Origin: Candidatus Bathyarchaeia archaeon
GTDB taxonomy: Archaea > Thermoproteota > Bathyarchaeia > Bathyarchaeales > Bathycorpusculaceae
Assembly: GCA_038883775.1 (NCBI GenBank)
Contig: JAVZLM010000004.1
Location: 96,001 to 160,000, forward strand
Direction: 5' to 3'
DNA: 64,000 nucleotides
Shown here: piece after piece, positions 1 through 64,000 of the stretch
How the letters are laid out: the number at the start of each line of letters is the position of its first letter
Position numbering within the stretch: the stretch's first letter is position 1
Program-made: the position numbers and the translations under genes
The notes under the pieces: generated by a model
Told to the model about the DNA's origin: nothing
The model's database searches: none
The model's input: the letters and a program-made list of their open reading frames with translations, nothing else

Positions 1-1
1 G

Positions 2-1069
2 GAAAATGGTAAGATACATGTCCATCTAAACTCGGAAGTAGCGGAAATCAGCGGATTTGTTGGCAATTTCAAATCAAAAATAAAACATAATGACGGCAAG
101 GAAGAGGAAGTTGAACATGGCATAATAATAGTTGCCACTGGCGCAACAGAATACAAACCCACAGAATATCTTTACGGCAAAGACCCTCGAGTTATGACAC
201 AGCACGAGTTGGAGGAAAAAATTGCAAAAGGCGACTTCAAAGCTAAAAATGTTGTCATGATTCAATGTGTTGGAGCAAGAAATGAAGAAAGACCCAACTG
301 CGCAAGAATCTGCTGCGGACAAGCCATAAAAAACGCCTTAAAAATTAAAGAGATAAGCCCAGAAACAGAAGTTTACGTTTTGTATAAGGATATTCGCTCC
401 TATGGCTTTAAGGAAGACTATTACCGCAAAGCCTCAGAAGAAGGCGTCCTATTCATAAACTACGAGGATGGCAGAAAACCGCAAGTTAGGAATGAGAAAG
501 GAAAACTGGAAGTGACCTTCTGGGAACCCGTAATAAAGCAAGAAGTAACCATTGAACCAGATCTCGTAATCTTAAGCGCTGCCACAATCCCAAACCCAGA
601 CAACAAACGAGTGGCAGAAATGCTTAAGGTGCCATTAACAAAAGACGGTTTCTTCTTGGAAGCGCACATGAAACTTAGACCCGTGGACTTTGCGACAGAT
701 GGCGTTTTTCTGTGCGGAATGGCTCACTCGCCAAAATACATAGACGAAAGCATAGCCCAAGCTTGCGCTGCAGCAGCAAGAGCCACAACCATACTCTCAA
801 AACCCACACTTGAGATGGAAGGGATTGTGGCAAACGTAAACGAAGATTTATGTAGTGGTTGTAGAATTTGTGAATATCTATGCCCATACGGGGCAATAGA
901 AATGAAGCAAAAAGACGATAGGCTTATCGCAAACGTAATCGAAGCCTTATGCAAAGGCTGCGGCGCCTGTGGAACAGCATGCCCAACCAAAGCCATCACA
1001 ATGGGGCATTTCACAACAGAAGAAATCATAGCCCAAGTTAAAGCTGCGCTCTTGGAGGTTAAGGCATGA
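2..1069 (+). CDS. hdrA: Heterodisulfide reductase subunit A-like flavoprotein, C-terminal part (5' end lies outside the window)
   Basis: The frame is open from position 2 (ENGKIHVHLNSEV...GNFKSKI...IIIVATGA). It contains IQCVGAR, CARICC, FFLEAHMKLRPVD, GVFLCGMAHSPK and two C-terminal CxxCxxCxxxCP motifs, and is followed by mvhD. Confidence 0.93.
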   Translation, partial: ENGKIHVHLNSEVAEISGFVGNFKSKIKHNDGKEEEVEHGIIIVATGATEYKPTEYLYGKDPRVMTQHELEEKIAKGDFKAKNVVMIQCVGARNEERPNCARICCGQAIKNALKIKEISPETEVYVLYKDIRSYGFKEDYYRKASEEGVLFINYEDGRKPQVRNEKGKLEVTFWEPVIKQEVTIEPDLVILSAATIPNPDNKRVAEMLKVPLTKDGFFLEAHMKLRPVDFATDGVFLCGMAHSPKYIDESIAQACAAAARATTILSKPTLEMEGIVANVNEDLCSGCRICEYLCPYGAIEMKQKDDRLIANVIEALCKGCGACGTACPTKAITMGHFTTEEIIAQVKAALLEVKA

Positions 1070-1506
1070 GTGAAAAAACAGAATTTGAGCCGAAAATAAT
1101 TGGTTTCCTATGTAATTGGTGCTCCTATGCAGGCGCAGACTTGGCTGGAGTAAGCAGAATCCAATATCCACCGAACATTAGAATAATTCGTGTAATGTGC
1201 AGTGGCAGAATTGACCCCATATTCATTCTCGAAGCTTTGAAGGATGGCGCTGATGGAGTGCTTGTTGCTGGATGCCATTTGCCCTCAGATTGCCATTATA
1301 TTAGTGGGAACTTTAAAGCTTTAAGAAGGATAACTCTATTAAAGAAAGTTCTAAAAGATTTCGGGATTGAACCTGAACGTGTGCGGTTGGAATGGGTCTC
1401 CGCAAGCGAAGGAGACAAGTTCGCCGCCATAGTTCGGGACATGGTTGAGCAAATAAAAAAGTTGGGACCAAACCCATTGAAAATGGGAGGAAAAAGGAAT
1501 GAGTGA
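1066..1506 (+). CDS. mvhD: Methyl-viologen-reducing hydrogenase delta subunit ([2Fe-2S])
   Basis: FLCNWCSYAGADLAG, RVMCSGRIDP, GCH..DCHY and WVSASEG motifs. Confidence 0.95.
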   Translation: MSEKTEFEPKIIGFLCNWCSYAGADLAGVSRIQYPPNIRIIRVMCSGRIDPIFILEALKDGADGVLVAGCHLPSDCHYISGNFKALRRITLLKKVLKDFGIEPERVRLEWVSASEGDKFAAIVRDMVEQIKKLGPNPLKMGGKRNE

Positions 1507-2053
1507 AACACAGGAATATGTTCCAAGCGTTATAAAAGCTGAGGAAATGAATCCAAAATTCAAGTATGAAATTAGCAAGAAGCATGGCGCAGAGAGGCTA
1601 ATGCTTTGCTTCCAGTGTGGAACATGCACTGCTGACTGCCCAATCTCAAGATTCAGCGACTTTTACAGACCGAGAAAAATAGCGAGAATGGTGCAGTTGG
1701 GACTGAAGGATAGGCTTTTGTCAGATGAAGCCCTTTGGTTATGCTCATCATGTTTCACATGCGTTGACCACTGTCCTCAAGGGGTGGAAATTGCTGGCAT
1801 AGTGCGAGTTTTGCGAAACCTTTCGGTGAAAGAAAAAGGTGTCATGCCATTAGTTTACAGAGAACTTGCCTCTAACCTTTTGAAAGGCGGATATGTATAC
1901 GAAATTGTGGAGTCACGCCACAAAAAACGGGCGGAACTTGGGCTTCCACCATTGCCAAAGCCTAATCTTGAAGAAATTGCCAAAATTTTTGAAATTACTG
2001 GTTCTTCGAAAATGCTTGAAAATGTGAAAACTTTCGAGAAGGTGAAAAGCTAA
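1499..2053 (+). CDS. hdrC: Heterodisulfide reductase subunit C
   Basis: CFQCGTCTADCP and WLCSSCFTCVDHCPQGV 2x[4Fe-4S] motifs; directly precedes hdrB. Confidence 0.93.
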   Translation: MSETQEYVPSVIKAEEMNPKFKYEISKKHGAERLMLCFQCGTCTADCPISRFSDFYRPRKIARMVQLGLKDRLLSDEALWLCSSCFTCVDHCPQGVEIAGIVRVLRNLSVKEKGVMPLVYRELASNLLKGGYVYEIVESRHKKRAELGLPPLPKPNLEEIAKIFEITGSSKMLENVKTFEKVKS

Positions 2054-2941
2054 ATGCCAAAATACTTGATATTTTTGGGATGCGTCATCCCGTATAGGCT
2101 TTCAAGCTACGAGATTTCTGCAAGAAAAGTTCTAGACAAGCTAGGCGTGGAATTGGTTGAAATGCCAACGTATAACTGTTGCGGGTATCCCATGGACGCA
2201 ATAAACCATGACTTAATGTTGACTTTGGCTGCACGAAACCTCTGCGTAGCAGAACAGCAAAACCTAAACATTTTAACCCTCTGCAATGGATGCTTCTGCA
2301 GTTTAAATGAAACAAACAAGATATTGAAAGAAGACAAGAAATTGCGGGAAGAAGTGAACGCTCATTTAAAAGAGATTGGCATGGAGTTTAAAGGAACAAT
2401 AGAAGTTAAACACCTCGTGCATGTGTTGGCTGAGGATGTTGGTTTTGAAAAGATAAAGAATGCGGTTAAAAAACCGTTAGCGAATCTTTTTGTGGCTCAG
2501 CATTCTGGATGCCACCTTGTTCGTCCAGCAAAATACGTAGGCCACGGCGAAGACCCAGAAAATCCCACTTTGCTTAAAAACTTGATTAGGCTCACTGGCG
2601 CCGAATGTTTAGATTACATGGATGAGACTCAATGCTGCGGAAATCCAATAATTGGCGTAAACGAAGAAGTCCCATTCCAGATGGCTAAAGAAAAACTTGA
2701 CCACGTTAGGGCTGTGAAGGCTCAAGCGTTAATTACGGCTTGTCCCTTCTGCCACATGATGTTTGACATGAACCAACCACGAATAGAAAGAGCCTTCAAC
2801 GAAAAGTTTGGCATACCAGTGCTGCACTATCCCCAACTTTTAGGCTTGGCCATGGGCTTTTCACCAGAAGAACTTGGAATAAACGAGCTTAGAGTTAAAC
2901 CATCCGAACTTTTAAACCAAATTCAAAAAGGAGAAAGCTAA
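2054..2941 (+). CDS. hdrB: Heterodisulfide reductase subunit B
   Basis: Two complete CCG domains (GC..NCCG..CNGC; HSGCH..QCCG..ACPFC). Confidence 0.93.
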   Translation: MPKYLIFLGCVIPYRLSSYEISARKVLDKLGVELVEMPTYNCCGYPMDAINHDLMLTLAARNLCVAEQQNLNILTLCNGCFCSLNETNKILKEDKKLREEVNAHLKEIGMEFKGTIEVKHLVHVLAEDVGFEKIKNAVKKPLANLFVAQHSGCHLVRPAKYVGHGEDPENPTLLKNLIRLTGAECLDYMDETQCCGNPIIGVNEEVPFQMAKEKLDHVRAVKAQALITACPFCHMMFDMNQPRIERAFNEKFGIPVLHYPQLLGLAMGFSPEELGINELRVKPSELLNQIQKGES

Positions 2942-2942
2942 A

Positions 2943-3926
2943 ATGGCCAAAGAAAAATTAAAATTTGCCTTCTATTGGGCTGCGAGCTGTGGAGGCTGCG
3001 AAATTGCCGTTTTAGACATAAATGAGAAAATTTTGGATGTTTTACAATTAGCTGACATAGTTTTCTGGCCTGTTGCTATGGACATAAAATATAAGGATGT
3101 CGAAAATATGCCCGATAAATACATAGACGTTTGTTTCTTTAATGGCGGAATCCGCAACAGTGAACAAGAACACATGGCTAAACTTTTGAGGCAAAAGTCA
3201 AAAATACTCATTGCTTACGGTGCGTGCGCCCACCTCGGCGGAGTACCAGGCTTAGCAAATATTTCCAACAAAAAGGAAATTTTTGAAAAAGTTTATGGCA
3301 CAACATTTTCCACTGTAAACCCGGAAAAAATAACGCCAAAACCGAAAGTAAAGGTGAAAGAGGGCGAGCTTGAAATTCCAGAATTTTATGACACTGTTAG
3401 AACTTTAGACCAAACAGTGGATGTGGACTATTATGTTCCAGGCTGTCCACCAGCCGTTGAGCGTACATTATATGCTGTGGAAGTAATCGCCAAAGGCGAA
3501 TTGCCACCAAAGGGTTCTGTACTTGCCCCATTAAAATCCGTATGTGATGAATGTCCCAGAAAGAAGGAGAACAAGAAAATCTCCAAAATATACCGAGTTT
3601 ATGAAAAGGCGCCTGAACCAGAAAGATGCTTGCTTGAGCAAGGCATTATTTGCATGGGTCCAGCAACCCGTGGCGGATGCGGCGCCAGATGCTTAAAGGC
3701 GGATATGCCATGCACTGGATGTGGTGGACCTTGCCCCAACTCTCCTGAACAAGGAGCAGCCATGATAAGCGCATTAGCTTCAATACTTGGTTTAGAAGAG
3801 GAAAAAGAAAAGTATACCGAGGAAGAGGTTGAGAAGCTAATAAGCCAAGTCAAAGACCCTCTCGGAACATTTTACATGTACGCCTTACCAGCCTCGATTC
3901 TTAGGAGGAAGGTGATGAAGGAATGA
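2943..3926 (+). CDS. mvhG: [NiFe] hydrogenase group 3c small subunit
   Basis: SCGGC, GACA..GG, PGCPP, VCDECPR, CLLEQG..CMGPAT.GGCGA.C and CTGCGGP motifs. Confidence 0.93.
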   Translation: MAKEKLKFAFYWAASCGGCEIAVLDINEKILDVLQLADIVFWPVAMDIKYKDVENMPDKYIDVCFFNGGIRNSEQEHMAKLLRQKSKILIAYGACAHLGGVPGLANISNKKEIFEKVYGTTFSTVNPEKITPKPKVKVKEGELEIPEFYDTVRTLDQTVDVDYYVPGCPPAVERTLYAVEVIAKGELPPKGSVLAPLKSVCDECPRKKENKKISKIYRVYEKAPEPERCLLEQGIICMGPATRGGCGARCLKADMPCTGCGGPCPNSPEQGAAMISALASILGLEEEKEKYTEEEVEKLISQVKDPLGTFYMYALPASILRRKVMKE

Positions 3927-5377
3927 AGAACATAATTATTGACCCAATAACGAGACTTGAAGGTCACGGAAAAATCTCCATATTCTTGAATGATGATGGA
4001 GAAGTTGAAAACGCTTACCTGCAAATTCCAGAGCTTAGGGGCTTCGAAAGATTCTGTATTGGAAGAAAAGCCGAGGACATGCCCCTTTTGACTAGCAGAA
4101 TATGTGGTGTCTGTCCAGTTGCCCACCACATGGCTGGAACAAAAGCCTTAGACGCCGCCTTCAATGTGGAACCGCCATCTGCAGCGAAAAAACTCAGAGA
4201 ACTCATGTACTGCGGCTATTACATTTACGACCATACACTGCACTTCTACTATCTTGGCGGTCCAGATTTTGTGGTTGGTCCGGATGCTCCGCCTGAAAAG
4301 AGGAATATCATTGGCGTCATTGAAAAGGCTGGGTTAGACGTCGGCAAAGAAGTTATAAAGCATAGGGCTTATGGGCAGAGAATAACAGAAATAATTGGTG
4401 GAAAGGCAACGCATCCCGTTTGTGGAATTCCGGGCGGAATTTCTAAGCCATTAAGTGAAGAGGATAGGCAAGAAATTGAGAAAATGGCTTCTTCAGCCGT
4501 AAATTTTGCAAAGTTTTCGCTGAAACTTTTCCATGACATTGTTCTTGGAAACAGTAAATATGTTGATTTGATTAAGAGCGATGCTTATACGTTGAAGACT
4601 TATTATATGGGTTTGGTTGATGAAAACAACAAAGTGAACTTTTACGATGGCAAAATTAGAGTAGTAGACCCAAACGGCAAGGAATTCGTGAAATTCGAAG
4701 CAAAAAACTATCTTGACCACATTGCTGAACATGTGGAAGAATGGACCTACGTCAAATTCCCATACCTAAAGAAAATTGGCTGGAAAGGCTTCGTGGATGG
4801 CCCACAGAGCGGAGCATACCGTGTTGGACCCCTCGGAAGGCTTAACGCTTCAGACGGTATGGCTACACCCTCTGCACAAGAAGAATACGAGTTTATGTAT
4901 AAAACCCTTGGCGGAAAACCAGTACACTCAACACTTGCTTACCATTGGGCTAGACTTATTGAATTGCTTTATGCTGCTGAAAGAGCCTTGGAATTAAGCA
5001 AAGACCCAGAAATAACAAGCAAGGATGTGCGCAACAAGCCAGGCGAACCCGGCGAGGGCATAGGGGTTGTTGAAGCAGCTAGGGGAACTCTAATTCATCA
5101 TTATGTTTTGGATGGGAATGCACTGATAAAAGATGTGAACTTGATAGTGGCAACTGTCAATAATAGTCCATCAATAAACATGTCCATTCGGAATGCTGCT
5201 AAAGGCTTAATCCACGGCGATAAAGTTGACCAGGGAATACTCAATATGGTGGAAATGGCTTTCAGAGCCTACGACCCATGTTTTGGATGCGCAACACATT
5301 TTGCAGTTGGACAAATGCCATTAACAATTGAAATTTATGATAGTGATAAGAAGCTCTTGAAAACTGTGCATAGATAA
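3923..5377 (+). CDS. mvhA: [NiFe] hydrogenase group 3c large subunit
   Basis: TRLEGHG, L1 motif RICGVC, L2 motif RAYDPCFGCATH followed by a cleavable C-terminal extension. Confidence 0.94.
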   Translation: MKNIIIDPITRLEGHGKISIFLNDDGEVENAYLQIPELRGFERFCIGRKAEDMPLLTSRICGVCPVAHHMAGTKALDAAFNVEPPSAAKKLRELMYCGYYIYDHTLHFYYLGGPDFVVGPDAPPEKRNIIGVIEKAGLDVGKEVIKHRAYGQRITEIIGGKATHPVCGIPGGISKPLSEEDRQEIEKMASSAVNFAKFSLKLFHDIVLGNSKYVDLIKSDAYTLKTYYMGLVDENNKVNFYDGKIRVVDPNGKEFVKFEAKNYLDHIAEHVEEWTYVKFPYLKKIGWKGFVDGPQSGAYRVGPLGRLNASDGMATPSAQEEYEFMYKTLGGKPVHSTLAYHWARLIELLYAAERALELSKDPEITSKDVRNKPGEPGEGIGVVEAARGTLIHHYVLDGNALIKDVNLIVATVNNSPSINMSIRNAAKGLIHGDKVDQGILNMVEMAFRAYDPCFGCATHFAVGQMPLTIEIYDSDKKLLKTVHR

Positions 5378-5402
5378 ACAGTTTCTCCTTATTTCATTTT
5401 GT

Positions 5403-5915
5403 TTGATGGCGTTTCTTTTGGGCGAAAGAAAGAGCGAAATAAAAAAACAGTTGAAGAAGTGGTTTTCAGACGCTGAAAGGGTTGTTGTAGCTGGAATTGG
5501 AAATCCGATACGCATGGATGATTTTGTAGGCGTATTCGTTGTTCAAAGTTTGCGTGGAAAAGTTTCTGATAAGGTTTTGTTGATCGAATGTGAAACTGTT
5601 CCCGAAAGTTACATCCAACAAATTATAGAGTTTAACCCAACACATATTCTCTTAATAGATGCTGCAATCTTAGGATTACAACCGGGAGAAACAAAACTTT
5701 TAAAACCAGAAGAGTTGGCAAATTTTCCTGCATTCACAACACACATGCTTCCTTTGCGAATTTTCTGTGAATATTTGACCAAAATGACAAGGGCGAAAAT
5801 CGCTTTGCTTTTAATAGAGCTCGAGAAAACCGATTTTGGAGAAGGCTTAACTGCTAAAGTTGCAGACTTCGCAAAAAGGCTTGTGGAGATATTATCTATA
5901 TTGCTGAGGTCATAA
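5403..5915 (+). CDS. hycI: Hydrogenase maturation endopeptidase (HycI-like)
   Basis: GIGNPIRMDDFVG, ETVPE, LIDAA and TTHMLPL motifs; directly follows mvhA. Confidence 0.88.
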   Translation: MMAFLLGERKSEIKKQLKKWFSDAERVVVAGIGNPIRMDDFVGVFVVQSLRGKVSDKVLLIECETVPESYIQQIIEFNPTHILLIDAAILGLQPGETKLLKPEELANFPAFTTHMLPLRIFCEYLTKMTRAKIALLLIELEKTDFGEGLTAKVADFAKRLVEILSILLRS

Positions 5916-6455
5916 TCGCCTTCTTTTGCTCTTTCCTTCAGTAGGCGTATATTTAACATGAAGGGTTTTGGCTAATTTTTTCAAATCCTCTTCGCTCATC
6001 CACTCAGTTTTAAGGTATTGCAGTATTTTCTCATCGCTTAATCCTAAACGCTTTGCCTCGTCCACTGCAACACGGTAGGCTTCGATTTCTGTGGGTCTTT
6101 CAACATAGCTGAAATTGTCGTCGAAAAGTTTTTTCCCGTCCATAAACTGTTTCACATGCACAAGCTCATGGATTATATCAAGGTAAATGTCAACTAAATC
6201 GCCATTCTTAAGATAGTCTGCGCTAATGAATAAGTGTCCATCTTCGTCACTGACTCCCATGTAGCCTCTTCTTCCAAAAAACTCAATTCGAAGATTACGC
6301 AAAACTTCCTCAGTTTTCTCGCCAAAAATTCGCCTAACAGCCTCAACATTTTCAAAGCCTTTGAAGTAGTCGGTGAAGGGATAAGTTGTTATCTTGGCTT
6401 TGCGAATTATCTTAACATTTAATTGCGAATTATTCACTTTACATTTCTTCTCCAT
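5910..6455 (-). CDS. Hypothetical protein, zincin-like (HExxH) metallopeptidase candidate
   Basis: IIHELVHVKQ with a downstream E.EAY motif. Confidence 0.55.
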   Translation of the reverse strand: MEKKCKVNNSQLNVKIIRKAKITTYPFTDYFKGFENVEAVRRIFGEKTEEVLRNLRIEFFGRRGYMGVSDEDGHLFISADYLKNGDLVDIYLDIIHELVHVKQFMDGKKLFDDNFSYVERPTEIEAYRVAVDEAKRLGLSDEKILQYLKTEWMSEEDLKKLAKTLHVKYTPTEGKSKRRRL

Positions 6456-6554
6456 AGAGCCAATGTAACATTAATTTAGTAGAAAATTCAATTTCCATTA
6501 TAAGGCTTTTTATATAAGTCAACTCAATCTCAGATACATCGCGGGGATACTCAC

Positions 6555-7400
6555 ATGTTCCTTGTAAGGAAAATGTCCACGGATGATTTGGACTTTGCTG
6601 TCCGTCTCACCGACACTAAAAACTGGGGCTTAACCAAAGAGGATTTTCTCTTCATGATGGAGTTAGAGCCGGATGGCTGTTTTACGTTATTGGAAGGTTC
6701 TGAAAAAGTTGGCATTGTAACCTCAATAAATTATGGAAGAATTGGTTGGTTTGGAAACTTGATAGTGGAGAAAAAACATCGCAGAAAGGGGGCAGCTTCT
6801 CTGTTGGTTAAACAAGTTATTAATTACTTGATGGGGAAAGGAGCAGAAACTGTTGGTTTATACTCCTACATGGATGCTGTAACATTCTACAGAAGATTGG
6901 GTTTCGGAAGTGATGAAGAGTTTACGGTTATAGAAGGAAAAGCCCGAAAATCCGAGAGCGAATCCTTTGACGTCAAAAGAGTGGAAGGTAAGGAGGATTT
7001 AGAAAAGATTATCGAATACGACATTTCATGCCTAAATATTTTGAGAAGAAAATTGCTTGAAGCTATATTTCGTAAACCCGAGAATTTATGCTATTTTTCA
7101 GTAGAAAATGGAGAAATTTGTGGGTATATTATGGCAAAAGTTTATGAGGGTTTTGCTGAAATAGGACCATTAATCTGCAATAGGGAAAGTACAGTTGCAG
7201 CTCTAAACCTTATCGAAGCTGTTTTGAACATGGTTGAAGGTTCCCATGTAACTTTGTGTCTTCCAAAAAAGGAAATATCAATAAGAAACTTTCTTAACGA
7301 AAGGGGATTCAGCGAAAGTTTTGATGTTGTTAGGATGTTTTTTAAGCCGATAAGCATTAAAGATTACATTTACATTGCCGAATCTTTAGAGAGGGGGTGA
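6555..7400 (+). CDS. GNAT-family N-acetyltransferase (two-domain)
   Basis: GWFGNLIV..HRRKGAA acetyl-CoA-binding motif, FYRRLGF, second domain with IGPL. Confidence 0.85.
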   Translation: MFLVRKMSTDDLDFAVRLTDTKNWGLTKEDFLFMMELEPDGCFTLLEGSEKVGIVTSINYGRIGWFGNLIVEKKHRRKGAASLLVKQVINYLMGKGAETVGLYSYMDAVTFYRRLGFGSDEEFTVIEGKARKSESESFDVKRVEGKEDLEKIIEYDISCLNILRRKLLEAIFRKPENLCYFSVENGEICGYIMAKVYEGFAEIGPLICNRESTVAALNLIEAVLNMVEGSHVTLCLPKKEISIRNFLNERGFSESFDVVRMFFKPISIKDYIYIAESLERG

Positions 7401-7406
7401 TGCTTA

Positions 7407-8789
7407 TTGGCTAATGTGGATTTGGCAAAATTGCTTGTTACCGATTTTCTTAAAAGTTCATGGAAATGCGTTGAAGTGCTTGTTAATGAGCTTGCAAGTT
7501 TCAGAGAAAGAGAGGATGCGAGTAAGAAGAAAAATGTTAACTTATTCTATTTTAAGAATGGAAAAAGAAATGACGTAACGGTTGAAGGATGGCATTATTT
7601 CATCAGAACTTCTGTTGAGTATTCGAATCCTCAGCTAACGGTTGAAGAAGTTCAAGGAATTATTGCTGCTCGATTATTAGAAGCATGCGCAAACCACTTT
7701 TACTCAGTTGGGCTTCGTGTAGCAAACGATAGAGATGTTGAGGAGATATGCCAAAAATTGAGAAAACCTCCAGAAGGCTTAATCATCCCATTTTTGCTTA
7801 ACACAGATGACATTGAACCCGACAGGTACTCGATGAATCCACTTAAAGAGTCAATAGTTAGCAGTGGACAAAGCGCATTTCCTGTAGCTACTGTGACCAC
7901 GGAAAAGCTTGAGGTAGACCAAAATTTTGTTCAGAAATATGAAGGCGCATTAATATGCAAGAGTGACATTGAACTTATTAAGAGTTATCTTGAGCGATAC
8001 AACTGTTACATGGATATGGTAGATGCGGTGAAGTATGATCTTCTGGAAAAATTTTCAGAAATTTTTGGAATAAACCTTAGCTTGCATGCCTTGCGCATGC
8101 CGCTTACAGTTATGAAAGACGAAACTTCGGATGGGTTGTTACATCACATTATACGGGAAGTGCATAAAGACTATGCCTCAATAGAGACTGTTTATAAGTG
8201 CACAGGTAGAAGCCTCAAAAGTCGAACAACGCTATTGACGATACCTCATTCGCCAAAGGGTTATGGCTCAAAGAGGGCTGCAAAAGGAAAAATATACTTG
8301 GAAAATAATGTGCTGAAGGATGTGAAAGTGGATTATGAGACAACATTGCTTTATCCAAATGCTATTGACCCAGCAGACGTGAGCATTGCGAAAGCTGACG
8401 ACCACTTTAAAGTCAAGGGCGAAAAATTCTTTAATTACAGTTACGCTGAAACGCCCTCCTCTCCACAGTTCTTCTTGTATATGTTGGCTTCGCCTGAGAA
8501 TGCTGCGTTATGGCATGGTATCGGCGCCTTTGGCGCTTCACAACTTGTTAAGAGTTACATTACAGTACGGTTCATGTGCGGTAAGGGTTTGTTAATAAGA
8601 AACCTTGAAACTTATGGCATATCCACAAGAATTCCTTTGCAATTTAATCTCGTGCCAGAACACATGTGGGCGCATCCAATACACCATAACATTGATGCAA
8701 GCATAGGCTGTGTTGAAAATTTGAACTATTTTACACAATTAGGCATGAAGGTGGAAACGCTTCCTGCAGCAAGTTTTATCCGAGAATAG
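7407..8789 (+). CDS. Hypothetical protein (460 aa, no recognised domain)
   Basis: Long ORF with a GGGGTGA RBS-like sequence, packed 6-15 bp from both neighbours on the same strand. Confidence 0.8.
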   Translation: MANVDLAKLLVTDFLKSSWKCVEVLVNELASFREREDASKKKNVNLFYFKNGKRNDVTVEGWHYFIRTSVEYSNPQLTVEEVQGIIAARLLEACANHFYSVGLRVANDRDVEEICQKLRKPPEGLIIPFLLNTDDIEPDRYSMNPLKESIVSSGQSAFPVATVTTEKLEVDQNFVQKYEGALICKSDIELIKSYLERYNCYMDMVDAVKYDLLEKFSEIFGINLSLHALRMPLTVMKDETSDGLLHHIIREVHKDYASIETVYKCTGRSLKSRTTLLTIPHSPKGYGSKRAAKGKIYLENNVLKDVKVDYETTLLYPNAIDPADVSIAKADDHFKVKGEKFFNYSYAETPSSPQFFLYMLASPENAALWHGIGAFGASQLVKSYITVRFMCGKGLLIRNLETYGISTRIPLQFNLVPEHMWAHPIHHNIDASIGCVENLNYFTQLGMKVETLPAASFIRE

Positions 8790-8804
8790 CGGGGGAGCCT
8801 TAAA

Positions 8805-9416
8805 ATGTTTTTCAAGCAGATAAAACAACACGGCGACAACTTCTCTTATATAATCGCAGACGAAACAACAAAGGAAGCGGCAGTTATCGACCCAAGTTTT
8901 AATGCCAAAATTTTAACAAAACTTCTGAAGGAGAAGAATTTTCACTTAAAATATGTCATTAACACACATGGTCATGGCGACCACACAACAGGAAATGAGG
9001 AAATGAAAAAAGCTTTTGATGCCAAAATAGTTGCCCACAAAATTTCAAGAATAAACAAGGACATAAGCATAGAAGACGGCGACCTCTTAATGATTGGTAA
9101 AATTCCAATAAAAATCATTCACACTCCAGGACACACGCCAGATAGTATATGTCTCCTTGTGAACAATAAACTGCTGCTTACTGGCGATACGCTATTTGTT
9201 GGCGAGTGCGGCAGAACTGATCTGCCGGGTGGAAGCGCCAAAGAAATGTATAACAGTCTTTTTCATAAGTTGATGAAACTTGATGATAACATTGAAGTTT
9301 ATCCAGGACATGATTATGGACCAAAACCACATTCAACCATTGGAATTGAGAAAAGAACAAATTACACCTTAGAAAAGCGCACAATTAAGGAATTTGTAGA
9401 ATTTGTGGAAAGTTAA
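8805..9416 (+). CDS. Metallo-beta-lactamase-fold hydrolase (glyoxalase II/ETHE1-like)
   Basis: THGHGDH, TPGHTPDS, TGDTLF..CGRTD and YPGHDY motifs. Confidence 0.9.
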   Translation: MFFKQIKQHGDNFSYIIADETTKEAAVIDPSFNAKILTKLLKEKNFHLKYVINTHGHGDHTTGNEEMKKAFDAKIVAHKISRINKDISIEDGDLLMIGKIPIKIIHTPGHTPDSICLLVNNKLLLTGDTLFVGECGRTDLPGGSAKEMYNSLFHKLMKLDDNIEVYPGHDYGPKPHSTIGIEKRTNYTLEKRTIKEFVEFVES

Positions 9417-9455
9417 TAGGGTTCAATGAAGGAAAAATTGGGAGGTTAAGGAACG

Positions 9456-9953
9456 CTATATAGCTTTCAAAGCTTCTTGGAAAAGTTTCTTTGTGGCGGC
9501 AATCCTTGCCTTTTGAGCTAGAACATCACTAGTAACGAGGTCTAAGGCTTCTTCTGGACACCATTTGACACACTGGGGTTCGCCTTTGTCTTTACATAAG
9601 TCACAGACAAAAACAACTTTCCTATCTGGATGTATCATAATTGCTCCATAATCGCAAGCTTCAATGCACCATCCGCAGCCATTGCATTTGTCCTCATCAA
9701 CCATTATTATGCCCGTTTCCTCAGACTGTGTTAAGGCATCTCTTGGACATGCAGCAACACATGGTGGATCTTCGCAGAGTCTGCAAGCAATTGAAACGTT
9801 TACCAGCGGGTTTAACCGCACAACCCTTATTCTTGATTTTAACGGGTTAAAGGCTTTTTCTTTCTCAAAGGAGCAAATGTACTCGCAAACTTGGCATCCA
9901 ACGCATTTGTCTGGATCCGCTGTGACAAATTTTCTTTCATGCACCTTAACCAT
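9456..9953 (-). CDS. 4Fe-4S dicluster electron-transfer protein (AOR-associated small subunit)
   Basis: Four Cys clusters (CVGCQVCEYIC, CRLCEDPPCVAACP, CNGCGWCIEAC, CDLC..PQCVKWCP). The start is taken at ATG 9953, just after the aor stop. Confidence 0.88.
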   Translation of the reverse strand: MVKVHERKFVTADPDKCVGCQVCEYICSFEKEKAFNPLKSRIRVVRLNPLVNVSIACRLCEDPPCVAACPRDALTQSEETGIIMVDEDKCNGCGWCIEACDYGAIMIHPDRKVVFVCDLCKDKGEPQCVKWCPEEALDLVTSDVLAQKARIAATKKLFQEALKAI

Positions 9954-9957
9954 TATT

Positions 9958-11826
9958 TTATTCCTCCGTCTTCTTTGTTTTCTCTTCAACTATGTAGATG
10001 AGGTCTTCCATGCCTAGTCCTTTCAGTTTCTCTATTGTGGGTATGCCTTCCCTGTTCCATCCGCGAGCCATGTAATAATCATCCAATAATAAGTCAAGCT
10101 CTTCTTGGCTTACGTAGGCTCCTTTTGATGGTCCCTCATCCGGAATTGGCTGGTGCATAACCTTATAGGGTAATGTGTCATCCTTTCTGCCTAAGCCTTC
10201 TCTGATGTTGAATAATCTGGCAACATTGTTTATTCTCTCGCCACAGCGCCTTATCTCTTCGGGTGAAGTTTCGAATCCAGTAACCAACGAGTAAAGTTTA
10301 GCCAAGTCTTCCGCTTCTTTATAGTATGTTCCCCTTGAGAATTTGCAAATGATTAAGGAGTCAATAATAGTGTACATGTCCTCCATGTCCTTAACCATTC
10401 TTCCTCTGCCTTTCTCAGCTACTAAGCGGTTGACTTTGCCCTTTACGTCGAAAGCGTAGGCTCCATGTCTATTGTGGTCTGCCCCACGGAAGGAAACGGC
10501 AAAGCCTAAGGCAGCTGTTTTTAAGGCTCTTAGGTCGTAACCTGTAACTTCTACTCCCTTGATGTGTTGAGCTAATTTTTCTGCGCCTTTACCTATTTTC
10601 TCTCCTGCAATTTTTACTCCTTCGGCCAGTATGTCGCCTATTCCTTCCCGTTTTCCTATTTTTTCAATTAGTTTAACTAGGGCTTCGTGATTGCCGAAGC
10701 GTGCTTCTATTCCGTTCATGTCTTTTTCAGTTAATATGCCATTTTCGTAACAATCCATGGCGAAACCAACAATTACGCCGGCGCTTATGGAGTCTATACC
10801 GTAATAGTTGCAGAGTTCGCATCCCTTTATTATAGCGTCAAGGCGATCTACTCCACAATATGGTCCCAATGCCCATAATGGTTCATATTCAACCCGAGAC
10901 ATGGCACCTTTGTATGGTCCTTCTGGAACAACAGCAATGTGTTCACATCGCATGGCGCAAGAGCTGCATCCTATGATTTTGGCAACAAATCTTTCATTTA
11001 GGGTTTCCCCGCTGACTCTTTCTGCTGCTTCAAAGCGTGAATTGTTGTAGTTTCTTGTTGGCATACACGAAAGCGCATTGTGAACCAAAACATTTTCCGG
11101 TGTGCCTAAAGTTCTGTATTTTTGTGTGGCTGGGCCTTTCATTCTTTCATGAAATTCCTTAACAAATTCCATAAATTCATCAGGTTTCGCCACGGTAATG
11201 TCATGAGTTCCGCGAACGGCGATTGCCTTAAGATTTTTTGAACCCATAACTGCACCCAGTCCGCATCTGCCAGCAGCCCTTGTCTTTTCGTTAATTATAC
11301 ATGCTATTCTAACGAGTTTTTCTCCTGCAGGTCCTATAGCTGCAACACGAATGTAATAGTCGCCTAACTCTTCTTTTATGGTGTCTTCTGTTTCGGCTGG
11401 TGATTTACCCCACAAGTGTGAGGCATCTAAAATTTGAACTGAATCATCGTCTATCCAAACGTAAACAGGTTTCTCAGCTTTGCCCTTGAAAATCACCGCG
11501 TCATATCCAGCCCTTTTTAGTTCTGTTCCAAAAGACCCGTGGGACTTTGACTCTCCGACTCCATGGCTTTGAGGCGATTTTGAAACAAAGGCATGTCCGT
11601 TTCCGCCAGTTGGCCAGACTGTTCCTGAGATGGGTCCTGTTGTTAGGATTAATGGGTTTTCTGGGCTGAAGGGGTCTACGCCAGCTTTTGAGTAGTCAAG
11701 CCAGAGGCGCATTCCTAAGCCTATGCCGCCAATATATTTTTTTGCGTAATCTTCATTTAATGGTTCAACATGGGTTTTTCCTGTTGTTAGATCTATGTGG
11801 AGTACTCTTCCAGCATATCCGTACAA
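9958..11826 (-). CDS. aor: Tungsten-dependent aldehyde:ferredoxin oxidoreductase family protein
   Basis: YGYAGRVL.IDL, AAGRCGLGAVMGSKNLKAI, GCSSCAMRC, EYE and G.DSIS.G motifs. Confidence 0.92.
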   Translation of the reverse strand: MYGYAGRVLHIDLTTGKTHVEPLNEDYAKKYIGGIGLGMRLWLDYSKAGVDPFSPENPLILTTGPISGTVWPTGGNGHAFVSKSPQSHGVGESKSHGSFGTELKRAGYDAVIFKGKAEKPVYVWIDDDSVQILDASHLWGKSPAETEDTIKEELGDYYIRVAAIGPAGEKLVRIACIINEKTRAAGRCGLGAVMGSKNLKAIAVRGTHDITVAKPDEFMEFVKEFHERMKGPATQKYRTLGTPENVLVHNALSCMPTRNYNNSRFEAAERVSGETLNERFVAKIIGCSSCAMRCEHIAVVPEGPYKGAMSRVEYEPLWALGPYCGVDRLDAIIKGCELCNYYGIDSISAGVIVGFAMDCYENGILTEKDMNGIEARFGNHEALVKLIEKIGKREGIGDILAEGVKIAGEKIGKGAEKLAQHIKGVEVTGYDLRALKTAALGFAVSFRGADHNRHGAYAFDVKGKVNRLVAEKGRGRMVKDMEDMYTIIDSLIICKFSRGTYYKEAEDLAKLYSLVTGFETSPEEIRRCGERINNVARLFNIREGLGRKDDTLPYKVMHQPIPDEGPSKGAYVSQEELDLLLDDYYMARGWNREGIPTIEKLKGLGMEDLIYIVEEKTKKTEE

Positions 11827-11902
11827 GATTTTTCCTCCAAGCTTAGCTTAAGAAAAGTATAAGGTGTAAAGCTGGTTATATTAATTTAATGGTTCGCTTC
11901 GC

Positions 11903-13468
11903 TTAAACCGCTTCTTTCAAGAGTTCTAATATATCTTTCACCACAATCTTACCTTCTACATCCAAAACCTTCACAGCATCCTCCAACGTTGTCACACAAA
12001 ATGGGCAAGCGGTTGCTATAACTTCAACGCCCAAGGCTAAGGCTTCTTTAAGCCGCTCCACACCGGGTCTCTTTTCTGGAACCGCCTCCTCAGTCCAAAC
12101 TCTTCCAGCACCTCCACCGCAGCAGAAGCTGTTTTGTCTTATCCTTTTCATTTCTACAAGTTCTAAGCTATTTATGGACTGTAGAATTTGTCTGGGGGCA
12201 TCGTAAATGTTGTTTCGTTTTCCAAGGAAGCATGGGTCATGGTATGTCACTTTTTTCTTTATTGTTTTAGTAGGTTTTAGTTTACCCTTGTTTATGGCTT
12301 CAACTAAAAACTCGGTGTAATGTTGAACGTTAAGTCCCGCATCCTTGTAGGGCTGGTCATTTTTGAAACTATTATAGCAGTGGGGCGACAAAACCACAAT
12401 TCTTTCAGCATTAAACTTCTTTAAAAAGTCAATATTATGTACTGCTAGTTCTTCGAAAAGCCCTTTTTCGCCTAATCTGAGGATGTGGTCTCCGCAGCAC
12501 CACTCCTCAGCGCCCAATGTTGCATAGTTAATGTCCATTTTATCCATTAGCGACGCCATAGATTTAGCCATCTCTTGATTTCGCATATCATAAGCAGCGG
12601 AACAACAAACGAAATATAAAATGTCAGCCTTTGCCACTTCTGGAAAAGTTTTAACGTTTAAGCCCTTAGCCCATTCCATTCTTTTGCTTTGATGGGTTCC
12701 CATGGGGTTATGATATTTGATTACGCTTTCCAAAACATCCTTAACGGTTCTGGGTATGACTCCGGATTCTACGAGGAGGCTGCGGTTGTCAACTATGGCA
12801 TTGGAGCAGTTAACCAGTTTTGGACAGAACATTGTGCATGAATTGCATGAGGTGCAAAGCCAAACGTTGTCTGCCATGGGTTTTAACCTTTCATCTAAAC
12901 CTTCATCCCTAGAGTCAGCTATAAAGCGGTAGTTAGCAGTTAATGTTGATGGACCAAGGAATTTTTGGTCGATGGCTGCTGGACAAGCGGAATAACAAAT
13001 GGAACATTTGGTGCAAAGCGTCAAGTCCCAATACTTTTTCAAGTCCAATTGACTTTGCACGAATTCCACAAGCTTGTTAAGCTCCGCCTCGGGCTTTATC
13101 AAAAATTTCTTAATTTTCTTGAAAGTGTCAAAGAAGGGTTCAATGTCAACAATTAAATCTTTTATAACTGGCAGGTTCGATAAAGGCGCCAATTCAAGCG
13201 TGTCAACGCCAAGGTCGAGAACCTGCGTATAACATGCTAGCATTGGTTGCCCATTAACGTTGATTCCGCAGCTTCCACAAATACCCATCCTACAAGAATG
13301 TCTGAAGGAGAGCGTTTCATCAATATTGTCTCTGATGTATTGGAGGGCCTCAAGGATGCTTGTTCCCTTGCGAATGGGGACCTTATATGTGGATACGTAA
13401 TGCTTTTTAGTTTGAGGGTCAAAGCGATTTATCCTAAACTCAACAATTTTCTCCACTTTAGAGCTCAT
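11903..13468 (-). CDS. Succinate dehydrogenase/fumarate reductase Fe-S subunit fused to two CCG domains (TfrB-like)
   Basis: SCRMGICGSCG..LAC [2Fe-2S] motif, CTKCSICYSACP, CTSCNSCTMFCP, then WCCG..PHC and YHDPC..FCCGGGAG..ACPFC. Confidence 0.88.
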   Translation of the reverse strand: MSSKVEKIVEFRINRFDPQTKKHYVSTYKVPIRKGTSILEALQYIRDNIDETLSFRHSCRMGICGSCGINVNGQPMLACYTQVLDLGVDTLELAPLSNLPVIKDLIVDIEPFFDTFKKIKKFLIKPEAELNKLVEFVQSQLDLKKYWDLTLCTKCSICYSACPAAIDQKFLGPSTLTANYRFIADSRDEGLDERLKPMADNVWLCTSCNSCTMFCPKLVNCSNAIVDNRSLLVESGVIPRTVKDVLESVIKYHNPMGTHQSKRMEWAKGLNVKTFPEVAKADILYFVCCSAAYDMRNQEMAKSMASLMDKMDINYATLGAEEWCCGDHILRLGEKGLFEELAVHNIDFLKKFNAERIVVLSPHCYNSFKNDQPYKDAGLNVQHYTEFLVEAINKGKLKPTKTIKKKVTYHDPCFLGKRNNIYDAPRQILQSINSLELVEMKRIRQNSFCCGGGAGRVWTEEAVPEKRPGVERLKEALALGVEVIATACPFCVTTLEDAVKVLDVEGKIVVKDILELLKEAV

Positions 13469-13481
13469 ACACGCACCACCT

Positions 13482-15182
13482 CTAATAGGTTCTCGCTGCT
13501 GGCTGCCACTTAGTTATCGTGACAGGAATATACTCCAGCCTTGGTCCTTCCTTCGTATAATACGCCAACGTATGTTTTAACCAGTTTACATCATCACGTT
13601 TTGGATAATCAATTCTCGAGTGAGCTCCTCTGGATTCGATTCTGGCAAGCGCACTTACTATGGTTACTTCTGCAAGTTCCAACATGAAATCAAGCTGCAA
13701 GGCATCCACCAAACCAGTGTTGAATGGTCCACCTTTATCCTGAACCTTTATATGCTTGAACCTCTCCTTAAGGGTTCTTACTTCTTTTAAGGCGCTTTCC
13801 AGTTGGTCGCCTCTTCTGAATATCCAAACCTTCTCGTTCATAATGTGCCGCATCTCATCCCTAATAACTGGAACTCTTTCGCTGCCTTCGCTGCCCAAAA
13901 TTCCATCAAAAACCCTTTTTTCCTCCGCCAAAAGTTTCTCTTGTGATATTTCTTTTAGACTATTTGATAAGGCATGTTTAGCCGCTTCTTCTCCAGCCAC
14001 CGCTCCAAAAACAAGACATTCCGCTGTTGAGTTTGTTCCAAGCCTATTGGCTCCGTGAAGGCTTAGGCATGAGCACTCGCCAGCAGCATACAAGCCAGCA
14101 ATTGGCGTTTCAGTTTTTATATTAGCCCTTATCCCTCCCATGGAATAGTGGGCTGCAGGTCTTATTGGAATGGGCTCTTTAACAGGGTCAACTCCGCCAA
14201 GTTTTATGGCAACTTCCCGAATAAGCGGCAACCTCTCGTTTATTTTTTCCTCACCCAAATGCCTCAAGTCTAAAGCTATATAAGGTCCATAAGGGCCTTC
14301 TAATCCGCGGCCTTCGTTAATTTCTGTTTGTTCAGCCCTTGAAACCACATCTCGGGGAGCCAGCTCCATTTTTTCTGGAGCATAATTTTTCATGAAACGT
14401 TCGCCTTTTGCGTTAATTAGGTATCCGCCTTCGCCTCTGGCTCCCTCAGTTATCAGCGCACCAGATGGAACCAAACCCGTCGGATGGAATTGGACAAATT
14501 CCATATCCATCAATGGAGCTCCAGCACGGTAAGCCATAGCCATTCCATCACCGGTGGTTGTGTAGGAGAATGTTGTAAACTCATATATGCGCTCGTGTCC
14601 TCCAGTTGCGATAACTATGGCTTTAGCTTGAAAGGCATGCATTTCTCCAGTTTTCAGTTCTATGGCTGTTAAGCCAGTTGCTGTATTATTTTCAACTGTT
14701 AGGGATGTGGCGAACCATTCATCATAAAATTTAATGTTACTGTATGAGGTGGCTTTTCCGTAAAGCGTGTGCATTTCATGAAAGCCAGTCATATCAGCTG
14801 CAAAACAAGCTCTAGGATATGTGTGACCTCCAAATGGGCGTTGGTCTATTTTCCCATCTGATGTGCGGCTCCAAGGCAATCCCCAATGTTCTGTTAAAAC
14901 TATTTCTTTAGGCGCTTGTCTTACAAAAAATTCCACAACATCTTGGTCTGCTAAATAATCAGCTCCTTTAATTGTGTCGAAAGCATGTAAGTCATAGGAA
15001 TCCTTTTCTCGCATTACTGCCGCCGTGCCGCCTTGAGCGCAAACAGAATGGGAGCGTAAAGGATGAAGTTTGGATATTACTGCAATGTCAAGCTTATTGC
15101 TTACTTCAGCCGCTGCAATGGAAGCCCTTAGACCAGCCAAGCCAGCTCCAACAATGATTATGTCGTGGGCATAATTCTCCAT
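13482..15182 (-). CDS. sdhA: Succinate dehydrogenase/fumarate reductase flavoprotein subunit
   Basis: [16 protein letters not shown] (covalent-FAD His), [33 protein letters not shown] and ESRGAH motifs. Confidence 0.92.
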
Positions 15183-15319
15183 TATTGTTCACCATTTAAG
15201 AGACTACGTAAATTTTGCAATCCAGCCTTTATATTTTTCTGGTTTTGTACGAAAATCTTATTTTAAAGTGAAATTAAGTGCTGGTAAACTAAAACGCGCA
15301 ATCCTTGGGGAGACTTAAA

Positions 15320-17227
15320 ATGGTGCAAAAAGTGCCTAAAATAGAAATTTCGCAGAAATTGAAACTAATGCTTCAGAGGGCTTTGGAAAATCCCGAAAAC
15401 TTCTGGGGCGGAATAGCTGGGGAGTTGCATTGGTTTAAGAGGTGGGATAAGGTTTTCGAATGGAACTATCCAAACTTCACTTGGTTTAAGGGTGGAATAA
15501 CAAATCTCTCTTACAACTGCACAGAACATCATGTAGAAAATGGAAGGGGTAATCGTACTGCAATAGTATGGGAGAACGGTGAAGGATTACCTTCCCGCAA
15601 ACTAACCTACCAGCAACTTCTGGACGAAGTTAAAAAGTTCGCTGCTGGGTTGAAAGCATTAGGAGTTGAAAAAGGCGATAGAGTAACAATATACATGCCG
15701 ATGATTCCAGAAGCAGCAGTCGCCATGTTAGCAACCACAAGAATTGGAGCAATCCACTCAGTCGTCTTTGGAGGCTTCGGCTATGGCGCTTTAGCAGATA
15801 GAATCGCTGATGCAGAGCCAAAAGTTATTGTCACGGCTGATGTTGGTTTCAGACGTGGAGAAACAATTAACTTAAAGACCGTTGTGGACGAAGCTCTGAA
15901 AACTTGTGGAAAAAGTGTGAAAAAGGTCATTGTCTTGAAACGAGGTGAGCATGATCCACCAGTGACCTTGGGAAGGGATATGCTTTGGGAAGAAGTCATC
16001 GAAAAAGGGAAAGACATAAATGCTGAAGCTAAAAAGATGCGAGCAGATGAGTTGGCTTTTATCCTTTACACTTCTGGAACCATGGCTAAGCCTAAAGGCA
16101 CAGTTCAACCCCACGGAAGCTATCAGGTTTACATTTACGCCATGGGCAAGTGGGTTTACGACTTAAATGAGAATGATGTTTGGTGGTCGACCTCTGACAT
16201 AGGTTGGATTGTGGGGCACAGCTATGTTGTTTATGCGCCATTACTTTTTGGCTGCACAACAATAATGTATGAAGGAGTTCCAGACTATCCCACACCAGAC
16301 GTTTGGTGGCAAATAATCGAAAAGAATCATGTTACAAAACTTTGGATATCACCCACAGGCGTACGCACTTTAATGAAATATGGTGATGAATGGCCCAAAA
16401 AACATGATTTAAGCTCCGTCAAACTCGTAGTTTGCGCAGGGGAAGTTCTAAACCCGCCAGCTTGGGAATGGCTTCAAAAGAAAGTCTTTCAGGACAAGGT
16501 TCCAGTCATTGACCACATGTGGCAAACCGAAAGCAGCGGTCCAATGGTTGGCAACCCTTACGGCATTGAGCTACTACCTACAAAACCCGGCTCCGCAACC
16601 ATTCCGCTTCCAGGAATTGACGCCGAAATAGTTGACGAAAACGGAAAACCAGTCCCTCCCGGTGTTGAGGGAATATTTGTATGCAAAAAGCCCTTTCCAG
16701 GTTTGACGCCTACTCTTTGGCGGGATCATGAACGTTATGTAAATGATTACTGGAATAGGATTCCAGGCGTTTATTATACCGGCGACGCAGCAATTAAAGA
16801 TGAGGATGGTTACATCTGGTTTTTGGGAAGGGTGGATGAAGTTATCAAGATTTCAGGGCATAGAATTGGCACAATTGAAATTGAAAGCGCTCTGCTTGGG
16901 CATCCCGCTGTTGCTGAGGCAGCGGTTGTGGGGCGCCCAGATCCTTTAAGAGGCGAAACCGCCTGTGCATTTATTGTTTTAAGGCATGGATATGAGCCGA
17001 ACAGTTTATTAAAGGATGCTTTGCGAAAGTTGGTTAAGGAAACTTTGGGACCAATAGTAATTGTTAGCGACATATTCTTTGTGGCTAGGCTTCCTAAAAC
17101 AAGAAGTGGTAAGATAATGCGGCGTCTTATTGGAGCATTAATAGCGGGCAAACCTTTAGGAGATTATTCAACGATCGAAGATGAAACAGCTATAGAAGAG
17201 ATTAAAAAAGTCATAAGCCAGCATTAA
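15320..17227 (+). CDS. AMP-forming acetate/propionate--CoA ligase (Acs/PrpE family)
   Basis: YTSGT.AKPKG, DIGWIVGHSY, WQTE, YYTGD and LPKTRSGKIMRR motifs. The start is either ATG 15320 or TTG 15305. Confidence 0.9.
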   Translation: MVQKVPKIEISQKLKLMLQRALENPENFWGGIAGELHWFKRWDKVFEWNYPNFTWFKGGITNLSYNCTEHHVENGRGNRTAIVWENGEGLPSRKLTYQQLLDEVKKFAAGLKALGVEKGDRVTIYMPMIPEAAVAMLATTRIGAIHSVVFGGFGYGALADRIADAEPKVIVTADVGFRRGETINLKTVVDEALKTCGKSVKKVIVLKRGEHDPPVTLGRDMLWEEVIEKGKDINAEAKKMRADELAFILYTSGTMAKPKGTVQPHGSYQVYIYAMGKWVYDLNENDVWWSTSDIGWIVGHSYVVYAPLLFGCTTIMYEGVPDYPTPDVWWQIIEKNHVTKLWISPTGVRTLMKYGDEWPKKHDLSSVKLVVCAGEVLNPPAWEWLQKKVFQDKVPVIDHMWQTESSGPMVGNPYGIELLPTKPGSATIPLPGIDAEIVDENGKPVPPGVEGIFVCKKPFPGLTPTLWRDHERYVNDYWNRIPGVYYTGDAAIKDEDGYIWFLGRVDEVIKISGHRIGTIEIESALLGHPAVAEAAVVGRPDPLRGETACAFIVLRHGYEPNSLLKDALRKLVKETLGPIVIVSDIFFVARLPKTRSGKIMRRLIGALIAGKPLGDYSTIEDETAIEEIKKVISQH

Positions 17228-17303
17228 AATATGCCTCATTTTTGGTAAACGCTTTATAATGTGTTTAACATGACATTTAAAAATCTATGAGAGGTGAAAA
17301 ACG

Positions 17304-17705
17304 ATGTTTATAGGCGTTGACCATGTGGGCGTGGCAGTTAAAAATCTGGACGAGGCTATTAGCATTTACCAAAATGTTTTAGGCTTTGAACTCGAAGGCG
17401 TTCACGTTTTAAGTGAGAGGAAGGTTAAGGTTGCTTTTCTATTTAGCGGCGGCGAAACCAGAATTGAGCTTTTAGAGCCTTTGGGTAGCGATAGCCCAGT
17501 TGCCAAGTTTCTTGATAGTCGAGGTGAAGGCATTCATCACATCGCTGTAAAAGTTGAGAATATTGAGGCTGTTTTGGATGATTTTAAGCGTAAAGGTGTG
17601 GTTTTAGTTGATGAGAAGCCAAGAATTGGAGCTGAAGGCGCAAAAATTGCCTTTGTTCACCCGAAAAGCACAAAGGGAGTGCTTTTGGAGTTAATAATGA
17701 AGTAA
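17304..17705 (+). CDS. mce: Methylmalonyl-CoA epimerase
   Basis: VOC fold: [35 protein letters not shown]. Confidence 0.92.
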
Positions 17706-17713
17706 GTGATTGT

Positions 17714-18832
17714 TTGAATCAAACTAAAATTGCCCTTTCCATCCAATTCTTCCACTCCTTTGTCAGCGGCATTCTTGGAGTCGCCATACCCTTAATGATG
17801 AAAGAAAGGAATGTGGATGTTGTCGTTATAGGACTTATCTTCGCGGCTATGCCCTTGATTATGCAGTTTGGGCGAATGTTTTTTGCAACACTTTCAGATT
17901 TTTTGGGCAGAAACCTCTTCTTTATTTCTAACGGGGTTTTAGGCGTAATTTCAAGTCTAATCTACTATGTTGCGCGGACACCACTAGAATTCTTGTTCGG
18001 CAAACTAATGGAGGGAACCAAAGAGGGTTCAATTTGGGCTGTGAACAGGGCTTTTCTTTTAGAGAGAGAAGGGGGTCACTGGAGAATTTTAGTTTACCTA
18101 AGAACGGTAGTTTATGTTGGCTTCGCCCTTGGAAGTCTGCTTACTGGCTTTTTGGTTGCTTGGCTATTTTTTGATGGAACAATGTTGTTATGCGCTCTTC
18201 TTGGAGTTTTTGTATTCTCGTTGGCGCTGTTGCTGCCTAAAGAAAGAAAAGAACAGTTTAGCATGGTGAAGGCTTTGCAGTTTCTAGATTTCAGAAAGAA
18301 AAAGAAAATTTTCAAAATCTTCCTCTTTCTGTTTTTTATAATAGGTCTTTCCTATGGGTTTCGAGGAAGCTTTGTCATACCACTTTTCTTGGACATGTAT
18401 GGTTTCGACACCGAAATAATTGGACTAATTATAGGCTTACAGATCTTGTTTGCTGGCTTTTCTTCATACCTCTTTTCGAAAACCACTAAGTTAAGGCAGA
18501 TGATTCTTCTACAAGGTATTCTCTTTTCCACAGTCTTCTTTTCGCTTGGCTTTTTAAGTTCTATAGTTGCCGGGGTTCTTTTGGTTGTTTATGGCTTTAT
18601 TGAGGGAATGTCAGGCATCGGACAAGAGGGAATTTTGTCCAAAATCTGCGATAAAGAGTCTTATGGAACCGATATTGGCTTGCTAATGTTTGGGTTGCAT
18701 GTTGGCGAAACCATGAGTTTGGCTTTATCAGGCTTTCTTATTGAAAGATGGGGTTTCCTTGCTCCCTTCCTCTTGGCGGCTTCAACATACGCAATTTTCT
18801 ACATACCCTCATACACTATTCTGAAAGAGTGA
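17714..18832 (+). CDS. MFS transporter
   Basis: About 12 hydrophobic segments and a motif-A-like LSDFLGR. Confidence 0.8.
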   Translation: MNQTKIALSIQFFHSFVSGILGVAIPLMMKERNVDVVVIGLIFAAMPLIMQFGRMFFATLSDFLGRNLFFISNGVLGVISSLIYYVARTPLEFLFGKLMEGTKEGSIWAVNRAFLLEREGGHWRILVYLRTVVYVGFALGSLLTGFLVAWLFFDGTMLLCALLGVFVFSLALLLPKERKEQFSMVKALQFLDFRKKKKIFKIFLFLFFIIGLSYGFRGSFVIPLFLDMYGFDTEIIGLIIGLQILFAGFSSYLFSKTTKLRQMILLQGILFSTVFFSLGFLSSIVAGVLLVVYGFIEGMSGIGQEGILSKICDKESYGTDIGLLMFGLHVGETMSLALSGFLIERWGFLAPFLLAASTYAIFYIPSYTILKE

Positions 18833-18835
18833 ACA

Positions 18836-19627
18836 ATGTTGAAAATTGACAAAATTCAAGAAAAGCTTCAAACCAAAAAAATTGGTAAAAAAATACTATA
18901 CTTGCACAAAACTGGCTCCACAAACGACATAGCCAAAAAATTAGCTAATTATGGAGCCTATGAAGGAGCAATTGTTATAGCGGAAACCCAAACCGCCGGA
19001 CGAGGAAGACTTGATAGAAAATGGTTTTCGCCAAAAGGCGGACTATATTTTTCAATTATTCTAAAACCAAAAATAAAAGCAAAAGAATCCATTAAACTCG
19101 TGTTCTTGGCTGGTTTGGCTGTAGCAGAAGTTCTGCATGAAAAATATGGGTTGCATGTGGAAACTAAGTGGCCAAACGATGTTTTAGTGAGGGGACGTAA
19201 GATTTGCGGGATACTAAGTGAAATGAAGACAAGAGGCGAAAAGGTGGACTATGCAGTAATAGGCTTAGGTATAAATGCAAACGTTGATGTTAAAAAAGAG
19301 TTTCCGGAAGAGCTGAAAACTGTTGCAACATCCATTGAAAATGAGTTAGGTAGAAAAGTTAAGCTGGAAGAACTGCTTAAAGTGTTGCTTGAGAAATTGG
19401 AAAATGTTTATGAACAGTTTACAAAGGAAGGATTCGCTCCAGTTTTGAGGAGATGGAAAGGATATGCGAGTTTTCTTGGCAAAAATGTGGAAGTCATAAA
19501 TGATGTTGGAAAGATGTATGGTTTAGCCTTAGATGTTGACAATGATGGAACATTGCTCGTTAGGCTTGAAGATGGAAGAGTAGAGCATGTGTTTGTTGGG
19601 GACGTTTCTCTGCAGATAAATAAATGA
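18836..19627 (+). CDS. birA: Biotin--protein ligase (no HTH domain)
   Basis: STN, QTAGRGRLDRKW.SP, KWPND and KICGIL.E motifs. Confidence 0.93.
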   Translation: MLKIDKIQEKLQTKKIGKKILYLHKTGSTNDIAKKLANYGAYEGAIVIAETQTAGRGRLDRKWFSPKGGLYFSIILKPKIKAKESIKLVFLAGLAVAEVLHEKYGLHVETKWPNDVLVRGRKICGILSEMKTRGEKVDYAVIGLGINANVDVKKEFPEELKTVATSIENELGRKVKLEELLKVLLEKLENVYEQFTKEGFAPVLRRWKGYASFLGKNVEVINDVGKMYGLALDVDNDGTLLVRLEDGRVEHVFVGDVSLQINK

Positions 19628-19753
19628 ATCTTTCGTAACTTTCGTTTTCATGGATTTAAATCCTTAATTAAGCCAGAACCTAACCGTATCTTTAGCCTTT
19701 CCGTATATTCTAAATATTTGAGCTACATTACCTAAAAGCAAGAGGGATTTGAA

Positions 19754-21322
19754 ATGGCTTTGGCGAAAGAGCCTAGTGTTGAGGAAAAGATTAACCGTTT
19801 AAGGGAATTGAATGAGCAAGCTAAACTTGGCGGTGGACAAAAGCGCATTGAAGAGCAACATGCTAAAGGTAAGTTAACAGCCAGAGAACGTATTGAATTG
19901 TTGCTTGATCCTGGCAGTTTCAATGAGCTTGACCGTTTTGTGGTTCATCAATGCACAGAATTTGGCATGGCGGAACGCAAATATCTCGGCGACGGCGTTG
20001 TAACTGGCTACGGCACAATTGACGGCAGACTTGTCTACATTTTCAGTCAAGACTTCACTGTTTTTGGTGGTTCCTTGGGTGAAATGTTTGCAAAAAAAGT
20101 TTGTAAAATAATGGATTTAGCCATAAAAGCTGGAGCGCCAGTCATAGGCTTAAATGACAGCGGTGGTGCACGCATACAAGAGGGCGTGGCAAGCCTTGCT
20201 GGTTACGGAGATATTTTCTTCCGCAACGTCATAAGCTCAGGTGTAATTCCACAGATAAGCGCTATAATGGGTCCATGCGCTGGCGGAGCCGTCTATTCGC
20301 CCGCACTAACAGACTTCATAATTATGGTTGACAAGACAAGTCACATGTTTATCACTGGTCCAGATGTGGTTAAAGCTGCTTTGGGGCAGGAGGTTACGTT
20401 TGAAGAGTTGGGCGGCGCCATGGTGCATAGCACAACCAGCGGTGTAGCCCATTTTATAGCCCAAAGCGAAGAGCATTGTATGCAGATTATTAAGAAACTT
20501 TTGAGCTATTTGCCAAGCAATTATCTTGAAGACCCGCCAGCAGTAGAGCCCACAGATGACCCAGACCGTACCGATGAGGATTTGGCGAGAATTCTTCCAG
20601 ATGACCCGGACAAGCCTTATGATGTTAAGGAGGTTATTACTCGTGTGGTTGATAATGGCGAATTCTTTGAGATTCAGCCCCTTTGGGCGCAGAACATTGT
20701 TATTGGTTTTGCAAGGTTGAATGGCAAAACAGTAGGCATAGTGGCTAACCAACCGTTGCATTATGCTGGAGCCCTAGACATAAACAGCAGCATGAAAGCG
20801 GGACGCTTCATACGCTTCTGCGACTGCTTCAACATCCCAATAATAACATTCGTAGACGTGCCAGGATTCTTGCCAGGTCTTGAACAGGAACACGGCGGAA
20901 TAATAAGGCATGGCTCAAAACTTTTATACGCTTATTGCGAAGCTACTGTGCCAAAAATCACCACTATACTGCGCAAAGCTTATGGTGGAGCATATGACGT
21001 TATGGGCTCCAAACATTCAGGGGCAGACATAAACTATGCTTGGCCAACAGCCGAAATAGCCGTTATGGGACCTCAAGGCGCCATAAACATAATTTTCCGA
21101 AAGGAAATAACTGAGGCTGAAAACCCAGAGCAAAAACGGATGGAACTTGTAAGCGAATATCGCCAAAAATTTGCAAATCCATATGTGGCAGCCCAGAAGG
21201 GCTATATAGATGAGGTGATTGAACCAGCAGAAACAAGACCAAAACTCATCAGTGCATTAGAAAGCCTAATCATGAAAAGAGAGCCTAGACCATCCAGAAA
21301 ACATGGAAATATACCATTATAG
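19754..21322 (+). CDS. Methylmalonyl-/propionyl-CoA carboxyltransferase (PccB / MmdA / transcarboxylase 12S-like)
   Basis: [47 protein letters not shown] and KHGNIPL motifs. Confidence 0.93.
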
Positions 21323-21382
21323 ATTAATAGTAGCTCAGCCATTCTTTCAAACTCTAAAAATACTAGAGGGGCTAGGCAATTT

Positions 21383-22924
21383 ATGGCTTCGAAACCAGTT
21401 AAAATCACCGACACCACATTTAGAGACGCTCATCAGTCGCTTATGGCTACAAGGATGCGCACTGATGCCATGCTTCCCATAGCTGAAAAAATTGACAAAG
21501 TTGGCTTTTTCTCTTTGGAAATGTGGGGAGGAGCCACATTCGACGTTTGCATACGCTATTTAGGCGAAGACCCGTGGGAAAGAATACGCCAACTAAAACG
21601 CCACATAAAAAGAACCCCGCTTCAAATGCTGTTGCGGGGACAAAACATAGTTGGCTATCGCAATTATCCAGATGATGTTCTCATAAAATTTGTTGAGAAG
21701 GCGGCTGAAAATGGCATAGACATATTTCGAGTTTTTGACGCCTTAAACGACGTAAGAAACATGGAAGTGGCCATAAAAACCGTTAAAAAAATGGGCAAAC
21801 ACGCTCAAGGAACTATTTGCTACACTATAAGCCCAGTTCACACAATCCAATATTATGTTAAAGTTGCAAAAAAATTGACAGAACTCGATTGTGATTCTAT
21901 ATGCATAAAGGACATGGCTGGAATGCTTGCGCCTCAGCCAGCCTATGAGCTTATAACTGCCCTAAAAAAGGAGATAAGCCTACCCATACATTTGCACAGT
22001 CACAGCACAAGCGGCATGGTTATGATGACATACCTCCGAGCATGCGAAGCTGGAGTAGACATAATAGACGCAGCCTTTTCACCTTTCGCATGGGGTACAT
22101 CACAACCGCCAGTAGAATCCATCGTAGCTGCTTTAAAGGGAACCCCGTACGACCCGGGACTTGACTTGGAATTTTTAAGCGAGATTGCAGATTACTTCCG
22201 AGAGTTACGAGAAAAATATTATGACCCTTTAAAGTTAATAGATCAAAAAGCTGAACGGGTTGACACGTCCATCATTGTGCATCAGATTCCGGGCGGAATG
22301 TTCTCCAACCTTCTCGAACAATTAAGGGAACAAAAAGCGCTTGACAGGTTAAAGGAGGTTCTTGAAGAAGTTCCGAGGGTTAGAAAAGAGTTGGGTTATC
22401 CTCCTTTAGTAACGCCTACAAGTCAGCTTGTGGGTATACAAGCCGTTTTTAACGTTATTTCTGGTAAACGCTACAGCATAGTGCCAAAAGAGATAAAGGA
22501 TTATGTGAAGGGCTTATATGGAAGACCGCCAGCCCCCATAGACCCTAAAGTGAAAAAGAAGATAATAGGCGATGAAGAACCCATAACTTGTCGTCCAGCT
22601 GACCTTTTAGAAAGTGCCCTTGACAAAATTCCTGAAGAAGTAAAACCCTACATCGAAAGTGAAGAAGACAAGATAACTTATGCGCTTTTTCCCCAAGTAG
22701 CCCTAGAATTCTTTAAAAAGAGAAAAGCAAAAAAGGAAGAAGCCAAAGCTGAAATTCCAACAGAAAGAATCACAGAGCTGGAGGACGTTGCCGCAGTCTC
22801 TGTGGCTGTTGTTACCTACATTAAAAGTTTGGGAAAAGCCAAAGCATTAATACCCGTGCGACCAAAGGGAATAACATCTGCTTGGGTTTTAGCTGGACGA
22901 AAAAGCTTCGAACTTGGTGTTTAA
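21383..22924 (+). CDS. Pyruvate/oxaloacetate carboxyltransferase lacking a biotinyl domain (transcarboxylase 5S / OadA / PycB-like)
   Basis: RDAHQSL, WGGATFD, MLLRGQN, IKDMAG, HSH, QIPGGM.SN and LVTPTSQ motifs; no AMKM motif. Confidence 0.9.
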   Translation: MASKPVKITDTTFRDAHQSLMATRMRTDAMLPIAEKIDKVGFFSLEMWGGATFDVCIRYLGEDPWERIRQLKRHIKRTPLQMLLRGQNIVGYRNYPDDVLIKFVEKAAENGIDIFRVFDALNDVRNMEVAIKTVKKMGKHAQGTICYTISPVHTIQYYVKVAKKLTELDCDSICIKDMAGMLAPQPAYELITALKKEISLPIHLHSHSTSGMVMMTYLRACEAGVDIIDAAFSPFAWGTSQPPVESIVAALKGTPYDPGLDLEFLSEIADYFRELREKYYDPLKLIDQKAERVDTSIIVHQIPGGMFSNLLEQLREQKALDRLKEVLEEVPRVRKELGYPPLVTPTSQLVGIQAVFNVISGKRYSIVPKEIKDYVKGLYGRPPAPIDPKVKKKIIGDEEPITCRPADLLESALDKIPEEVKPYIESEEDKITYALFPQVALEFFKKRKAKKEEAKAEIPTERITELEDVAAVSVAVVTYIKSLGKAKALIPVRPKGITSAWVLAGRKSFELGV

Positions 22925-22925
22925 A

Positions 22926-23480
22926 ATGCCAATTTACGAAGTCCTCATTGACGGCAAACCGAGAAAAATCGAGTTGACAAAGACTGGAGAGAACACTTTT
23001 TCAGTTATACTGGATGGAAAGCCTTTAAAGGTGGAGTTACCAGCTGAAAAGCTTACATTAGAAAAGGTTTTTTCAATAAAAATTGATGACAAAACATATC
23101 AAGTAAATTTGCCCGAACTAAAAAGGGAAGAGCCTTTTTCGGTCAAAGTTGAAGAGGCAGTTTTTAAGGCTGAAGTCAAAGCACCAACAAGAAAACCCAT
23201 ACCGACAACTTTTGAACCCACCACAGTAACGCCTACAATAAGACCGGTAGAAACAAAGCCAGCAGTGGAAGGAACTGTGACTGCGCCCATGACTGGAAAA
23301 ATTCTTTCAATAAAAGTCAAGAAAGGCGAACAAGTGAAAGCCGGTCAGGTTCTCTGCATTCTTGAAGCAATGAAAATGGAAAACGAGATTGCAGCCCCAA
23401 AAAGCGGAACCATTCAAGAAATACTCGTTTCTGAGGGTTCTTCAGTCAACGAAGGAGAAGCCCTCTTCATTATCGTTTAG
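22926..23480 (+). CDS. Biotin carboxyl carrier protein (1.3S / MmdC-like)
   Basis: EAMKMENEI biotinylation motif after a Pro/Thr-rich linker; ATG lies 1 bp after the previous stop. Confidence 0.93.
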
Positions 23481-25168
23481 AAAATGGAAGGTGGTTTATA
23501 CTCGCCGAAAACTTCCCGCAGAGTGTCGCAAATTTCTCCTATGGTTGCGTATTCTTTCACTGCTTGAATCATTAAGGGCATCAGATTCACATCTTCTTTC
23601 TCAGCAGCTAAGCGCAATTTATCCAAGGCTTCTTTAACTTTCGCCTGGTTTCTTTGCCGTTTTATTTGTTTTAAGCGTTCCACAAGCGTCTTTTCTATTT
23701 CTGGGTCTATCTGCAAAATTTTTATCGGCGTTTCCTCCTGCGTCACAAAATCGTTTACGCCAACAATTATGCGCTTCTTTGTTTCCACCTCTCTTTGGAA
23801 GCGATAAGCACTTTCCACGATTTCTCTTTGCATAAACCCTTTCTCGATGGCGGCAACAGCCCCTCCCATTTCATCAATTTTTTCAATGTATTTTGCCGCG
23901 CGTTCTTCTATCTCATTTGTCAAGTACTCCACATAATATGAGCCTGCAAGGGGGTCTATGGTTTCGGCTACTCCGCTTTCATAAGCTATTATCTGCTGGG
24001 TCCTAAGCGCAACCGTAACGGCTTGCTCGCTTGGCAAGGCATAAGCTTCATCAAAAGAGTTTGTATGCAAAGACTGGGTTCCACCCAAAACTGCAGCCAA
24101 AGCTTGAATGGCAACTCTGATAATGTTATTGTAAGGTTGCTGCGCCGTTAAGGCAACACCAGAAGTTTGTGTGTGAAAACGCAACATCCAAGATGCAGGG
24201 TTTTTGGCTTTGAAATGTTCTCGCATTATTTTAGCCCACAGCCTTCTGGCAGCTCTAAATTTGGCTATTTCTTCGAAGAAGTTGTTGTGGGCTGCGAAAA
24301 AGAAGGATAATCTTCCCGCGAACCTATCCAAATCTAAGCCCTTTTCGATGGCTGCTTGCACATAGGCGATGGCGTTTGCCAATGTGAAGGCTACTTCTTG
24401 AACGGCTGTTGCTCCCGCCTCGCGGATGTGGTAACCGCTTATGCTTATAGTATTCCATAGAGGCATGTGTTGAGAGCAATATTCGAATATGTCTGTGACT
24501 AAACGCATTGAGGGTTTAGGTGGAAAAATGTACATGCCCCTAGCTGCATACTCTTTCAAAATATCATTCTGCACTGTTCCCCCAAGCTGGGATGGTTCGG
24601 CGCCTTGTTTTTGTCCAACTGCTATGTACATGGCAAGCAAAACGGTTGCTGGAGCATTAATGGTCATGGAAGTTGTAATTTCTTTTAAGGGAATTCCGTC
24701 GAAGACTATTTCCATATCCATTAAAGTGCTAACGCTTACGCCAGCCCTTCCAACTTCGCCTCGCGCCATGGGGTGGTCGCAGTCATAACCCACTTGTGTT
24801 GGAAAGTCAAAAGCCACGCTTAAGCCTCTTTGACCTTGTTGGAGCAAGTATTTGAAGCGCTGATTAGTTTGTTCAGCCGTTCCAAAACCAGCATACTGCC
24901 TCATAGTCCATAGTCTAGCCCTATACATGGTCGGATAAACGCCACGAGTAAAGGGATATTCTCCAGGAAAACCCAAATCTCCTAAATAGTCAAGTTTTTC
25001 AATGTCAACGGGCGTATAAACCCTACTTACTGGGATTTCTGAACTTGTTAAAAATTCGCCTTTTTCTGGAAGCCTTTCAAGACTTTTAGATACGGTTTCT
25101 TTCTCCCACTTTTCCCTACGTTGTTTAATTTCTTCCATCATTTGCTTGTTAAACATCATTGAAAACAC
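23477..25168 (-). CDS. Methylmalonyl-CoA mutase, large (catalytic) subunit
   Basis: [39 protein letters not shown] and GGTQSLHTN motifs; no B12-binding DxHxxG domain. The true start may be 3-4 codons later. Confidence 0.93.
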
Positions 25169-25296
25169 CTAACGAGCCTGTTTAGGCATCTTCAATTGTT
25201 TCATATATTTAGACATTTTCTTAAGTGATGCGCTTATAAGAAGCTATTAGCGTCTAATAGTCTTCAACGTATTTTTCATCATAAATCCAATAGAAA

Positions 25297-26061
25297 TCAT
25301 TTTTGCCCAACAACAAAAACGAAATTATCAATTTGTTTTATCCAGTTGCCATACTTTCTCTTAACTCTATCTCGAAAAAATTTAAATCCTTTTTGAAAAG
25401 AATCTTCGCTGAGCAAGGTCAGGGTAGATATGTATTTGTTTTTAACTCTCTTCAAATACTCTTTTGTAGAAATGTATCCCCTATCATATCTAAGGATATG
25501 ATAATGAACATCCTTGAAGTCGACCATTTTCATCATCCTCTTTAACGAAGGAATGGTTGGAAACCTTTTCAGGTCTATCGCTAACACTCCTGGGAAATAA
25601 CGGAGAACATGCTTCTTAATTCGTGCATGTGAGTTCGTCATAATTACACATTTTCCATTCTTCTTTAAGACGCGATGAATTTCTTGCAACGCCAGCTTTT
25701 TATCTTCTATGTGGTGAATAACTAGTGTCATGTAAACACAATCAAAAACGCTGTCTCTGAAAGGTAATCTTTGTCCATCCCCTCGAATCCACAGAATACG
25801 TTTAGATTTATCTTTAGCTAAGGCTTGTTTAAGCATATCAATCGAAAGGTCCAAAGCATAGAGCAAGCAGTTTTTAGCAACAAACAGAGATATTGAAAAT
25901 CTACCCGTGCCGCATCCAACGTCCAAAACCGCGCATTTCTGTTCAATTTTTCCGTATTCAATAATTTTTGAAAGCCAATAGTCAACATCGCTCATTCTAA
26001 ATCTATCATAATGTCTCGCAATTTTCGAATAATCAGTCTTCGGAATCCCAGAGTTATACAT
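25297..26061 (-). CDS. Class I SAM-dependent methyltransferase
   Basis: VLDVGCGTG, DLS..ML and LPF.D..FD motifs. Confidence 0.88.
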   Translation of the reverse strand: MYNSGIPKTDYSKIARHYDRFRMSDVDYWLSKIIEYGKIEQKCAVLDVGCGTGRFSISLFVAKNCLLYALDLSIDMLKQALAKDKSKRILWIRGDGQRLPFRDSVFDCVYMTLVIHHIEDKKLALQEIHRVLKKNGKCVIMTNSHARIKKHVLRYFPGVLAIDLKRFPTIPSLKRMMKMVDFKDVHYHILRYDRGYISTKEYLKRVKNKYISTLTLLSEDSFQKGFKFFRDRVKRKYGNWIKQIDNFVFVVGQK

Positions 26062-26111
26062 CGTTCCTTCTAAGTTTCACTTTATTGTCGCTTATTATTT
26101 ATTATTACTAT

Positions 26112-26543
26112 CTAATGCTCTTCCTTCATCATTCTTACAGCTTCTTTTAGAAACTTTTCAAAGAAGCTTCTTTTTAGTTTTGGTCCTTTGCCAATGTTTG
26201 GGCACTCATTTGTATATATAAATTTGAAACAGCCATTTTTACTGCTTTCAAGTTGGAAGGGGTAGAACTTGCATATTAACGGTCTTATCCTATAAATGGA
26301 ACATAGATTATCTTTAAGGAATACACATTTTCCCTCGGCAGTTTTTCTCATTTGATAAACGTAAGGCTGAAAGCCTTTAACCTTTTCAGCAAAATCTTCA
26401 ACATTTTTAAAAGCTTCACTTGCTATGCGTTCAGCCTCCTTCTTTAAAAGAAGAATAGACCTAACCCTTTCTTTAGTGTCGCCGCAGCATATAGCGCATC
26501 TTTCGCATTTGAAATGAACATTTTTAGGATATTCAAAAATCAA
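26112..26543 (-). CDS. YkgJ-family cysteine-cluster protein
   Basis: CERCAICC, C.FL...C.IY..RP..C..YPF motifs. Confidence 0.85.
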   Translation of the reverse strand: MIFEYPKNVHFKCERCAICCGDTKERVRSILLLKKEAERIASEAFKNVEDFAEKVKGFQPYVYQMRKTAEGKCVFLKDNLCSIYRIRPLICKFYPFQLESSKNGCFKFIYTNECPNIGKGPKLKRSFFEKFLKEAVRMMKEEH

Positions 26544-26587
26544 GCGTTTTCTCTCTCAGAAACTTACGTTTATGTTTTTGCATGATA

Positions 26588-27118
26588 TTAGTATTTGCTT
26601 ATTTCTTCTCCAACTTTATAGAAGAAGCCATCTTCTCCTATCCACTTAAACAGCAAACCCTCATTCCACCTGTAACCTTTGCGAACATGAGCTGCAACCA
26701 CTTCGCCTATAAACCAAACATGGTCGCCAACTTCCACCTCTTTAACAACCTTGCATTCAATGCTGACGGGGCTTTCTTTGATGAGTGGTGCGTTTACTTT
26801 ACTTCCCTTTTCAGGAGTAAGCTTAGCCGTTTCAAATTTGTCTACTTCTCGCCCAGATTTTTCTCCACAAATTCGTGTAGCCTCAATAAGTTTTTCATCA
26901 ACTGCATTAACCACATACTCTTTGCTTTGGCGGATTAGTTCATAAGAGTATCTTGAAGGAGCTATGCCAACCCCAACAAGGGTTGGTTTTCCGGAGAAGA
27001 AGGCGAACATACCGATTGTTATGATGTTCTTTTTGCCTTTATGTTCCATGGAAACCAAATAAACTGGTCTTACTGGAAATTGCCTTAACCCTTCGGAAAC
27101 TGGAACCTCCTCTTTCAT
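26588..27118 (-). CDS. Flavin reductase-like FMN-binding protein
   Basis: CG..SGR.VDKF, AP.I.E....IEC and GDH..FIGEV motifs. Confidence 0.88.
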   Translation of the reverse strand: MKEEVPVSEGLRQFPVRPVYLVSMEHKGKKNIITIGMFAFFSGKPTLVGVGIAPSRYSYELIRQSKEYVVNAVDEKLIEATRICGEKSGREVDKFETAKLTPEKGSKVNAPLIKESPVSIECKVVKEVEVGDHVWFIGEVVAAHVRKGYRWNEGLLFKWIGEDGFFYKVGEEISKY

Positions 27119-27251
27119 TCATGCAAACTCCTTAATAGCGTGAAAATGTTAGCAGCACAACCCGATATTAATTTAGCGATTAAAATTGTGATAAATGATT
27201 ATATTAATGAGTTTGAACCATGATATTATAGAAGCTTTCGAGGTTTCGCCA

Positions 27252-27542
27252 TTGAAGGTTAAAGTGGAATACTTCGGCCATGTAAGAAATATCATTAAAA
27301 GTGGTCGAGAAGAAGAGATTGAAATTCAGGATGACGCTTCCATAGCAGACTTACTGCTTAAGCTTTCTGAAAAATACGGCGAACCCTTCCAAAAGGCTTT
27401 TTACGAACCAAAAGGCAAGGATGTAAAAACAAACTACATAATCACAGTGAACGGCTACTTACTGAATCAGCTGGATGGCATAAAAACAAAACTTAAAAAC
27501 GGAGACCATGTGGCGTTGCTTCCCATAGTCAGCGGCGGATAA
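27252..27542 (+). CDS. MoaD/ThiS-family ubiquitin-like sulfur carrier (SAMP-like)
   Basis: Beta-grasp pattern VKVEYFG..., VNG, L..GD.V..LP.VSGG with a C-terminal GG; start taken at TTG 27252 after GAGGT. Confidence 0.88.
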   Translation: MKVKVEYFGHVRNIIKSGREEEIEIQDDASIADLLLKLSEKYGEPFQKAFYEPKGKDVKTNYIITVNGYLLNQLDGIKTKLKNGDHVALLPIVSGG

Positions 27543-27589
27543 AAGCCAACCCTTTTGCAAAAGATTTTAAACCAAACACTAATCTATGT

Positions 27590-28684
27590 TTGTTTCTGGA
27601 AGGTGAAAAAGTGGATAGGATAGAAGCTTTAAAACAGAAAGCTTTCGAACAAAAAGGCTTTGACGGATTTTTGATTGTAAATGAAATTAACGCTTTATAC
27701 CTTTCGGGGTGCCCCGGATTAGCATGCTTGCTAATACCAAAAAATGGCGAGAATAAGGCATACGTTTACAATGTCAACTATGAGCAAGCGAAGGCCGAAG
27801 CCAAAGGTTTTAATGTTGAGTTGGTGAAGCGCAGCGAAAATTTGATGGCAAAAGTTGCAGAGCAAGCGAAAGCTTTCAAAATAAAAAAGTTGGCCATAGA
27901 CATGCTAAATGTTGAGAATTACCGCAAACTTGCAAAGGAGTTGAGGGGCAAAGTAAAGCTAAGCTTTAAAGGAAATCTTGTCTGGGAACTGCGCAAGGTT
28001 AAGGATGAAGAAGAGCTCGAATATATGCGAAAAGCTGGAAAAATAACAATGGAAGGAATGAAGGTAGCCTATGAAGTAATTAAGCCTGGCATAAAAGAGA
28101 TTGAAGCTGCTGCGGAAATAGAATATGCCATGCGAAAGAGAGATTCTTGGGGAACAGCCTTCGACACCATACTGGCTTCTGGCGTGCGTTCAGCCTTCCC
28201 TCACGGAGGCTGCACAGACAAAGAAATTAAAAATGGCGACTTGGTTGTTGTTGACGTAGGAGCAGCTTACAAGTACTATCGCTCCGACATGACAAGAACC
28301 ATTGTAGCTGGAAAACCATCAAATAAACAAATCAAACTTTACGAGGTTGTTAAAGAGGCGCAGGAAAATGCCTTCCAAGCAGTAAAGCCAAAAGCGAAAG
28401 CAAAGGAAATAGATAATGCTGCCAGAAAAGTCATAGAGAAAGCGGGATATGGAGAATATTTTGTTCACGGATTAGGCCATGGCGTAGGCTTAGAAGTTCA
28501 TGAACCACCAACGCTGAATCCGGAAAGCAAGGATAAACTAGCAATTGGAAATGTTGTTACGATAGAGCCTGGCATATATATTATTGGTTTTGGAGGCGTC
28601 CGCATTGAAGACACGGTTTTAGTTGGGAGGAGTAAGGCTGAAAAATTCACAGAAGGCTTCTACACTTTAGAGAGTGCGAAATGA
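27590..28684 (+). CDS. Xaa-Pro peptidase (M24B)
   Basis: PHG, DVGA..Y.SDMTRT, HGLGHGVGLEVHE, TIEPGIY and GVRIED motifs. Confidence 0.92.
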   Translation: MFLEGEKVDRIEALKQKAFEQKGFDGFLIVNEINALYLSGCPGLACLLIPKNGENKAYVYNVNYEQAKAEAKGFNVELVKRSENLMAKVAEQAKAFKIKKLAIDMLNVENYRKLAKELRGKVKLSFKGNLVWELRKVKDEEELEYMRKAGKITMEGMKVAYEVIKPGIKEIEAAAEIEYAMRKRDSWGTAFDTILASGVRSAFPHGGCTDKEIKNGDLVVVDVGAAYKYYRSDMTRTIVAGKPSNKQIKLYEVVKEAQENAFQAVKPKAKAKEIDNAARKVIEKAGYGEYFVHGLGHGVGLEVHEPPTLNPESKDKLAIGNVVTIEPGIYIIGFGGVRIEDTVLVGRSKAEKFTEGFYTLESAK

Positions 28685-28694
28685 TTAGCTTAAA

Positions 28695-28710
28695 TATGAC
28701 ATAAGGCATA
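28695..28710. promoter_or_regulatory. Palindromic operator-like site TATGAC-ATAA-GGCATA
   Basis: Overlaps the end of a TATA-like CTTAAATA upstream of the isochorismatase gene; near-identical sites at 31161 and 36016. Confidence 0.6.
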
Positions 28711-28736
28711 ATCAAAATTGTTAAAGGTGTCGCACT

Positions 28737-29303
28737 TTGAATAAAAGTGCAGTAATAATAATCGATATGCTGAATGATTTTGTTACTGGAGACCTAAAAT
28801 GTGAAAGAGCCAAACACATAATTCCAAACCTTAAAAGACTTGTAGAAACTGCCCGCAAATATGACGTTCCGGTCATTTACAGCAATGATGCTCACTACCC
28901 AAACGATCCAGAAGTCATCCATAAGTGGGGAAAACACGCCATAAAAGGAACAAAAGGCGCAGAAGTTATTCCAGAGCTTAAGCCTAAAGAGAAGGATTTT
29001 ATTGTTGAAAAAAGAACTTACAGCGGGTTCTATGAAACGGGTTTAGACCCGCTTCTTAGAAGCCTATACAACGGAGAAGGAGCAAAAACAGTGATTTTGG
29101 GCGGGTTGCACACACACATATGTGTAAGACACACGGCAGCAGACGCTTTCTTTAGAGGATACAAAATAATAATAGCGAAAGACGGAGTGGAATCTTTTAC
29201 GCAAGAAGACCATGAGCAAGGATTGAAGTATTTGGAATATGTTTACAATGCAAAAATAATGACAGTTGATGAGATTATAAAGGAAATGGGCAAGAAAGCT
29301 TAA
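28737..29303 (+). CDS. Isochorismatase/nicotinamidase-family cysteine hydrolase
   Basis: IIDMLNDF, EK..YSGF and CVRHTA.DA motifs (D-K-C triad). Confidence 0.9.
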   Translation: MNKSAVIIIDMLNDFVTGDLKCERAKHIIPNLKRLVETARKYDVPVIYSNDAHYPNDPEVIHKWGKHAIKGTKGAEVIPELKPKEKDFIVEKRTYSGFYETGLDPLLRSLYNGEGAKTVILGGLHTHICVRHTAADAFFRGYKIIIAKDGVESFTQEDHEQGLKYLEYVYNAKIMTVDEIIKEMGKKA

Positions 29304-29315
29304 GCGTGAATCGCT

Positions 29316-30116
29316 ATGGAGAAAAATGTGAGAATTGAAAATATTCAAGATTCAAACATAGAAGACCTCATTTACGTTTGCTCTTCTAAAAGGCTAGGAG
29401 ACCCAATCCATCAGCAAGGCATGGCGCTGAAAAGACAATGGGTGCATAAGATGCTTAATACTTGGGGGTTATGCGCAAAAATTGCTTACTACAACGAAAA
29501 ACCTGCCGCCCAAATACTCTATTATCCAGAAGAAGCTGACATAACCAAAGGGTTTAGGCGGGAAGGCGTTCTAATAATAAACTGCATTTACAATCCCACT
29601 TCTGAAGCGCAGAAAATTGGAATAGGCACAAGATTATTGCGAGAAGTAATTTTGGATGTTAAAAGGAAGAGGTCATGTTTGGGCGATAAGTCATGCAAAT
29701 TTATTTTGGCAAAAGCTTTTAGCACTGGCGAATTGCTTCCAATGCCAGAATTTTATAAGAGAAATGGTTTTCTCCCAACCCCGGAAGGAGGCATGTTATA
29801 CCTTCCAGTTGAGGGCAAATATGAACACGTTCCAAAAATGAAGTATGAGCCTTTAAAAGAGGATAGGGGTAAGGCAATAATATTTTATGGTCCAATATGT
29901 CAGTTTTCTTATCCCTTTGCAAAAAGAATAGAGCAAATTATCAGAGAAGTTTTACCTAACATAAAAATTGAAATGATAAACGAATGGGAAAAACCTGAAG
30001 AATCAATAAAACGCAATTGGTGGCTAATAGTTAATGCCAAGCCAATACAAACTTTCTTTATGGACACAGAAAATTTCAAAAAAGAAATAAAAGAGGCTGC
30101 AAGCCAAAACCTCTAA
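29316..30116 (+). CDS. GNAT acetyltransferase with a YoaP/thioredoxin-like C-terminal domain
   Basis: Q..GIGT.LL and FY.RNGF motifs; C-terminal IFY.P.CQFS. Confidence 0.65.
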   Translation: MEKNVRIENIQDSNIEDLIYVCSSKRLGDPIHQQGMALKRQWVHKMLNTWGLCAKIAYYNEKPAAQILYYPEEADITKGFRREGVLIINCIYNPTSEAQKIGIGTRLLREVILDVKRKRSCLGDKSCKFILAKAFSTGELLPMPEFYKRNGFLPTPEGGMLYLPVEGKYEHVPKMKYEPLKEDRGKAIIFYGPICQFSYPFAKRIEQIIREVLPNIKIEMINEWEKPEESIKRNWWLIVNAKPIQTFFMDTENFKKEIKEAASQNL

Positions 30117-30144
30117 TTACCTACGAAATTATTAATGAATAGTT

Positions 30145-30597
30145 GTGACTGGCATGGCTAAGTTTCTTATTCTTTATTATAGCCGAACTGGGAACACTGA
30201 GAAGATGGCTAAGGCTGTGACGGAAGGCGCCAAAGCTGTGCAAGGGGTTAGTGTGGAAATAGCTTATTATGTGGCTGTTGAAAATTTAACAAGTTTTGAC
30301 GCTTTAGCCTTTGGGGTTCCAACTTATCATCATGACATGCCTTTGAATATGAAGAATCTTTTAGAAGAGGCAGCAGTTAAGAAAATCGCCTTAAAAGGAA
30401 AAATCGGAGCCGCATTTGGTTCTTATGGTTGGAGCGGTGAGGCGCCACGTTTGGTTCTTGAAATTTTGAAGAACAAGTTTGAAATAGAAGTTGTTGAGCC
30501 GCCACTTCTAATCAAGTACACACCAGACAGTGATGGTTTAGAAAAATGTAGAGTGTTTGGAAGGAAAGTTGCCGAAAGACTTATGCACCTAAGCTAA
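30145..30597 (+). CDS. Flavodoxin-domain protein
   Basis: YYSRTGNTEKMA, GVPTY and AFGSYGWSGEA motifs. Confidence 0.9.
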   Translation: MTGMAKFLILYYSRTGNTEKMAKAVTEGAKAVQGVSVEIAYYVAVENLTSFDALAFGVPTYHHDMPLNMKNLLEEAAVKKIALKGKIGAAFGSYGWSGEAPRLVLEILKNKFEIEVVEPPLLIKYTPDSDGLEKCRVFGRKVAERLMHLS

Positions 30598-30606
30598 CAT
30601 GTTTTA

Positions 30607-31101
30607 GTGAAGGCGAATATTATGAAAACGAAAAATGAATTGATCGAGTTTATGAAGAGGCAGATTAAGGTTGAAAATGAGATTGTGGACTCGCTGAACA
30701 ATGCGTTAATTGACATTAAAAACCCGCCTGTAAAAGGAGTTTTGAAGGGCATATCCTTAGACTCTTTGAAGCATGCTGAAATGTATGCTGCAGCCACAGA
30801 ATTATTGACAAGGGTTTCCCAGGCCATAACGCAAGAGCAACTGGACAAGCAGAAAGCGGTTGTGGAAAAGCACATACGTATGGAAGCTGAGCTTATCAAG
30901 AAAATTAGTAACGTTTTGCCAACGGTTGAAGATGAGAAGGTTAGGCTTCTTTTGAGCGCCATTTTGGAGGATGAGAAGAGGCATCATGGACTGTTGAAAA
31001 TGGTTTTGGAGATTCTTGTTCGCGGTGAAGCCATAACAGAGGCTGACTGGTGGGATTTGCTTTGGAAGAATGTTCCGTTTCATGGTGCTCCTGGAGGATA
31101 A
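30607..31101 (+). CDS. Ferritin-like (four-helix, di-iron) protein
   Basis: Paired E..E, DS.KH, H.RME and DE.RHH motifs. Confidence 0.75.
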   Translation: MKANIMKTKNELIEFMKRQIKVENEIVDSLNNALIDIKNPPVKGVLKGISLDSLKHAEMYAAATELLTRVSQAITQEQLDKQKAVVEKHIRMEAELIKKISNVLPTVEDEKVRLLLSAILEDEKRHHGLLKMVLEILVRGEAITEADWWDLLWKNVPFHGAPGG

Positions 31102-31160
31102 AACCACATTATTGACTAAAACGTGTACTCTTTTTCGGTTTTGTTAACCGATAAGCTTTT

Positions 31161-31176
31161 TATGACGTATGGCATA
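31161..31176. promoter_or_regulatory. Palindromic operator-like site TATGAC-GTAT-GGCATA
   Basis: About 30 bp upstream of the P-type ATPase start, abutting a T-rich TATA-like element. Confidence 0.6.
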
Positions 31177-31205
31177 CTAACAATTGATGCTGATAAAGTG
31201 ATAAA

Positions 31206-33326
31206 ATGCACCATCAACACCATGCCCACCACATCCAAGAATTCAAAAACAAGTTCTGGATTTCCCTCATCCTGACAATACCAATTCTGCTTCTATCAGA
31301 AATGATACAAACATGGTTTCCAATTCTCCAAGCATTACAAATGCCATTCAAAAAAGAAATCCTACTCTTCCTATCCCTAATCGTTTACGTCTATTGCGGA
31401 TTACCGTTTCTAAAAGGATTAATGGATGAGATAAAGGCTCGCCAGCCAGGAATGATGACCCTCATAGGAACAGCCATAACAGTAGCCTTCACCTACTCTG
31501 CTGGAACAGTTTTCCTTCCATTAGGCATGGACTTCTTTTGGGAACTTGCCACGCTTATAGATGTTATGCTTTTGGGACATTGGATAGAAGCCAAAAGCGT
31601 CATGGGTGCTTCAATGGCGCTGGAAGAACTGGTTAGGATAATGCCAACCACAGCCCACCGTATAAAAAACAGCGAAGTCGAAGACATCCCAGTTTCAGAG
31701 TTACGTGTCGGCGACAAGGTTCTTGTTCGTCCAGGCGAGAAAATACCATCAGACGGCATTGTTGTTGAAGGCGAATCCTCAGTCAACGAGGCGCTGTTAA
31801 CTGGAGAATCCAAACCCATCCCAAAAAGCGTGAGAGACAAAGTTATTGGTGGCGCAATAAACGGCGAAGGCGTTTTGAAAGTGCGCATAGAAAAGACTGG
31901 GGAGGAAACCTACCTATCCCAAGTTATAAAGCTTGTTAGACAAGCTCAAGAAAGCAAGTCGCGAACTCAGGATTTAGCGAATAGGGCTGCAGCCCTTCTC
32001 TTTTATGTGGCTCTTGGAGTTGCAATAATAACCTATACAGTTTGGTTTTTTCTGGGATTTAGCGACGTAGCCCTTGAAAGAACAGTCACAGTTTTGGTTA
32101 TTGCATGTCCCCACGCCCTCGGTTTGGCAATTCCATTAGTTGTTGCCCTTTCAACTTCAATAACCGCCAAAAGTGGGATACTTATTCGTGACAGAAAAGC
32201 CTTTGAAATGGTTAAAGACGTAAATGCCATAGTCTTCGACAAGACTGGAACATTGACTTTGGGCAACTTCGGCGTCAGCGACATAGTTTCTTTTATTCCA
32301 AAAAATGAACTTTTAAAACTAACATCAAGCGTCGAATTGAATTCGGAGCATACAATAGCCAAAGCCATCTTAGAATATGCAAAGGAAAATGGCATCCAAA
32401 TTCCAAAAGCTAAAGAGTTTAAGGCATTACCTGGAAAAGGCGCTTATGGAAAAGTTGGAAAAAGCGAAGTTTACGTTGGAAGCGTAAACCTTCTCAATGA
32501 AATGAAAATAAACGTAAACGATGAAAGAATAAAGGAGCTGCAAGAACAGGGAAAAACTGTAGTTTTTACTGTGGTTGATGGGAAGCTTGCTGGTGCCTTG
32601 GCGCTTTCCGACAGAATAAGGGAAGAATCTTTCGAGGCTGTTAGAAAGCTTAGGGAGAAGGGATTAAAGGTTTACATGCTCACTGGGGATTCTGAAGATG
32701 TTGCCCGTTGGGTTGCGAAAGAGCTCGGCATAGATGATTATTTCGCCCAAGTTTTGCCAGACAAAAAAGCAGAAAAAATAACATATCTAAAAGAAAACGG
32801 CTATAAAGTCGCAATGGTAGGCGACGGGATAAACGACGCTCCAGCCCTCGTCACAGCCGATGTGGGCATAGCCATAGGCGCCGGCACAGACGTAGCCATC
32901 GAGAGCGCAGACATAATTCTAGTAAGAAACGACCCAAGAGACGTTCCAAAAGTCATAGACCTTTCCAAAAAGACATATTCCAAGATGGTTCAAAATTTAT
33001 GGTGGGCAGCAGGCTACAACATAATCACTTTGCCTTTGGCGGCTAGTAGTGTAAATCTAAATCCGGCAATAGGAGCAATTGTTATGTCTTTAAGCACCAT
33101 AATAGTGGCGTTTAATGCTCAAACCTTAAGAAAATATGAGCCGGCGGAGGTGAAGTTGATGGCGAAAAAGAAACAATTAGTCACAGACCCAGTTTGTGGA
33201 ATGAAAATAGAACCAGAAATAGCCTACAGCAAAATTGAATATGAAGGGCATATGGTTTATTTCTGTTCAAAACATTGTGAAGAAGAGTTTAAGAAGAATC
33301 CAAAGAAATACAAAACAAGAAAGTAG
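31206..33326 (+). CDS. copB: Heavy-metal P1B-type ATPase, CopB-like (CPH), with a C-terminal YHS/TRASH domain
   Basis: His-rich N-terminus, TGES, CPH, DKTGTLT, GDGINDAP, YN..P..MSLST and a C-terminal DPVCGM..YFCS..C. Confidence 0.88.
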   Translation: MHHQHHAHHIQEFKNKFWISLILTIPILLLSEMIQTWFPILQALQMPFKKEILLFLSLIVYVYCGLPFLKGLMDEIKARQPGMMTLIGTAITVAFTYSAGTVFLPLGMDFFWELATLIDVMLLGHWIEAKSVMGASMALEELVRIMPTTAHRIKNSEVEDIPVSELRVGDKVLVRPGEKIPSDGIVVEGESSVNEALLTGESKPIPKSVRDKVIGGAINGEGVLKVRIEKTGEETYLSQVIKLVRQAQESKSRTQDLANRAAALLFYVALGVAIITYTVWFFLGFSDVALERTVTVLVIACPHALGLAIPLVVALSTSITAKSGILIRDRKAFEMVKDVNAIVFDKTGTLTLGNFGVSDIVSFIPKNELLKLTSSVELNSEHTIAKAILEYAKENGIQIPKAKEFKALPGKGAYGKVGKSEVYVGSVNLLNEMKINVNDERIKELQEQGKTVVFTVVDGKLAGALALSDRIREESFEAVRKLREKGLKVYMLTGDSEDVARWVAKELGIDDYFAQVLPDKKAEKITYLKENGYKVAMVGDGINDAPALVTADVGIAIGAGTDVAIESADIILVRNDPRDVPKVIDLSKKTYSKMVQNLWWAAGYNIITLPLAASSVNLNPAIGAIVMSLSTIIVAFNAQTLRKYEPAEVKLMAKKKQLVTDPVCGMKIEPEIAYSKIEYEGHMVYFCSKHCEEEFKKNPKKYKTRK

Positions 33327-33371
33327 AAAGGTTTAATTGCGCCTGAAAGTTTATTCACACGGGTATAAAGT

Positions 33372-33563
33372 TTGGTTAAAATAGTAATTGATTATGCAAA
33401 ATGCGTTGGAGACGCCGACAGAATCTGCGTTGAAATTTGTCCAGTTTACGTTTTCCGCGATGAAAAGACAAAGAAGCCAACTGTTGTAAACGAAGAAAAT
33501 TGTATTTTGTGCAGAACATGCGAAGTCAACTGTCCAAGCCAAGCAATAAAAATTCAAACCTAA
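33372..33563 (+). CDS. Small ferredoxin
   Basis: C.GD...ICVEICP and CILCRTCEVNCP motifs. Confidence 0.85.
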   Translation: MVKIVIDYAKCVGDADRICVEICPVYVFRDEKTKKPTVVNEENCILCRTCEVNCPSQAIKIQT

Positions 33564-33574
33564 ACTCACAAAAC

Positions 33575-34987
33575 TCACAAAATTCTCAACAATTTGCCTT
33601 CCTTGCTTCTTATTTCAACCATCAATCTCTCATTAGCGTTTCTTGTGGCACATTTTATGCAGGGGTCGTAAGCCCTTATCACCATCTCAATCCTATTCAA
33701 GAGACCAGGCTTAATTTCGCCTTTTTGAATGAACTCCATTGCCGCATCTTTCACATTAACGTTTATAGCCGCATTATTCACTTGAGTTGGTATTATCAAC
33801 TTCATATTTTTTAGACGTCCATTTCTGGAAATTTCATACTCGTGGGCGAGGGTTCCCCTTGGAGCCTCAACAACTCCTATGGCTTTTCCGCCTTTAGGTT
33901 TAACTTTAACTCTAGTGTTTGTTCGTGTTATGGTTTCGTCTTCTAAAAGTTCTTTTACCTTTTCGCATGCATAAATTAGGTCTATAAGGCGGGCATAATC
34001 AAATAGGAGAGTGGCATGGGCTGGAGTTCCAAATTTTCTTTTAAACTCTTCCAGTTCTTTTTTGGCGATGTTTGTTGTGGTTTTTTTGTTTATGTTCATT
34101 CTGGCTGTTGGTCCAACTTGAACTATGCCTTCTGGCAAGCCTAAGGTTTTTAGGTAGGCAAATTTTGCATAGGTCCATTTGTAACGTTTTTCTTCTATGT
34201 GTTGCATGTAATCTTGCGCTGGAAATTTGTATAAGGTTTCGCCTTGAGGATTAATGATGCATATTTCGCCATCATAAAATTCTAAGGCGTCATCCTTCGT
34301 CAAAGCCATGTAATGGGTTTTATAGTCTCCGGCTTTTTTAAAATCTTGCCAGTTTTTGTAGAAAAGTTCCTTTCCAAGCTCGAAAGCTTCCTTGGTGATT
34401 TCACATGCATCTCGTGCCTTTTTTAGAAGTTCTTCTCTTTCTCTTTCCTTTAGCGGGTTGATTAAGCCTCCTGGTATGGTTGAGATTATGTGAACTTCCC
34501 GTTTTCCGACAACGTCTAATATTTGTGCTCCAAAGCTTCTAAGCATGATGGCTTTTTTTCCTATTTCTAGTTTTTCCCGCATTATTTGGAAAACATTCCT
34601 CTTTGAAGGATTTTCTTCTGGAGAAAACCAAAAGTCTGGGAGTGTTAGGAAAAAGAAAACTAAAGAGTGGTTGCTTATTATTTGTCCCATGAGTAGGAGT
34701 TCGCGAAGTTTTTTGGCTGTTTCCGTTATTTCTGTTCCATAAATATTCTCTATGGTTTTAACAGAGGCAATAATGTGGGCTGTAGAGCAGACTCCGCATA
34801 TTCTAGAAATTATGAATGGTAGCCTTTCCGCTTCCATTCCCTTTACGAAGTAGTCGAAGCCTCTGATTTCTGTGGCGTAAAAGTATGCGTCTGAAACGTT
34901 GCCGAACTCGTCAAGGATTATTGTTACTTTTCCATGACCCTCAATTCTTGTTGTTGGTGAAATTGTTATTTCTTTATGGCTGCTCAA
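33575..34987 (-). CDS. [NiFe] hydrogenase large subunit, group 3-like (MvhA/HoxH-related)
   Basis: TRIEGHG, RICGVC, EAPRGTL and RAYDPCIKCATR motifs. Confidence 0.88.
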   Translation of the reverse strand: MSSHKEITISPTTRIEGHGKVTIILDEFGNVSDAYFYATEIRGFDYFVKGMEAERLPFIISRICGVCSTAHIIASVKTIENIYGTEITETAKKLRELLLMGQIISNHSLVFFFLTLPDFWFSPEENPSKRNVFQIMREKLEIGKKAIMLRSFGAQILDVVGKREVHIISTIPGGLINPLKEREREELLKKARDACEITKEAFELGKELFYKNWQDFKKAGDYKTHYMALTKDDALEFYDGEICIINPQGETLYKFPAQDYMQHIEEKRYKWTYAKFAYLKTLGLPEGIVQVGPTARMNINKKTTTNIAKKELEEFKRKFGTPAHATLLFDYARLIDLIYACEKVKELLEDETITRTNTRVKVKPKGGKAIGVVEAPRGTLAHEYEISRNGRLKNMKLIIPTQVNNAAINVNVKDAAMEFIQKGEIKPGLLNRIEMVIRAYDPCIKCATRNANERLMVEIRSKEGKLLRIL

Positions 34988-35847
34988 ATGATCCTCTCCC
35001 TTGCTTTGGAACGTGCGAATTTTGAGAAAATGAATGTGTGGAAAATGAAGGGGTTGCGGTAAAGCTCCTCTTTCACCTTCTCTTCTGGAATACTGGTTCT
35101 TTTTGAAATTACTTTGACGAGAAAAGCGTACATATCCCTCGACCTATATAATAAGGAATCAGCGGGACCCCTACATCCGAAACATGTAAAACAAGCCCTT
35201 GGACATGGTGCTCCGCATCCGTCCCTTGTAAGAGAACCAAGGCATATGAAGCCTTGGCTTACTAGGCATAATTCTGGATTTGCTTCTTTCTCGTATATCC
35301 CATAAAGGCGGTCAAGTTTTGCTGGAATGATTTTTCTGTGGCATTCTGTGCAGACAACGCTTTGATGTCGAAGGGGTGCTTTTCCGCTTACTATGCTTTT
35401 TAAACTGTGGACTATTAGGAATGGCATGGGTGGGCATCCTGGAATATAATAGTCGACATCGACGAAATTACATATGGGATACATTAAATCCTTTGGTTCT
35501 GGAAGTGTGCTTGAAAGTTGGATAGAATATTCCTTTTCTAAAAGCTTCTTAACGGATAACAAATTGCCAAGGCTTGTTATTCCGCCGTGGGTTGCGCATA
35601 TTCCTAAAGCCACGAGAATTTTGGATTTAGCCCGCACCTCTCTAATCAATTTTTCGTCATCGGTTGTCCGAACTCCACCTTCAACGATGGCTAAGTCAAC
35701 TTCTGAAATTTCCTTCAAATCCATAAAAGTTGGGGAATAAACTATCTCGAAATCTCCTAAAAGAATTTCGTATAAGGCGTCACCAGCGTTTAAGAAAGAT
35801 GATATGCATCCGGCGCAGCATGTCAAAGAAATTATGTTAACTTTCAC
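34984..35847 (-). CDS. [NiFe] hydrogenase small subunit, MvhG-like
   Basis: CAGC, GICA..GG, PGCPP, VCTEC, CL...G..CLG..T..GCGA.CP and CFGCRGP motifs. Confidence 0.87.
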   Translation of the reverse strand: MKVNIISLTCCAGCISSFLNAGDALYEILLGDFEIVYSPTFMDLKEISEVDLAIVEGGVRTTDDEKLIREVRAKSKILVALGICATHGGITSLGNLLSVKKLLEKEYSIQLSSTLPEPKDLMYPICNFVDVDYYIPGCPPMPFLIVHSLKSIVSGKAPLRHQSVVCTECHRKIIPAKLDRLYGIYEKEANPELCLVSQGFICLGSLTRDGCGAPCPRACFTCFGCRGPADSLLYRSRDMYAFLVKVISKRTSIPEEKVKEELYRNPFIFHTFIFSKFARSKARERII

Positions 35848-36015
35848 TTGTGTATCACGCTCAATTTAGAATTATCGTTATGAGTTATGTTTTGAGATTC
35901 TTAAAATTTTTCTGCTTAAAGTTTTGGCGTATGCCACGACTTTTGAGGAGAAAGGAGAGTTTGGTTTAAAATTAGATTAGTTATTGTTTGGTTTGTCGTG
36001 GCATACTTAAAGTGT

Positions 36016-36031
36016 TATGACATACGTCATG
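36016..36031. promoter_or_regulatory. Palindromic operator-like site TATGAC-ATAC-GTCATG in the hydrogenase/regulator divergent region
   Basis: Immediately 5' of a TATA-like CTTAAATA for the HTH gene; a degenerate copy lies at 35923-35938. Confidence 0.6.
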
Positions 36032-36075
36032 CTTAAATACTTTTCCCAACAAAATATCTGAGCGGTGCATAAAAC

Positions 36076-36465
36076 TTGATAATTCCATGCGAAATCGCTG
36101 TAAAATCCGTCATACCAGCAGTAAAGGCGTTAATAGCAATACAACTCGTGGAAAAGCATGGTCTAAAACAGGAAAAGGTTGCAGAAATTTTGGGAATATC
36201 TCAAAGCGCCGTAAGCAAATATGCTCGAAAAGTTAGAGGTTACGCAATAAAAATTGACAGCATAGAAGAAGTAGAACCCTTAATAGAGAAAATGGTGAAT
36301 TTTCTTGAGAATGGGAATTATCAAAGAACGGAATTTCTGAAAGTTTTCTGTCAAACATGCATGGTTATAAGAAAAATGGGCATCATGTGCCAATTCTGTC
36401 AAAAAACGGAGCCAAAAACAATCATAAGAGAGTGTGATTTTTGTTTAGCGATAAAAACTTATTAG
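36076..36465 (+). CDS. Cys-rich HTH transcriptional regulator
   Basis: PCE N-terminus, HTH motif Q..VAEILGISQSAVSKY, and three CxxC pairs. Confidence 0.8.
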   Translation: MIIPCEIAVKSVIPAVKALIAIQLVEKHGLKQEKVAEILGISQSAVSKYARKVRGYAIKIDSIEEVEPLIEKMVNFLENGNYQRTEFLKVFCQTCMVIRKMGIMCQFCQKTEPKTIIRECDFCLAIKTY

Positions 36466-36498
36466 AATAAAAAATGAAAGGTTTAGAGGTGAAAGTGA

Positions 36499-37434
36499 TT
36501 GCCCAATTTTGATGAAGAAGCCTTTCTCGATATATTAGAGAAGGTGAGCAAAAGCGTCGTCAACATAAGCACAATAAAACTTGTCCACCACGTATTTTAT
36601 CAAGTAGTTCCAGTAAAAGGGATGGGTTCTGGAACAATAATAGACCCTAAAGGGTACATATTAACCAACAATCATGTGGTGGGAGGAGCAGAAAAAATCT
36701 CAGTAACCTTATGGAATGGCGAAATATTAGAAGGAAAATTGGTAGGCTCTTGCACCGTGCATGACATAGCAGTTGTAAAAGTTGATAGAGATTCACTTCT
36801 ATCAGCTGAGCTTGGAGACTCGGACAAGCTTAGGGTTGGGCAGAGAGTCTATGCCATTGGAAACCCTTTTGGGTTGGCAGGAGGCCCAACTGTGACCACA
36901 GGTGTCATAAGCGCTGTAAACAGAACCATAGAGTCTGGAAACGAGTTTTTGGAAAACCTTGTGCAGACTGATGCTGCCATAAACCCTGGAAATAGTGGCG
37001 GCCCCCTAGTGAATCTTGAAGGTAAGGTTGTGGCAATAAACACTGCTATAATCCCGTATGCTCAAGGAATTGGCTTTGCCATCCCAATAAACTCTGCTAA
37101 AAAATGCGCAAATGAAATAATTACAAATAGAATTTCCACAAGACCTTGGCTTGGAATAATAGGCTTAAGCATTACTGAAGAGATGGCTCGCTACTACGAT
37201 TTACCGGTAGAACATGGTGTGCTTGTAACTAGGGTTGTGGATGGAAGCCCAGCGGACCATGTTGGAATGACTGCTGGCGACATAATTTTGAGGATGGACG
37301 GAACAACCATTTACACTATTGAAGATTTGGTTAGGGAACTTCACAAGAGGAGAGTTGGAGACAGGGTGAGAATATTTGCTGTCAGCCAAGGTTTGGAACG
37401 GCGCTTTGAAGTAACTTTGAGCAAAATGCCTTGA
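36499..37434 (+). CDS. HtrA/DegP-family serine protease with one PDZ domain
   Basis: TNNHVV, DIAV, QTDAAINPGNSGGPL motifs and a C-terminal PDZ domain. Confidence 0.93.
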   Translation: MPNFDEEAFLDILEKVSKSVVNISTIKLVHHVFYQVVPVKGMGSGTIIDPKGYILTNNHVVGGAEKISVTLWNGEILEGKLVGSCTVHDIAVVKVDRDSLLSAELGDSDKLRVGQRVYAIGNPFGLAGGPTVTTGVISAVNRTIESGNEFLENLVQTDAAINPGNSGGPLVNLEGKVVAINTAIIPYAQGIGFAIPINSAKKCANEIITNRISTRPWLGIIGLSITEEMARYYDLPVEHGVLVTRVVDGSPADHVGMTAGDIILRMDGTTIYTIEDLVRELHKRRVGDRVRIFAVSQGLERRFEVTLSKMP

Positions 37435-37450
37435 GCAAGTTTAGGGGTGC

Positions 37451-38044
37451 GTGCAGAAAATCTCTTCCGAAGAAATAGTGAAAACCAAACCTAACCTTTC
37501 CTTGTTAGCCCTTATTTCTTTTGTTACCGCTTTTGTGGTTGCAAGAATATTTACAAGCTTATATCCAAAGGTTTTTTGGGAAATCAGCGGGTTACACATT
37601 CACCATTTTTGGTATGGTTTAGCCATGCTTGCAATAGGTGGTTGGCTTGGCATAAGCTATGAAAGCGAACGAATAAACAGAGTGGCAGCGATTCTTTTTG
37701 GCGCTGGAGGCGGACTTATAGGAGATGAAGTTGGGCTTTTGCTAACTTTAGAAAGTGAGAATTATTGGGCTGGAATAACCTACACAATTATAATAACATT
37801 TCTTGCCCTTGCATCACTCCTCATTTTGTTAAATAGATATTCGAGGCTGATTCGCATGGAATTCACTCAATTTTTGCGCAGCAACGCAAGCCTATATTTT
37901 GGCGTTTTCCTTGCTGCAGTCTCCGTAGCATTCATCTTAGAAACAGAAAACATCATAATCATCACTGTATCAAGTGTCCTAACATTTGCAGCTTGCGTCA
38001 TAATTTTGGCTTATTTTGCTCAAAAAATAAAAATAAGACATTAA
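37451..38044 (+). CDS. Integral membrane protein (HIHH motif)
   Basis: About 6 TM segments; LHIHHFWYG and G.GLI.DE motifs. Confidence 0.75.
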   Translation: MQKISSEEIVKTKPNLSLLALISFVTAFVVARIFTSLYPKVFWEISGLHIHHFWYGLAMLAIGGWLGISYESERINRVAAILFGAGGGLIGDEVGLLLTLESENYWAGITYTIIITFLALASLLILLNRYSRLIRMEFTQFLRSNASLYFGVFLAAVSVAFILETENIIIITVSSVLTFAACVIILAYFAQKIKIRH

Positions 38045-38066
38045 ATAGCATAGGCAGCGTGTCTCA

Positions 38067-38951
38067 ATGCACAAAAACAGTTGCCCAACGAGAAGCGTGA
38101 AATACTTAAAAATAGCTTTAGGCATTACCCTATCATTCTTCATTATTGAATTGGTTGGCGGAATCCTAACAAATAGTCTTGCCCTTCTAGCGGATGCTTG
38201 GCACATGTTAAATGATGCCGCAGCCCTAATTTTCGCGCTTATGGCTGCATGGATTTCCGTTCGCCCAACCAACGTGAAAAAGACCTTTGGATATTATAGG
38301 GCTGAAATTTTGGCGGCTTTTTTGAATGGTGTCTTCTTATGGGGTATTGTCATTTTCATTTTTTACGAGGCAATCCAGCGATTTCAAAATCCAATTCAAG
38401 TGGAAAGTTTAAACATGCTCATCATAGCCTTCTCTGGTTTGGCAGCCAATGGATTGTCAGCCATCACCCTCTCCAAATCTAAAAGCGAAAGTTTAAACGT
38501 TAAAGGCGCTTTTCTCCATGTTTTAGCTGACGCTTTAGGCTCTATTGGAGCAATTTCCGCTGGAATAATAATGTATTTTACAGGGTGGTATCAAGCCGAC
38601 ACCATCATCAGCATGATGTTGGGCGCATTAATCTTTTACAGTTCTTGGAAACTCATCCGAGAATCCATAAACGTTCTCCTCGAAGGAGTCCCCTATGGCA
38701 TTAACTTGAATGCTGTTGAGCGGAGGATTATGGAGCAAGAAGGCGTGAATGAAGTTCACGATCTCCATGTGTGGTGTATTACTCCTACTAAGATGTGTTG
38801 TGTGAGCTGTCATATTGTGGTGAAAAAGGATGCGGATAAGAGGAAACTTCTTTCGGATTTGATGAAAATTTTAAGTGAAGAGTTTGGGATAGACCACACA
38901 ACCATTCAGTTAGAAGATGAGGGGTATCCGAAGGCAATTAGCGAGCATTGA
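38067..38951 (+). CDS. Cation diffusion facilitator (Zn/Co/Cd efflux, CzcD-like)
   Basis: SLALLADAWHML.D, TFGY.R.E, LHVLAD, VHDLHVW and HTTIQ motifs. Confidence 0.92.
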   Translation: MHKNSCPTRSVKYLKIALGITLSFFIIELVGGILTNSLALLADAWHMLNDAAALIFALMAAWISVRPTNVKKTFGYYRAEILAAFLNGVFLWGIVIFIFYEAIQRFQNPIQVESLNMLIIAFSGLAANGLSAITLSKSKSESLNVKGAFLHVLADALGSIGAISAGIIMYFTGWYQADTIISMMLGALIFYSSWKLIRESINVLLEGVPYGINLNAVERRIMEQEGVNEVHDLHVWCITPTKMCCVSCHIVVKKDADKRKLLSDLMKILSEEFGIDHTTIQLEDEGYPKAISEH

Positions 38952-39019
38952 AAGGCGTAGCTTTGCAGAAAACTTTTACTCATCAATCCTTTAATAGAAG
39001 TGTTGTGAGGTGAAAGCGT

Positions 39020-39169
39020 TTGAAAGCGAAATTAATTGTGGATGGCGAAGAAATAAGCCTTAACGAGTTTGTTGTAAAAATCTTAAGCGGAACCATTGTT
39101 GGAGCAGTAACTTCCCTTAAAGGGATAAAGAAGGACTGGAAAGAGATTGAAATAAAAGTCACAAGATAA
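39020..39169 (+). CDS. 49-aa small protein resembling the C-terminal domain of archaeal MobB-like proteins (absent from the ORF track)
   Basis: A GAGGTGA RBS precedes TTG; the ORF reads MKAKLIVDGEEISLNEFVVKILSGTIVGAVTSLKGIKKDWKEIEIKVTR. Confidence 0.7.
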   Translation: MKAKLIVDGEEISLNEFVVKILSGTIVGAVTSLKGIKKDWKEIEIKVTR

Positions 39170-39178
39170 ACGCAAGTG

Positions 39179-39712
39179 TTATCCGCTTAAAATTGTTGAT
39201 ATTTCTATGGGAGCAAACATTTCCCTCTTCGCCTTGCAGATGGGACAAATGTAGGGTGGGTCTTCCCGAAAAACCACGTAACCGCACTGTTTGCAATACC
39301 AAAGTTTCAGCTTTATCTCAGAAGGCTTCTTAGCAACTACTGCAACAGCCTCAGAAGTTTCTTCGGCTTTTCCATAAGCCCTAGCTTGCTTTTCTAAAGG
39401 TCTACGTTCAGGAACAGGCATGAGTGGAGTTTTGCCTTCATACACATCTTTTCTAACATAAAGTGCGCAGTAGCAAGCCCCAAACTCTTCAACGTCTAAA
39501 TCTCGATAATCGCATGGGCATATTATATCTCTATCCCACTCAAATTTTCCTGATGCTAATCTGCAAGGGCATGAGGGATACCCATAACGTTCCTCATTCC
39601 TTTTTAATCCTTCAAGTAAGTCTTTAAGGAAATCTGGGTTTGGGTTTAAATAGTAGCCGTGGGTTTTTGCGTCGCTTTCCACTCTTTGGCGAACTTTTTC
39701 AATTGTTATCAA
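39179..39712 (-). CDS. Ferredoxin:thioredoxin reductase catalytic domain fused to a rubredoxin-like domain (FDR-like)
   Basis: CPCR, CPC and CYC motifs plus C-terminal WYCKQCGY..CPICK. Confidence 0.88.
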   Translation of the reverse strand: MITIEKVRQRVESDAKTHGYYLNPNPDFLKDLLEGLKRNEERYGYPSCPCRLASGKFEWDRDIICPCDYRDLDVEEFGACYCALYVRKDVYEGKTPLMPVPERRPLEKQARAYGKAEETSEAVAVVAKKPSEIKLKLWYCKQCGYVVFREDPPYICPICKAKREMFAPIEISTILSG

Positions 39713-39993
39713 ATTTCTAAAATCTCCTTCAGTTTATCTTTGCGGAAACCATTAATCAGAATTTTATCGTCTATTATTATTGCTGGATAGCTAAGGCTTC
39801 CCTTCCTAGTCAAAATGTCTTTTCGAATTTTTTCTTTATCTTCATCACCGCTGAGGTCCACATCCACATACTCATATTCAATTTCGTTCTCTTTCAGAAA
39901 CTGTTTTGTTAATTTGCACCATGCGCATGTGCTTAATGCATAAACCAAAACCTTATGCTTTTTGTTTTTTCCTGGAACCTTAACGATGTTCAT
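39709..39993 (-). CDS. Glutaredoxin-like protein (NrdH-like)
   Basis: LSTCAWC and S.P.III motifs; overlaps the FTR start. Confidence 0.87.
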   Translation of the reverse strand: MNIVKVPGKNKKHKVLVYALSTCAWCKLTKQFLKENEIEYEYVDVDLSGDEDKEKIRKDILTRKGSLSYPAIIIDDKILINGFRKDKLKEILEI

Positions 39994-40108
39994 TTTCTCA
40001 GCTCACGCATTTCCTTTAGGTTTAGCGCATAATATAACTATTTGCCGTGTGAGAGGCTTAAAAATTAGAAAAGCTAATATTTTTACGCTTTAACCTATGA
40101 TTAGGTGA

Positions 40109-40429
<321 letters not shown>

Positions 40430-40514
40430 AGGCGAATCATTAACTTACTCTTCTTTTTCACACTTGATGTTACAGACTATTTGATGTCATTGTTTCGCTT
40501 AGGTTTACACATGC

Positions 40515-41129
40515 TTATTTTAGCGTTTCTTCTAAACGTTTGTTTACTTCTTCCCAGTTAACAATGTTCCAGAAGGCTTCAACAAATTTGGCTCTATCAT
40601 TTTTATAATCTATGTAGTAGGCATGCTCGAAAACGTCCAAAACCATGAGGATTCTAAACATTGGATAAACGTTTGCGTTGTGCTTTTCTATTTGCATTAT
40701 TATTGGTCTGTTAGTTTGTTTGCAGAAGGTTAATGCTGCCCATCCAGAACCTTCCACGCTAACAGCGGCTTGTGAAAATTCTTTCTTGAACCTTTCAAAA
40801 CTTCCAAATTCTTCATTTAAGGCTTCCCCTAAAACTTCGCTGGGTTTTCCACCGCCCTTGCTTGGAGGCGCCAAGTTTCCCCAGAAAAGCGAATGAAGCA
40901 GATGTCCGCCTATGTTAAATGAAAGTTCTTTTAGGGTTGATTTGATGTCTATTTCCGCATTTTCCTTTCTTGTCTTATCAAGCCTTTGAAGAATTGTGTT
41001 GGCGCCGTTAACGTAGGCTTGATGATGTTTACTATGGTGTATTCTTAACTGTTCCTCAGACATGTAAGGCGCTAAATCCTTATAATCATAGGGCAATGGT
41101 GGTAAAACGTAAAATTTTGTTTTCTCCAA
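40515..41129 (-). CDS. sod: Fe/Mn superoxide dismutase
   Basis: [23 protein letters not shown] and DVFEHAYY motifs. Confidence 0.95.
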
Positions 41130-41217
41130 CTTTCACACCTTTAGCTTTCTATATAGGCTTATGGAAGCTTTATATTTTGTCCTTGCACTTCATATTAGAA
41201 AATAAGCGGTGGATAAA

Positions 41218-41379
41218 TTGGATAAGTGGGAATGCACGGTTTGCGGTTACATTTACGATCCAGAAGTTGGAGACCCAGAACATAACATAAAGCCTGGAAC
41301 CCCCTTTGAGGATTTACCAGAAGATTGGATTTGTCCAGTTTGTAATGCGCCTAAAAGCCAATTTGTTAAAAAGGAATAG
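41218..41379 (+). CDS. Rubredoxin (53 aa, absent from the ORF track)
   Basis: TTG start; the ORF reads [53 protein letters not shown]. Confidence 0.93.
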
Positions 41380-41441
41380 AAGACATTAATTTTCAAACTT
41401 TTTATATTATGATTTTGTTATTTTTGAAATGGTTACCTCTT

Positions 41442-43535
41442 ATGTCTATTGCGAAAATAAGGAAGAGAGACGGAAGAATTGTTGATTTCGATTCTTCAAA
41501 AATAAAAGATGCAATACATAGAGCGTTTATTGCTGTGGAGCTTGAGAATGGTGAAAGAGCGGAAAGTCTTACAAAGGATGTTGTTAGGCTTCTTGAAGAA
41601 AGATTTAAGGAAAAAATTCCGTCGGTTGAAGATGCCCAAGACATTGTTATTGAAGTTTTGAAGAAAGGTGGTTATGGAAAAGTTGCAGAGGAATATGCGA
41701 GCTATAGGAAAAGGAAGGAGGAGATAAGAGAGCTAAAAGAGAAGTTGGGAATTGTAGAACCAAAATTAACTGTTAACGCTCTTGAAGTTTTGAATAGGCG
41801 ATACCTCTTAAAAGATGAAACGGAAAGGATTATAGAAACTCCAGCGCAAATGTTTGAACGAATAGCCAAAGCCATAGCAAGTGTTGACAAATTATACGGC
41901 GAAGACCCACGTGAAAGCGCAAAAATTTTTTATAATATGATGACACGGCTTGAGTTTATTCCAAACTCCCCAACCCTTTTCAATGCTGGAACAGAGCTTG
42001 GCCAGTTATCTGCATGTTTTGTTTTGCCAGTGGAAGATTCTTTAGAAAGCATCTTCTCAGCCGTCAAAAACATGGCTTTAATAGAAAAAAGCGGGGGAGG
42101 CGTAGGCTTCGACTTTTCAAAATTAAGACCAAACGGGGACATTGTAAGATCAACGAAAGGCGTAGCCTCTGGTCCTGTAAGTTTCATGCGTGTTTTTGAT
42201 ACGGCTACTGAAGTGATAAAGGCTGGTGGGAAAAGGAGAGGCGCTATGATGGGAATTTTAAGAGTTGACCATCCCGACATTCTTGAATTCATAACCTCAA
42301 AGCAAAAGCCAGGTTTTCTTTCAAACTTTAACATTTCCGTCGCTGTGACAGATGATTTTATGAATACCTTGGAAGAAGACGGCGAGTATTGGCTAATAAA
42401 TCCGAGAAATAAGGAAAGGGTGAGAAAGCTTAAAGCCCAAAATGTTTGGAATATGATGATACAATCCGCTTGGATGAGTGGAGACCCTGGCGTTATCTTC
42501 ATAGATGAGATTAATAGGCATAATCCGACGCCAGCGGTTGGAAGGATAGAGGCGACCAACCCTTGCGGTGAGCAGCCGCTTTTGCCTTATGAGTCTTGTA
42601 ATTTGGGTTCAATAAATCTTTCAAGAATGGTTGAGGATGGAAAAATAGATTGGGAAAAATTGAGGGGAACGGTGAGGAATGCTGTTCACTTTCTTGACAA
42701 CGTTATTGATGCTAACAAGTATCCCCTAAAAGAAATAGAAGTCATAACCAGAGCGAATAGGAAGATAGGCTTGGGGGTTATGGGTTTTGCTGACATGCTC
42801 ATAAAACTTGGGATTCGCTACGACTCTGAAGAGGCTTTGGCTCTTGCTGAAAAACTTATGAAATTCATTGATGAAGAAGCACACAAGAAATCTATGGAAA
42901 TAGGTGAAGAAAGGGGTTCATTTCCAAACTTTGAAAATAGCATTTGGAAAGATAAATACAGGGCTATGCGAAACGCCACCGTAACGACTATAGCGCCGAC
43001 TGGAAGCATAAGCATAATAGCCGGCTGCTCTTCAGGAATCGAACCCATATTCGCCATTTCCTTCATAAGAAATGTTTTAGGCGGAACAAGACTTTTCGAA
43101 ACCAATCCATTGTTTGAGATGACAGCAAAGGAAAGGGGATTTTACAGCGCCAAACTTTTGGAGGAAATTGCCAAAACGGGTTCTGTTCAAAAAATCGATG
43201 AAGTGCCAGAAGACGTTAAGAAAGTTTTCGTCACAGCCTTGGACATAAAACCTGAATGGCATGTGCGGATGCAAGCTGCATTCCAAAAGTACACGGATAA
43301 CGCGGTTTCAAAAACCGTTAATATGCCAACAGAAGCCACAGTAGACGATGTGAAAATGGTTTACGAGCTTGCTTGGAAACTAAAATGTAAGGGCGTAACC
43401 GTTTTCAGATATGGAAGCAAACCAGAACAAGTGCTATACATAGGAGAGATAAAAACTAGGGAAAAACAGTTTGTTACGGCTGAATCTGAATATGCTGGTG
43501 GGTGTCCAACAAAAACATGCCCCTTCCCAGGCTAA
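41442..43535 (+). CDS. nrdJ: Adenosylcobalamin-dependent (class II) ribonucleotide reductase with an ATP cone
   Basis: KRDGR ATP cone, [37 protein letters not shown] and a C-terminal Cys pair; no intein seen. Confidence 0.92.
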
Positions 43536-43552
43536 AACACGTGAAATGGCGT

Positions 43553-43870
43553 TTACATTTCTTTTTGGATGATGATTTCTCTGCCTTCGAAAATGGCTCT
43601 TATGAGTTTTTCTCTTGCATTTTCAACCAATCGCCAAACAGTATTCCTTGAAACCATCATTCTTTCGCCAGCTTCTTCAAAAGACAATTTTTCCAAATCT
43701 ATTAGCCTCAATGCTTCTATTTCGGCTTGTTCCAAGTAAATGGGTTCTAAACTTTTTTTGGGTGTGGGTTCAAGTTTTTCTGTGGTTGGGTTTGTGGTTA
43801 CTGCTATGGGTTTTGGTGGTCTTCCAACTCTGCCGTGTCTTCGTCTTTTGCGCCATTGCCATCCTGACAT
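43553..43870 (-). CDS. DUF134-family predicted DNA-binding protein
   Basis: GRP.K, E.EALRL.D...LS.EEA..RM.VSR.T.WR....AR.K motifs. Confidence 0.85.
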   Translation of the reverse strand: MSGWQWRKRRRHGRVGRPPKPIAVTTNPTTEKLEPTPKKSLEPIYLEQAEIEALRLIDLEKLSFEEAGERMMVSRNTVWRLVENAREKLIRAIFEGREIIIQKEM

Positions 43871-43873
43871 GGT

Positions 43874-43937
43874 TTATGGGATATATCACAAAACTTAAAT
43901 AGTTTATGCTCCAACTATTATGTGACATATCACAAAA
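43874..43937. promoter_or_regulatory. Duplicated 20-bp palindromic operator-like sites in the DUF134 divergent promoter
   Basis: TTATGGGATATATCACAAAA (43874-43893) and TTATGTGACATATCACAAAA (43918-43937), 18/20 identical. Confidence 0.65.
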
Positions 43938-43953
43938 TAGAGGCGAAACCAAA

Positions 43954-44166
43954 ATGAGAGGATGGCGCTACAGACCAAGAGGATGGTGGTGTCCAAGACA
44001 TCCGTGGCCTCCACCTTGGGCTCAAAGTCAGTATTATCCTTATCCAGCTGACCCAAACGAAGAACTGAAAGCCTTAGAGGATTTAAGAAAGAGCATAGAA
44101 TTGGAACTTGCAGACTTAAATAAACGCATAGAAGAGCTTAGGACGCTGATTCAAGAGAAAAAGTGA
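43954..44166 (+). CDS. Small DUF5320-like protein (Arg/Trp/Pro-rich head plus coiled coil)
   Basis: MRGWRYRPRGWWCPRHPW followed by the heptad run EELKALE..L..LNKRIEEL; lies between DUF134 and NifX-like genes. Confidence 0.65.
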   Translation: MRGWRYRPRGWWCPRHPWPPPWAQSQYYPYPADPNEELKALEDLRKSIELELADLNKRIEELRTLIQEKK

Positions 44167-44172
44167 AGCTTA

Positions 44173-44526
44173 ATGGCAGTACAGCCTAAGAGTTTAAAAG
44201 TTGCCATTGCAACGACAAGCGAAAAGGGACTTGAAGATACGGTTTCGCATGAATTTGGCCACGCAAAAACCTTCACAATTATAGACATAAAAGATAATAG
44301 CGTAAAAAATGTGGAGGTAATAGAGAATCCAGCTGCGTCGCTTAGTCATGGCAAAGGACCAGTCGTGGCAAAATATTTGGCAGACATGAAGGTGAACGTG
44401 GTCATTTCAGGGGAAGTTGGACCTGGTGCCACAACCATGCTTAACGAACTTAAAATAAAAATTTTAGCTGCCAAGTCTGGTGAGCAAGTGATAAACGTTT
44501 TAAGAAGTAATTCTCTGATTAAGTGA
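44173..44526 (+). CDS. NifB/NifX-family (dinitrogenase FeMo-cofactor-binding-like) protein
   Basis: KVAIAT, VS.EFG.A..F.I.D, ENP, G.G and G..GPGA motifs. Confidence 0.85.
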   Translation: MAVQPKSLKVAIATTSEKGLEDTVSHEFGHAKTFTIIDIKDNSVKNVEVIENPAASLSHGKGPVVAKYLADMKVNVVISGEVGPGATTMLNELKIKILAAKSGEQVINVLRSNSLIK

Positions 44527-44551
44527 TGCGCATCTAAAACAAGAGTTGGTT

Positions 44552-44968
44552 TTAAGTCGTGGTTTTCATTTTGTAGCTTGTTTTGACTCCTGCTTTTTCG
44601 AAAAGTTTTCCAACTGGACAGTTTTCTAATGTTAGTTTGAAGATTCTTTGAATTCTATCTTCTGGAGCGTCAGCTTTGACTTGAATGTCAAAGTTAGCTT
44701 CTGTTATCGTGCCTTCTTCTTCTGATTTTACTGCTTCCAATTTAACGTCTAAATCCTTCAGTGGAACACGCATTTTCTTGGCTGTCAAAGCGAAAATGGT
44801 TGCAAAGCATCCAGCATAACCCATCACAGCGCATTCCAAAGCCGTTGGTCCCATGTCTGAGCCGAGTTCTGGTGGAAGGTCAAGGCATATGCTGTGCGCC
44901 CTGCCATTGTCAACGGCTATCCTTAAATCCTTAACCAACTTTGCGTTTGCGTAAAGTTTTTGTGCCAA
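44552..44968 (-). CDS. OsmC-family protein
   Basis: D.P..LG.D.GPT..E, GC and CPV motifs; start taken at TTG 44968 after GGAGGTGA. Confidence 0.85.
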   Translation of the reverse strand: MAQKLYANAKLVKDLRIAVDNGRAHSICLDLPPELGSDMGPTALECAVMGYAGCFATIFALTAKKMRVPLKDLDVKLEAVKSEEEGTITEANFDIQVKADAPEDRIQRIFKLTLENCPVGKLFEKAGVKTSYKMKTTT

Positions 44969-45002
44969 ATTTTCACCTCCCTTTGAATTAAAAAAGAAGG
45001 GT

Positions 45003-45659
45003 TTAGGGGAGTTTCTTTTTGCATAGGAACCAGTCCACACATTCGTAGCCTTCTTGCAAGCGTTTTTCTGCTGCATCCTGCGTGAGTGGCGGTGGAACGA
45101 TAACTGCCTCGCCTGGACGCCAATTGGCTGGACAAGCAACTTTGTATTTGTCGGCTGTTTGTAAAGCGTCAACAACCCTCAGAATTTCGTCCATGTTTCT
45201 CCCAACATTTAATGGATAGTATATCATGGCTCTTAACGTCATTTCTGGATCTATGAAAAAGACGGCACGAACGGCGGCGGTGGCGCTCATTCCTGGGTGA
45301 ATCATGCCGAAAATTGTGGCAACTTTCATGTCTAAGTCGGCTATTACTGGAAAGGGAATTTCCACTCCTAACTTTTCCTTTATTCGCCTAACCCATGCTA
45401 TGTGAGAGTAAACGCTGTCTATGCTCAAACCAATTAGCTGAACATTCCGTTTCACAAGTTCATCGTGAATTTTTGCAAAGGCAACAAACTCTGTAGTGCA
45501 AACTGGTGTGAAATCTGCTGGATGAGAAAATAGAATTATCCATTTTCCCTTGAAGTCTGAAAGCTTAATCTTTCCATGCGTAGTGACAGCTTCAAAATCT
45601 GGAACTGGTTCGCCTAATCTCAATAAAGGTCTTTTTTCTTCCATTTTATCAACCTCCAT
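45003..45659 (-). CDS. Peroxiredoxin (archaeal Prx6 type)
   Basis: [26 protein letters not shown] and a C-terminal C.DWFLC. Confidence 0.93.
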
Positions 45660-45765
45660 TCGTTTTTAGGAACAAAAAACTTTTATCTCAGACTGTTTTA
45701 TATATTTTTCGGATAAAAATAGACGAAATTCAGATAAAAAAATACTGAAATAGGAATGAAAGCAT

Positions 45766-46200
45766 ATGTCAACGCTGGATAAAATTGACGAAAAAATCCT
45801 TCAAATATTAGAAGAAGATGGGCGAAAATCCTTCACAGAAATAGCTGAAAAACTGAAAATAAACGAGTCAACAGTCAGAAAACGAGTTTCAGCCATGCAG
45901 AAGGAGGGGATAATAAAAAAGTTCACGGTTAAAGTTGACCCAAGAAAACTGGGAATAAACACTGTTGCCATAGTGGGATTAGAAACAGACCCCACGAAAC
46001 TTTTAGAAGTAGCTCAAAAACTTTGCGAATTTTCAAAAATTAAATGTGTTGCGACATCTACTGGAGACCATATGATAATGACAGAAATCTGGACAAGAGA
46101 TGGAAGGGAACTTACAAAACTTATATCAGAGAAAATTGGAACCATTGAAGGAGTGAAAAGGATTTGTCCAGCAATAATTTTAGAAAAATTAAAAGAATAA
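45766..46200 (+). CDS. Lrp/AsnC-family transcriptional regulator (LrpA-like)
   Basis: D..IL..L..DGR.SF..IA..L.I.ESTVRKR HTH; STGDHMIM.EIW RAM domain. Confidence 0.9.
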   Translation: MSTLDKIDEKILQILEEDGRKSFTEIAEKLKINESTVRKRVSAMQKEGIIKKFTVKVDPRKLGINTVAIVGLETDPTKLLEVAQKLCEFSKIKCVATSTGDHMIMTEIWTRDGRELTKLISEKIGTIEGVKRICPAIILEKLKE

Positions 46201-46219
46201 TGAGGAACGGTGAGCATAA

Positions 46220-46864
46220 GTGAGTTTAATACCTGAAGAACATAAAGAGCACATTAAAGCTGAGCTCCAAGAGAAAATGGAGAATCTAGTAAAAATCATT
46301 ATGTTCACTCAAGAGGTTGAATGCCAATTTTGCGCCCAGACAAGACAATTAATCAATGAGTTGGCAGCCTTAAATGATAAGATTAAGGTTGAAATTTACG
46401 ATTTTATTGTCGACGCGGATAAGGCTAAAAGATATGGCGTCGACAAGGTTCCAGCATTAATCATTGTGGGCGAGAAGGATTATGGAATAAGGTTTTATGG
46501 ACTGCCCTATGGCTATGAGTTTCAAACCCTTCTGGAAAGCATAATAAACGTTTCTAGGGGAAGAACAGACCTTTCGGAAGAAACAAAAAACAGACTTAAA
46601 GAAATTAAAGCTCCAGTTCACATTCAAGTTTTTGTAACCTTAACATGTCCATACTGCCCAATGGTTGCAAGCACAGCCCAAAAGTTTGCTATAGAAAATG
46701 ATTTGATAAGGGCTGATGTGATTGATATAAGCGAATTTCCCCATTTAGCCCTAAAATATGCGGTTATGGGAACGCCAAAGACCGTTATAAATGAGAAGGT
46801 AGAGTTTGTCGGAGCCTTCCCAGAAGATCTATTCTTGGAACACATATTGCTTGCCGCCACCTAG
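46220..46864 (+). CDS. Protein disulfide oxidoreductase (two thioredoxin folds, PDO)
   Basis: CQFC and CPYC motifs; G.P.GYEF. Confidence 0.9.
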   Translation: MSLIPEEHKEHIKAELQEKMENLVKIIMFTQEVECQFCAQTRQLINELAALNDKIKVEIYDFIVDADKAKRYGVDKVPALIIVGEKDYGIRFYGLPYGYEFQTLLESIINVSRGRTDLSEETKNRLKEIKAPVHIQVFVTLTCPYCPMVASTAQKFAIENDLIRADVIDISEFPHLALKYAVMGTPKTVINEKVEFVGAFPEDLFLEHILLAAT

Positions 46865-46873
46865 GTTTTAAAC

Positions 46874-47665
46874 TTGACAAACAAAGAAGCCTTAAACCTA
46901 ATCTTCATTTACAGTGGAGAATTTGCAGAACGCGTAATAAGAAACTTGATAAACGACCCGAGCTTCTGCAAATCATGCGGGCTTTACTGTGATTCATGCA
47001 AATATAGCGTTTACAGTTTTGTCCGCAACATTCGAGCAGCAATACAACTTCCAAATCCTACAGAACTGCCAGCTTTCATAGACAATCCAGAAGAGTATAT
47101 GCCGAAGAAAATTCCAAGGGCTGATTTATGTATATCTTCTGGACTGCACAAAGACTTGCTTTTAGAACTCCCAAAACACATAAAGAATGCTGGAATTAAA
47201 GGGTTGATTGCGCCTATAGAAGATTTTAACGAAGTCCCATCAGGCTTAAAGAAGCAAATGGAAGAAAAATGTTTAGATTTGGGATTGGAATATGCTTTTC
47301 CGAAACCCTTTTGTTCTTTGGAACCATCGAAGGATAAGCCTACAATTTCAAGGTTTATGAATGAAATGAAAGTTGGAAGACCATCATTGGAGATAACAAT
47401 TGCGAAGAGGGGTAAACAAGAAGTTATAGACTCTGCAATGGTCAGGCGAAGCGCTCCATGCGGTTCCACATGGTACATAGCAAAAAAGCTTGTTGGAGTA
47501 GAATTGAAAAAGGAATTTCTTTATGATGCAATAGCAAAAGCCCACCACAGTTACCCTTGCACAGCAACAATGAACGTAGACCCTGAAACCAAAGAACCCA
47601 TACTCCACATAGGCGGCTACATAATAAGAGAAGAAGTAGAGAAAGCTTTGAAACGGATAACTTAA
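46874..47665 (+). CDS. DUF166-like protein
   Basis: FID.PEEY.P, LH.DL, PKPFCSL, R.APCGSTW and HH.YPC.A motifs. Confidence 0.7.
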   Translation: MTNKEALNLIFIYSGEFAERVIRNLINDPSFCKSCGLYCDSCKYSVYSFVRNIRAAIQLPNPTELPAFIDNPEEYMPKKIPRADLCISSGLHKDLLLELPKHIKNAGIKGLIAPIEDFNEVPSGLKKQMEEKCLDLGLEYAFPKPFCSLEPSKDKPTISRFMNEMKVGRPSLEITIAKRGKQEVIDSAMVRRSAPCGSTWYIAKKLVGVELKKEFLYDAIAKAHHSYPCTATMNVDPETKEPILHIGGYIIREEVEKALKRIT

Positions 47666-47690
47666 ATTAGGGACTTGAGAAGGCTTGTTT

Positions 47691-48089
47691 ATGCATGAAT
47701 GGGCTTTGGCTGAAGCAATCATCATAACGGCATCGCAAATTGCAGAAAAGGAAGGATTAAGCGAAGTTACTGAAGTTAAAATAAAGGTTGGCGAACTGCA
47801 ACAAGTTGAATCAGACATTTTAGAATTTGCGCTTTCGCAGTTGAAGTCTGGTAAGCTCAAAAAGGCAAAATTTCTAATAGAAGCTATGAAGGCAAAGCTG
47901 AAATGCAGAGTCTGCGGAAACCAATGGTTCTTTAGCAAAGAAAATTTGGACGAAAAAACAACAGAGGCCATACATTTTATTCCAGAAATCGCCCACACAT
48001 ATATCAAATGTCCAAAATGTGGAAGCCCAGACTTCGAAATACTAGAAGGACGCGGAATCTGGCTTGAAAGCGTTAAGGGAGTGATATGA
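47691..48089 (+). CDS. hypA: Hydrogenase nickel metallochaperone HypA
   Basis: MHEWALA N-terminus, CRVC, HFIPE and CPKCGS motifs. Confidence 0.93.
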   Translation: MHEWALAEAIIITASQIAEKEGLSEVTEVKIKVGELQQVESDILEFALSQLKSGKLKKAKFLIEAMKAKLKCRVCGNQWFFSKENLDEKTTEAIHFIPEIAHTYIKCPKCGSPDFEILEGRGIWLESVKGVI

Positions 48090-48817
48090 ACATGGCAGAC
48101 CCGAGAATAAGTATAATAAACGAGCGTATAAAGGAAATTGGCAACATAATTGCTGTCTCAAGCGGAAAGGGCGGAGTTGGCAAAAGCTTAGTGGCATCAA
48201 CCCTCGCACTAACACTAGCAAAGAAGGGTTATAGCGTGGGGCTTTTCGACTTGGATTTTACAAGTCCGTCAACACATGTAATATTGGGCATTGAGGGCGT
48301 ACAGCCGAAGGAAGATAAGGGGTTGGTTCCGCCATTCGTGCATGGTTTGAAGTATATGTCAATAGTTTATTACTCGGGTGAGTATGCATCCCCATTAAGA
48401 GGAGTAGATGTCTCAAATGCTTTAATCGAGTTACTTGCCATTACAAAGTGGGGTAAGCTTGATTTTCTGGTTGTGGACATGCCGCCTGGCATTGGAGACG
48501 CAACCTTAGACTTGTTACGTTTAATTAAAAATGTAAAATTCCTAATCGTAACTACATCTTCTCTTTTAGCTTTTGAAACGGTCAGAAAACTCGTAAGCCT
48601 ACTAAAGGCTTTGAATGTTCCAATTATCGGCGTTATTGAAAACATGAAAATGAACAATTCTAAGACTATACAACAAAGAGTTCAAAGTTTAAGCGTACCA
48701 TTCTTGAGCGAAATTCCCTTCGAAACCAAAATTGAAGAGTCCATAGGAAAAACCAACAAGCTTTTAAAAACAGCGTTCGCAGAAAAAGTGGGTGAAATAA
48801 CCTCGAAAATTATTTAG
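48086..48817 (+). CDS. Mrp/MinD-family ATPase, probably ATP-type HypB
   Basis: SGKGGVGKS, DLDF, DMPPG and ENM without the Mrp CPxC motif; overlaps the hypA stop. Confidence 0.8.
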   Translation: MNMADPRISIINERIKEIGNIIAVSSGKGGVGKSLVASTLALTLAKKGYSVGLFDLDFTSPSTHVILGIEGVQPKEDKGLVPPFVHGLKYMSIVYYSGEYASPLRGVDVSNALIELLAITKWGKLDFLVVDMPPGIGDATLDLLRLIKNVKFLIVTTSSLLAFETVRKLVSLLKALNVPIIGVIENMKMNNSKTIQQRVQSLSVPFLSEIPFETKIEESIGKTNKLLKTAFAEKVGEITSKII

Positions 48818-49203
48818 GCTTTCACCCTTTTTTTCTTAACCACATTTTTCACAGGCTTGTCTTGCAACATAGCCTCTTCCAAAGAATTTGCCTTACGAAG
48901 CTCCTGCATATACCAACTTCTATCTCTTGAATAGTTTATGCCAGAAGCTATTCCAAAAACCATCAAAGATAAACCACAAATTATCATGGCTAATCCCAAG
49001 ATTGCACCTGGATGCGCTTGTGCATAATATGGTATGAAGATGAACCATTCTGGTTGTCCAGATAAAATTACTTTAGCCAAGCTTATGGTTTCTAACATTC
49101 CTCCAACAAAAAATACTACGCCAGCCACAAACATGAGGTAGGCTACAGACTCGTTGTGCCTTGATTCTTCAGCTTTCTCATGTAAATATTCTCTGAAGGA
49201 CAT
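48814..49203 (-). CDS. Hypothetical membrane protein (2 TM)
   Basis: ATG-started ORF with two hydrophobic helices that fills the gap between neighbours. Confidence 0.7.
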   Translation of the reverse strand: MSFREYLHEKAEESRHNESVAYLMFVAGVVFFVGGMLETISLAKVILSGQPEWFIFIPYYAQAHPGAILGLAMIICGLSLMVFGIASGINYSRDRSWYMQELRKANSLEEAMLQDKPVKNVVKKKRVKA

Positions 49204-49294
49204 GAATGTTCAAATATGTCAAATTAGCGAACGTATACGTAAATATTATTATATGGAAATAAACATTGCAGAAATGAATTAGTAATAAACAAAA

Positions 49295-50059
49295 GTGAAA
49301 TGGTGCATTGGCTTGTTGCCTATTAAAGCGATAATTTTCGATTTCATCGGCACATTAACAAACGTTAAAAATTACAATTTAGAAAATTCAAAAATGAAGC
49401 TGTATAAGGCTTTAGTGGATGCAGGCTTTAATATTGGCATAGAAAGCTTTTTAGAGGCTTACACCCAAGCCCATGAGAAATACCGTGTCATAAGATACGA
49501 AAAATTGGTAGAAGTAACAAATTCCATTTGGATTTCAGAAGCCCTAAATAACCTTGGGTTTAAGGTAAACTCTGAAGATCCACGCATAAAAACAGCCGTA
49601 AATATATTCTTTGAAGATTATCTAAACTCGCTAGAACTTAGACCATGCGCAAAAAAGCTCTTGGAAGAAGCCTCTATAGAATGCAAGTTAGGCTTAATTT
49701 CAAACTTTACATATGCACCCGTAATTTACGCTGGTCTCAGAAAATTGGGCATAAACCGCTTTTTCCATGCAATTTTGGTTTCTGAAGATGTGAGTTGGCG
49801 CAAACCTCACATAAAAATTTTCCAAGAAGCTTTACAAAGGCTTGGAGTGAAAGCAGAAGAAGTAGTTTATGTGGGAGACAGCCCAACAGAAGATATTATG
49901 GGAGCCAAAGCTGCCGGAATGAAAACAGTTTTTGTTCCATCACAGTTTTACTCCTATGAAGAGTTGAAAAAAAACCAACAAAAACCAGACTTCATCGCAA
50001 AAAACCTCTGCACACTTTACAAGGTGTTTCCAAAAATTTTAAACAAAATAAACAATTAA
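49295..50059 (+). CDS. HAD-superfamily hydrolase
   Basis: FDFIGTL, ISN, KP..IF and VGDS..EDI.GA..AGM motifs; exact start uncertain. Confidence 0.87.
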   Translation: MKWCIGLLPIKAIIFDFIGTLTNVKNYNLENSKMKLYKALVDAGFNIGIESFLEAYTQAHEKYRVIRYEKLVEVTNSIWISEALNNLGFKVNSEDPRIKTAVNIFFEDYLNSLELRPCAKKLLEEASIECKLGLISNFTYAPVIYAGLRKLGINRFFHAILVSEDVSWRKPHIKIFQEALQRLGVKAEEVVYVGDSPTEDIMGAKAAGMKTVFVPSQFYSYEELKKNQQKPDFIAKNLCTLYKVFPKILNKINN

Positions 50060-50260
50060 CCTTCGCTATTTTCCATACTTTTGGTTTAAAATCAAACCAA
50101 TAGGAGGACCTACCTCTCCAGGTTTTTCTGCAAAACTTGCCGTATTTATGTGGTTTATTAATGCTTTTACAGTTTAAAGTGGTCTAAAACGGCTTTAACT
50201 AACGGAAAACATATAAATCGCTATAACGCTGTTCAATTGCACAGTTGGAGCGAATACGAA

Positions 50261-50743
50261 GTGCCAAAATGGGGATACTCAATAACAGAAGAATTGGACC
50301 CAGAAAAAACCTTGAAGGCAAGCGAACGAGAAGTTAGGGTATCCCATAAATCGGCACGGGAAGTATGCAGAACAATTAAGGGAATGAACCTTTCCCAAGC
50401 AAAACAATATTTGAGAGATGTCATCGCCAAAAAAAGAGCTGTGCCCTTTCGAAGGTTTAAAAAGAAGGCTGGACACCGTCATGGCTTGGAAAAGGCTTTT
50501 GCAGGCAGATATCCAGTGAAAGCTGCAAAACACATTCTTAAACTATTAGAAGGTGCAGAAGCCACCGCTGAATATAAGGGCTTAGACACGGATAGAATGC
50601 GCATAATCCACGCTGCAGCCTATCCGGGAATGAAAATTAAACGATACATGCCAAGGGCTCATGGAAGAGCCACACCAGATTTTGAAACTCTCTGCCACAT
50701 AGAACTTGCCCTAGAAGAACAACCGGAAACAGGGGAAACTTGA
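50261..50743 (+). CDS. rpl22: 50S ribosomal protein uL22
   Basis: VS.K.AREVC..IKGM, AVPF.R, GRYP.KA and PRA.GRA motifs; GTG start. Confidence 0.95.
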   Translation: MPKWGYSITEELDPEKTLKASEREVRVSHKSAREVCRTIKGMNLSQAKQYLRDVIAKKRAVPFRRFKKKAGHRHGLEKAFAGRYPVKAAKHILKLLEGAEATAEYKGLDTDRMRIIHAAAYPGMKIKRYMPRAHGRATPDFETLCHIELALEEQPETGET

Positions 50744-51417
50744 TGGCATCCGTTCAACATTTTATAACAGAGTCGAAGAAAAGAACAGAGATCGACGAAT
50801 TTCTGCAGAAAAAACTTGAAAAGGCAGGTTATGGCGGAGTATCAATATCAAAAACCCCATTGGGAACACACATTGTAATTTACGCGATGCGTCCTGGACT
50901 GGTTATAGGACGCGGCGGAGAAACCATAAAGGAACTTGCAAACATTTTAGAAGAGAAATTTAAGATTTCAAATCCGCAAATTTCTGTTTCAGAAATTGAA
51001 ATTCCAGAACTGAACGCTTACGTTGTTGCCTCACGCGTTGCTTCAGCCCTTGAAAGAGGCGTGCATTTCAGGCGGGCTGGATTTTGGGCTTTAAACCAAG
51101 TTATGGAAGCAGGCGCCTTAGGCGCAGAAATAATCATAAGCGGCAAACTGCGAACCGAAAGGGCACGATTTGAAAAGTTTAGGGCTGGATACATGCCGAA
51201 ATGTGGAGACCCAGCATTAAAATATATGCGCAAAGCTGAAGTTCACGTCCAACTAAAACCGGGAATTTTCGGCGTAAGAGTTAGGATAATGCCTCCAGAC
51301 GCAGTTTTTCCAGACAAAATCCAAATAGCCGAAGCCCCACCACCAGAAGAACCAGCAGAAACGGCAGAAGTGACTGCTGAAGAAAAAAGGGAAGAAGAAA
51401 CGGAGGAAAGCGAGTAA
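50743..51417 (+). CDS. rps3: 30S ribosomal protein uS3
   Basis: KH domain RPGLVIGRGG; ERGVHFRRA and GAEIIISGKL motifs. Confidence 0.96.
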   Translation: MASVQHFITESKKRTEIDEFLQKKLEKAGYGGVSISKTPLGTHIVIYAMRPGLVIGRGGETIKELANILEEKFKISNPQISVSEIEIPELNAYVVASRVASALERGVHFRRAGFWALNQVMEAGALGAEIIISGKLRTERARFEKFRAGYMPKCGDPALKYMRKAEVHVQLKPGIFGVRVRIMPPDAVFPDKIQIAEAPPPEEPAETAEVTAEEKREEETEESE

Positions 51418-51654
51418 ATGCCCATAATGCGTCTTAAAGAAATCCGTGATATGTCTTCAGAAGAGCGGATGAAAAAACTTACAGAACTTAAAACAGAACT
51501 CCAAAGACTAAAAACTATGGTCAAGGCAGGCGGCACCGTTGAAAATCCAGCGAGAATTAAGGAATTGCGTAAGACTATTGCCAGAATACTAACCATAGAA
51601 AGGGAACAAAAGATTGCCACCAAAAAAGTCGAGAAGGGGAAGAAAGAGAAATGA
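51418..51654 (+). CDS. rpl29: 50S ribosomal protein uL29
   Basis: EIR.MS, ENP.RI.ELRK.IARILT motifs. Confidence 0.95.
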   Translation: MPIMRLKEIRDMSSEERMKKLTELKTELQRLKTMVKAGGTVENPARIKELRKTIARILTIEREQKIATKKVEKGKKEK

Positions 51655-51932
51655 AAGTAACCCCAGACATAATCCGCAGCGAATTCATCGGAAAAGAAGC
51701 TAAAGTCGCTAAAAGTACGCATTCTGGTTATGTGGGATTAGCGGGCAAAATCATAGATGAAACTCGAAATACTTTCACAATTTTACATGAAGGGAAAAGG
51801 AAGAAGATTATAAAAGATTCAGCCATTTTCCATTTCAAATTTTCTGACGGAACGGTTGTTGAGATTGATGGTAAACTTCTTTTAGGAAGACCTGATGATC
51901 GCCTCAAAAAACGTGTTAAGAGGTTATGGTGA
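51651..51932 (+). CDS. rnp1: Ribonuclease P protein component 1 (Rpp29/Pop4)
   Basis: E.IG, G.IIDET.NT and G..L.GRP..R.K motifs; conserved operon position. Confidence 0.92.
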   Translation: MKVTPDIIRSEFIGKEAKVAKSTHSGYVGLAGKIIDETRNTFTILHEGKRKKIIKDSAIFHFKFSDGTVVEIDGKLLLGRPDDRLKKRVKRLW

Positions 51933-52249
51933 TGTCGCTCACTTTTAAAAAACCCAGGAAAACTTGCAATGACAGGAATTGTCCCTTTCACGGAGAACTC
52001 CCAATAAGGGGTCGCATATTAGATGGTTACGTTGTCAGTGCGAAAATGGATAAAACTGTTATTGTTAAAAGGGATTATCTTCATTACGTTCCAAAGTTCA
52101 TGAGATATGAAAGGCGACACAGCCGCATTCCATCCCACAACCCGCCATGCATAGACGCAAAAGAAGGCGACCGAGTAATAATTGCTGAATGTCGACCCAT
52201 AAGCAAAACCGTGTCCTTTGTTGTTGTAGAGAAGATGGAGGAGAAGTAA
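51926..52249 (+). CDS. rps17: 30S ribosomal protein uS17
   Basis: C.D.NCPFHG, KM.KTV and ECRPISKT motifs. Confidence 0.95.
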
Positions 52250-52251
52250 AA

Positions 52252-52692
52252 ATGGCGGCAAAGGCAAAACAGAGAGCTTTAGTTGCTAAGGGAATGATTG
52301 GATTTGGACCAAAAATTTCAAGGGGACTTCCAGTCGGCTCAATCTTAAGGTGCGCTGATAATACTGGCGCAAGAGAACTGAGATTGGTTCAAGTTATGGG
52401 ATATAAGGGAAGACTGCGCCGTTATCCAGCTGCAGCCGTTGGCGACAGAATAGTGGTCTCTGTTAGACATGGAACGCCCGACATGAGAAAGAAAATTTTT
52501 CAAGCCGTGGTTGTAAGGCAAAGAAAACCTTTCAGAAGGAACGATGGCGTTTGGGTTCAATTTGAAGATAATGCAGCAGTAATAATAACCCCAGATGGAG
52601 AAATGAAGGGTTCAGAAATTCGTGGACCAGTGGCAAAGGAGGCTGCTGAAAGATGGCCAAGAATAGCAAGCGCCGCGAGCATAATAATTTAG
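52252..52692 (+). CDS. rpl14: 50S ribosomal protein uL14
   Basis: [15 protein letters not shown] and [11 protein letters not shown] motifs. Confidence 0.96.
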
Positions 52693-52702
52693 GTGAAGGC
52701 AT

Positions 52703-53317
52703 ATGCAAACAGTAAAGGCTGTAACAAAACCAACAAAACAAAGAAAAAGGCTATTTCAAGCCCCAGACCACATACGCTACAAGCTCTTTGCCGCTCCGCT
52801 TTCGCCAGAACTTAGGAAATCCCATGGGGTTAAAACCATTCCAGTAAGGAGCGGCGATACTGTGCGAATCATGCGGGGAGACCACAAGGGCTTTGAGGGA
52901 AAAATCACCAAGGTTGACCGGGAAAAGTATAGGATTTATGTTGAAGGTTTAACAAGGGAAAAGGTTGATGGAACCACAACCTTCGTTCCAATACATCCGT
53001 CAAAAGTTATGATTACCCGCTTAAATCTTGATGATAAATGGCGAAAGAAAATTTTGGCAAGAAAGAAAGAGGCGAGAAAGAAAATAGAAGAGGCTGCAGC
53101 AAAAAAGGTTCCAGAAAAAATTGAAGAAGTCAAAGAGGAAGTTATTGAAGAAAAAGTTGTGGAGGAAGAAAAACCGAAAAGAAGAAGACGAAGGCAAAAA
53201 GCACCAAGAAAATCAGTTAAAAAAGCTGAAGAATTTAAAGAAGAAGAGAAACCGAAAACGAGGAAAAGGAGAGCCAAACGCAAAACTGCTACAAAGAAAA
53301 CTGAAGGAGGAAAATAG
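52703..53317 (+). CDS. rpl24: 50S ribosomal protein uL24 with a long Lys/Glu/Arg-rich tail
   Basis: KQRK, LS.ELR, GDTV.IMRG and PIHPSKV motifs. Confidence 0.95.
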   Translation: MQTVKAVTKPTKQRKRLFQAPDHIRYKLFAAPLSPELRKSHGVKTIPVRSGDTVRIMRGDHKGFEGKITKVDREKYRIYVEGLTREKVDGTTTFVPIHPSKVMITRLNLDDKWRKKILARKKEARKKIEEAAAKKVPEKIEEVKEEVIEEKVVEEEKPKRRRRRQKAPRKSVKKAEEFKEEEKPKTRKRRAKRKTATKKTEGGK

Positions 53318-53319
53318 TT

Positions 53320-54078
53320 TTGGGCAAAAAAGGAGAATCAACAGGGCTGAAGCGCAAACCAGCTCCGAGATTTTGGCCAATCCACAGAAAAGAATTTGTT
53401 TGGGTAGTTAAACCATCGCCTGGACCACATTCTCTTGAAACTTGTTTGCCGCTAACCATAATTTTGCGGGATATTTTGGGTTTCGCCAAAACAAGGAAAG
53501 AGGCTAAAACCATAGTTTCTGAAGGAAAAGTTTATGTAGATGGGAAGATTAGGCGTGAAGATGATTTTCCAACGGGTTTGATGGATGTTATTTCCATATT
53601 AGATGTGGATAAACACTTTCGCTTATTACCATCCAAGAAGGGCTTAATCCTTCATCCCATCAACAAGGATGAGATTAGCTTTAAGCTTTGTAGAATAGAA
53701 AACAAGACAACTGTAAAAAATGGGCATGTGCAGCTTAATCTTCATGACGGCTCAAACATTTTAGTGAAAGTTGCAGATCCAAAGAACTCACAAGAAGACG
53801 TCTACGAAACCCTTGACACATTAAAGATAAGTCTTCCAGAAAGGCAAATTCTCGAACACATAAAATTGAAGGAAAACAGTTTCGCCATAATAACCGGTGG
53901 AAAAAACATTGGAAAATATGGCAAAATAGTGGAAATTGAAAGTGCAAAGGGGAAGAAGCGGCGAAATACCCTTGCAGTAATAGAAGATGAGAAAGGCAAC
54001 CGTTACCAAACAATTTTGAACTTCGTTTTTGCAATCGGCGAAAAACAACCACTAATATCGCTTCCGGAGGCGGCTTAA
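53320..54078 (+). CDS. rps4e: 30S ribosomal protein eS4
   Basis: LKR..AP..W.I.RK, P.PGPH and G.MDVI motifs. Confidence 0.95.
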   Translation: MGKKGESTGLKRKPAPRFWPIHRKEFVWVVKPSPGPHSLETCLPLTIILRDILGFAKTRKEAKTIVSEGKVYVDGKIRREDDFPTGLMDVISILDVDKHFRLLPSKKGLILHPINKDEISFKLCRIENKTTVKNGHVQLNLHDGSNILVKVADPKNSQEDVYETLDTLKISLPERQILEHIKLKENSFAIITGGKNIGKYGKIVEIESAKGKKRRNTLAVIEDEKGNRYQTILNFVFAIGEKQPLISLPEAA

Positions 54079-54618
54079 TTGTCTGAAGATGAAATTCGTA
54101 AAATCTGGGAAGAAAACCCAACACTTAAACCAAAAATTGAAAAGGTTGTTGTAAACATTAGCGTCGGAAAATCTGGAGAACCATTAGAAAAAGCCTCAAA
54201 AGTATTAAAACAGTTAACAGGTCAAACTCCGTGCAAAAGGAAGGCAAAGAAAACCATAAGAGATTTTGGAATAAGAAAGGGCGAACCGATAGCTTGCATA
54301 GTAACCCTCAGAAAACAAAGGGCGATAGAGTTTTTAAAGAAAGTCTTGCCAGTGATTGACAACAAAATTTCAAAAGAACGTTTTGACGAACATGGCAATT
54401 TCTCCTTTGGAATAAAAGAGCATATCGAAATTTCAGGCGTAAAATACGACCCAGAAATAGGCATATTTGGCATGGACGTCTGCGTTTCGCTCTGCCGTCC
54501 AGGATATCGCGTGAAAAATCGCCGAAAAAGGAAAGCACAAATTGGTTCAAAACACATTCTAACGCCCGAAGAAGCCATAGTCTTCGTTAAGGACAATTTG
54601 GGAGTTGAAATAGTATAA
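54079..54618 (+). CDS. rpl5: 50S ribosomal protein uL5
   Basis: [17 protein letters not shown] and GNFSFGI.EH motifs. Confidence 0.96.
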
Positions 54619-54632
54619 AAGAGGAGAGCGGC

Positions 54633-54797
54633 ATGGGTAAACAGAAACCTAAAAAGGAAAGAAAATATGGAAAGGGAGCGAGACCATGCAGCCGATGCGG
54701 TTCCTATGGTCCAGTGATTCGACGCTACAATTTATATTTATGTCGCCATTGTTTTAGGGAAGTAGCCAAAAAACTCGGCTTCAAAAAATATGAGTGA
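54633..54797 (+). CDS. rps14: 30S ribosomal protein uS14 (Zn-binding; absent from the ORF track)
   Basis: [54 protein letters not shown]. Confidence 0.95.
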
Positions 54798-55186
54798 TGG
54801 CGATGGACACTTTGGCAAATGGTTTAATAACAATCATGAACAACGAACTGCGCAATAAACGCGAATGCGTAATTAGCCCTGCCTCTAAACTTTTGGGAAG
54901 GGTTTTAAGGATTATGCAGTTGAACGGTTACATTGGAGAATTTGAATTTGTGGATGATGGGCGTTCTGGAAAATTCAAAGTTCAGCTTTTAGGAAGAATA
55001 AACAAGTGCGGAGCCATCAAACCCCGCTTCGCAGTTAAAGCTGACGAAATTGAAGAGTGGGAGAAAAAATTCCTTCCATCAAGAGATGTTGGCATATTGA
55101 TAATTTCAACACCAAAGGGAGTGCTATCCCATAAGGAGGCAAAAGAAAAACACTTTGGGGGCAGGCTAACAGCATTCGTTTACTAA
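54797..55186 (+). CDS. rps8: 30S ribosomal protein uS8
   Basis: GYIGEFE.VDDGR.G, INKCG.IKPRF and ST..G..SH motifs. Confidence 0.96.
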
Positions 55187-55201
55187 AGGAGGGCATTTAA
55201 G

Positions 55202-55750
55202 ATGCGTGCCATTGAAATCTCCAGAACCATTCAAATTCCAGAAGACGTAGAAGTAACCCTTCAAGGAAGGAAAATAACAGTTAAAGGCGCCAAAGGAACA
55301 TTAACCCGCGACTTTTCCTCCGCCCCCGTATCAATACAGTTAGATGGCAAAATCCTTCGCATATGGGCTGAATGGCCACGGAAAAAGGAAGCAGCCATCG
55401 TAGGCACAATTTTTTCGCATATCCAGAATATGATTACTGGAGTTAGGAAAGGTTTTACATGCAAGCTTAAGATAGTTTTCTCCCATTTTCCAATATCAGT
55501 TAAAATAAAAGATAAGACTGTTTTAATTGAAAATTTCACGGGCGAACGCAACCCAAGAAAGGCGAAAATAATAGGCGATGTGCAAGTTAAAGTTCAAAGC
55601 GAAGACATAATCGTTCAAGGAATAAACTTGGAAGATGTGAGCCAAACCGCCGCAAACATTGAACAAGCCACTAAAGTGAAAAGAAAAGACCCCAGAGTCT
55701 TTCTTGATGGCATATACGTTTATGAAAAAGTTGAGGGAATGCAAATATGA
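55202..55750 (+). CDS. rpl6: 50S ribosomal protein uL6
   Basis: NMI.GV..GF, SHFPI, NF.GE and DPRVFLDGIY motifs. Confidence 0.96.
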   Translation: MRAIEISRTIQIPEDVEVTLQGRKITVKGAKGTLTRDFSSAPVSIQLDGKILRIWAEWPRKKEAAIVGTIFSHIQNMITGVRKGFTCKLKIVFSHFPISVKIKDKTVLIENFTGERNPRKAKIIGDVQVKVQSEDIIVQGINLEDVSQTAANIEQATKVKRKDPRVFLDGIYVYEKVEGMQI

Positions 55751-56268
55751 CAGAGCCGTCAACTACAGAAAAGGCATTAAAACTGAGGGCGCAAGTGAAG
55801 AAGCGAAAGCCAAAATTTGTCAGACAAGAAAGTTGGCGATACAAACGCTTGAAAGAAAACTGGCGCAGACCAAAGGGCATAGACAACAAAATGCGAAGAA
55901 AAATAAAGGGTTGGCCACTCACAGTAAATGTTGGATATAGAGGACCAAAAGTTGCCAGAGGACTTCATCCATCGGGTTACAAAGAAGTTTTAGTACATAA
56001 TGCTGAAGAGCTAAAGAAAATTGACCCGAAAACCCAAGCAGTGCGGATTGCCCACACTGTTGGAAAAAGGGAAAGAATCAAAATCCTCACCGAATCGAGA
56101 AAGAGGAAGATAACTGTTCTGAATGTTAAAGAAATTAAGGAAACTGTTGAAGAAAAGGAAGAGGAGAGACCTGAAAAAAAGGAAGAGATTGAAGAGAAGG
56201 AAAAACCAAAACCAAAGCGAAGGAGAAAAAAGAAACCTAAAGAAGAAGGGAGCGCGGAAAAGCAATGA
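55747..56268 (+). CDS. rpl32e: 50S ribosomal protein eL32 with a charged C-terminal tail
   Basis: F.RQ, WRRPKGIDNK.R and RGLHPSG motifs. Confidence 0.95.
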   Translation: MTEPSTTEKALKLRAQVKKRKPKFVRQESWRYKRLKENWRRPKGIDNKMRRKIKGWPLTVNVGYRGPKVARGLHPSGYKEVLVHNAEELKKIDPKTQAVRIAHTVGKRERIKILTESRKRKITVLNVKEIKETVEEKEEERPEKKEEIEEKEKPKPKRRRKKKPKEEGSAEKQ

Positions 56269-56720
56269 CGAGCCTTAAAAGTCAGCGGCGCATTGCAGCA
56301 AAAATATTGAAGGTTGGACAAAACCGTGTATGGATAGATCCAAATAGAATGGAAGATGCCGAAACAGCAATAACAAGGGAAGAAATCAGAAAATTAATTC
56401 ACGAAGGCGTAATAAAGCCTCTTCCCATAAAGGGCATAAGCCATTCGAGAGCAAGAATTTTGCATGAGAAGAAAAAGAAGGGTAGAAGGCGTGGTGTTGG
56501 CTCCAGAAGTGGTGCAGCCCACGCAAAAATTTCTAAGAAAGATGTTTGGATGAGCAGGATTAGGGCTTTAAGAAAGAGACTTCGCGAATTAAAAGCCAAC
56601 AAAACCATCACGGAAAGTACGTACCGAAAATTATACAGGATGGCAAGCAGCGGAAGATTCAGTTCTGTCGCTGACTTAGAGCGTTATCTCAAAGCCCATG
56701 AACTCTGGAGGAAACGTTAA
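56265..56720 (+). CDS. rpl19e: 50S ribosomal protein eL19
   Basis: Q.RIAA.IL.VG..RVW.DP and W..RIRA.R motifs. Confidence 0.95.
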
Positions 56721-57334
56721 TGGCTAAAAGCTCACGCTACTGTGTCCCATTTCGGAGGAGAAGGGAGGGGAAAACAAATTATAAATCAAGAAGGGCATTG
56801 GTGCTTTCTGGAAAACCTCGCTTAGTAACTCGCATCACACTCAAAAATGTAATAGCCCAAATAATAACGGCAAAACCCCATGGAGACGAAGTTTTAGTAT
56901 CAGCCCACAGCAGAGAACTGACAAAAACCTATGGATGGAAAGCCTCCAAGAAAAATCTTCCAGCCGCCTATTTGACTGGGTTTCTTTGTGGATTAAAAGC
57001 CAAAGCAAAAGGAATAAAAGAAGCAATTTTAGACATTGGACTGCATTCACCTTCTAAAGGAGCAAAGGTTTTCGCCGTCTTAAAGGGAGTGTTAGATGCT
57101 GGAATAGATGTGCCCTATGGCGAGGAAAAACTACCAGACGAGAAAAGAATAAGGGGTGAACACATTGTGCAATATGCGCAAAGTTTAGCCTCCTCTAACC
57201 CTGAACAGTACCAGATTAGATTTTCACAGTATTTGAAACAAAAATTCCCTCCAGAAAACATCAGCGAACACTTTGCGAAGGTCAAAGCAGAAATTGTTTC
57301 CGCATTCAAGAAGGAAGGAGGTAGAAAGAAGTGA
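56720..57334 (+). CDS. rpl18: 50S ribosomal protein uL18
   Basis: RRRREGKT.Y and N.PAAYLTG motifs. Confidence 0.95.
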
Positions 57335-57975
57335 CAGCAAGAGAAAAATCACCATCAGAAAGTTTGGAACATTGGGTTCCAAGAACCCGCCTCGGAAAAA
57401 TGATTCAAGAAGGCAGAATCACATCCATAGAAGAAGTTTTTATGGGCGGATTACAAATCCGCGAACCCCAAATTGTGGATGCTTTGCTTCCAGACATACA
57501 AGAAGAGGTTATAAACATAAACTTGGTTCAAAAACAGACAGACGCAGGAGAAAAATCAAGGTTTAAGGCTATAGTGGCTGTTGGAAACAGAGATGGCTAC
57601 TTAGGATTAGGCTCTGGGAAAGCAAGCCAAGTGCGAACAGCCATAGAAAAGGCAGCTGCAAATGCCCGCCTAAACCTTATTCCCGTAAGGCGGGGATGCG
57701 GAAGCTGGGAATGTGGTTGTGGAAAACCCCATTCGGTGCCCTTTCAAATTGAAGGAAAAACTGGAGGAGTAAGGATAGTGATTGTTCCGGGACCGAGGGG
57801 CTTAGGTCTTGTGGCAAGCGAAACTGCGAAGGTGATTTTGGGTCTTGCTGGAATAAAGGATTGTTGGACGAGAAGTTATGGTTCAACAAGGACTATTCCA
57901 TCCTTCTCATATGCCATTTTTGATGCTTTAAAGAAAACATACAGCCTCATAACTCCAATGGATTGGGTGAGATAG
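57331..57975 (+). CDS. rps5: 30S ribosomal protein uS5
   Basis: [14 protein letters not shown] and PRGLGLV motifs. Confidence 0.96.
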
Positions 57976-58464
57976 GTGAGCGAAGAGAAGCAACAACGCA
58001 AGTGCTTGGCGGTTGTGAGGGTTCGGGGAACAATAAGCGCTCCCCGCCATGTGAGAGAAACATTGCAAATGCTTAATCTAACAAGAAATAATTATGCTGT
58101 GCTTATTGATGACCGTCCATCTTTTCTCGGGATGTTAAAGACAGCGCAAAACTTTGTTACTTGGGGTGAAGTCACAAAAGAAACCGTTAATGAACTCATA
58201 AGCGAAAGAGGAAGGCTTGCTGGAAATAAGAAGTTAACAGACGAATACGCACAAAAGATTGGTTTTAAATCGTTAGAGGAGCTTGCAGAAGCAGTTTTTA
58301 ATTGTAAAATTGAGTATTGGAAACTGCCAAAGGTGCAGCCAAAATTTAGGTTGCATCCGCCGACAAAAGGATTTAAAGGAAAAATTAAGAAGGGTTATGG
58401 TGTCGGCGGCGAATTAGGATATAGAGGCGAAAAAATCAACGAATTAATAAGGCGGATGATTTAG
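57976..58464 (+). CDS. rpl30: 50S ribosomal protein uL30
   Basis: VRVRG, T.GE, FRLHPP..G and LGYRG..IN.LI.RM motifs. Confidence 0.95.
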   Translation: MSEEKQQRKCLAVVRVRGTISAPRHVRETLQMLNLTRNNYAVLIDDRPSFLGMLKTAQNFVTWGEVTKETVNELISERGRLAGNKKLTDEYAQKIGFKSLEELAEAVFNCKIEYWKLPKVQPKFRLHPPTKGFKGKIKKGYGVGGELGYRGEKINELIRRMI

Positions 58465-58535
58465 GCTTTTAAATTTTTTGCGATATGTTTTATAACCGCT
58501 TTTGAAATGCCATTGTATCTGAGGAGAAGGAGAAT

Positions 58536-58991
58536 TTGAGCGTTAAATGGCGGAGAAATAAAAAAGTTTCAAAAAAATTCAAAATAATTGACACCATAAA
58601 TAGGGGTAAAAGCAAAAAAACTCCCCGAATATTTTCGATAAAAAAGTCGCGAATTAGAAAATGGAAGGTTCTTCCCAAAATTGAGTTTCAACAGATTTAC
58701 AATGGAAGAAAATGGAGGGCGCTCGAGCCCTTAATTGATGTTTTAGAAGAAAAGGATGAAATAGTAATCGTTGCAGAAGCTAAAGGAGTTAACAAGGAAA
58801 ATTTGAAAATTCAAATAGAAAATCAAAGGTTAACTTTGGCTGCTGAGGCTTTAGAGCACAGATATCGTAAAAGTTTAAATCTTCCCGCAAGAGTCATTCC
58901 AAACACTATGCGTACAAGATATAAGAATGGTGTGCTTGAAATAAGGTTAAAAAAGGCTGTTGAAGATGTCACCGAAAGAGTAGCTGATTAA
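58536..58991 (+). CDS. Small heat-shock protein (Hsp20/alpha-crystallin domain) with a basic N-terminus
   Basis: EPLIDV.E..DEI.IVAE..GV.KE, Y.K..LP..V and YKNGVLEIRL.K motifs; AGGAG RBS. Confidence 0.8.
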   Translation: MSVKWRRNKKVSKKFKIIDTINRGKSKKTPRIFSIKKSRIRKWKVLPKIEFQQIYNGRKWRALEPLIDVLEEKDEIVIVAEAKGVNKENLKIQIENQRLTLAAEALEHRYRKSLNLPARVIPNTMRTRYKNGVLEIRLKKAVEDVTERVAD

Positions 58992-58992
58992 A

Positions 58993-59430
58993 ATGCCGCA
59001 TAAACTGAGAAAAATCAGAAAGAAACGCGGTTCCAGAACGGTAGGTTACGGAAGGGTGGGTCAACATAGAAAGTCAGGGTCAAAAGGAGAGCGAAAGGCT
59101 GGAAGACATAAACACTTATGGTCTTACGTTTTAAGGTATGAGCCAGAATATTTCGGCAAAAGAGGATTCACTTCGCCGAAAAGCCTCAAACAAAAACAAA
59201 AGGTCATAAACATCGGAAAACTCGAAGAGTTAGTTAAAGCCACATCAGAAGAAAAAGAGGGCAAAATTTTCATAGACTTAGAAAGTTTGGGCTATACTAA
59301 ACTTTTGGGCACGGGAAAAGTTACAAAACCGTTAATTGTGAAGGTAGCGTCATGCTCCAAATCTGCGGCTGAAAAGATAAAAGAAGCAGGCGGACAAGTT
59401 TTGATGGAAACTCAAGAAGAGGGAGAGTAA
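58993..59430 (+). CDS. rpl15: 50S ribosomal protein uL15
   Basis: RGSRT.GYG..GQHR, FGK.GF, KLLG.G and A.EKI..AGG motifs. Confidence 0.95.
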   Translation: MPHKLRKIRKKRGSRTVGYGRVGQHRKSGSKGERKAGRHKHLWSYVLRYEPEYFGKRGFTSPKSLKQKQKVINIGKLEELVKATSEEKEGKIFIDLESLGYTKLLGTGKVTKPLIVKVASCSKSAAEKIKEAGGQVLMETQEEGE

Positions 59431-59440
59431 AGGTTAAGCC

Positions 59441-60850
59441 ATGGCTGGAAGATTCCTAAACCTTTTCAAACCTATTGCAAGAGTCGTACCGGAAATAAAG
59501 GCTCCAGAACGCAGAGTCCGATTTAACGAGAAAATCTTCTGGACAGCCATTGTATTAATAATTTATCTCATAATGTCAGAAGTCCCATTATACGGAATCC
59601 CAGCTGCAACCCAAGAAAGCTTCAGCGCCTTAAGGATAATTTGGGCATCTCACCGCGGCACCCTCATGGAGCTTGGAATAGGTCCCATAGTCACGGCGGG
59701 ATTAATACTCCAGCTTCTGGTCGGCTCAGGCATGATAGAATGCAACATGTCAAACCCAGAAGATAGAGCTCTATTCACGACAGCAAGCAAAGTTTTTTCC
59801 ATAATCCTAACAGGAGTTCAAGCCTTCGCTTATATGGTTAGCGGAATGTATAGTGTTCCTTCCGCCGCAATTGCCATAATCGTTTTCCTTCAGCTTCTAG
59901 CCTCTGGAATAATTATTCTGCTTATGGATGAGCTCATTCAGAAAGGTTGGGGATTAGGAAGTGGAATAAGCCTTTTCATCATGGCTGGTGTCGCACAACA
60001 AATCGTATGGCAATGCTTTAACCCACCCACAGGCCTTTTTGTTGGCGCTTTAACGCTAGTATTAACGGGCCAGCATGATTTATCTTCGTGGATTGTGGGG
60101 AGCGGCGCATATCCATCCTTAATTGGTTTCATAGCTACAATTTTTGCGTTTCTCGTAATAATTTATATGGAAGGCGTAAGAGTTGAACTGCCAATTTCAT
60201 ATGCAGGTTACAAGGGTTACCGCAGCCGATACCCAATAAAATTGCTCTATGTTTCAAACCTTCCGGTAATTTTTGCTTCAGCTTTATTCGCTAACGTTTA
60301 TCTTTTTTCACAATTATTTTGGAGCATGAACGGTCAACCTCAGCCAGGACGTAACTTTTGGCTTGACCTTTTAGGTCAATTTCGATGGAGTGAAGATCAA
60401 AGTGTTCTTGAACCAGTCGGTGGACTCGTGTATTATGTTACAGCCCCTCATAGTCTCACGGATGCATTAGCACATCCAGATAGGGCTTTGGGTTATATGG
60501 CGATCCTTATCATTTTCTGCGTTATTTTTTCGCTTACTTGGCTTGAGGTAGGCGGATTGGGTCCATCAACAGTGGCTAAACAGCTTGTTGATGCTGGAAT
60601 GCAGATTCCCGGATATAGACGTTCTGGAAAAGCTGTGGAATCCATCCTTAAACGTTACATCCCAACAGTAACCGTTTTAGGCGGAATAATTGTGGGGTTG
60701 ATTGCTGCGGTTTCAGATTTCTTTGGAGTTTTTGGTTCAGGAATGGGTATTTTGCTTTCTGTGGGAATTATTTATCAGTATTATGAGTTGTTAATGCAGG
60801 AAAGGGCAGCTGAGATGTATCCAGCTTTTAGGCGTCTATTGGGAGGCTAA
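59441..60850 (+). CDS. secY: Preprotein translocase subunit SecY
   Basis: GTLMELGIGPIVTAG, YPIKLLYVSN.P and QIPG.R motifs; about 10 TM segments. Confidence 0.96.
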   Translation: MAGRFLNLFKPIARVVPEIKAPERRVRFNEKIFWTAIVLIIYLIMSEVPLYGIPAATQESFSALRIIWASHRGTLMELGIGPIVTAGLILQLLVGSGMIECNMSNPEDRALFTTASKVFSIILTGVQAFAYMVSGMYSVPSAAIAIIVFLQLLASGIIILLMDELIQKGWGLGSGISLFIMAGVAQQIVWQCFNPPTGLFVGALTLVLTGQHDLSSWIVGSGAYPSLIGFIATIFAFLVIIYMEGVRVELPISYAGYKGYRSRYPIKLLYVSNLPVIFASALFANVYLFSQLFWSMNGQPQPGRNFWLDLLGQFRWSEDQSVLEPVGGLVYYVTAPHSLTDALAHPDRALGYMAILIIFCVIFSLTWLEVGGLGPSTVAKQLVDAGMQIPGYRRSGKAVESILKRYIPTVTVLGGIIVGLIAAVSDFFGVFGSGMGILLSVGIIYQYYELLMQERAAEMYPAFRRLLGG

Positions 60851-60944
60851 AAGGCAAATTCATAAATATTTTGAAATAATTTGTGAAAATAGTTATTAAT
60901 GCGAAAATAAACAAAGAAACAATTAAAATGTTTGAGGAGAGATT

Positions 60945-61418
60945 ATGGACTTAATCGAATTGTTGATGAAGCCAGAACCGCCTGGAGCCACTATAACAAT
61001 AATGCTAATCTGTTTCGCTATTTCATTCTTAAACTCCGCACTTAACCGTCTTTTAATTCACCGCTTTGTTGGATGGTCCCAATATAAAGAAATGCAGAAA
61101 GAAATTGCCGAATACCGTGCCCAATTGTTCCAGGCGCAGCGTACACAGGATAGGAAGCTTCTTGAGAAATTGAAAAAGAAAGAAACCCAAATTTTTAATA
61201 TGCAGAAAAAAATGGCAAAACCCCAATGGATCCTTATGGGAATTACCTCCAGCTATATTTTAATATGGTTTTTTGTGTTAGGACCCTTTTATGGTGCGCA
61301 CATTGTGGCGTACATTCCTGGAATTGGACCGCAATACATATTCATATGGTATCTTATCTGCTCCTTTCTTTTCGGGTGGACTGCATCCCGCGTGTTAGGT
61401 ATTATGCCAATAGAATAA
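60945..61418 (+). CDS. DUF106 / EMC3-TMCO1 (Oxa1 superfamily) membrane protein
   Basis: TM, coiled coil, TM, TM layout with a WY..CS motif; conserved position after secY. Confidence 0.82.
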   Translation: MDLIELLMKPEPPGATITIMLICFAISFLNSALNRLLIHRFVGWSQYKEMQKEIAEYRAQLFQAQRTQDRKLLEKLKKKETQIFNMQKKMAKPQWILMGITSSYILIWFFVLGPFYGAHIVAYIPGIGPQYIFIWYLICSFLFGWTASRVLGIMPIE

Positions 61419-61431
61419 AGGGAGTGAAAGA

Positions 61432-61701
61432 ATGCCGCAACCTCACTTGCGTACAAGAAGCCGAAAACGCTTAAAAACTAAACTGCCAGGCGGAAGAGGT
61501 CAAATTCATTATAAAAAGGAAAAGACAATAGCGCCTTCATGCTTCATTTGTGGCCAACCCTTAGCTGGAACTCCACGATGTGGGTCTACGGAAATACGTA
61601 AACTTAATCGAACCAAAAGAAGAATTTGGCGTCCCTTTGGCGGACAAGTATGCCACAACTGCCTAAAAATAGCTTTAAAACAGGCTGCAAGAATAATCTA
61701 A
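61432..61701 (+). CDS. rpl34e: 50S ribosomal protein eL34
   Basis: PGG, CFICGQPL.G and RPFGG..C..C motifs. Confidence 0.92.
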   Translation: MPQPHLRTRSRKRLKTKLPGGRGQIHYKKEKTIAPSCFICGQPLAGTPRCGSTEIRKLNRTKRRIWRPFGGQVCHNCLKIALKQAARII

Positions 61702-61721
61702 GCCTAAATTGAGGAAAACAG

Positions 61722-62315
61722 ATGAGCAAAAGAAAAAAGTCCATAGTCATCTGCATATGTGGAATGGCTGGAAGCGGAAAAAGCACACTAGCAAAAAAGC
61801 TTGCAGAAAAATATGGATTAAAATATTATTCTGGCGGAGACGCACTAAAAGCCCTCGCCATCCAAGAAGGCCATAAGCCATCCCAAAGCGGATGGTGGGA
61901 AAGCGAAGAAGGAAAACGTTTTCTACAAAAGAGAGGGAAAGACCCAAAATTTGACAAGGCTGTCGACAAAAAACTTTTGGAACTTGCAAAAAAGGGAAAC
62001 GCAGTTTTGGACAGTTGGACAATGCCATGGCTTCTAAAAGAGGGCTTCAAAGTTTGGTTAGAGGCTTCTCCAGAAAAGAGGGCAAAGCGAATAGCAGTTA
62101 GAGATGGAATGGATGTTAAAGAAGCGTTTAACGCTTTAAAAAACAAGGAGGAGCGGACAAAAGTCATATACAAAAAGCTGTATGGTTTCAGTTTGGGAGA
62201 AGATTTTTCCCCCTTTCACTTGATTTTGGACACTAACTTTTTAGAGGCTGATGAAGTTTTCCAAGTTTTATGCATGGTAATCGACAATCTAATCCTCCAT
62301 TCCCAGAATTATTAG
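61722..62315 (+). CDS. cmk: Cytidylate kinase (archaeal type)
   Basis: G.AGSGKST P-loop, S.G, D..VD, R..RI..RD and Y..LYG motifs; follows rpl34e. Confidence 0.9.
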   Translation: MSKRKKSIVICICGMAGSGKSTLAKKLAEKYGLKYYSGGDALKALAIQEGHKPSQSGWWESEEGKRFLQKRGKDPKFDKAVDKKLLELAKKGNAVLDSWTMPWLLKEGFKVWLEASPEKRAKRIAVRDGMDVKEAFNALKNKEERTKVIYKKLYGFSLGEDFSPFHLILDTNFLEADEVFQVLCMVIDNLILHSQNY

Positions 62316-62432
62316 AACCCTCACTATGCATAAAATTATCTTAATTAAGTACACGGGTTTTTGCGCAAAATTTAAAACTATTCAGAATTATCTTCTAGAT
62401 TGCTTTTCTATAATTAACCTCTAAAAACTTTA

Positions 62433-62849
62433 GTGAGGCTTGGAGAAATGGAGAAAAGCGGATGGAGAATTGATCATTTAATTTTTGGATTGCTCATCGG
62501 GACAGCGTTTTCTTCCTTGCCCCTATATTTTTTACATATTCCTTTAGAGCCCTTGGTCACGCTTATGCTTTTTAATTTCCTCTTCTCTTCTCTAATTTTT
62601 CCATTAAACGGAGCTCTCCCAAAGAAAGTATTCATCCTCGTTATTGGCGATGTTATGGGTTTAGTTTGGAATTATCTTTTTTATTTGTTTGCTTATACGG
62701 CAGCTGACACTCTGGGAAATCTTTTCAGCATTCCCTACATAATTTTAAGTCCTTTCCTAAACCTTGTGTGGGTTGTCTCCTTTTGGGCTGTTATCCTAAC
62801 ATGGTTAACAACTTCTAAAGAAAAGTCGAGGGTAAAATTTGATAGCTGA
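62433..62849 (+). CDS. Hypothetical membrane protein (about 4 TM)
   Basis: Hydrophobic ORF overlapping the GT2 start. Confidence 0.65.
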   Translation: MRLGEMEKSGWRIDHLIFGLLIGTAFSSLPLYFLHIPLEPLVTLMLFNFLFSSLIFPLNGALPKKVFILVIGDVMGLVWNYLFYLFAYTAADTLGNLFSIPYIILSPFLNLVWVVSFWAVILTWLTTSKEKSRVKFDS

Positions 62850-64000
62850 ACTTTTAGAAGCCCTGCTACTATTTTTAACAGTTTTGATAACTGCATACCT
62901 AATCCGCCATTACATGTTCACTTTAACAGTTCTCAAAAATCACAAAAAGAAAAATGCCAATGGAATGGAAAATGTAGCTTATCAACCAACAGTTTCTATC
63001 CTAATTCCAGCACACAACGAAGAACAGGTGATTGGAAGAATCCTTCAAGGAATGACTAAACTAACCTATCCCAAAGACAAGTTGCAAATAATAGTTATTG
63101 ATGATGCCTCAACGGATAAAACGGGAGAAATAAGCGAGGAATATTCGAAGTATTCTTACATCAAAGTTATACACCGAGACCCAAAAGAAGGGAAAAGGGG
63201 GAAAGCTTCAGCCTTAAACGCTGGATTTAAACATGCCAACGGAGAAATAATCCTCTGTTTTGATGCAGACTATTACCCACAAAGAGATATTGTAGAAAAA
63301 CTTGTGAAGGAATTTGTGGACCCAAAAGTTGGTGCAGTGCAAGGCAGAGTTGTCGTTTTAAACGAGCCTCAAAACTTGGTGACAAGACTTGTTGCTTTAG
63401 AGAGAATAGGTGGATACTGCGTTGACCAACGAGCAAGAAATACTTTAGGATTAATTACACAGTTCGGCGGAACTGTTGGAGGTTTTAGGCGTGAATTGTT
63501 AGAAAACCTTGGAGGATGGGATGAATCAATTCTTGCAGAAGACACGGACTTAACTTTTCGCGTATACCTTGCTGGTTATAAGATTAGTTATGTGAATGAT
63601 GCAGAATGTTATGAAGAGGCTGTGGAGAGTTGGCGAGCCTATTGGAGGCAAAGATATAGATGGGCTAAGGGGCACATGCAATGCGCCATAAAACATTCCT
63701 TTAAAGTTTTGAAAAGTAAAAATTTAAGTTTAAAACAGAAAATTGACGGCTTGTTTTTATTAAACCTGTATTTCATGCCAGTTTTGGTTTTGTTTTCATG
63801 GATTATTGGAGTTTCACTGTTTTTCCTAAACTCTTCCTCATGGCTTGGCTTATTTTGGAAATCCATCCCAATTTCCTTTTCTCTTTACAGTTTCGTTGGA
63901 AATTTCGCGCCCTTTTTTGAGGTTGGGATAGGCGCATATTTAGATGGTAGAACAAGGGCGCAGTGTCTAATCCCATTTCTAATATTTACATTTCTATACA
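62839..64000 (+). CDS. Processive GT2 glycosyltransferase (cellulose synthase/PgaC-like), truncated by the window end
   Basis: The frame is open from TTG 62839: N-terminal TM, VSILIPAHNEE, DDAS.D, GKA.ALN, FDAD, LAEDTD, QRYRWAKG, then TM helices. Confidence 0.9.
   Translation, partial: MIAELLEALLLFLTVLITAYLIRHYMFTLTVLKNHKKKNANGMENVAYQPTVSILIPAHNEEQVIGRILQGMTKLTYPKDKLQIIVIDDASTDKTGEISEEYSKYSYIKVIHRDPKEGKRGKASALNAGFKHANGEIILCFDADYYPQRDIVEKLVKEFVDPKVGAVQGRVVVLNEPQNLVTRLVALERIGGYCVDQRARNTLGLITQFGGTVGGFRRELLENLGGWDESILAEDTDLTFRVYLAGYKISYVNDAECYEEAVESWRAYWRQRYRWAKGHMQCAIKHSFKVLKSKNLSLKQKIDGLFLLNLYFMPVLVLFSWIIGVSLFFLNSSSWLGLFWKSIPISFSLYSFVGNFAPFFEVGIGAYLDGRTRAQCLIPFLIFTFLY

Follow-up and report, generated by a model that had tools for sequence, protein, structure and literature searches.

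The three adjacent genes at positions 19754-23480 of the window (the whole stretch of 64,000 nucleotides that was analysed) probably code for a methylmalonyl-CoA:pyruvate transcarboxylase that is built from archaeal parts. The preliminary description had proposed that carboxyl groups are passed between methylmalonyl-CoA and pyruvate without ATP, and this reading is supported by all in silico checks that it had suggested. We infer the transcarboxylase activity itself from what is observed: the gene content, the single copies, the absence of biotin carboxylase and OadB, and the conservation of the triad after biotin carboxylase loss. The host genome is a Bathyarchaeia MAG of 1.69 Mb (91.4% complete, 5% contamination).

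The genes named in the preliminary description were all recovered by ORF, Pfam and NCBIfam analysis. In the locus (11903-25168), the SdhB and SdhA genes are encoded on the minus strand and are divergent from the genes from ligase to carrier, which are encoded on the plus strand:

11903-13468, minus strand: SdhB fused to two CCG (HdrB-like) domains, TfrB-like (Fer2_3, Fer4_8, CCG twice)
13482-15182, minus strand: SdhA, fumarate reductase/succinate dehydrogenase flavoprotein (FAD_binding_2, Succ_DH_flav_C; PRK06069)
15305-17227, plus strand: AMP-forming acyl-CoA ligase of the acetyl-CoA synthetase type (AcsA equivalog)
17304-17705, plus strand: methylmalonyl-CoA epimerase (TIGR03081, 165.9 bits, cut-off 115)
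17714-18832, plus strand: MFS transporter (MFS_1, 91 bits)
18836-19627, plus strand: BirA, biotin-protein ligase (TIGR00121, 235.8 bits, cut-off 83)
19754-21322, plus strand: acyl-CoA carboxyltransferase of the 12S/PccB/MmdA type (PF01039, 699.5 bits)
21383-22924, plus strand: 5S-type pyruvate/oxaloacetate carboxyltransferase (HMGL-like, PYC_OADA)
22926 (ATG) or 22914 (TTG) to 23480, plus strand: free biotin carboxyl carrier (Biotin_lipoyl, 84 bits)
23477-25168, minus strand: methylmalonyl-CoA mutase, large (substrate-binding) subunit (TIGR00641, 840.7 bits)

The mutase gene is convergent with the carrier gene, and the two adjoin in most relatives. An Hdr/NiFe-hydrogenase cluster is located 6 kb upstream of the locus.

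Composition of the triad

Methylmalonyl-CoA:pyruvate transcarboxylase (EC 2.1.3.1) is recognised by a carboxyltransferase with the 12S/PccB fold, a carboxyltransferase without biotinyl domain (5S), a separate small biotinyl carrier with the (A)MKM lysine, and the absence of a biotin carboxylase partner. The carboxyltransferase at 19754-21322 has the 12S/PccB fold. In the PDB comparison it is matched by the 12S structure 1on3 (623.6 bits over residues 8-521) and by 1vrg (762 bits), and it is nearer to PccB-type enzymes than to 12S. It is predicted to catalyse the (S)-methylmalonyl-CoA/propionyl-CoA half-reaction, with the biotin as the other partner.

The 5S-type subunit has 513 residues, in which Pfam finds no Biotin_lipoyl domain. 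It would move CO2 between oxaloacetate/pyruvate and the biotin of the carrier. Among PDB entries it is nearer to the beta subunit of two-subunit pyruvate carboxylase (5ks8_C, 567 bits) and to OadA (2nx9, 531 bits) than to Propionibacterium 5S (1rqb, 479 bits over residues 4-484). Because it scores 575.3 bits with the Propionibacterium 5S equivalog NF008984, below the cut-off of 827, the putative enzyme can be called a transcarboxylase on account of its composition, but not as a demonstrated orthologue. Columns of active-site type, including the DTTFRDAHQS, KDMAG and HxH stretches, are invariant in all 18 aligned sequences, which represent both genomes that have biotin carboxylase and genomes that lack it. 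A C-terminal tail of roughly 60 residues, absent from solved structures, is homologous to the tail of the relatives' biotin carboxylase (hhalign, 98.6%, E 5.4e-16).

The carrier has 184 residues when started from the ATG and 188 when started from the TTG. A beta-rich N-domain is joined by a linker rich in Pro and Thr to the AMKM biotinyl domain (motif EAMKME). The protein is thus a separate biotinyl carrier, though longer than 1.3S and with an extra N-domain. The 1.3S structure 1dcz matches with 57.5 bits, and PCC_BT matches to the N-domain, all below the threshold, were obtained for 14 of 17 orthologues. The carboxyltransferase, the 5S-type subunit, the carrier and BirA are each encoded by a single copy in the genome. 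This carrier is the genome's only biotinyl carrier and the sole substrate of BirA, which is devoid of a repressor domain. The carrier would be biotinylated by BirA and would serve both carboxyltransferases, and it may be tethered to the 5S-type subunit via the 5S C-terminal tail and its own BT-like N-domain. Carboxyl transfer of this kind would need neither ATP nor a membrane subunit.

Biotin carboxylase and beta subunit in the genome and its relatives

The preliminary description had noted that neither a biotin carboxylase nor a membrane beta subunit is encoded in the window. This holds for the whole assembly (91% complete), where a genome-wide check for AccC/PycA and OadB/MmdB found none: profile searches with Biotin_carb_N, Biotin_carb_C and OAD_beta gave 0 matches, and a tblastn search with the biotin carboxylase of a relative reached a best E of 0.5. 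Each of the five genomes of the same genus has the 5S gene, and none matches Biotin_carb_C. The subunit that defines ATP-dependent biotin carboxylases was thus found neither in the genome itself nor in the genus. Three ORFs with a PF02786 ATP-grasp domain were considered as biotin carboxylase and rejected, the best biotin carboxylase model giving 44.8 bits against a cut-off of 739.

In many relatives, a biotin carboxylase and a second biotin carrier are encoded within the same locus. The 5S gene occurs in 39 of 121 genomes of the same order; biotin carboxylase is present in 19 of these, whose versions of the proteins may work in ATP-dependent carboxylases, and is missing in the other 20. This raises the alternative that propionyl-CoA and pyruvate are carboxylated at the expense of ATP and that the biotin carboxylase gene belongs to the 9% of the genome which the assembly does not cover. 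Besides the incompleteness of the genome and the frequency of the gene in the order, this alternative has in its favour that the 5S-type subunit and the carrier jointly align to full-length PycB. We nevertheless consider it extremely unlikely. Apart from the result for the genus, both positions which biotin carboxylase occupies in relatives (between SdhA and epimerase, and between carrier and mutase) are contiguous in the window and are filled by other genes; the ligase takes the SdhA-epimerase position, where relatives carry biotin carboxylase and the second carrier. In addition, three closed relatives keep the triad without having biotin carboxylase.

The locus proved to be syntenic in relatives, a point for which the preliminary description had suggested a test. 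In 46 of the 48 loci the 5S gene has the carrier gene behind it, and contig ends cut the remaining two. An SdhB gene is adjacent to carboxylase genes also in L095, L102, L009, L011 and L139-L141. The acyl-CoA ligase had been listed among the flanking genes, which is correct for the window but not for the locus in general: it is a variable insert, found in two of the four genus loci that cover its position (the window and G124). In the other two (G121 and G122), no gene separates SdhA from the epimerase that it faces: biotin carboxylase and ligase are both missing here. The triad itself also occurs in loci from Methanomassiliicoccaceae, Thorarchaeota, Anaerolineae and Acidobacteria.

The carboxyltransferase is retained in 19 of the 20 genomes from the order that have the 5S gene but are devoid of biotin carboxylase. 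These 20 include one-contig genomes (G058, G070, G106) and genomes rated 100% complete (G035, G116), and for these five a biotin carboxylase protein query gave no hit better than 28.5 bits. The pair of biotin carboxylase and second carrier, the description of which is new, is missing from lineages that belong to three or more families, three closed genomes among them, with the triad being intact. As relatives carry this pair within the locus, the transcarboxylase composition is probably a derived state that has been reached repeatedly, rather than a trait fixed in the lineage. This suggests that the enzyme arose from the locus of an ATP-dependent carboxylase by loss of the ATP-using subunit.

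What is left after such a loss might also be a functionless remnant undergoing decay. Traces of decay exist, as both biotin carboxylase and second carrier are frameshifted in G009 and the 5S gene is split in G013. However, in genomes without biotin carboxylase all three genes of the triad have their full length and share 69-98% identity with those from the window, the catalytic-type columns are invariant, and BirA is retained with the carrier as its only substrate. Together with the occurrence of this state in at least three family-level groups, this makes a decaying remnant exceedingly improbable.

The proteins could also be decarboxylases of methylmalonyl-CoA and/or oxaloacetate which either have an unrecognised membrane partner or do not conserve energy. 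They come near to MmdA (876.9 bits, below 998.8), the 5S-type subunit passes the NCBIfam model for the oxaloacetate decarboxylase alpha subunit (743.8 bits, cut-off 718), and 7 of 27 sequences have a tail with a weak similarity to OAD_gamma (best E 0.0016). A membrane protein, the MFS transporter, is encoded within the operon and is kept in L010, L011 and G124. However, the integral membrane beta subunit of Na+-translocating decarboxylases (OAD_beta, PF03977) is found neither in the genome itself nor in any of the 121 genomes of the order. A control search with this model had matches in 2 of the 14 reference genomes, in line with expectation for the family. We know of no MFS protein that acts as a carboxybiotin decarboxylase, and G121 and G122, where the triad is intact, have either no MFS gene or a reduced one (a 71-residue remnant in G122). 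Moreover, any two carboxyltransferases that share one carrier would transcarboxylate anyway. We thus regard decarboxylases as very unlikely and adhere to the transcarboxylase.

Proposed succinate-propionate pathway and direction of flux

With the epimerase and mutase from the locus and the adjoining soluble TfrAB-like fumarate reductase, the transcarboxylase would complete a methylmalonyl-CoA pathway. The remaining steps would be contributed by succinyl-CoA synthetase, fumarase and malate dehydrogenase from other genome sites. These enzymes (SucCD, class I fumarase FumAB, MDH) and the B12-binding subunit of the mutase, which the preliminary description had named for a genome search, are indeed all encoded outside of the locus; the B12-binding subunit is found together with MeaB on contig C3. 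The genome also codes for ADP-forming acyl-CoA synthetase paralogues.

SdhB has the architecture of TfrB, with a 2Fe-2S/4Fe-4S part and two CCG domains in one protein of 521 residues. It reaches 317.9 bits with the TfrB model (cut-off 385) and passes the dhsB subfamily model. SdhA, encoded by a single copy, passes PRK06069 (884.9 bits, cut-off 826) and gives 500.3 bits with the TfrA model (cut-off 718), so that the similarity to TfrA/TfrB from methanogens stays below the equivalog level. No SdhC/D membrane anchor is encoded adjacent to SdhB, the neighbours of which are SdhA and an aldehyde:ferredoxin oxidoreductase.

Because the fumarate reductase is of the soluble CCG/Hdr type and because of the Hdr/NiFe-hydrogenase cluster upstream, we lean slightly towards a reductive flux which leads to propionate. 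If the enzyme is a transcarboxylase, there is a nearly even chance that it runs oxidatively, as in syntrophic propionate oxidisers. Oxaloacetate would then donate the carboxyl group to propionyl-CoA, and oxidation would lead by way of succinate to pyruvate. The propionyl-CoA would originate either from propionate through the action of the ligase or from the breakdown of Val, Ile, Met, Thr and odd-chain compounds. The operon of the window and that of G124 indeed include an AMP-forming AcsA-type ligase, but it is missing from this position in G121 and G122 and fits the model for acetate rather than that for propionate (AcsA equivalog, 786.3 bits, cut-off 725; PrpE, 638 bits, cut-off 955). Biotin carboxylase, second carrier and carboxyltransferase of the relatives would constitute a propionyl-CoA carboxylase, which points to carboxylation as the ancestral direction, and ATP could be gained from succinyl-CoA via SucCD. 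However, a CCG/Hdr-type subunit is encoded without a membrane or quinone anchor gene nearby, and succinate oxidation with a thiol/disulfide-type acceptor would be strongly uphill, as judged from established redox potentials.

The reductive transcarboxylase reading can be extended to a joint reading, which we consider possible but doubtful: a Wood-Werkman-type cycle, an H2-fed fumarate reductase, a repeated origin in place and a split BT-like tether. In Bathyarchaeia, pyruvate would receive its CO2 from methylmalonyl-CoA by ATP-free transcarboxylation, which would be coupled to a soluble Hdr/CCG-type fumarate reductase that H2 supplies by way of the Hdr-hydrogenase genes nearby. The starting point would be the locus of a hybrid propionyl-CoA/pyruvate carboxylase, which would have repeatedly lost its biotin carboxylase and the dedicated carrier. 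The tether would be split between the 5S C-terminal tail and the beta-barrel N-domain of the carrier, an arrangement which, if true, is seen in no solved biotin enzyme.

Comparison with known systems

The transcarboxylase from Propionibacterium freudenreichii (12S, 5S, 1.3S; 1on3, 1rqb, 1dcz) has the same three-part composition, likewise without a biotin carboxylase or membrane subunit and in a pathway with epimerase and mutase. The two systems differ in that neither catalytic subunit has its P. freudenreichii counterpart as closest sequence relative. While 1.3S is a short protein, the carrier from the locus has 184 residues and a BT-like N-domain. Further differences are the 5S-type tail, which is common to the biotin carboxylase of relatives, and the archaeal host. 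We know of no archaeal enzyme of the transcarboxylase kind for which activity has been shown.

The transcarboxylases from Pelotomaculum, Syntrophobacter and Desulfobulbus, strict anaerobes with oxidative use of the pathway, resemble the locus in their pathway logic. These syntrophic or sulfate-reducing propionate oxidisers are bacterial, and their succinate oxidation is linked to membrane menaquinone systems, whereas the fumarate/succinate enzyme of the locus is a soluble CCG-type protein.

The proteins of the triad are homologous to PccB, to the carboxyltransferase domain of PycB and to AccB or the PycB C-terminus of archaeal carboxylases, such as AccC/AccB/PccB from Sulfolobales and Thaumarchaeota and the two-subunit PycA/PycB (5ks8). 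Unlike in these AccC/PycA-type enzymes, the ATP-grasp biotin carboxylase is missing and PycB is split into the 5S-type subunit and the carrier. OadABG and MmdABCDE share with the locus an alpha-type carboxyltransferase, a biotin carrier and the weak OAD_gamma-like motif of the tail, but differ by having the beta subunit.

An archaeal propionate pathway linked to transcarboxylase is already published for Asgard archaea, where, in the part of Imachi et al. 2020 considered here (PMC7015854), propionate metabolism was deduced from genomes. The basis given there is a carboxyltransferase of the methylmalonyl-CoA decarboxylase type, a biotin carrier, a subunit of the pyruvate carboxylase type and a "transcarboxylase-associated" biotin ligase. 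According to the same part of that source, no Asgard member carries the complete set of genes for syntrophic degradation. Compared with the Asgard case as presented there, the locus belongs to another phylum, and the full methylmalonyl-CoA pathway is present in the Bathyarchaeia genome. Two Thorarchaeota loci (L037 and L044) contain pairs of 5S and carrier genes which resemble the pair from the locus.

Genes of the locus and absence of a biotin carboxylase

Eleven genes, each with a profile match, occupy positions 9958-25168 of the window. Upon comparison with the ORFs and profile matches, every item of gene content that had been listed in the preliminary description for this locus proved to be correct.

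Genes of the locus (window coordinates, strand, product)
9958-11826, minus, aldehyde:ferredoxin oxidoreductase
11903-13468, minus, SdhB-type iron-sulfur protein fused to two CCG (HdrB-like) domains
13482-15182, minus, SdhA-type flavoprotein
15305-17227, plus, AMP-forming ligase (reaches the NCBI AcsA model, not the PrpE model)
17304-17705, plus, methylmalonyl-CoA epimerase
17714-18832, plus, MFS transporter
18836-19627, plus, BirA
19754-21322, plus, carboxyltransferase of the 12S/PccB/MmdA fold
21383-22924, plus, pyruvate/oxaloacetate carboxyltransferase without biotinyl domain (5S-type)
22926-23480, plus, free biotin carrier with EAMKME motif
23477-25168, convergent on the carrier gene, methylmalonyl-CoA mutase large subunit

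The plus-strand genes (15305-23480) diverge from the minus-strand group of aldehyde:ferredoxin oxidoreductase, SdhB and SdhA. The MFS gene between epimerase and BirA is also present in the relatives' loci L010 and L011 and in genome G124, is represented by a 71-aa ORF in G122 and is missing in G121; biotin, succinate or propionate can be named as its substrate only as guesses. Carboxyltransferase, 5S-type subunit, carrier and BirA each occur in one copy among the 4,792 ORFs of the genome. The nearest public loci, with 79-84% identity in the 5S-type protein, all belong to MAGs of Candidatus Bathyarchaeia or Bathyarchaeota.

The window had been described as free of biotin carboxylase and of the membrane beta subunit of Na+-pumping decarboxylases (OadB/MmdB), and this holds for the whole assembly (1.69 Mb, 28 contigs, rated 91.4% complete and 5.1% contaminated), in which the window corresponds to positions 96001-160000 of contig C4. 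This genome contains no match to the profiles Biotin_carb_N, Biotin_carb_C or OAD_beta (controls were positive in 13, 13 and 2 of 14 reference genomes, respectively), and tblastn with a relative's biotin carboxylase as query gave a best E-value of 0.5. Three ORFs matched by ATP-grasp profile PF02786 were considered as hidden biotin carboxylases and rejected: NCBIfam assigns them to CPSase-like, RimK-like or MptN-like ligases, and no biotin carboxylase model exceeds 44.8 bits on them, the cut-off being 739. The only other carrier-like match in the genome, a weak tblastn match of a biotin carrier to contig C4 (18023-18175), falls on the lipoyl domain of an E2-type acyltransferase (362 aa), has no MKM motif and was discarded as a second carrier.

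The 5S gene is present, and Biotin_carb_C is missing, in each of the five genomes of the genus (87-93% complete). Synteny in related genomes, which the preliminary description had named as a check, is retained: within the genus the locus is collinear with that of the window, and G124 matches it including the ligase and MFS genes. In G121 and G122, SdhA lies directly opposite the epimerase, ligase and biotin carboxylase both being missing from the position between them. Across a sample of 121 genomes from the order, PYC_OADA was found in 39, Carboxyl_trans in 41, Biotin_carb_C in 23 and OAD_beta in none. The 39 genomes with a 5S gene divide into 19 with and 20 without biotin carboxylase, and the carboxyltransferase is kept in 19 of the latter 20. 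Genomes G058, G070 and G106, each of one contig, and G035 and G116, both with a completeness rating of 100%, belong to the group without biotin carboxylase; with a biotin carboxylase protein as query, no match in these five exceeded 28.5 bits. Together with the result for the genus, this argues that the absence is not due to incompleteness. A third configuration, biotin carboxylase and carboxyltransferase without a 5S gene, occurs in G055, G079 and G110 of the order sample and is a plain acyl-CoA carboxylase.

The biotin carboxylase slot and its contents in relatives

Relatives which have a biotin carboxylase carry it within the same locus, and a second carrier gene comes after it in nine of nine such loci. 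The commonest gene order, found for example in G067, G006, L010 and L011, is SdhB and SdhA, then biotin carboxylase, second carrier, epimerase, (MFS), BirA, carboxyltransferase, 5S and first carrier, followed by the mutase. A match to NF006367 (644.6 bits versus 597) identifies the enzyme of the relative as a true biotin carboxylase. In the window, the slot of biotin carboxylase and second carrier is taken exactly by the ligase, and in L009 and G116 by ORFs whose N-termini, as we take it, resemble the two GMP synthase subunits.

Locus L093 (contig C4 of G009, 13640-15538), of the same family, has one frameshift each in biotin carboxylase and second carrier, and the carboxyltransferase, 5S and first carrier genes alongside are intact. 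These frameshifts possibly represent decay in progress, with assembly error as the alternative.

The state without biotin carboxylase is found in three families (codes f1, f6 and f7), each of which also has members with the enzyme. Parsimony gives 11 gains or losses on 38 rows, and at least 8 on 25 high-quality rows, based on a quick 5S gene tree in which 18 of 45 forks are unsupported. As this tree is poorly resolved, we limit the claim to the taxonomic spread: the state has been reached at least three times.

The first carrier gene directly follows the 5S gene in 46 of 48 loci, and the remaining two end at contig edges. In an alignment of 18 5S proteins that covers genomes of both states, the mean column identity is 75%, and the invariant stretches include DTTFRDAHQS, KDMAG and HxH; these motifs are presumably the substrate, carbamyl-lysine and metal sites of the enzyme class. 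Our strongest argument is that carboxyltransferase, 5S-type subunit, carrier and BirA are kept intact after repeated loss of the sole ATP-using subunit, which indicates that the first three would act together without ATP.

Two irregular loci were encountered in this comparison. In L118 (contig C50 of G013, 6033-7580; MAG 86% complete) the 5S gene is broken into ORFs of 215 and 343 aa. In G106, a 79-aa ORF immediately upstream of the 5S gene (C1:1252495-1252605) gives a weak match (18.1 bits) to the carboxyltransferase model over its final 37 positions; the intact carboxyltransferase is found 66 kb away. This ORF may be a relic of rearrangement.

Pathway context and direction of flux

The remaining enzymes of the succinate-propionate pathway proposed in the preliminary description were sought genome-wide, and all are present. 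The B12-binding mutase subunit, MeaB and a second mutase large subunit are encoded on C3, succinyl-CoA synthetase alpha and beta on C5, a two-subunit class I fumarase on C9 and malate dehydrogenase on C1. Taken together with the locus, a full methylmalonyl-CoA pathway between pyruvate/oxaloacetate and propionyl-CoA is thus encoded. There are also several paralogues of ADP-forming acyl-CoA synthetase. A CoA-transferase of the AcetylCoA_hydro type (PF02550, the only CoA-transferase family searched) was not found in the genome, and neither were archaeal PEP carboxylase, GTP-PEPCK or ATP-PEPCK. A malic enzyme is present, so that the predicted transcarboxylase is not the sole C3-C4 link. Contig C27 (5.4 kb) is over its full length 90.6% identical in DNA, and 97% in proteins, to C3:121987-127431, where the second mutase large subunit and its B12 subunit are encoded; C27 probably comes from a variant strain whose DNA was binned with this MAG, which fits the contamination estimate of 5%.

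The fumarate/succinate enzyme has the architecture of thiol:fumarate reductase subunit B (TfrB), does not reach the methanogen equivalog cut-offs, and has no membrane anchor among its adjoining genes. At a distance of 6 kb upstream, and thus close to this CCG-type fumarate reductase, there is an Mvh/Hdr-like cluster (194-5915), which also includes a 4Fe-4S protein.

Hdr/hydrogenase genes of the cluster (window coordinates, product)
1499-2053, HdrC-like
2054-2941, HdrB-like, with two CCG domains
2943-3926, NiFe hydrogenase small subunit
3923-5377, NiFe hydrogenase large subunit
5403-5915, HycI-type maturation protease

The TfrB architecture, the lack of an adjacent anchor and the upstream Hdr and hydrogenase genes favour fumarate reduction, and thus formation of propionate from pyruvate. 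The AMP-forming ligase in the locus and the ancestral presence of propionyl-CoA carboxylase favour the opposite direction, in which propionyl-CoA would be consumed. The ligase is variable within the genus. On balance we lean slightly towards the reductive, propionate-forming direction.

Elsewhere in the window, a second NiFe hydrogenase large/small pair is encoded on the minus strand (33575-35847). Other genes code for a P-type ATPase with YHS domain (31206-33326), a ribonucleotide reductase with ATP-cone (41409-43535) and SecY (59441-60850); the small co-directional ORFs ahead of the latter (52189-58991) are probably a ribosomal protein operon.

A possible carrier tether and comparison with known transcarboxylases

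The 5S-type protein ends in a tail of ~60 residues (encoded at 22682-22921 in the window), for which hhalign shows homology to the C-terminal ~60 residues of biotin carboxylase from relatives (98.6% probability, E 5.4e-16, 58 columns), and both tail-bearing enzymes precede their own carrier gene. First and second carrier have a beta-rich N-domain in common and are 32-39% identical over the full length. This N-domain has sub-threshold matches to PCC_BT in 14 of 17 orthologues (best E 1.2e-5); the window's copy scores 17.5 bits (cut-off 23.5) over profile positions 34-115 of 126. The tails have weak matches to OAD_gamma, at its C-terminus, in 7 of 27 sequences and to ACC_epsilon in 4 of 27, both of which we take to be subunit-association elements of biotin enzymes. 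Neither the N-domain profile (best E 0.018) nor the tail profile (best E 0.48) has a significant PDB match, and look-alikes in the Atlas have scores below 0.9 and serve as leads only. Outside the order, profile matches are weak (tail, best E 8.5e-4; N-domain, best E 2e-6, on a Thorarchaeota carrier).

We hypothesize that tail and N-domain jointly form a split, BT-like tether that would fix each carrier to the enzyme encoded upstream. The carboxyltransferase could then be served by two routes, either by biotin carboxylase and second carrier as an ATP-dependent propionyl-CoA carboxylase or by 5S and first carrier as a transcarboxylase, and genomes without biotin carboxylase would retain just the latter.

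Among uncultured archaea, Bathyarchaeia rank with the most abundant in anoxic sediments and soils. If they do have an ATP-free succinate-propionate pathway, they would either form or consume propionate, which is a key intermediate in anaerobic carbon flow. The same locus with and without biotin carboxylase and its carrier in close relatives is a natural experiment on the origin of a transcarboxylase from ATP-dependent carboxylases, and the contrasting loci provide matched gene sets for biochemistry. The 5S-type subunit is probably annotated automatically as 'oxaloacetate decarboxylase alpha' or 'pyruvate carboxylase subunit B', so that a transcarboxylase function would be overlooked in metabolic reconstructions.

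Imachi et al. (PMC7015854) present a genomic inference of transcarboxylase-linked propionate metabolism in Asgard archaea; apart from this, the literature searched holds no characterised archaeal transcarboxylase. None is described for Bathyarchaeia in the article texts searched. According to a 2022 survey (PMC9802188), three Bathyarchaeia MAGs of another family have a 3-hydroxypropionate/4-hydroxybutyrate cycle, an example of how such carboxylase, epimerase and mutase genes may be interpreted alternatively.

Genes for carboxyltransferase, 5S-type subunit and carrier occur together widely. Clear cases among 75 other loci include those from Methanomassiliicoccaceae (L027), another Bathyarchaeota lineage (L066) and Anaerolineae (L039, L046, L062; L039 also with mutase and epimerase), and further ones from an Acidobacteria MAG (L058) and an unclassified bacterial MAG (L041). 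Thorarchaeota (L037, L044) have 5S-carrier pairs.

By composition the predicted enzyme is a transcarboxylase and, to the limit of sequence evidence, our results support the initial interpretation; we consider a methylmalonyl-CoA:pyruvate transcarboxylase fairly likely. It is best described as a putative archaeal, locally evolved transcarboxylase within a complete succinate-propionate pathway. The Propionibacterium transcarboxylase (12S, 5S and 1.3S) has the same composition, but by sequence the window's proteins are not its specific orthologues: the 5S-type subunit scores 567 bits with two-subunit pyruvate carboxylase beta, 531 with OadA and 479 with 5S, it also falls short of the cut-off of the 5S equivalog model, and the carboxyltransferase is closer to PccB-type enzymes.
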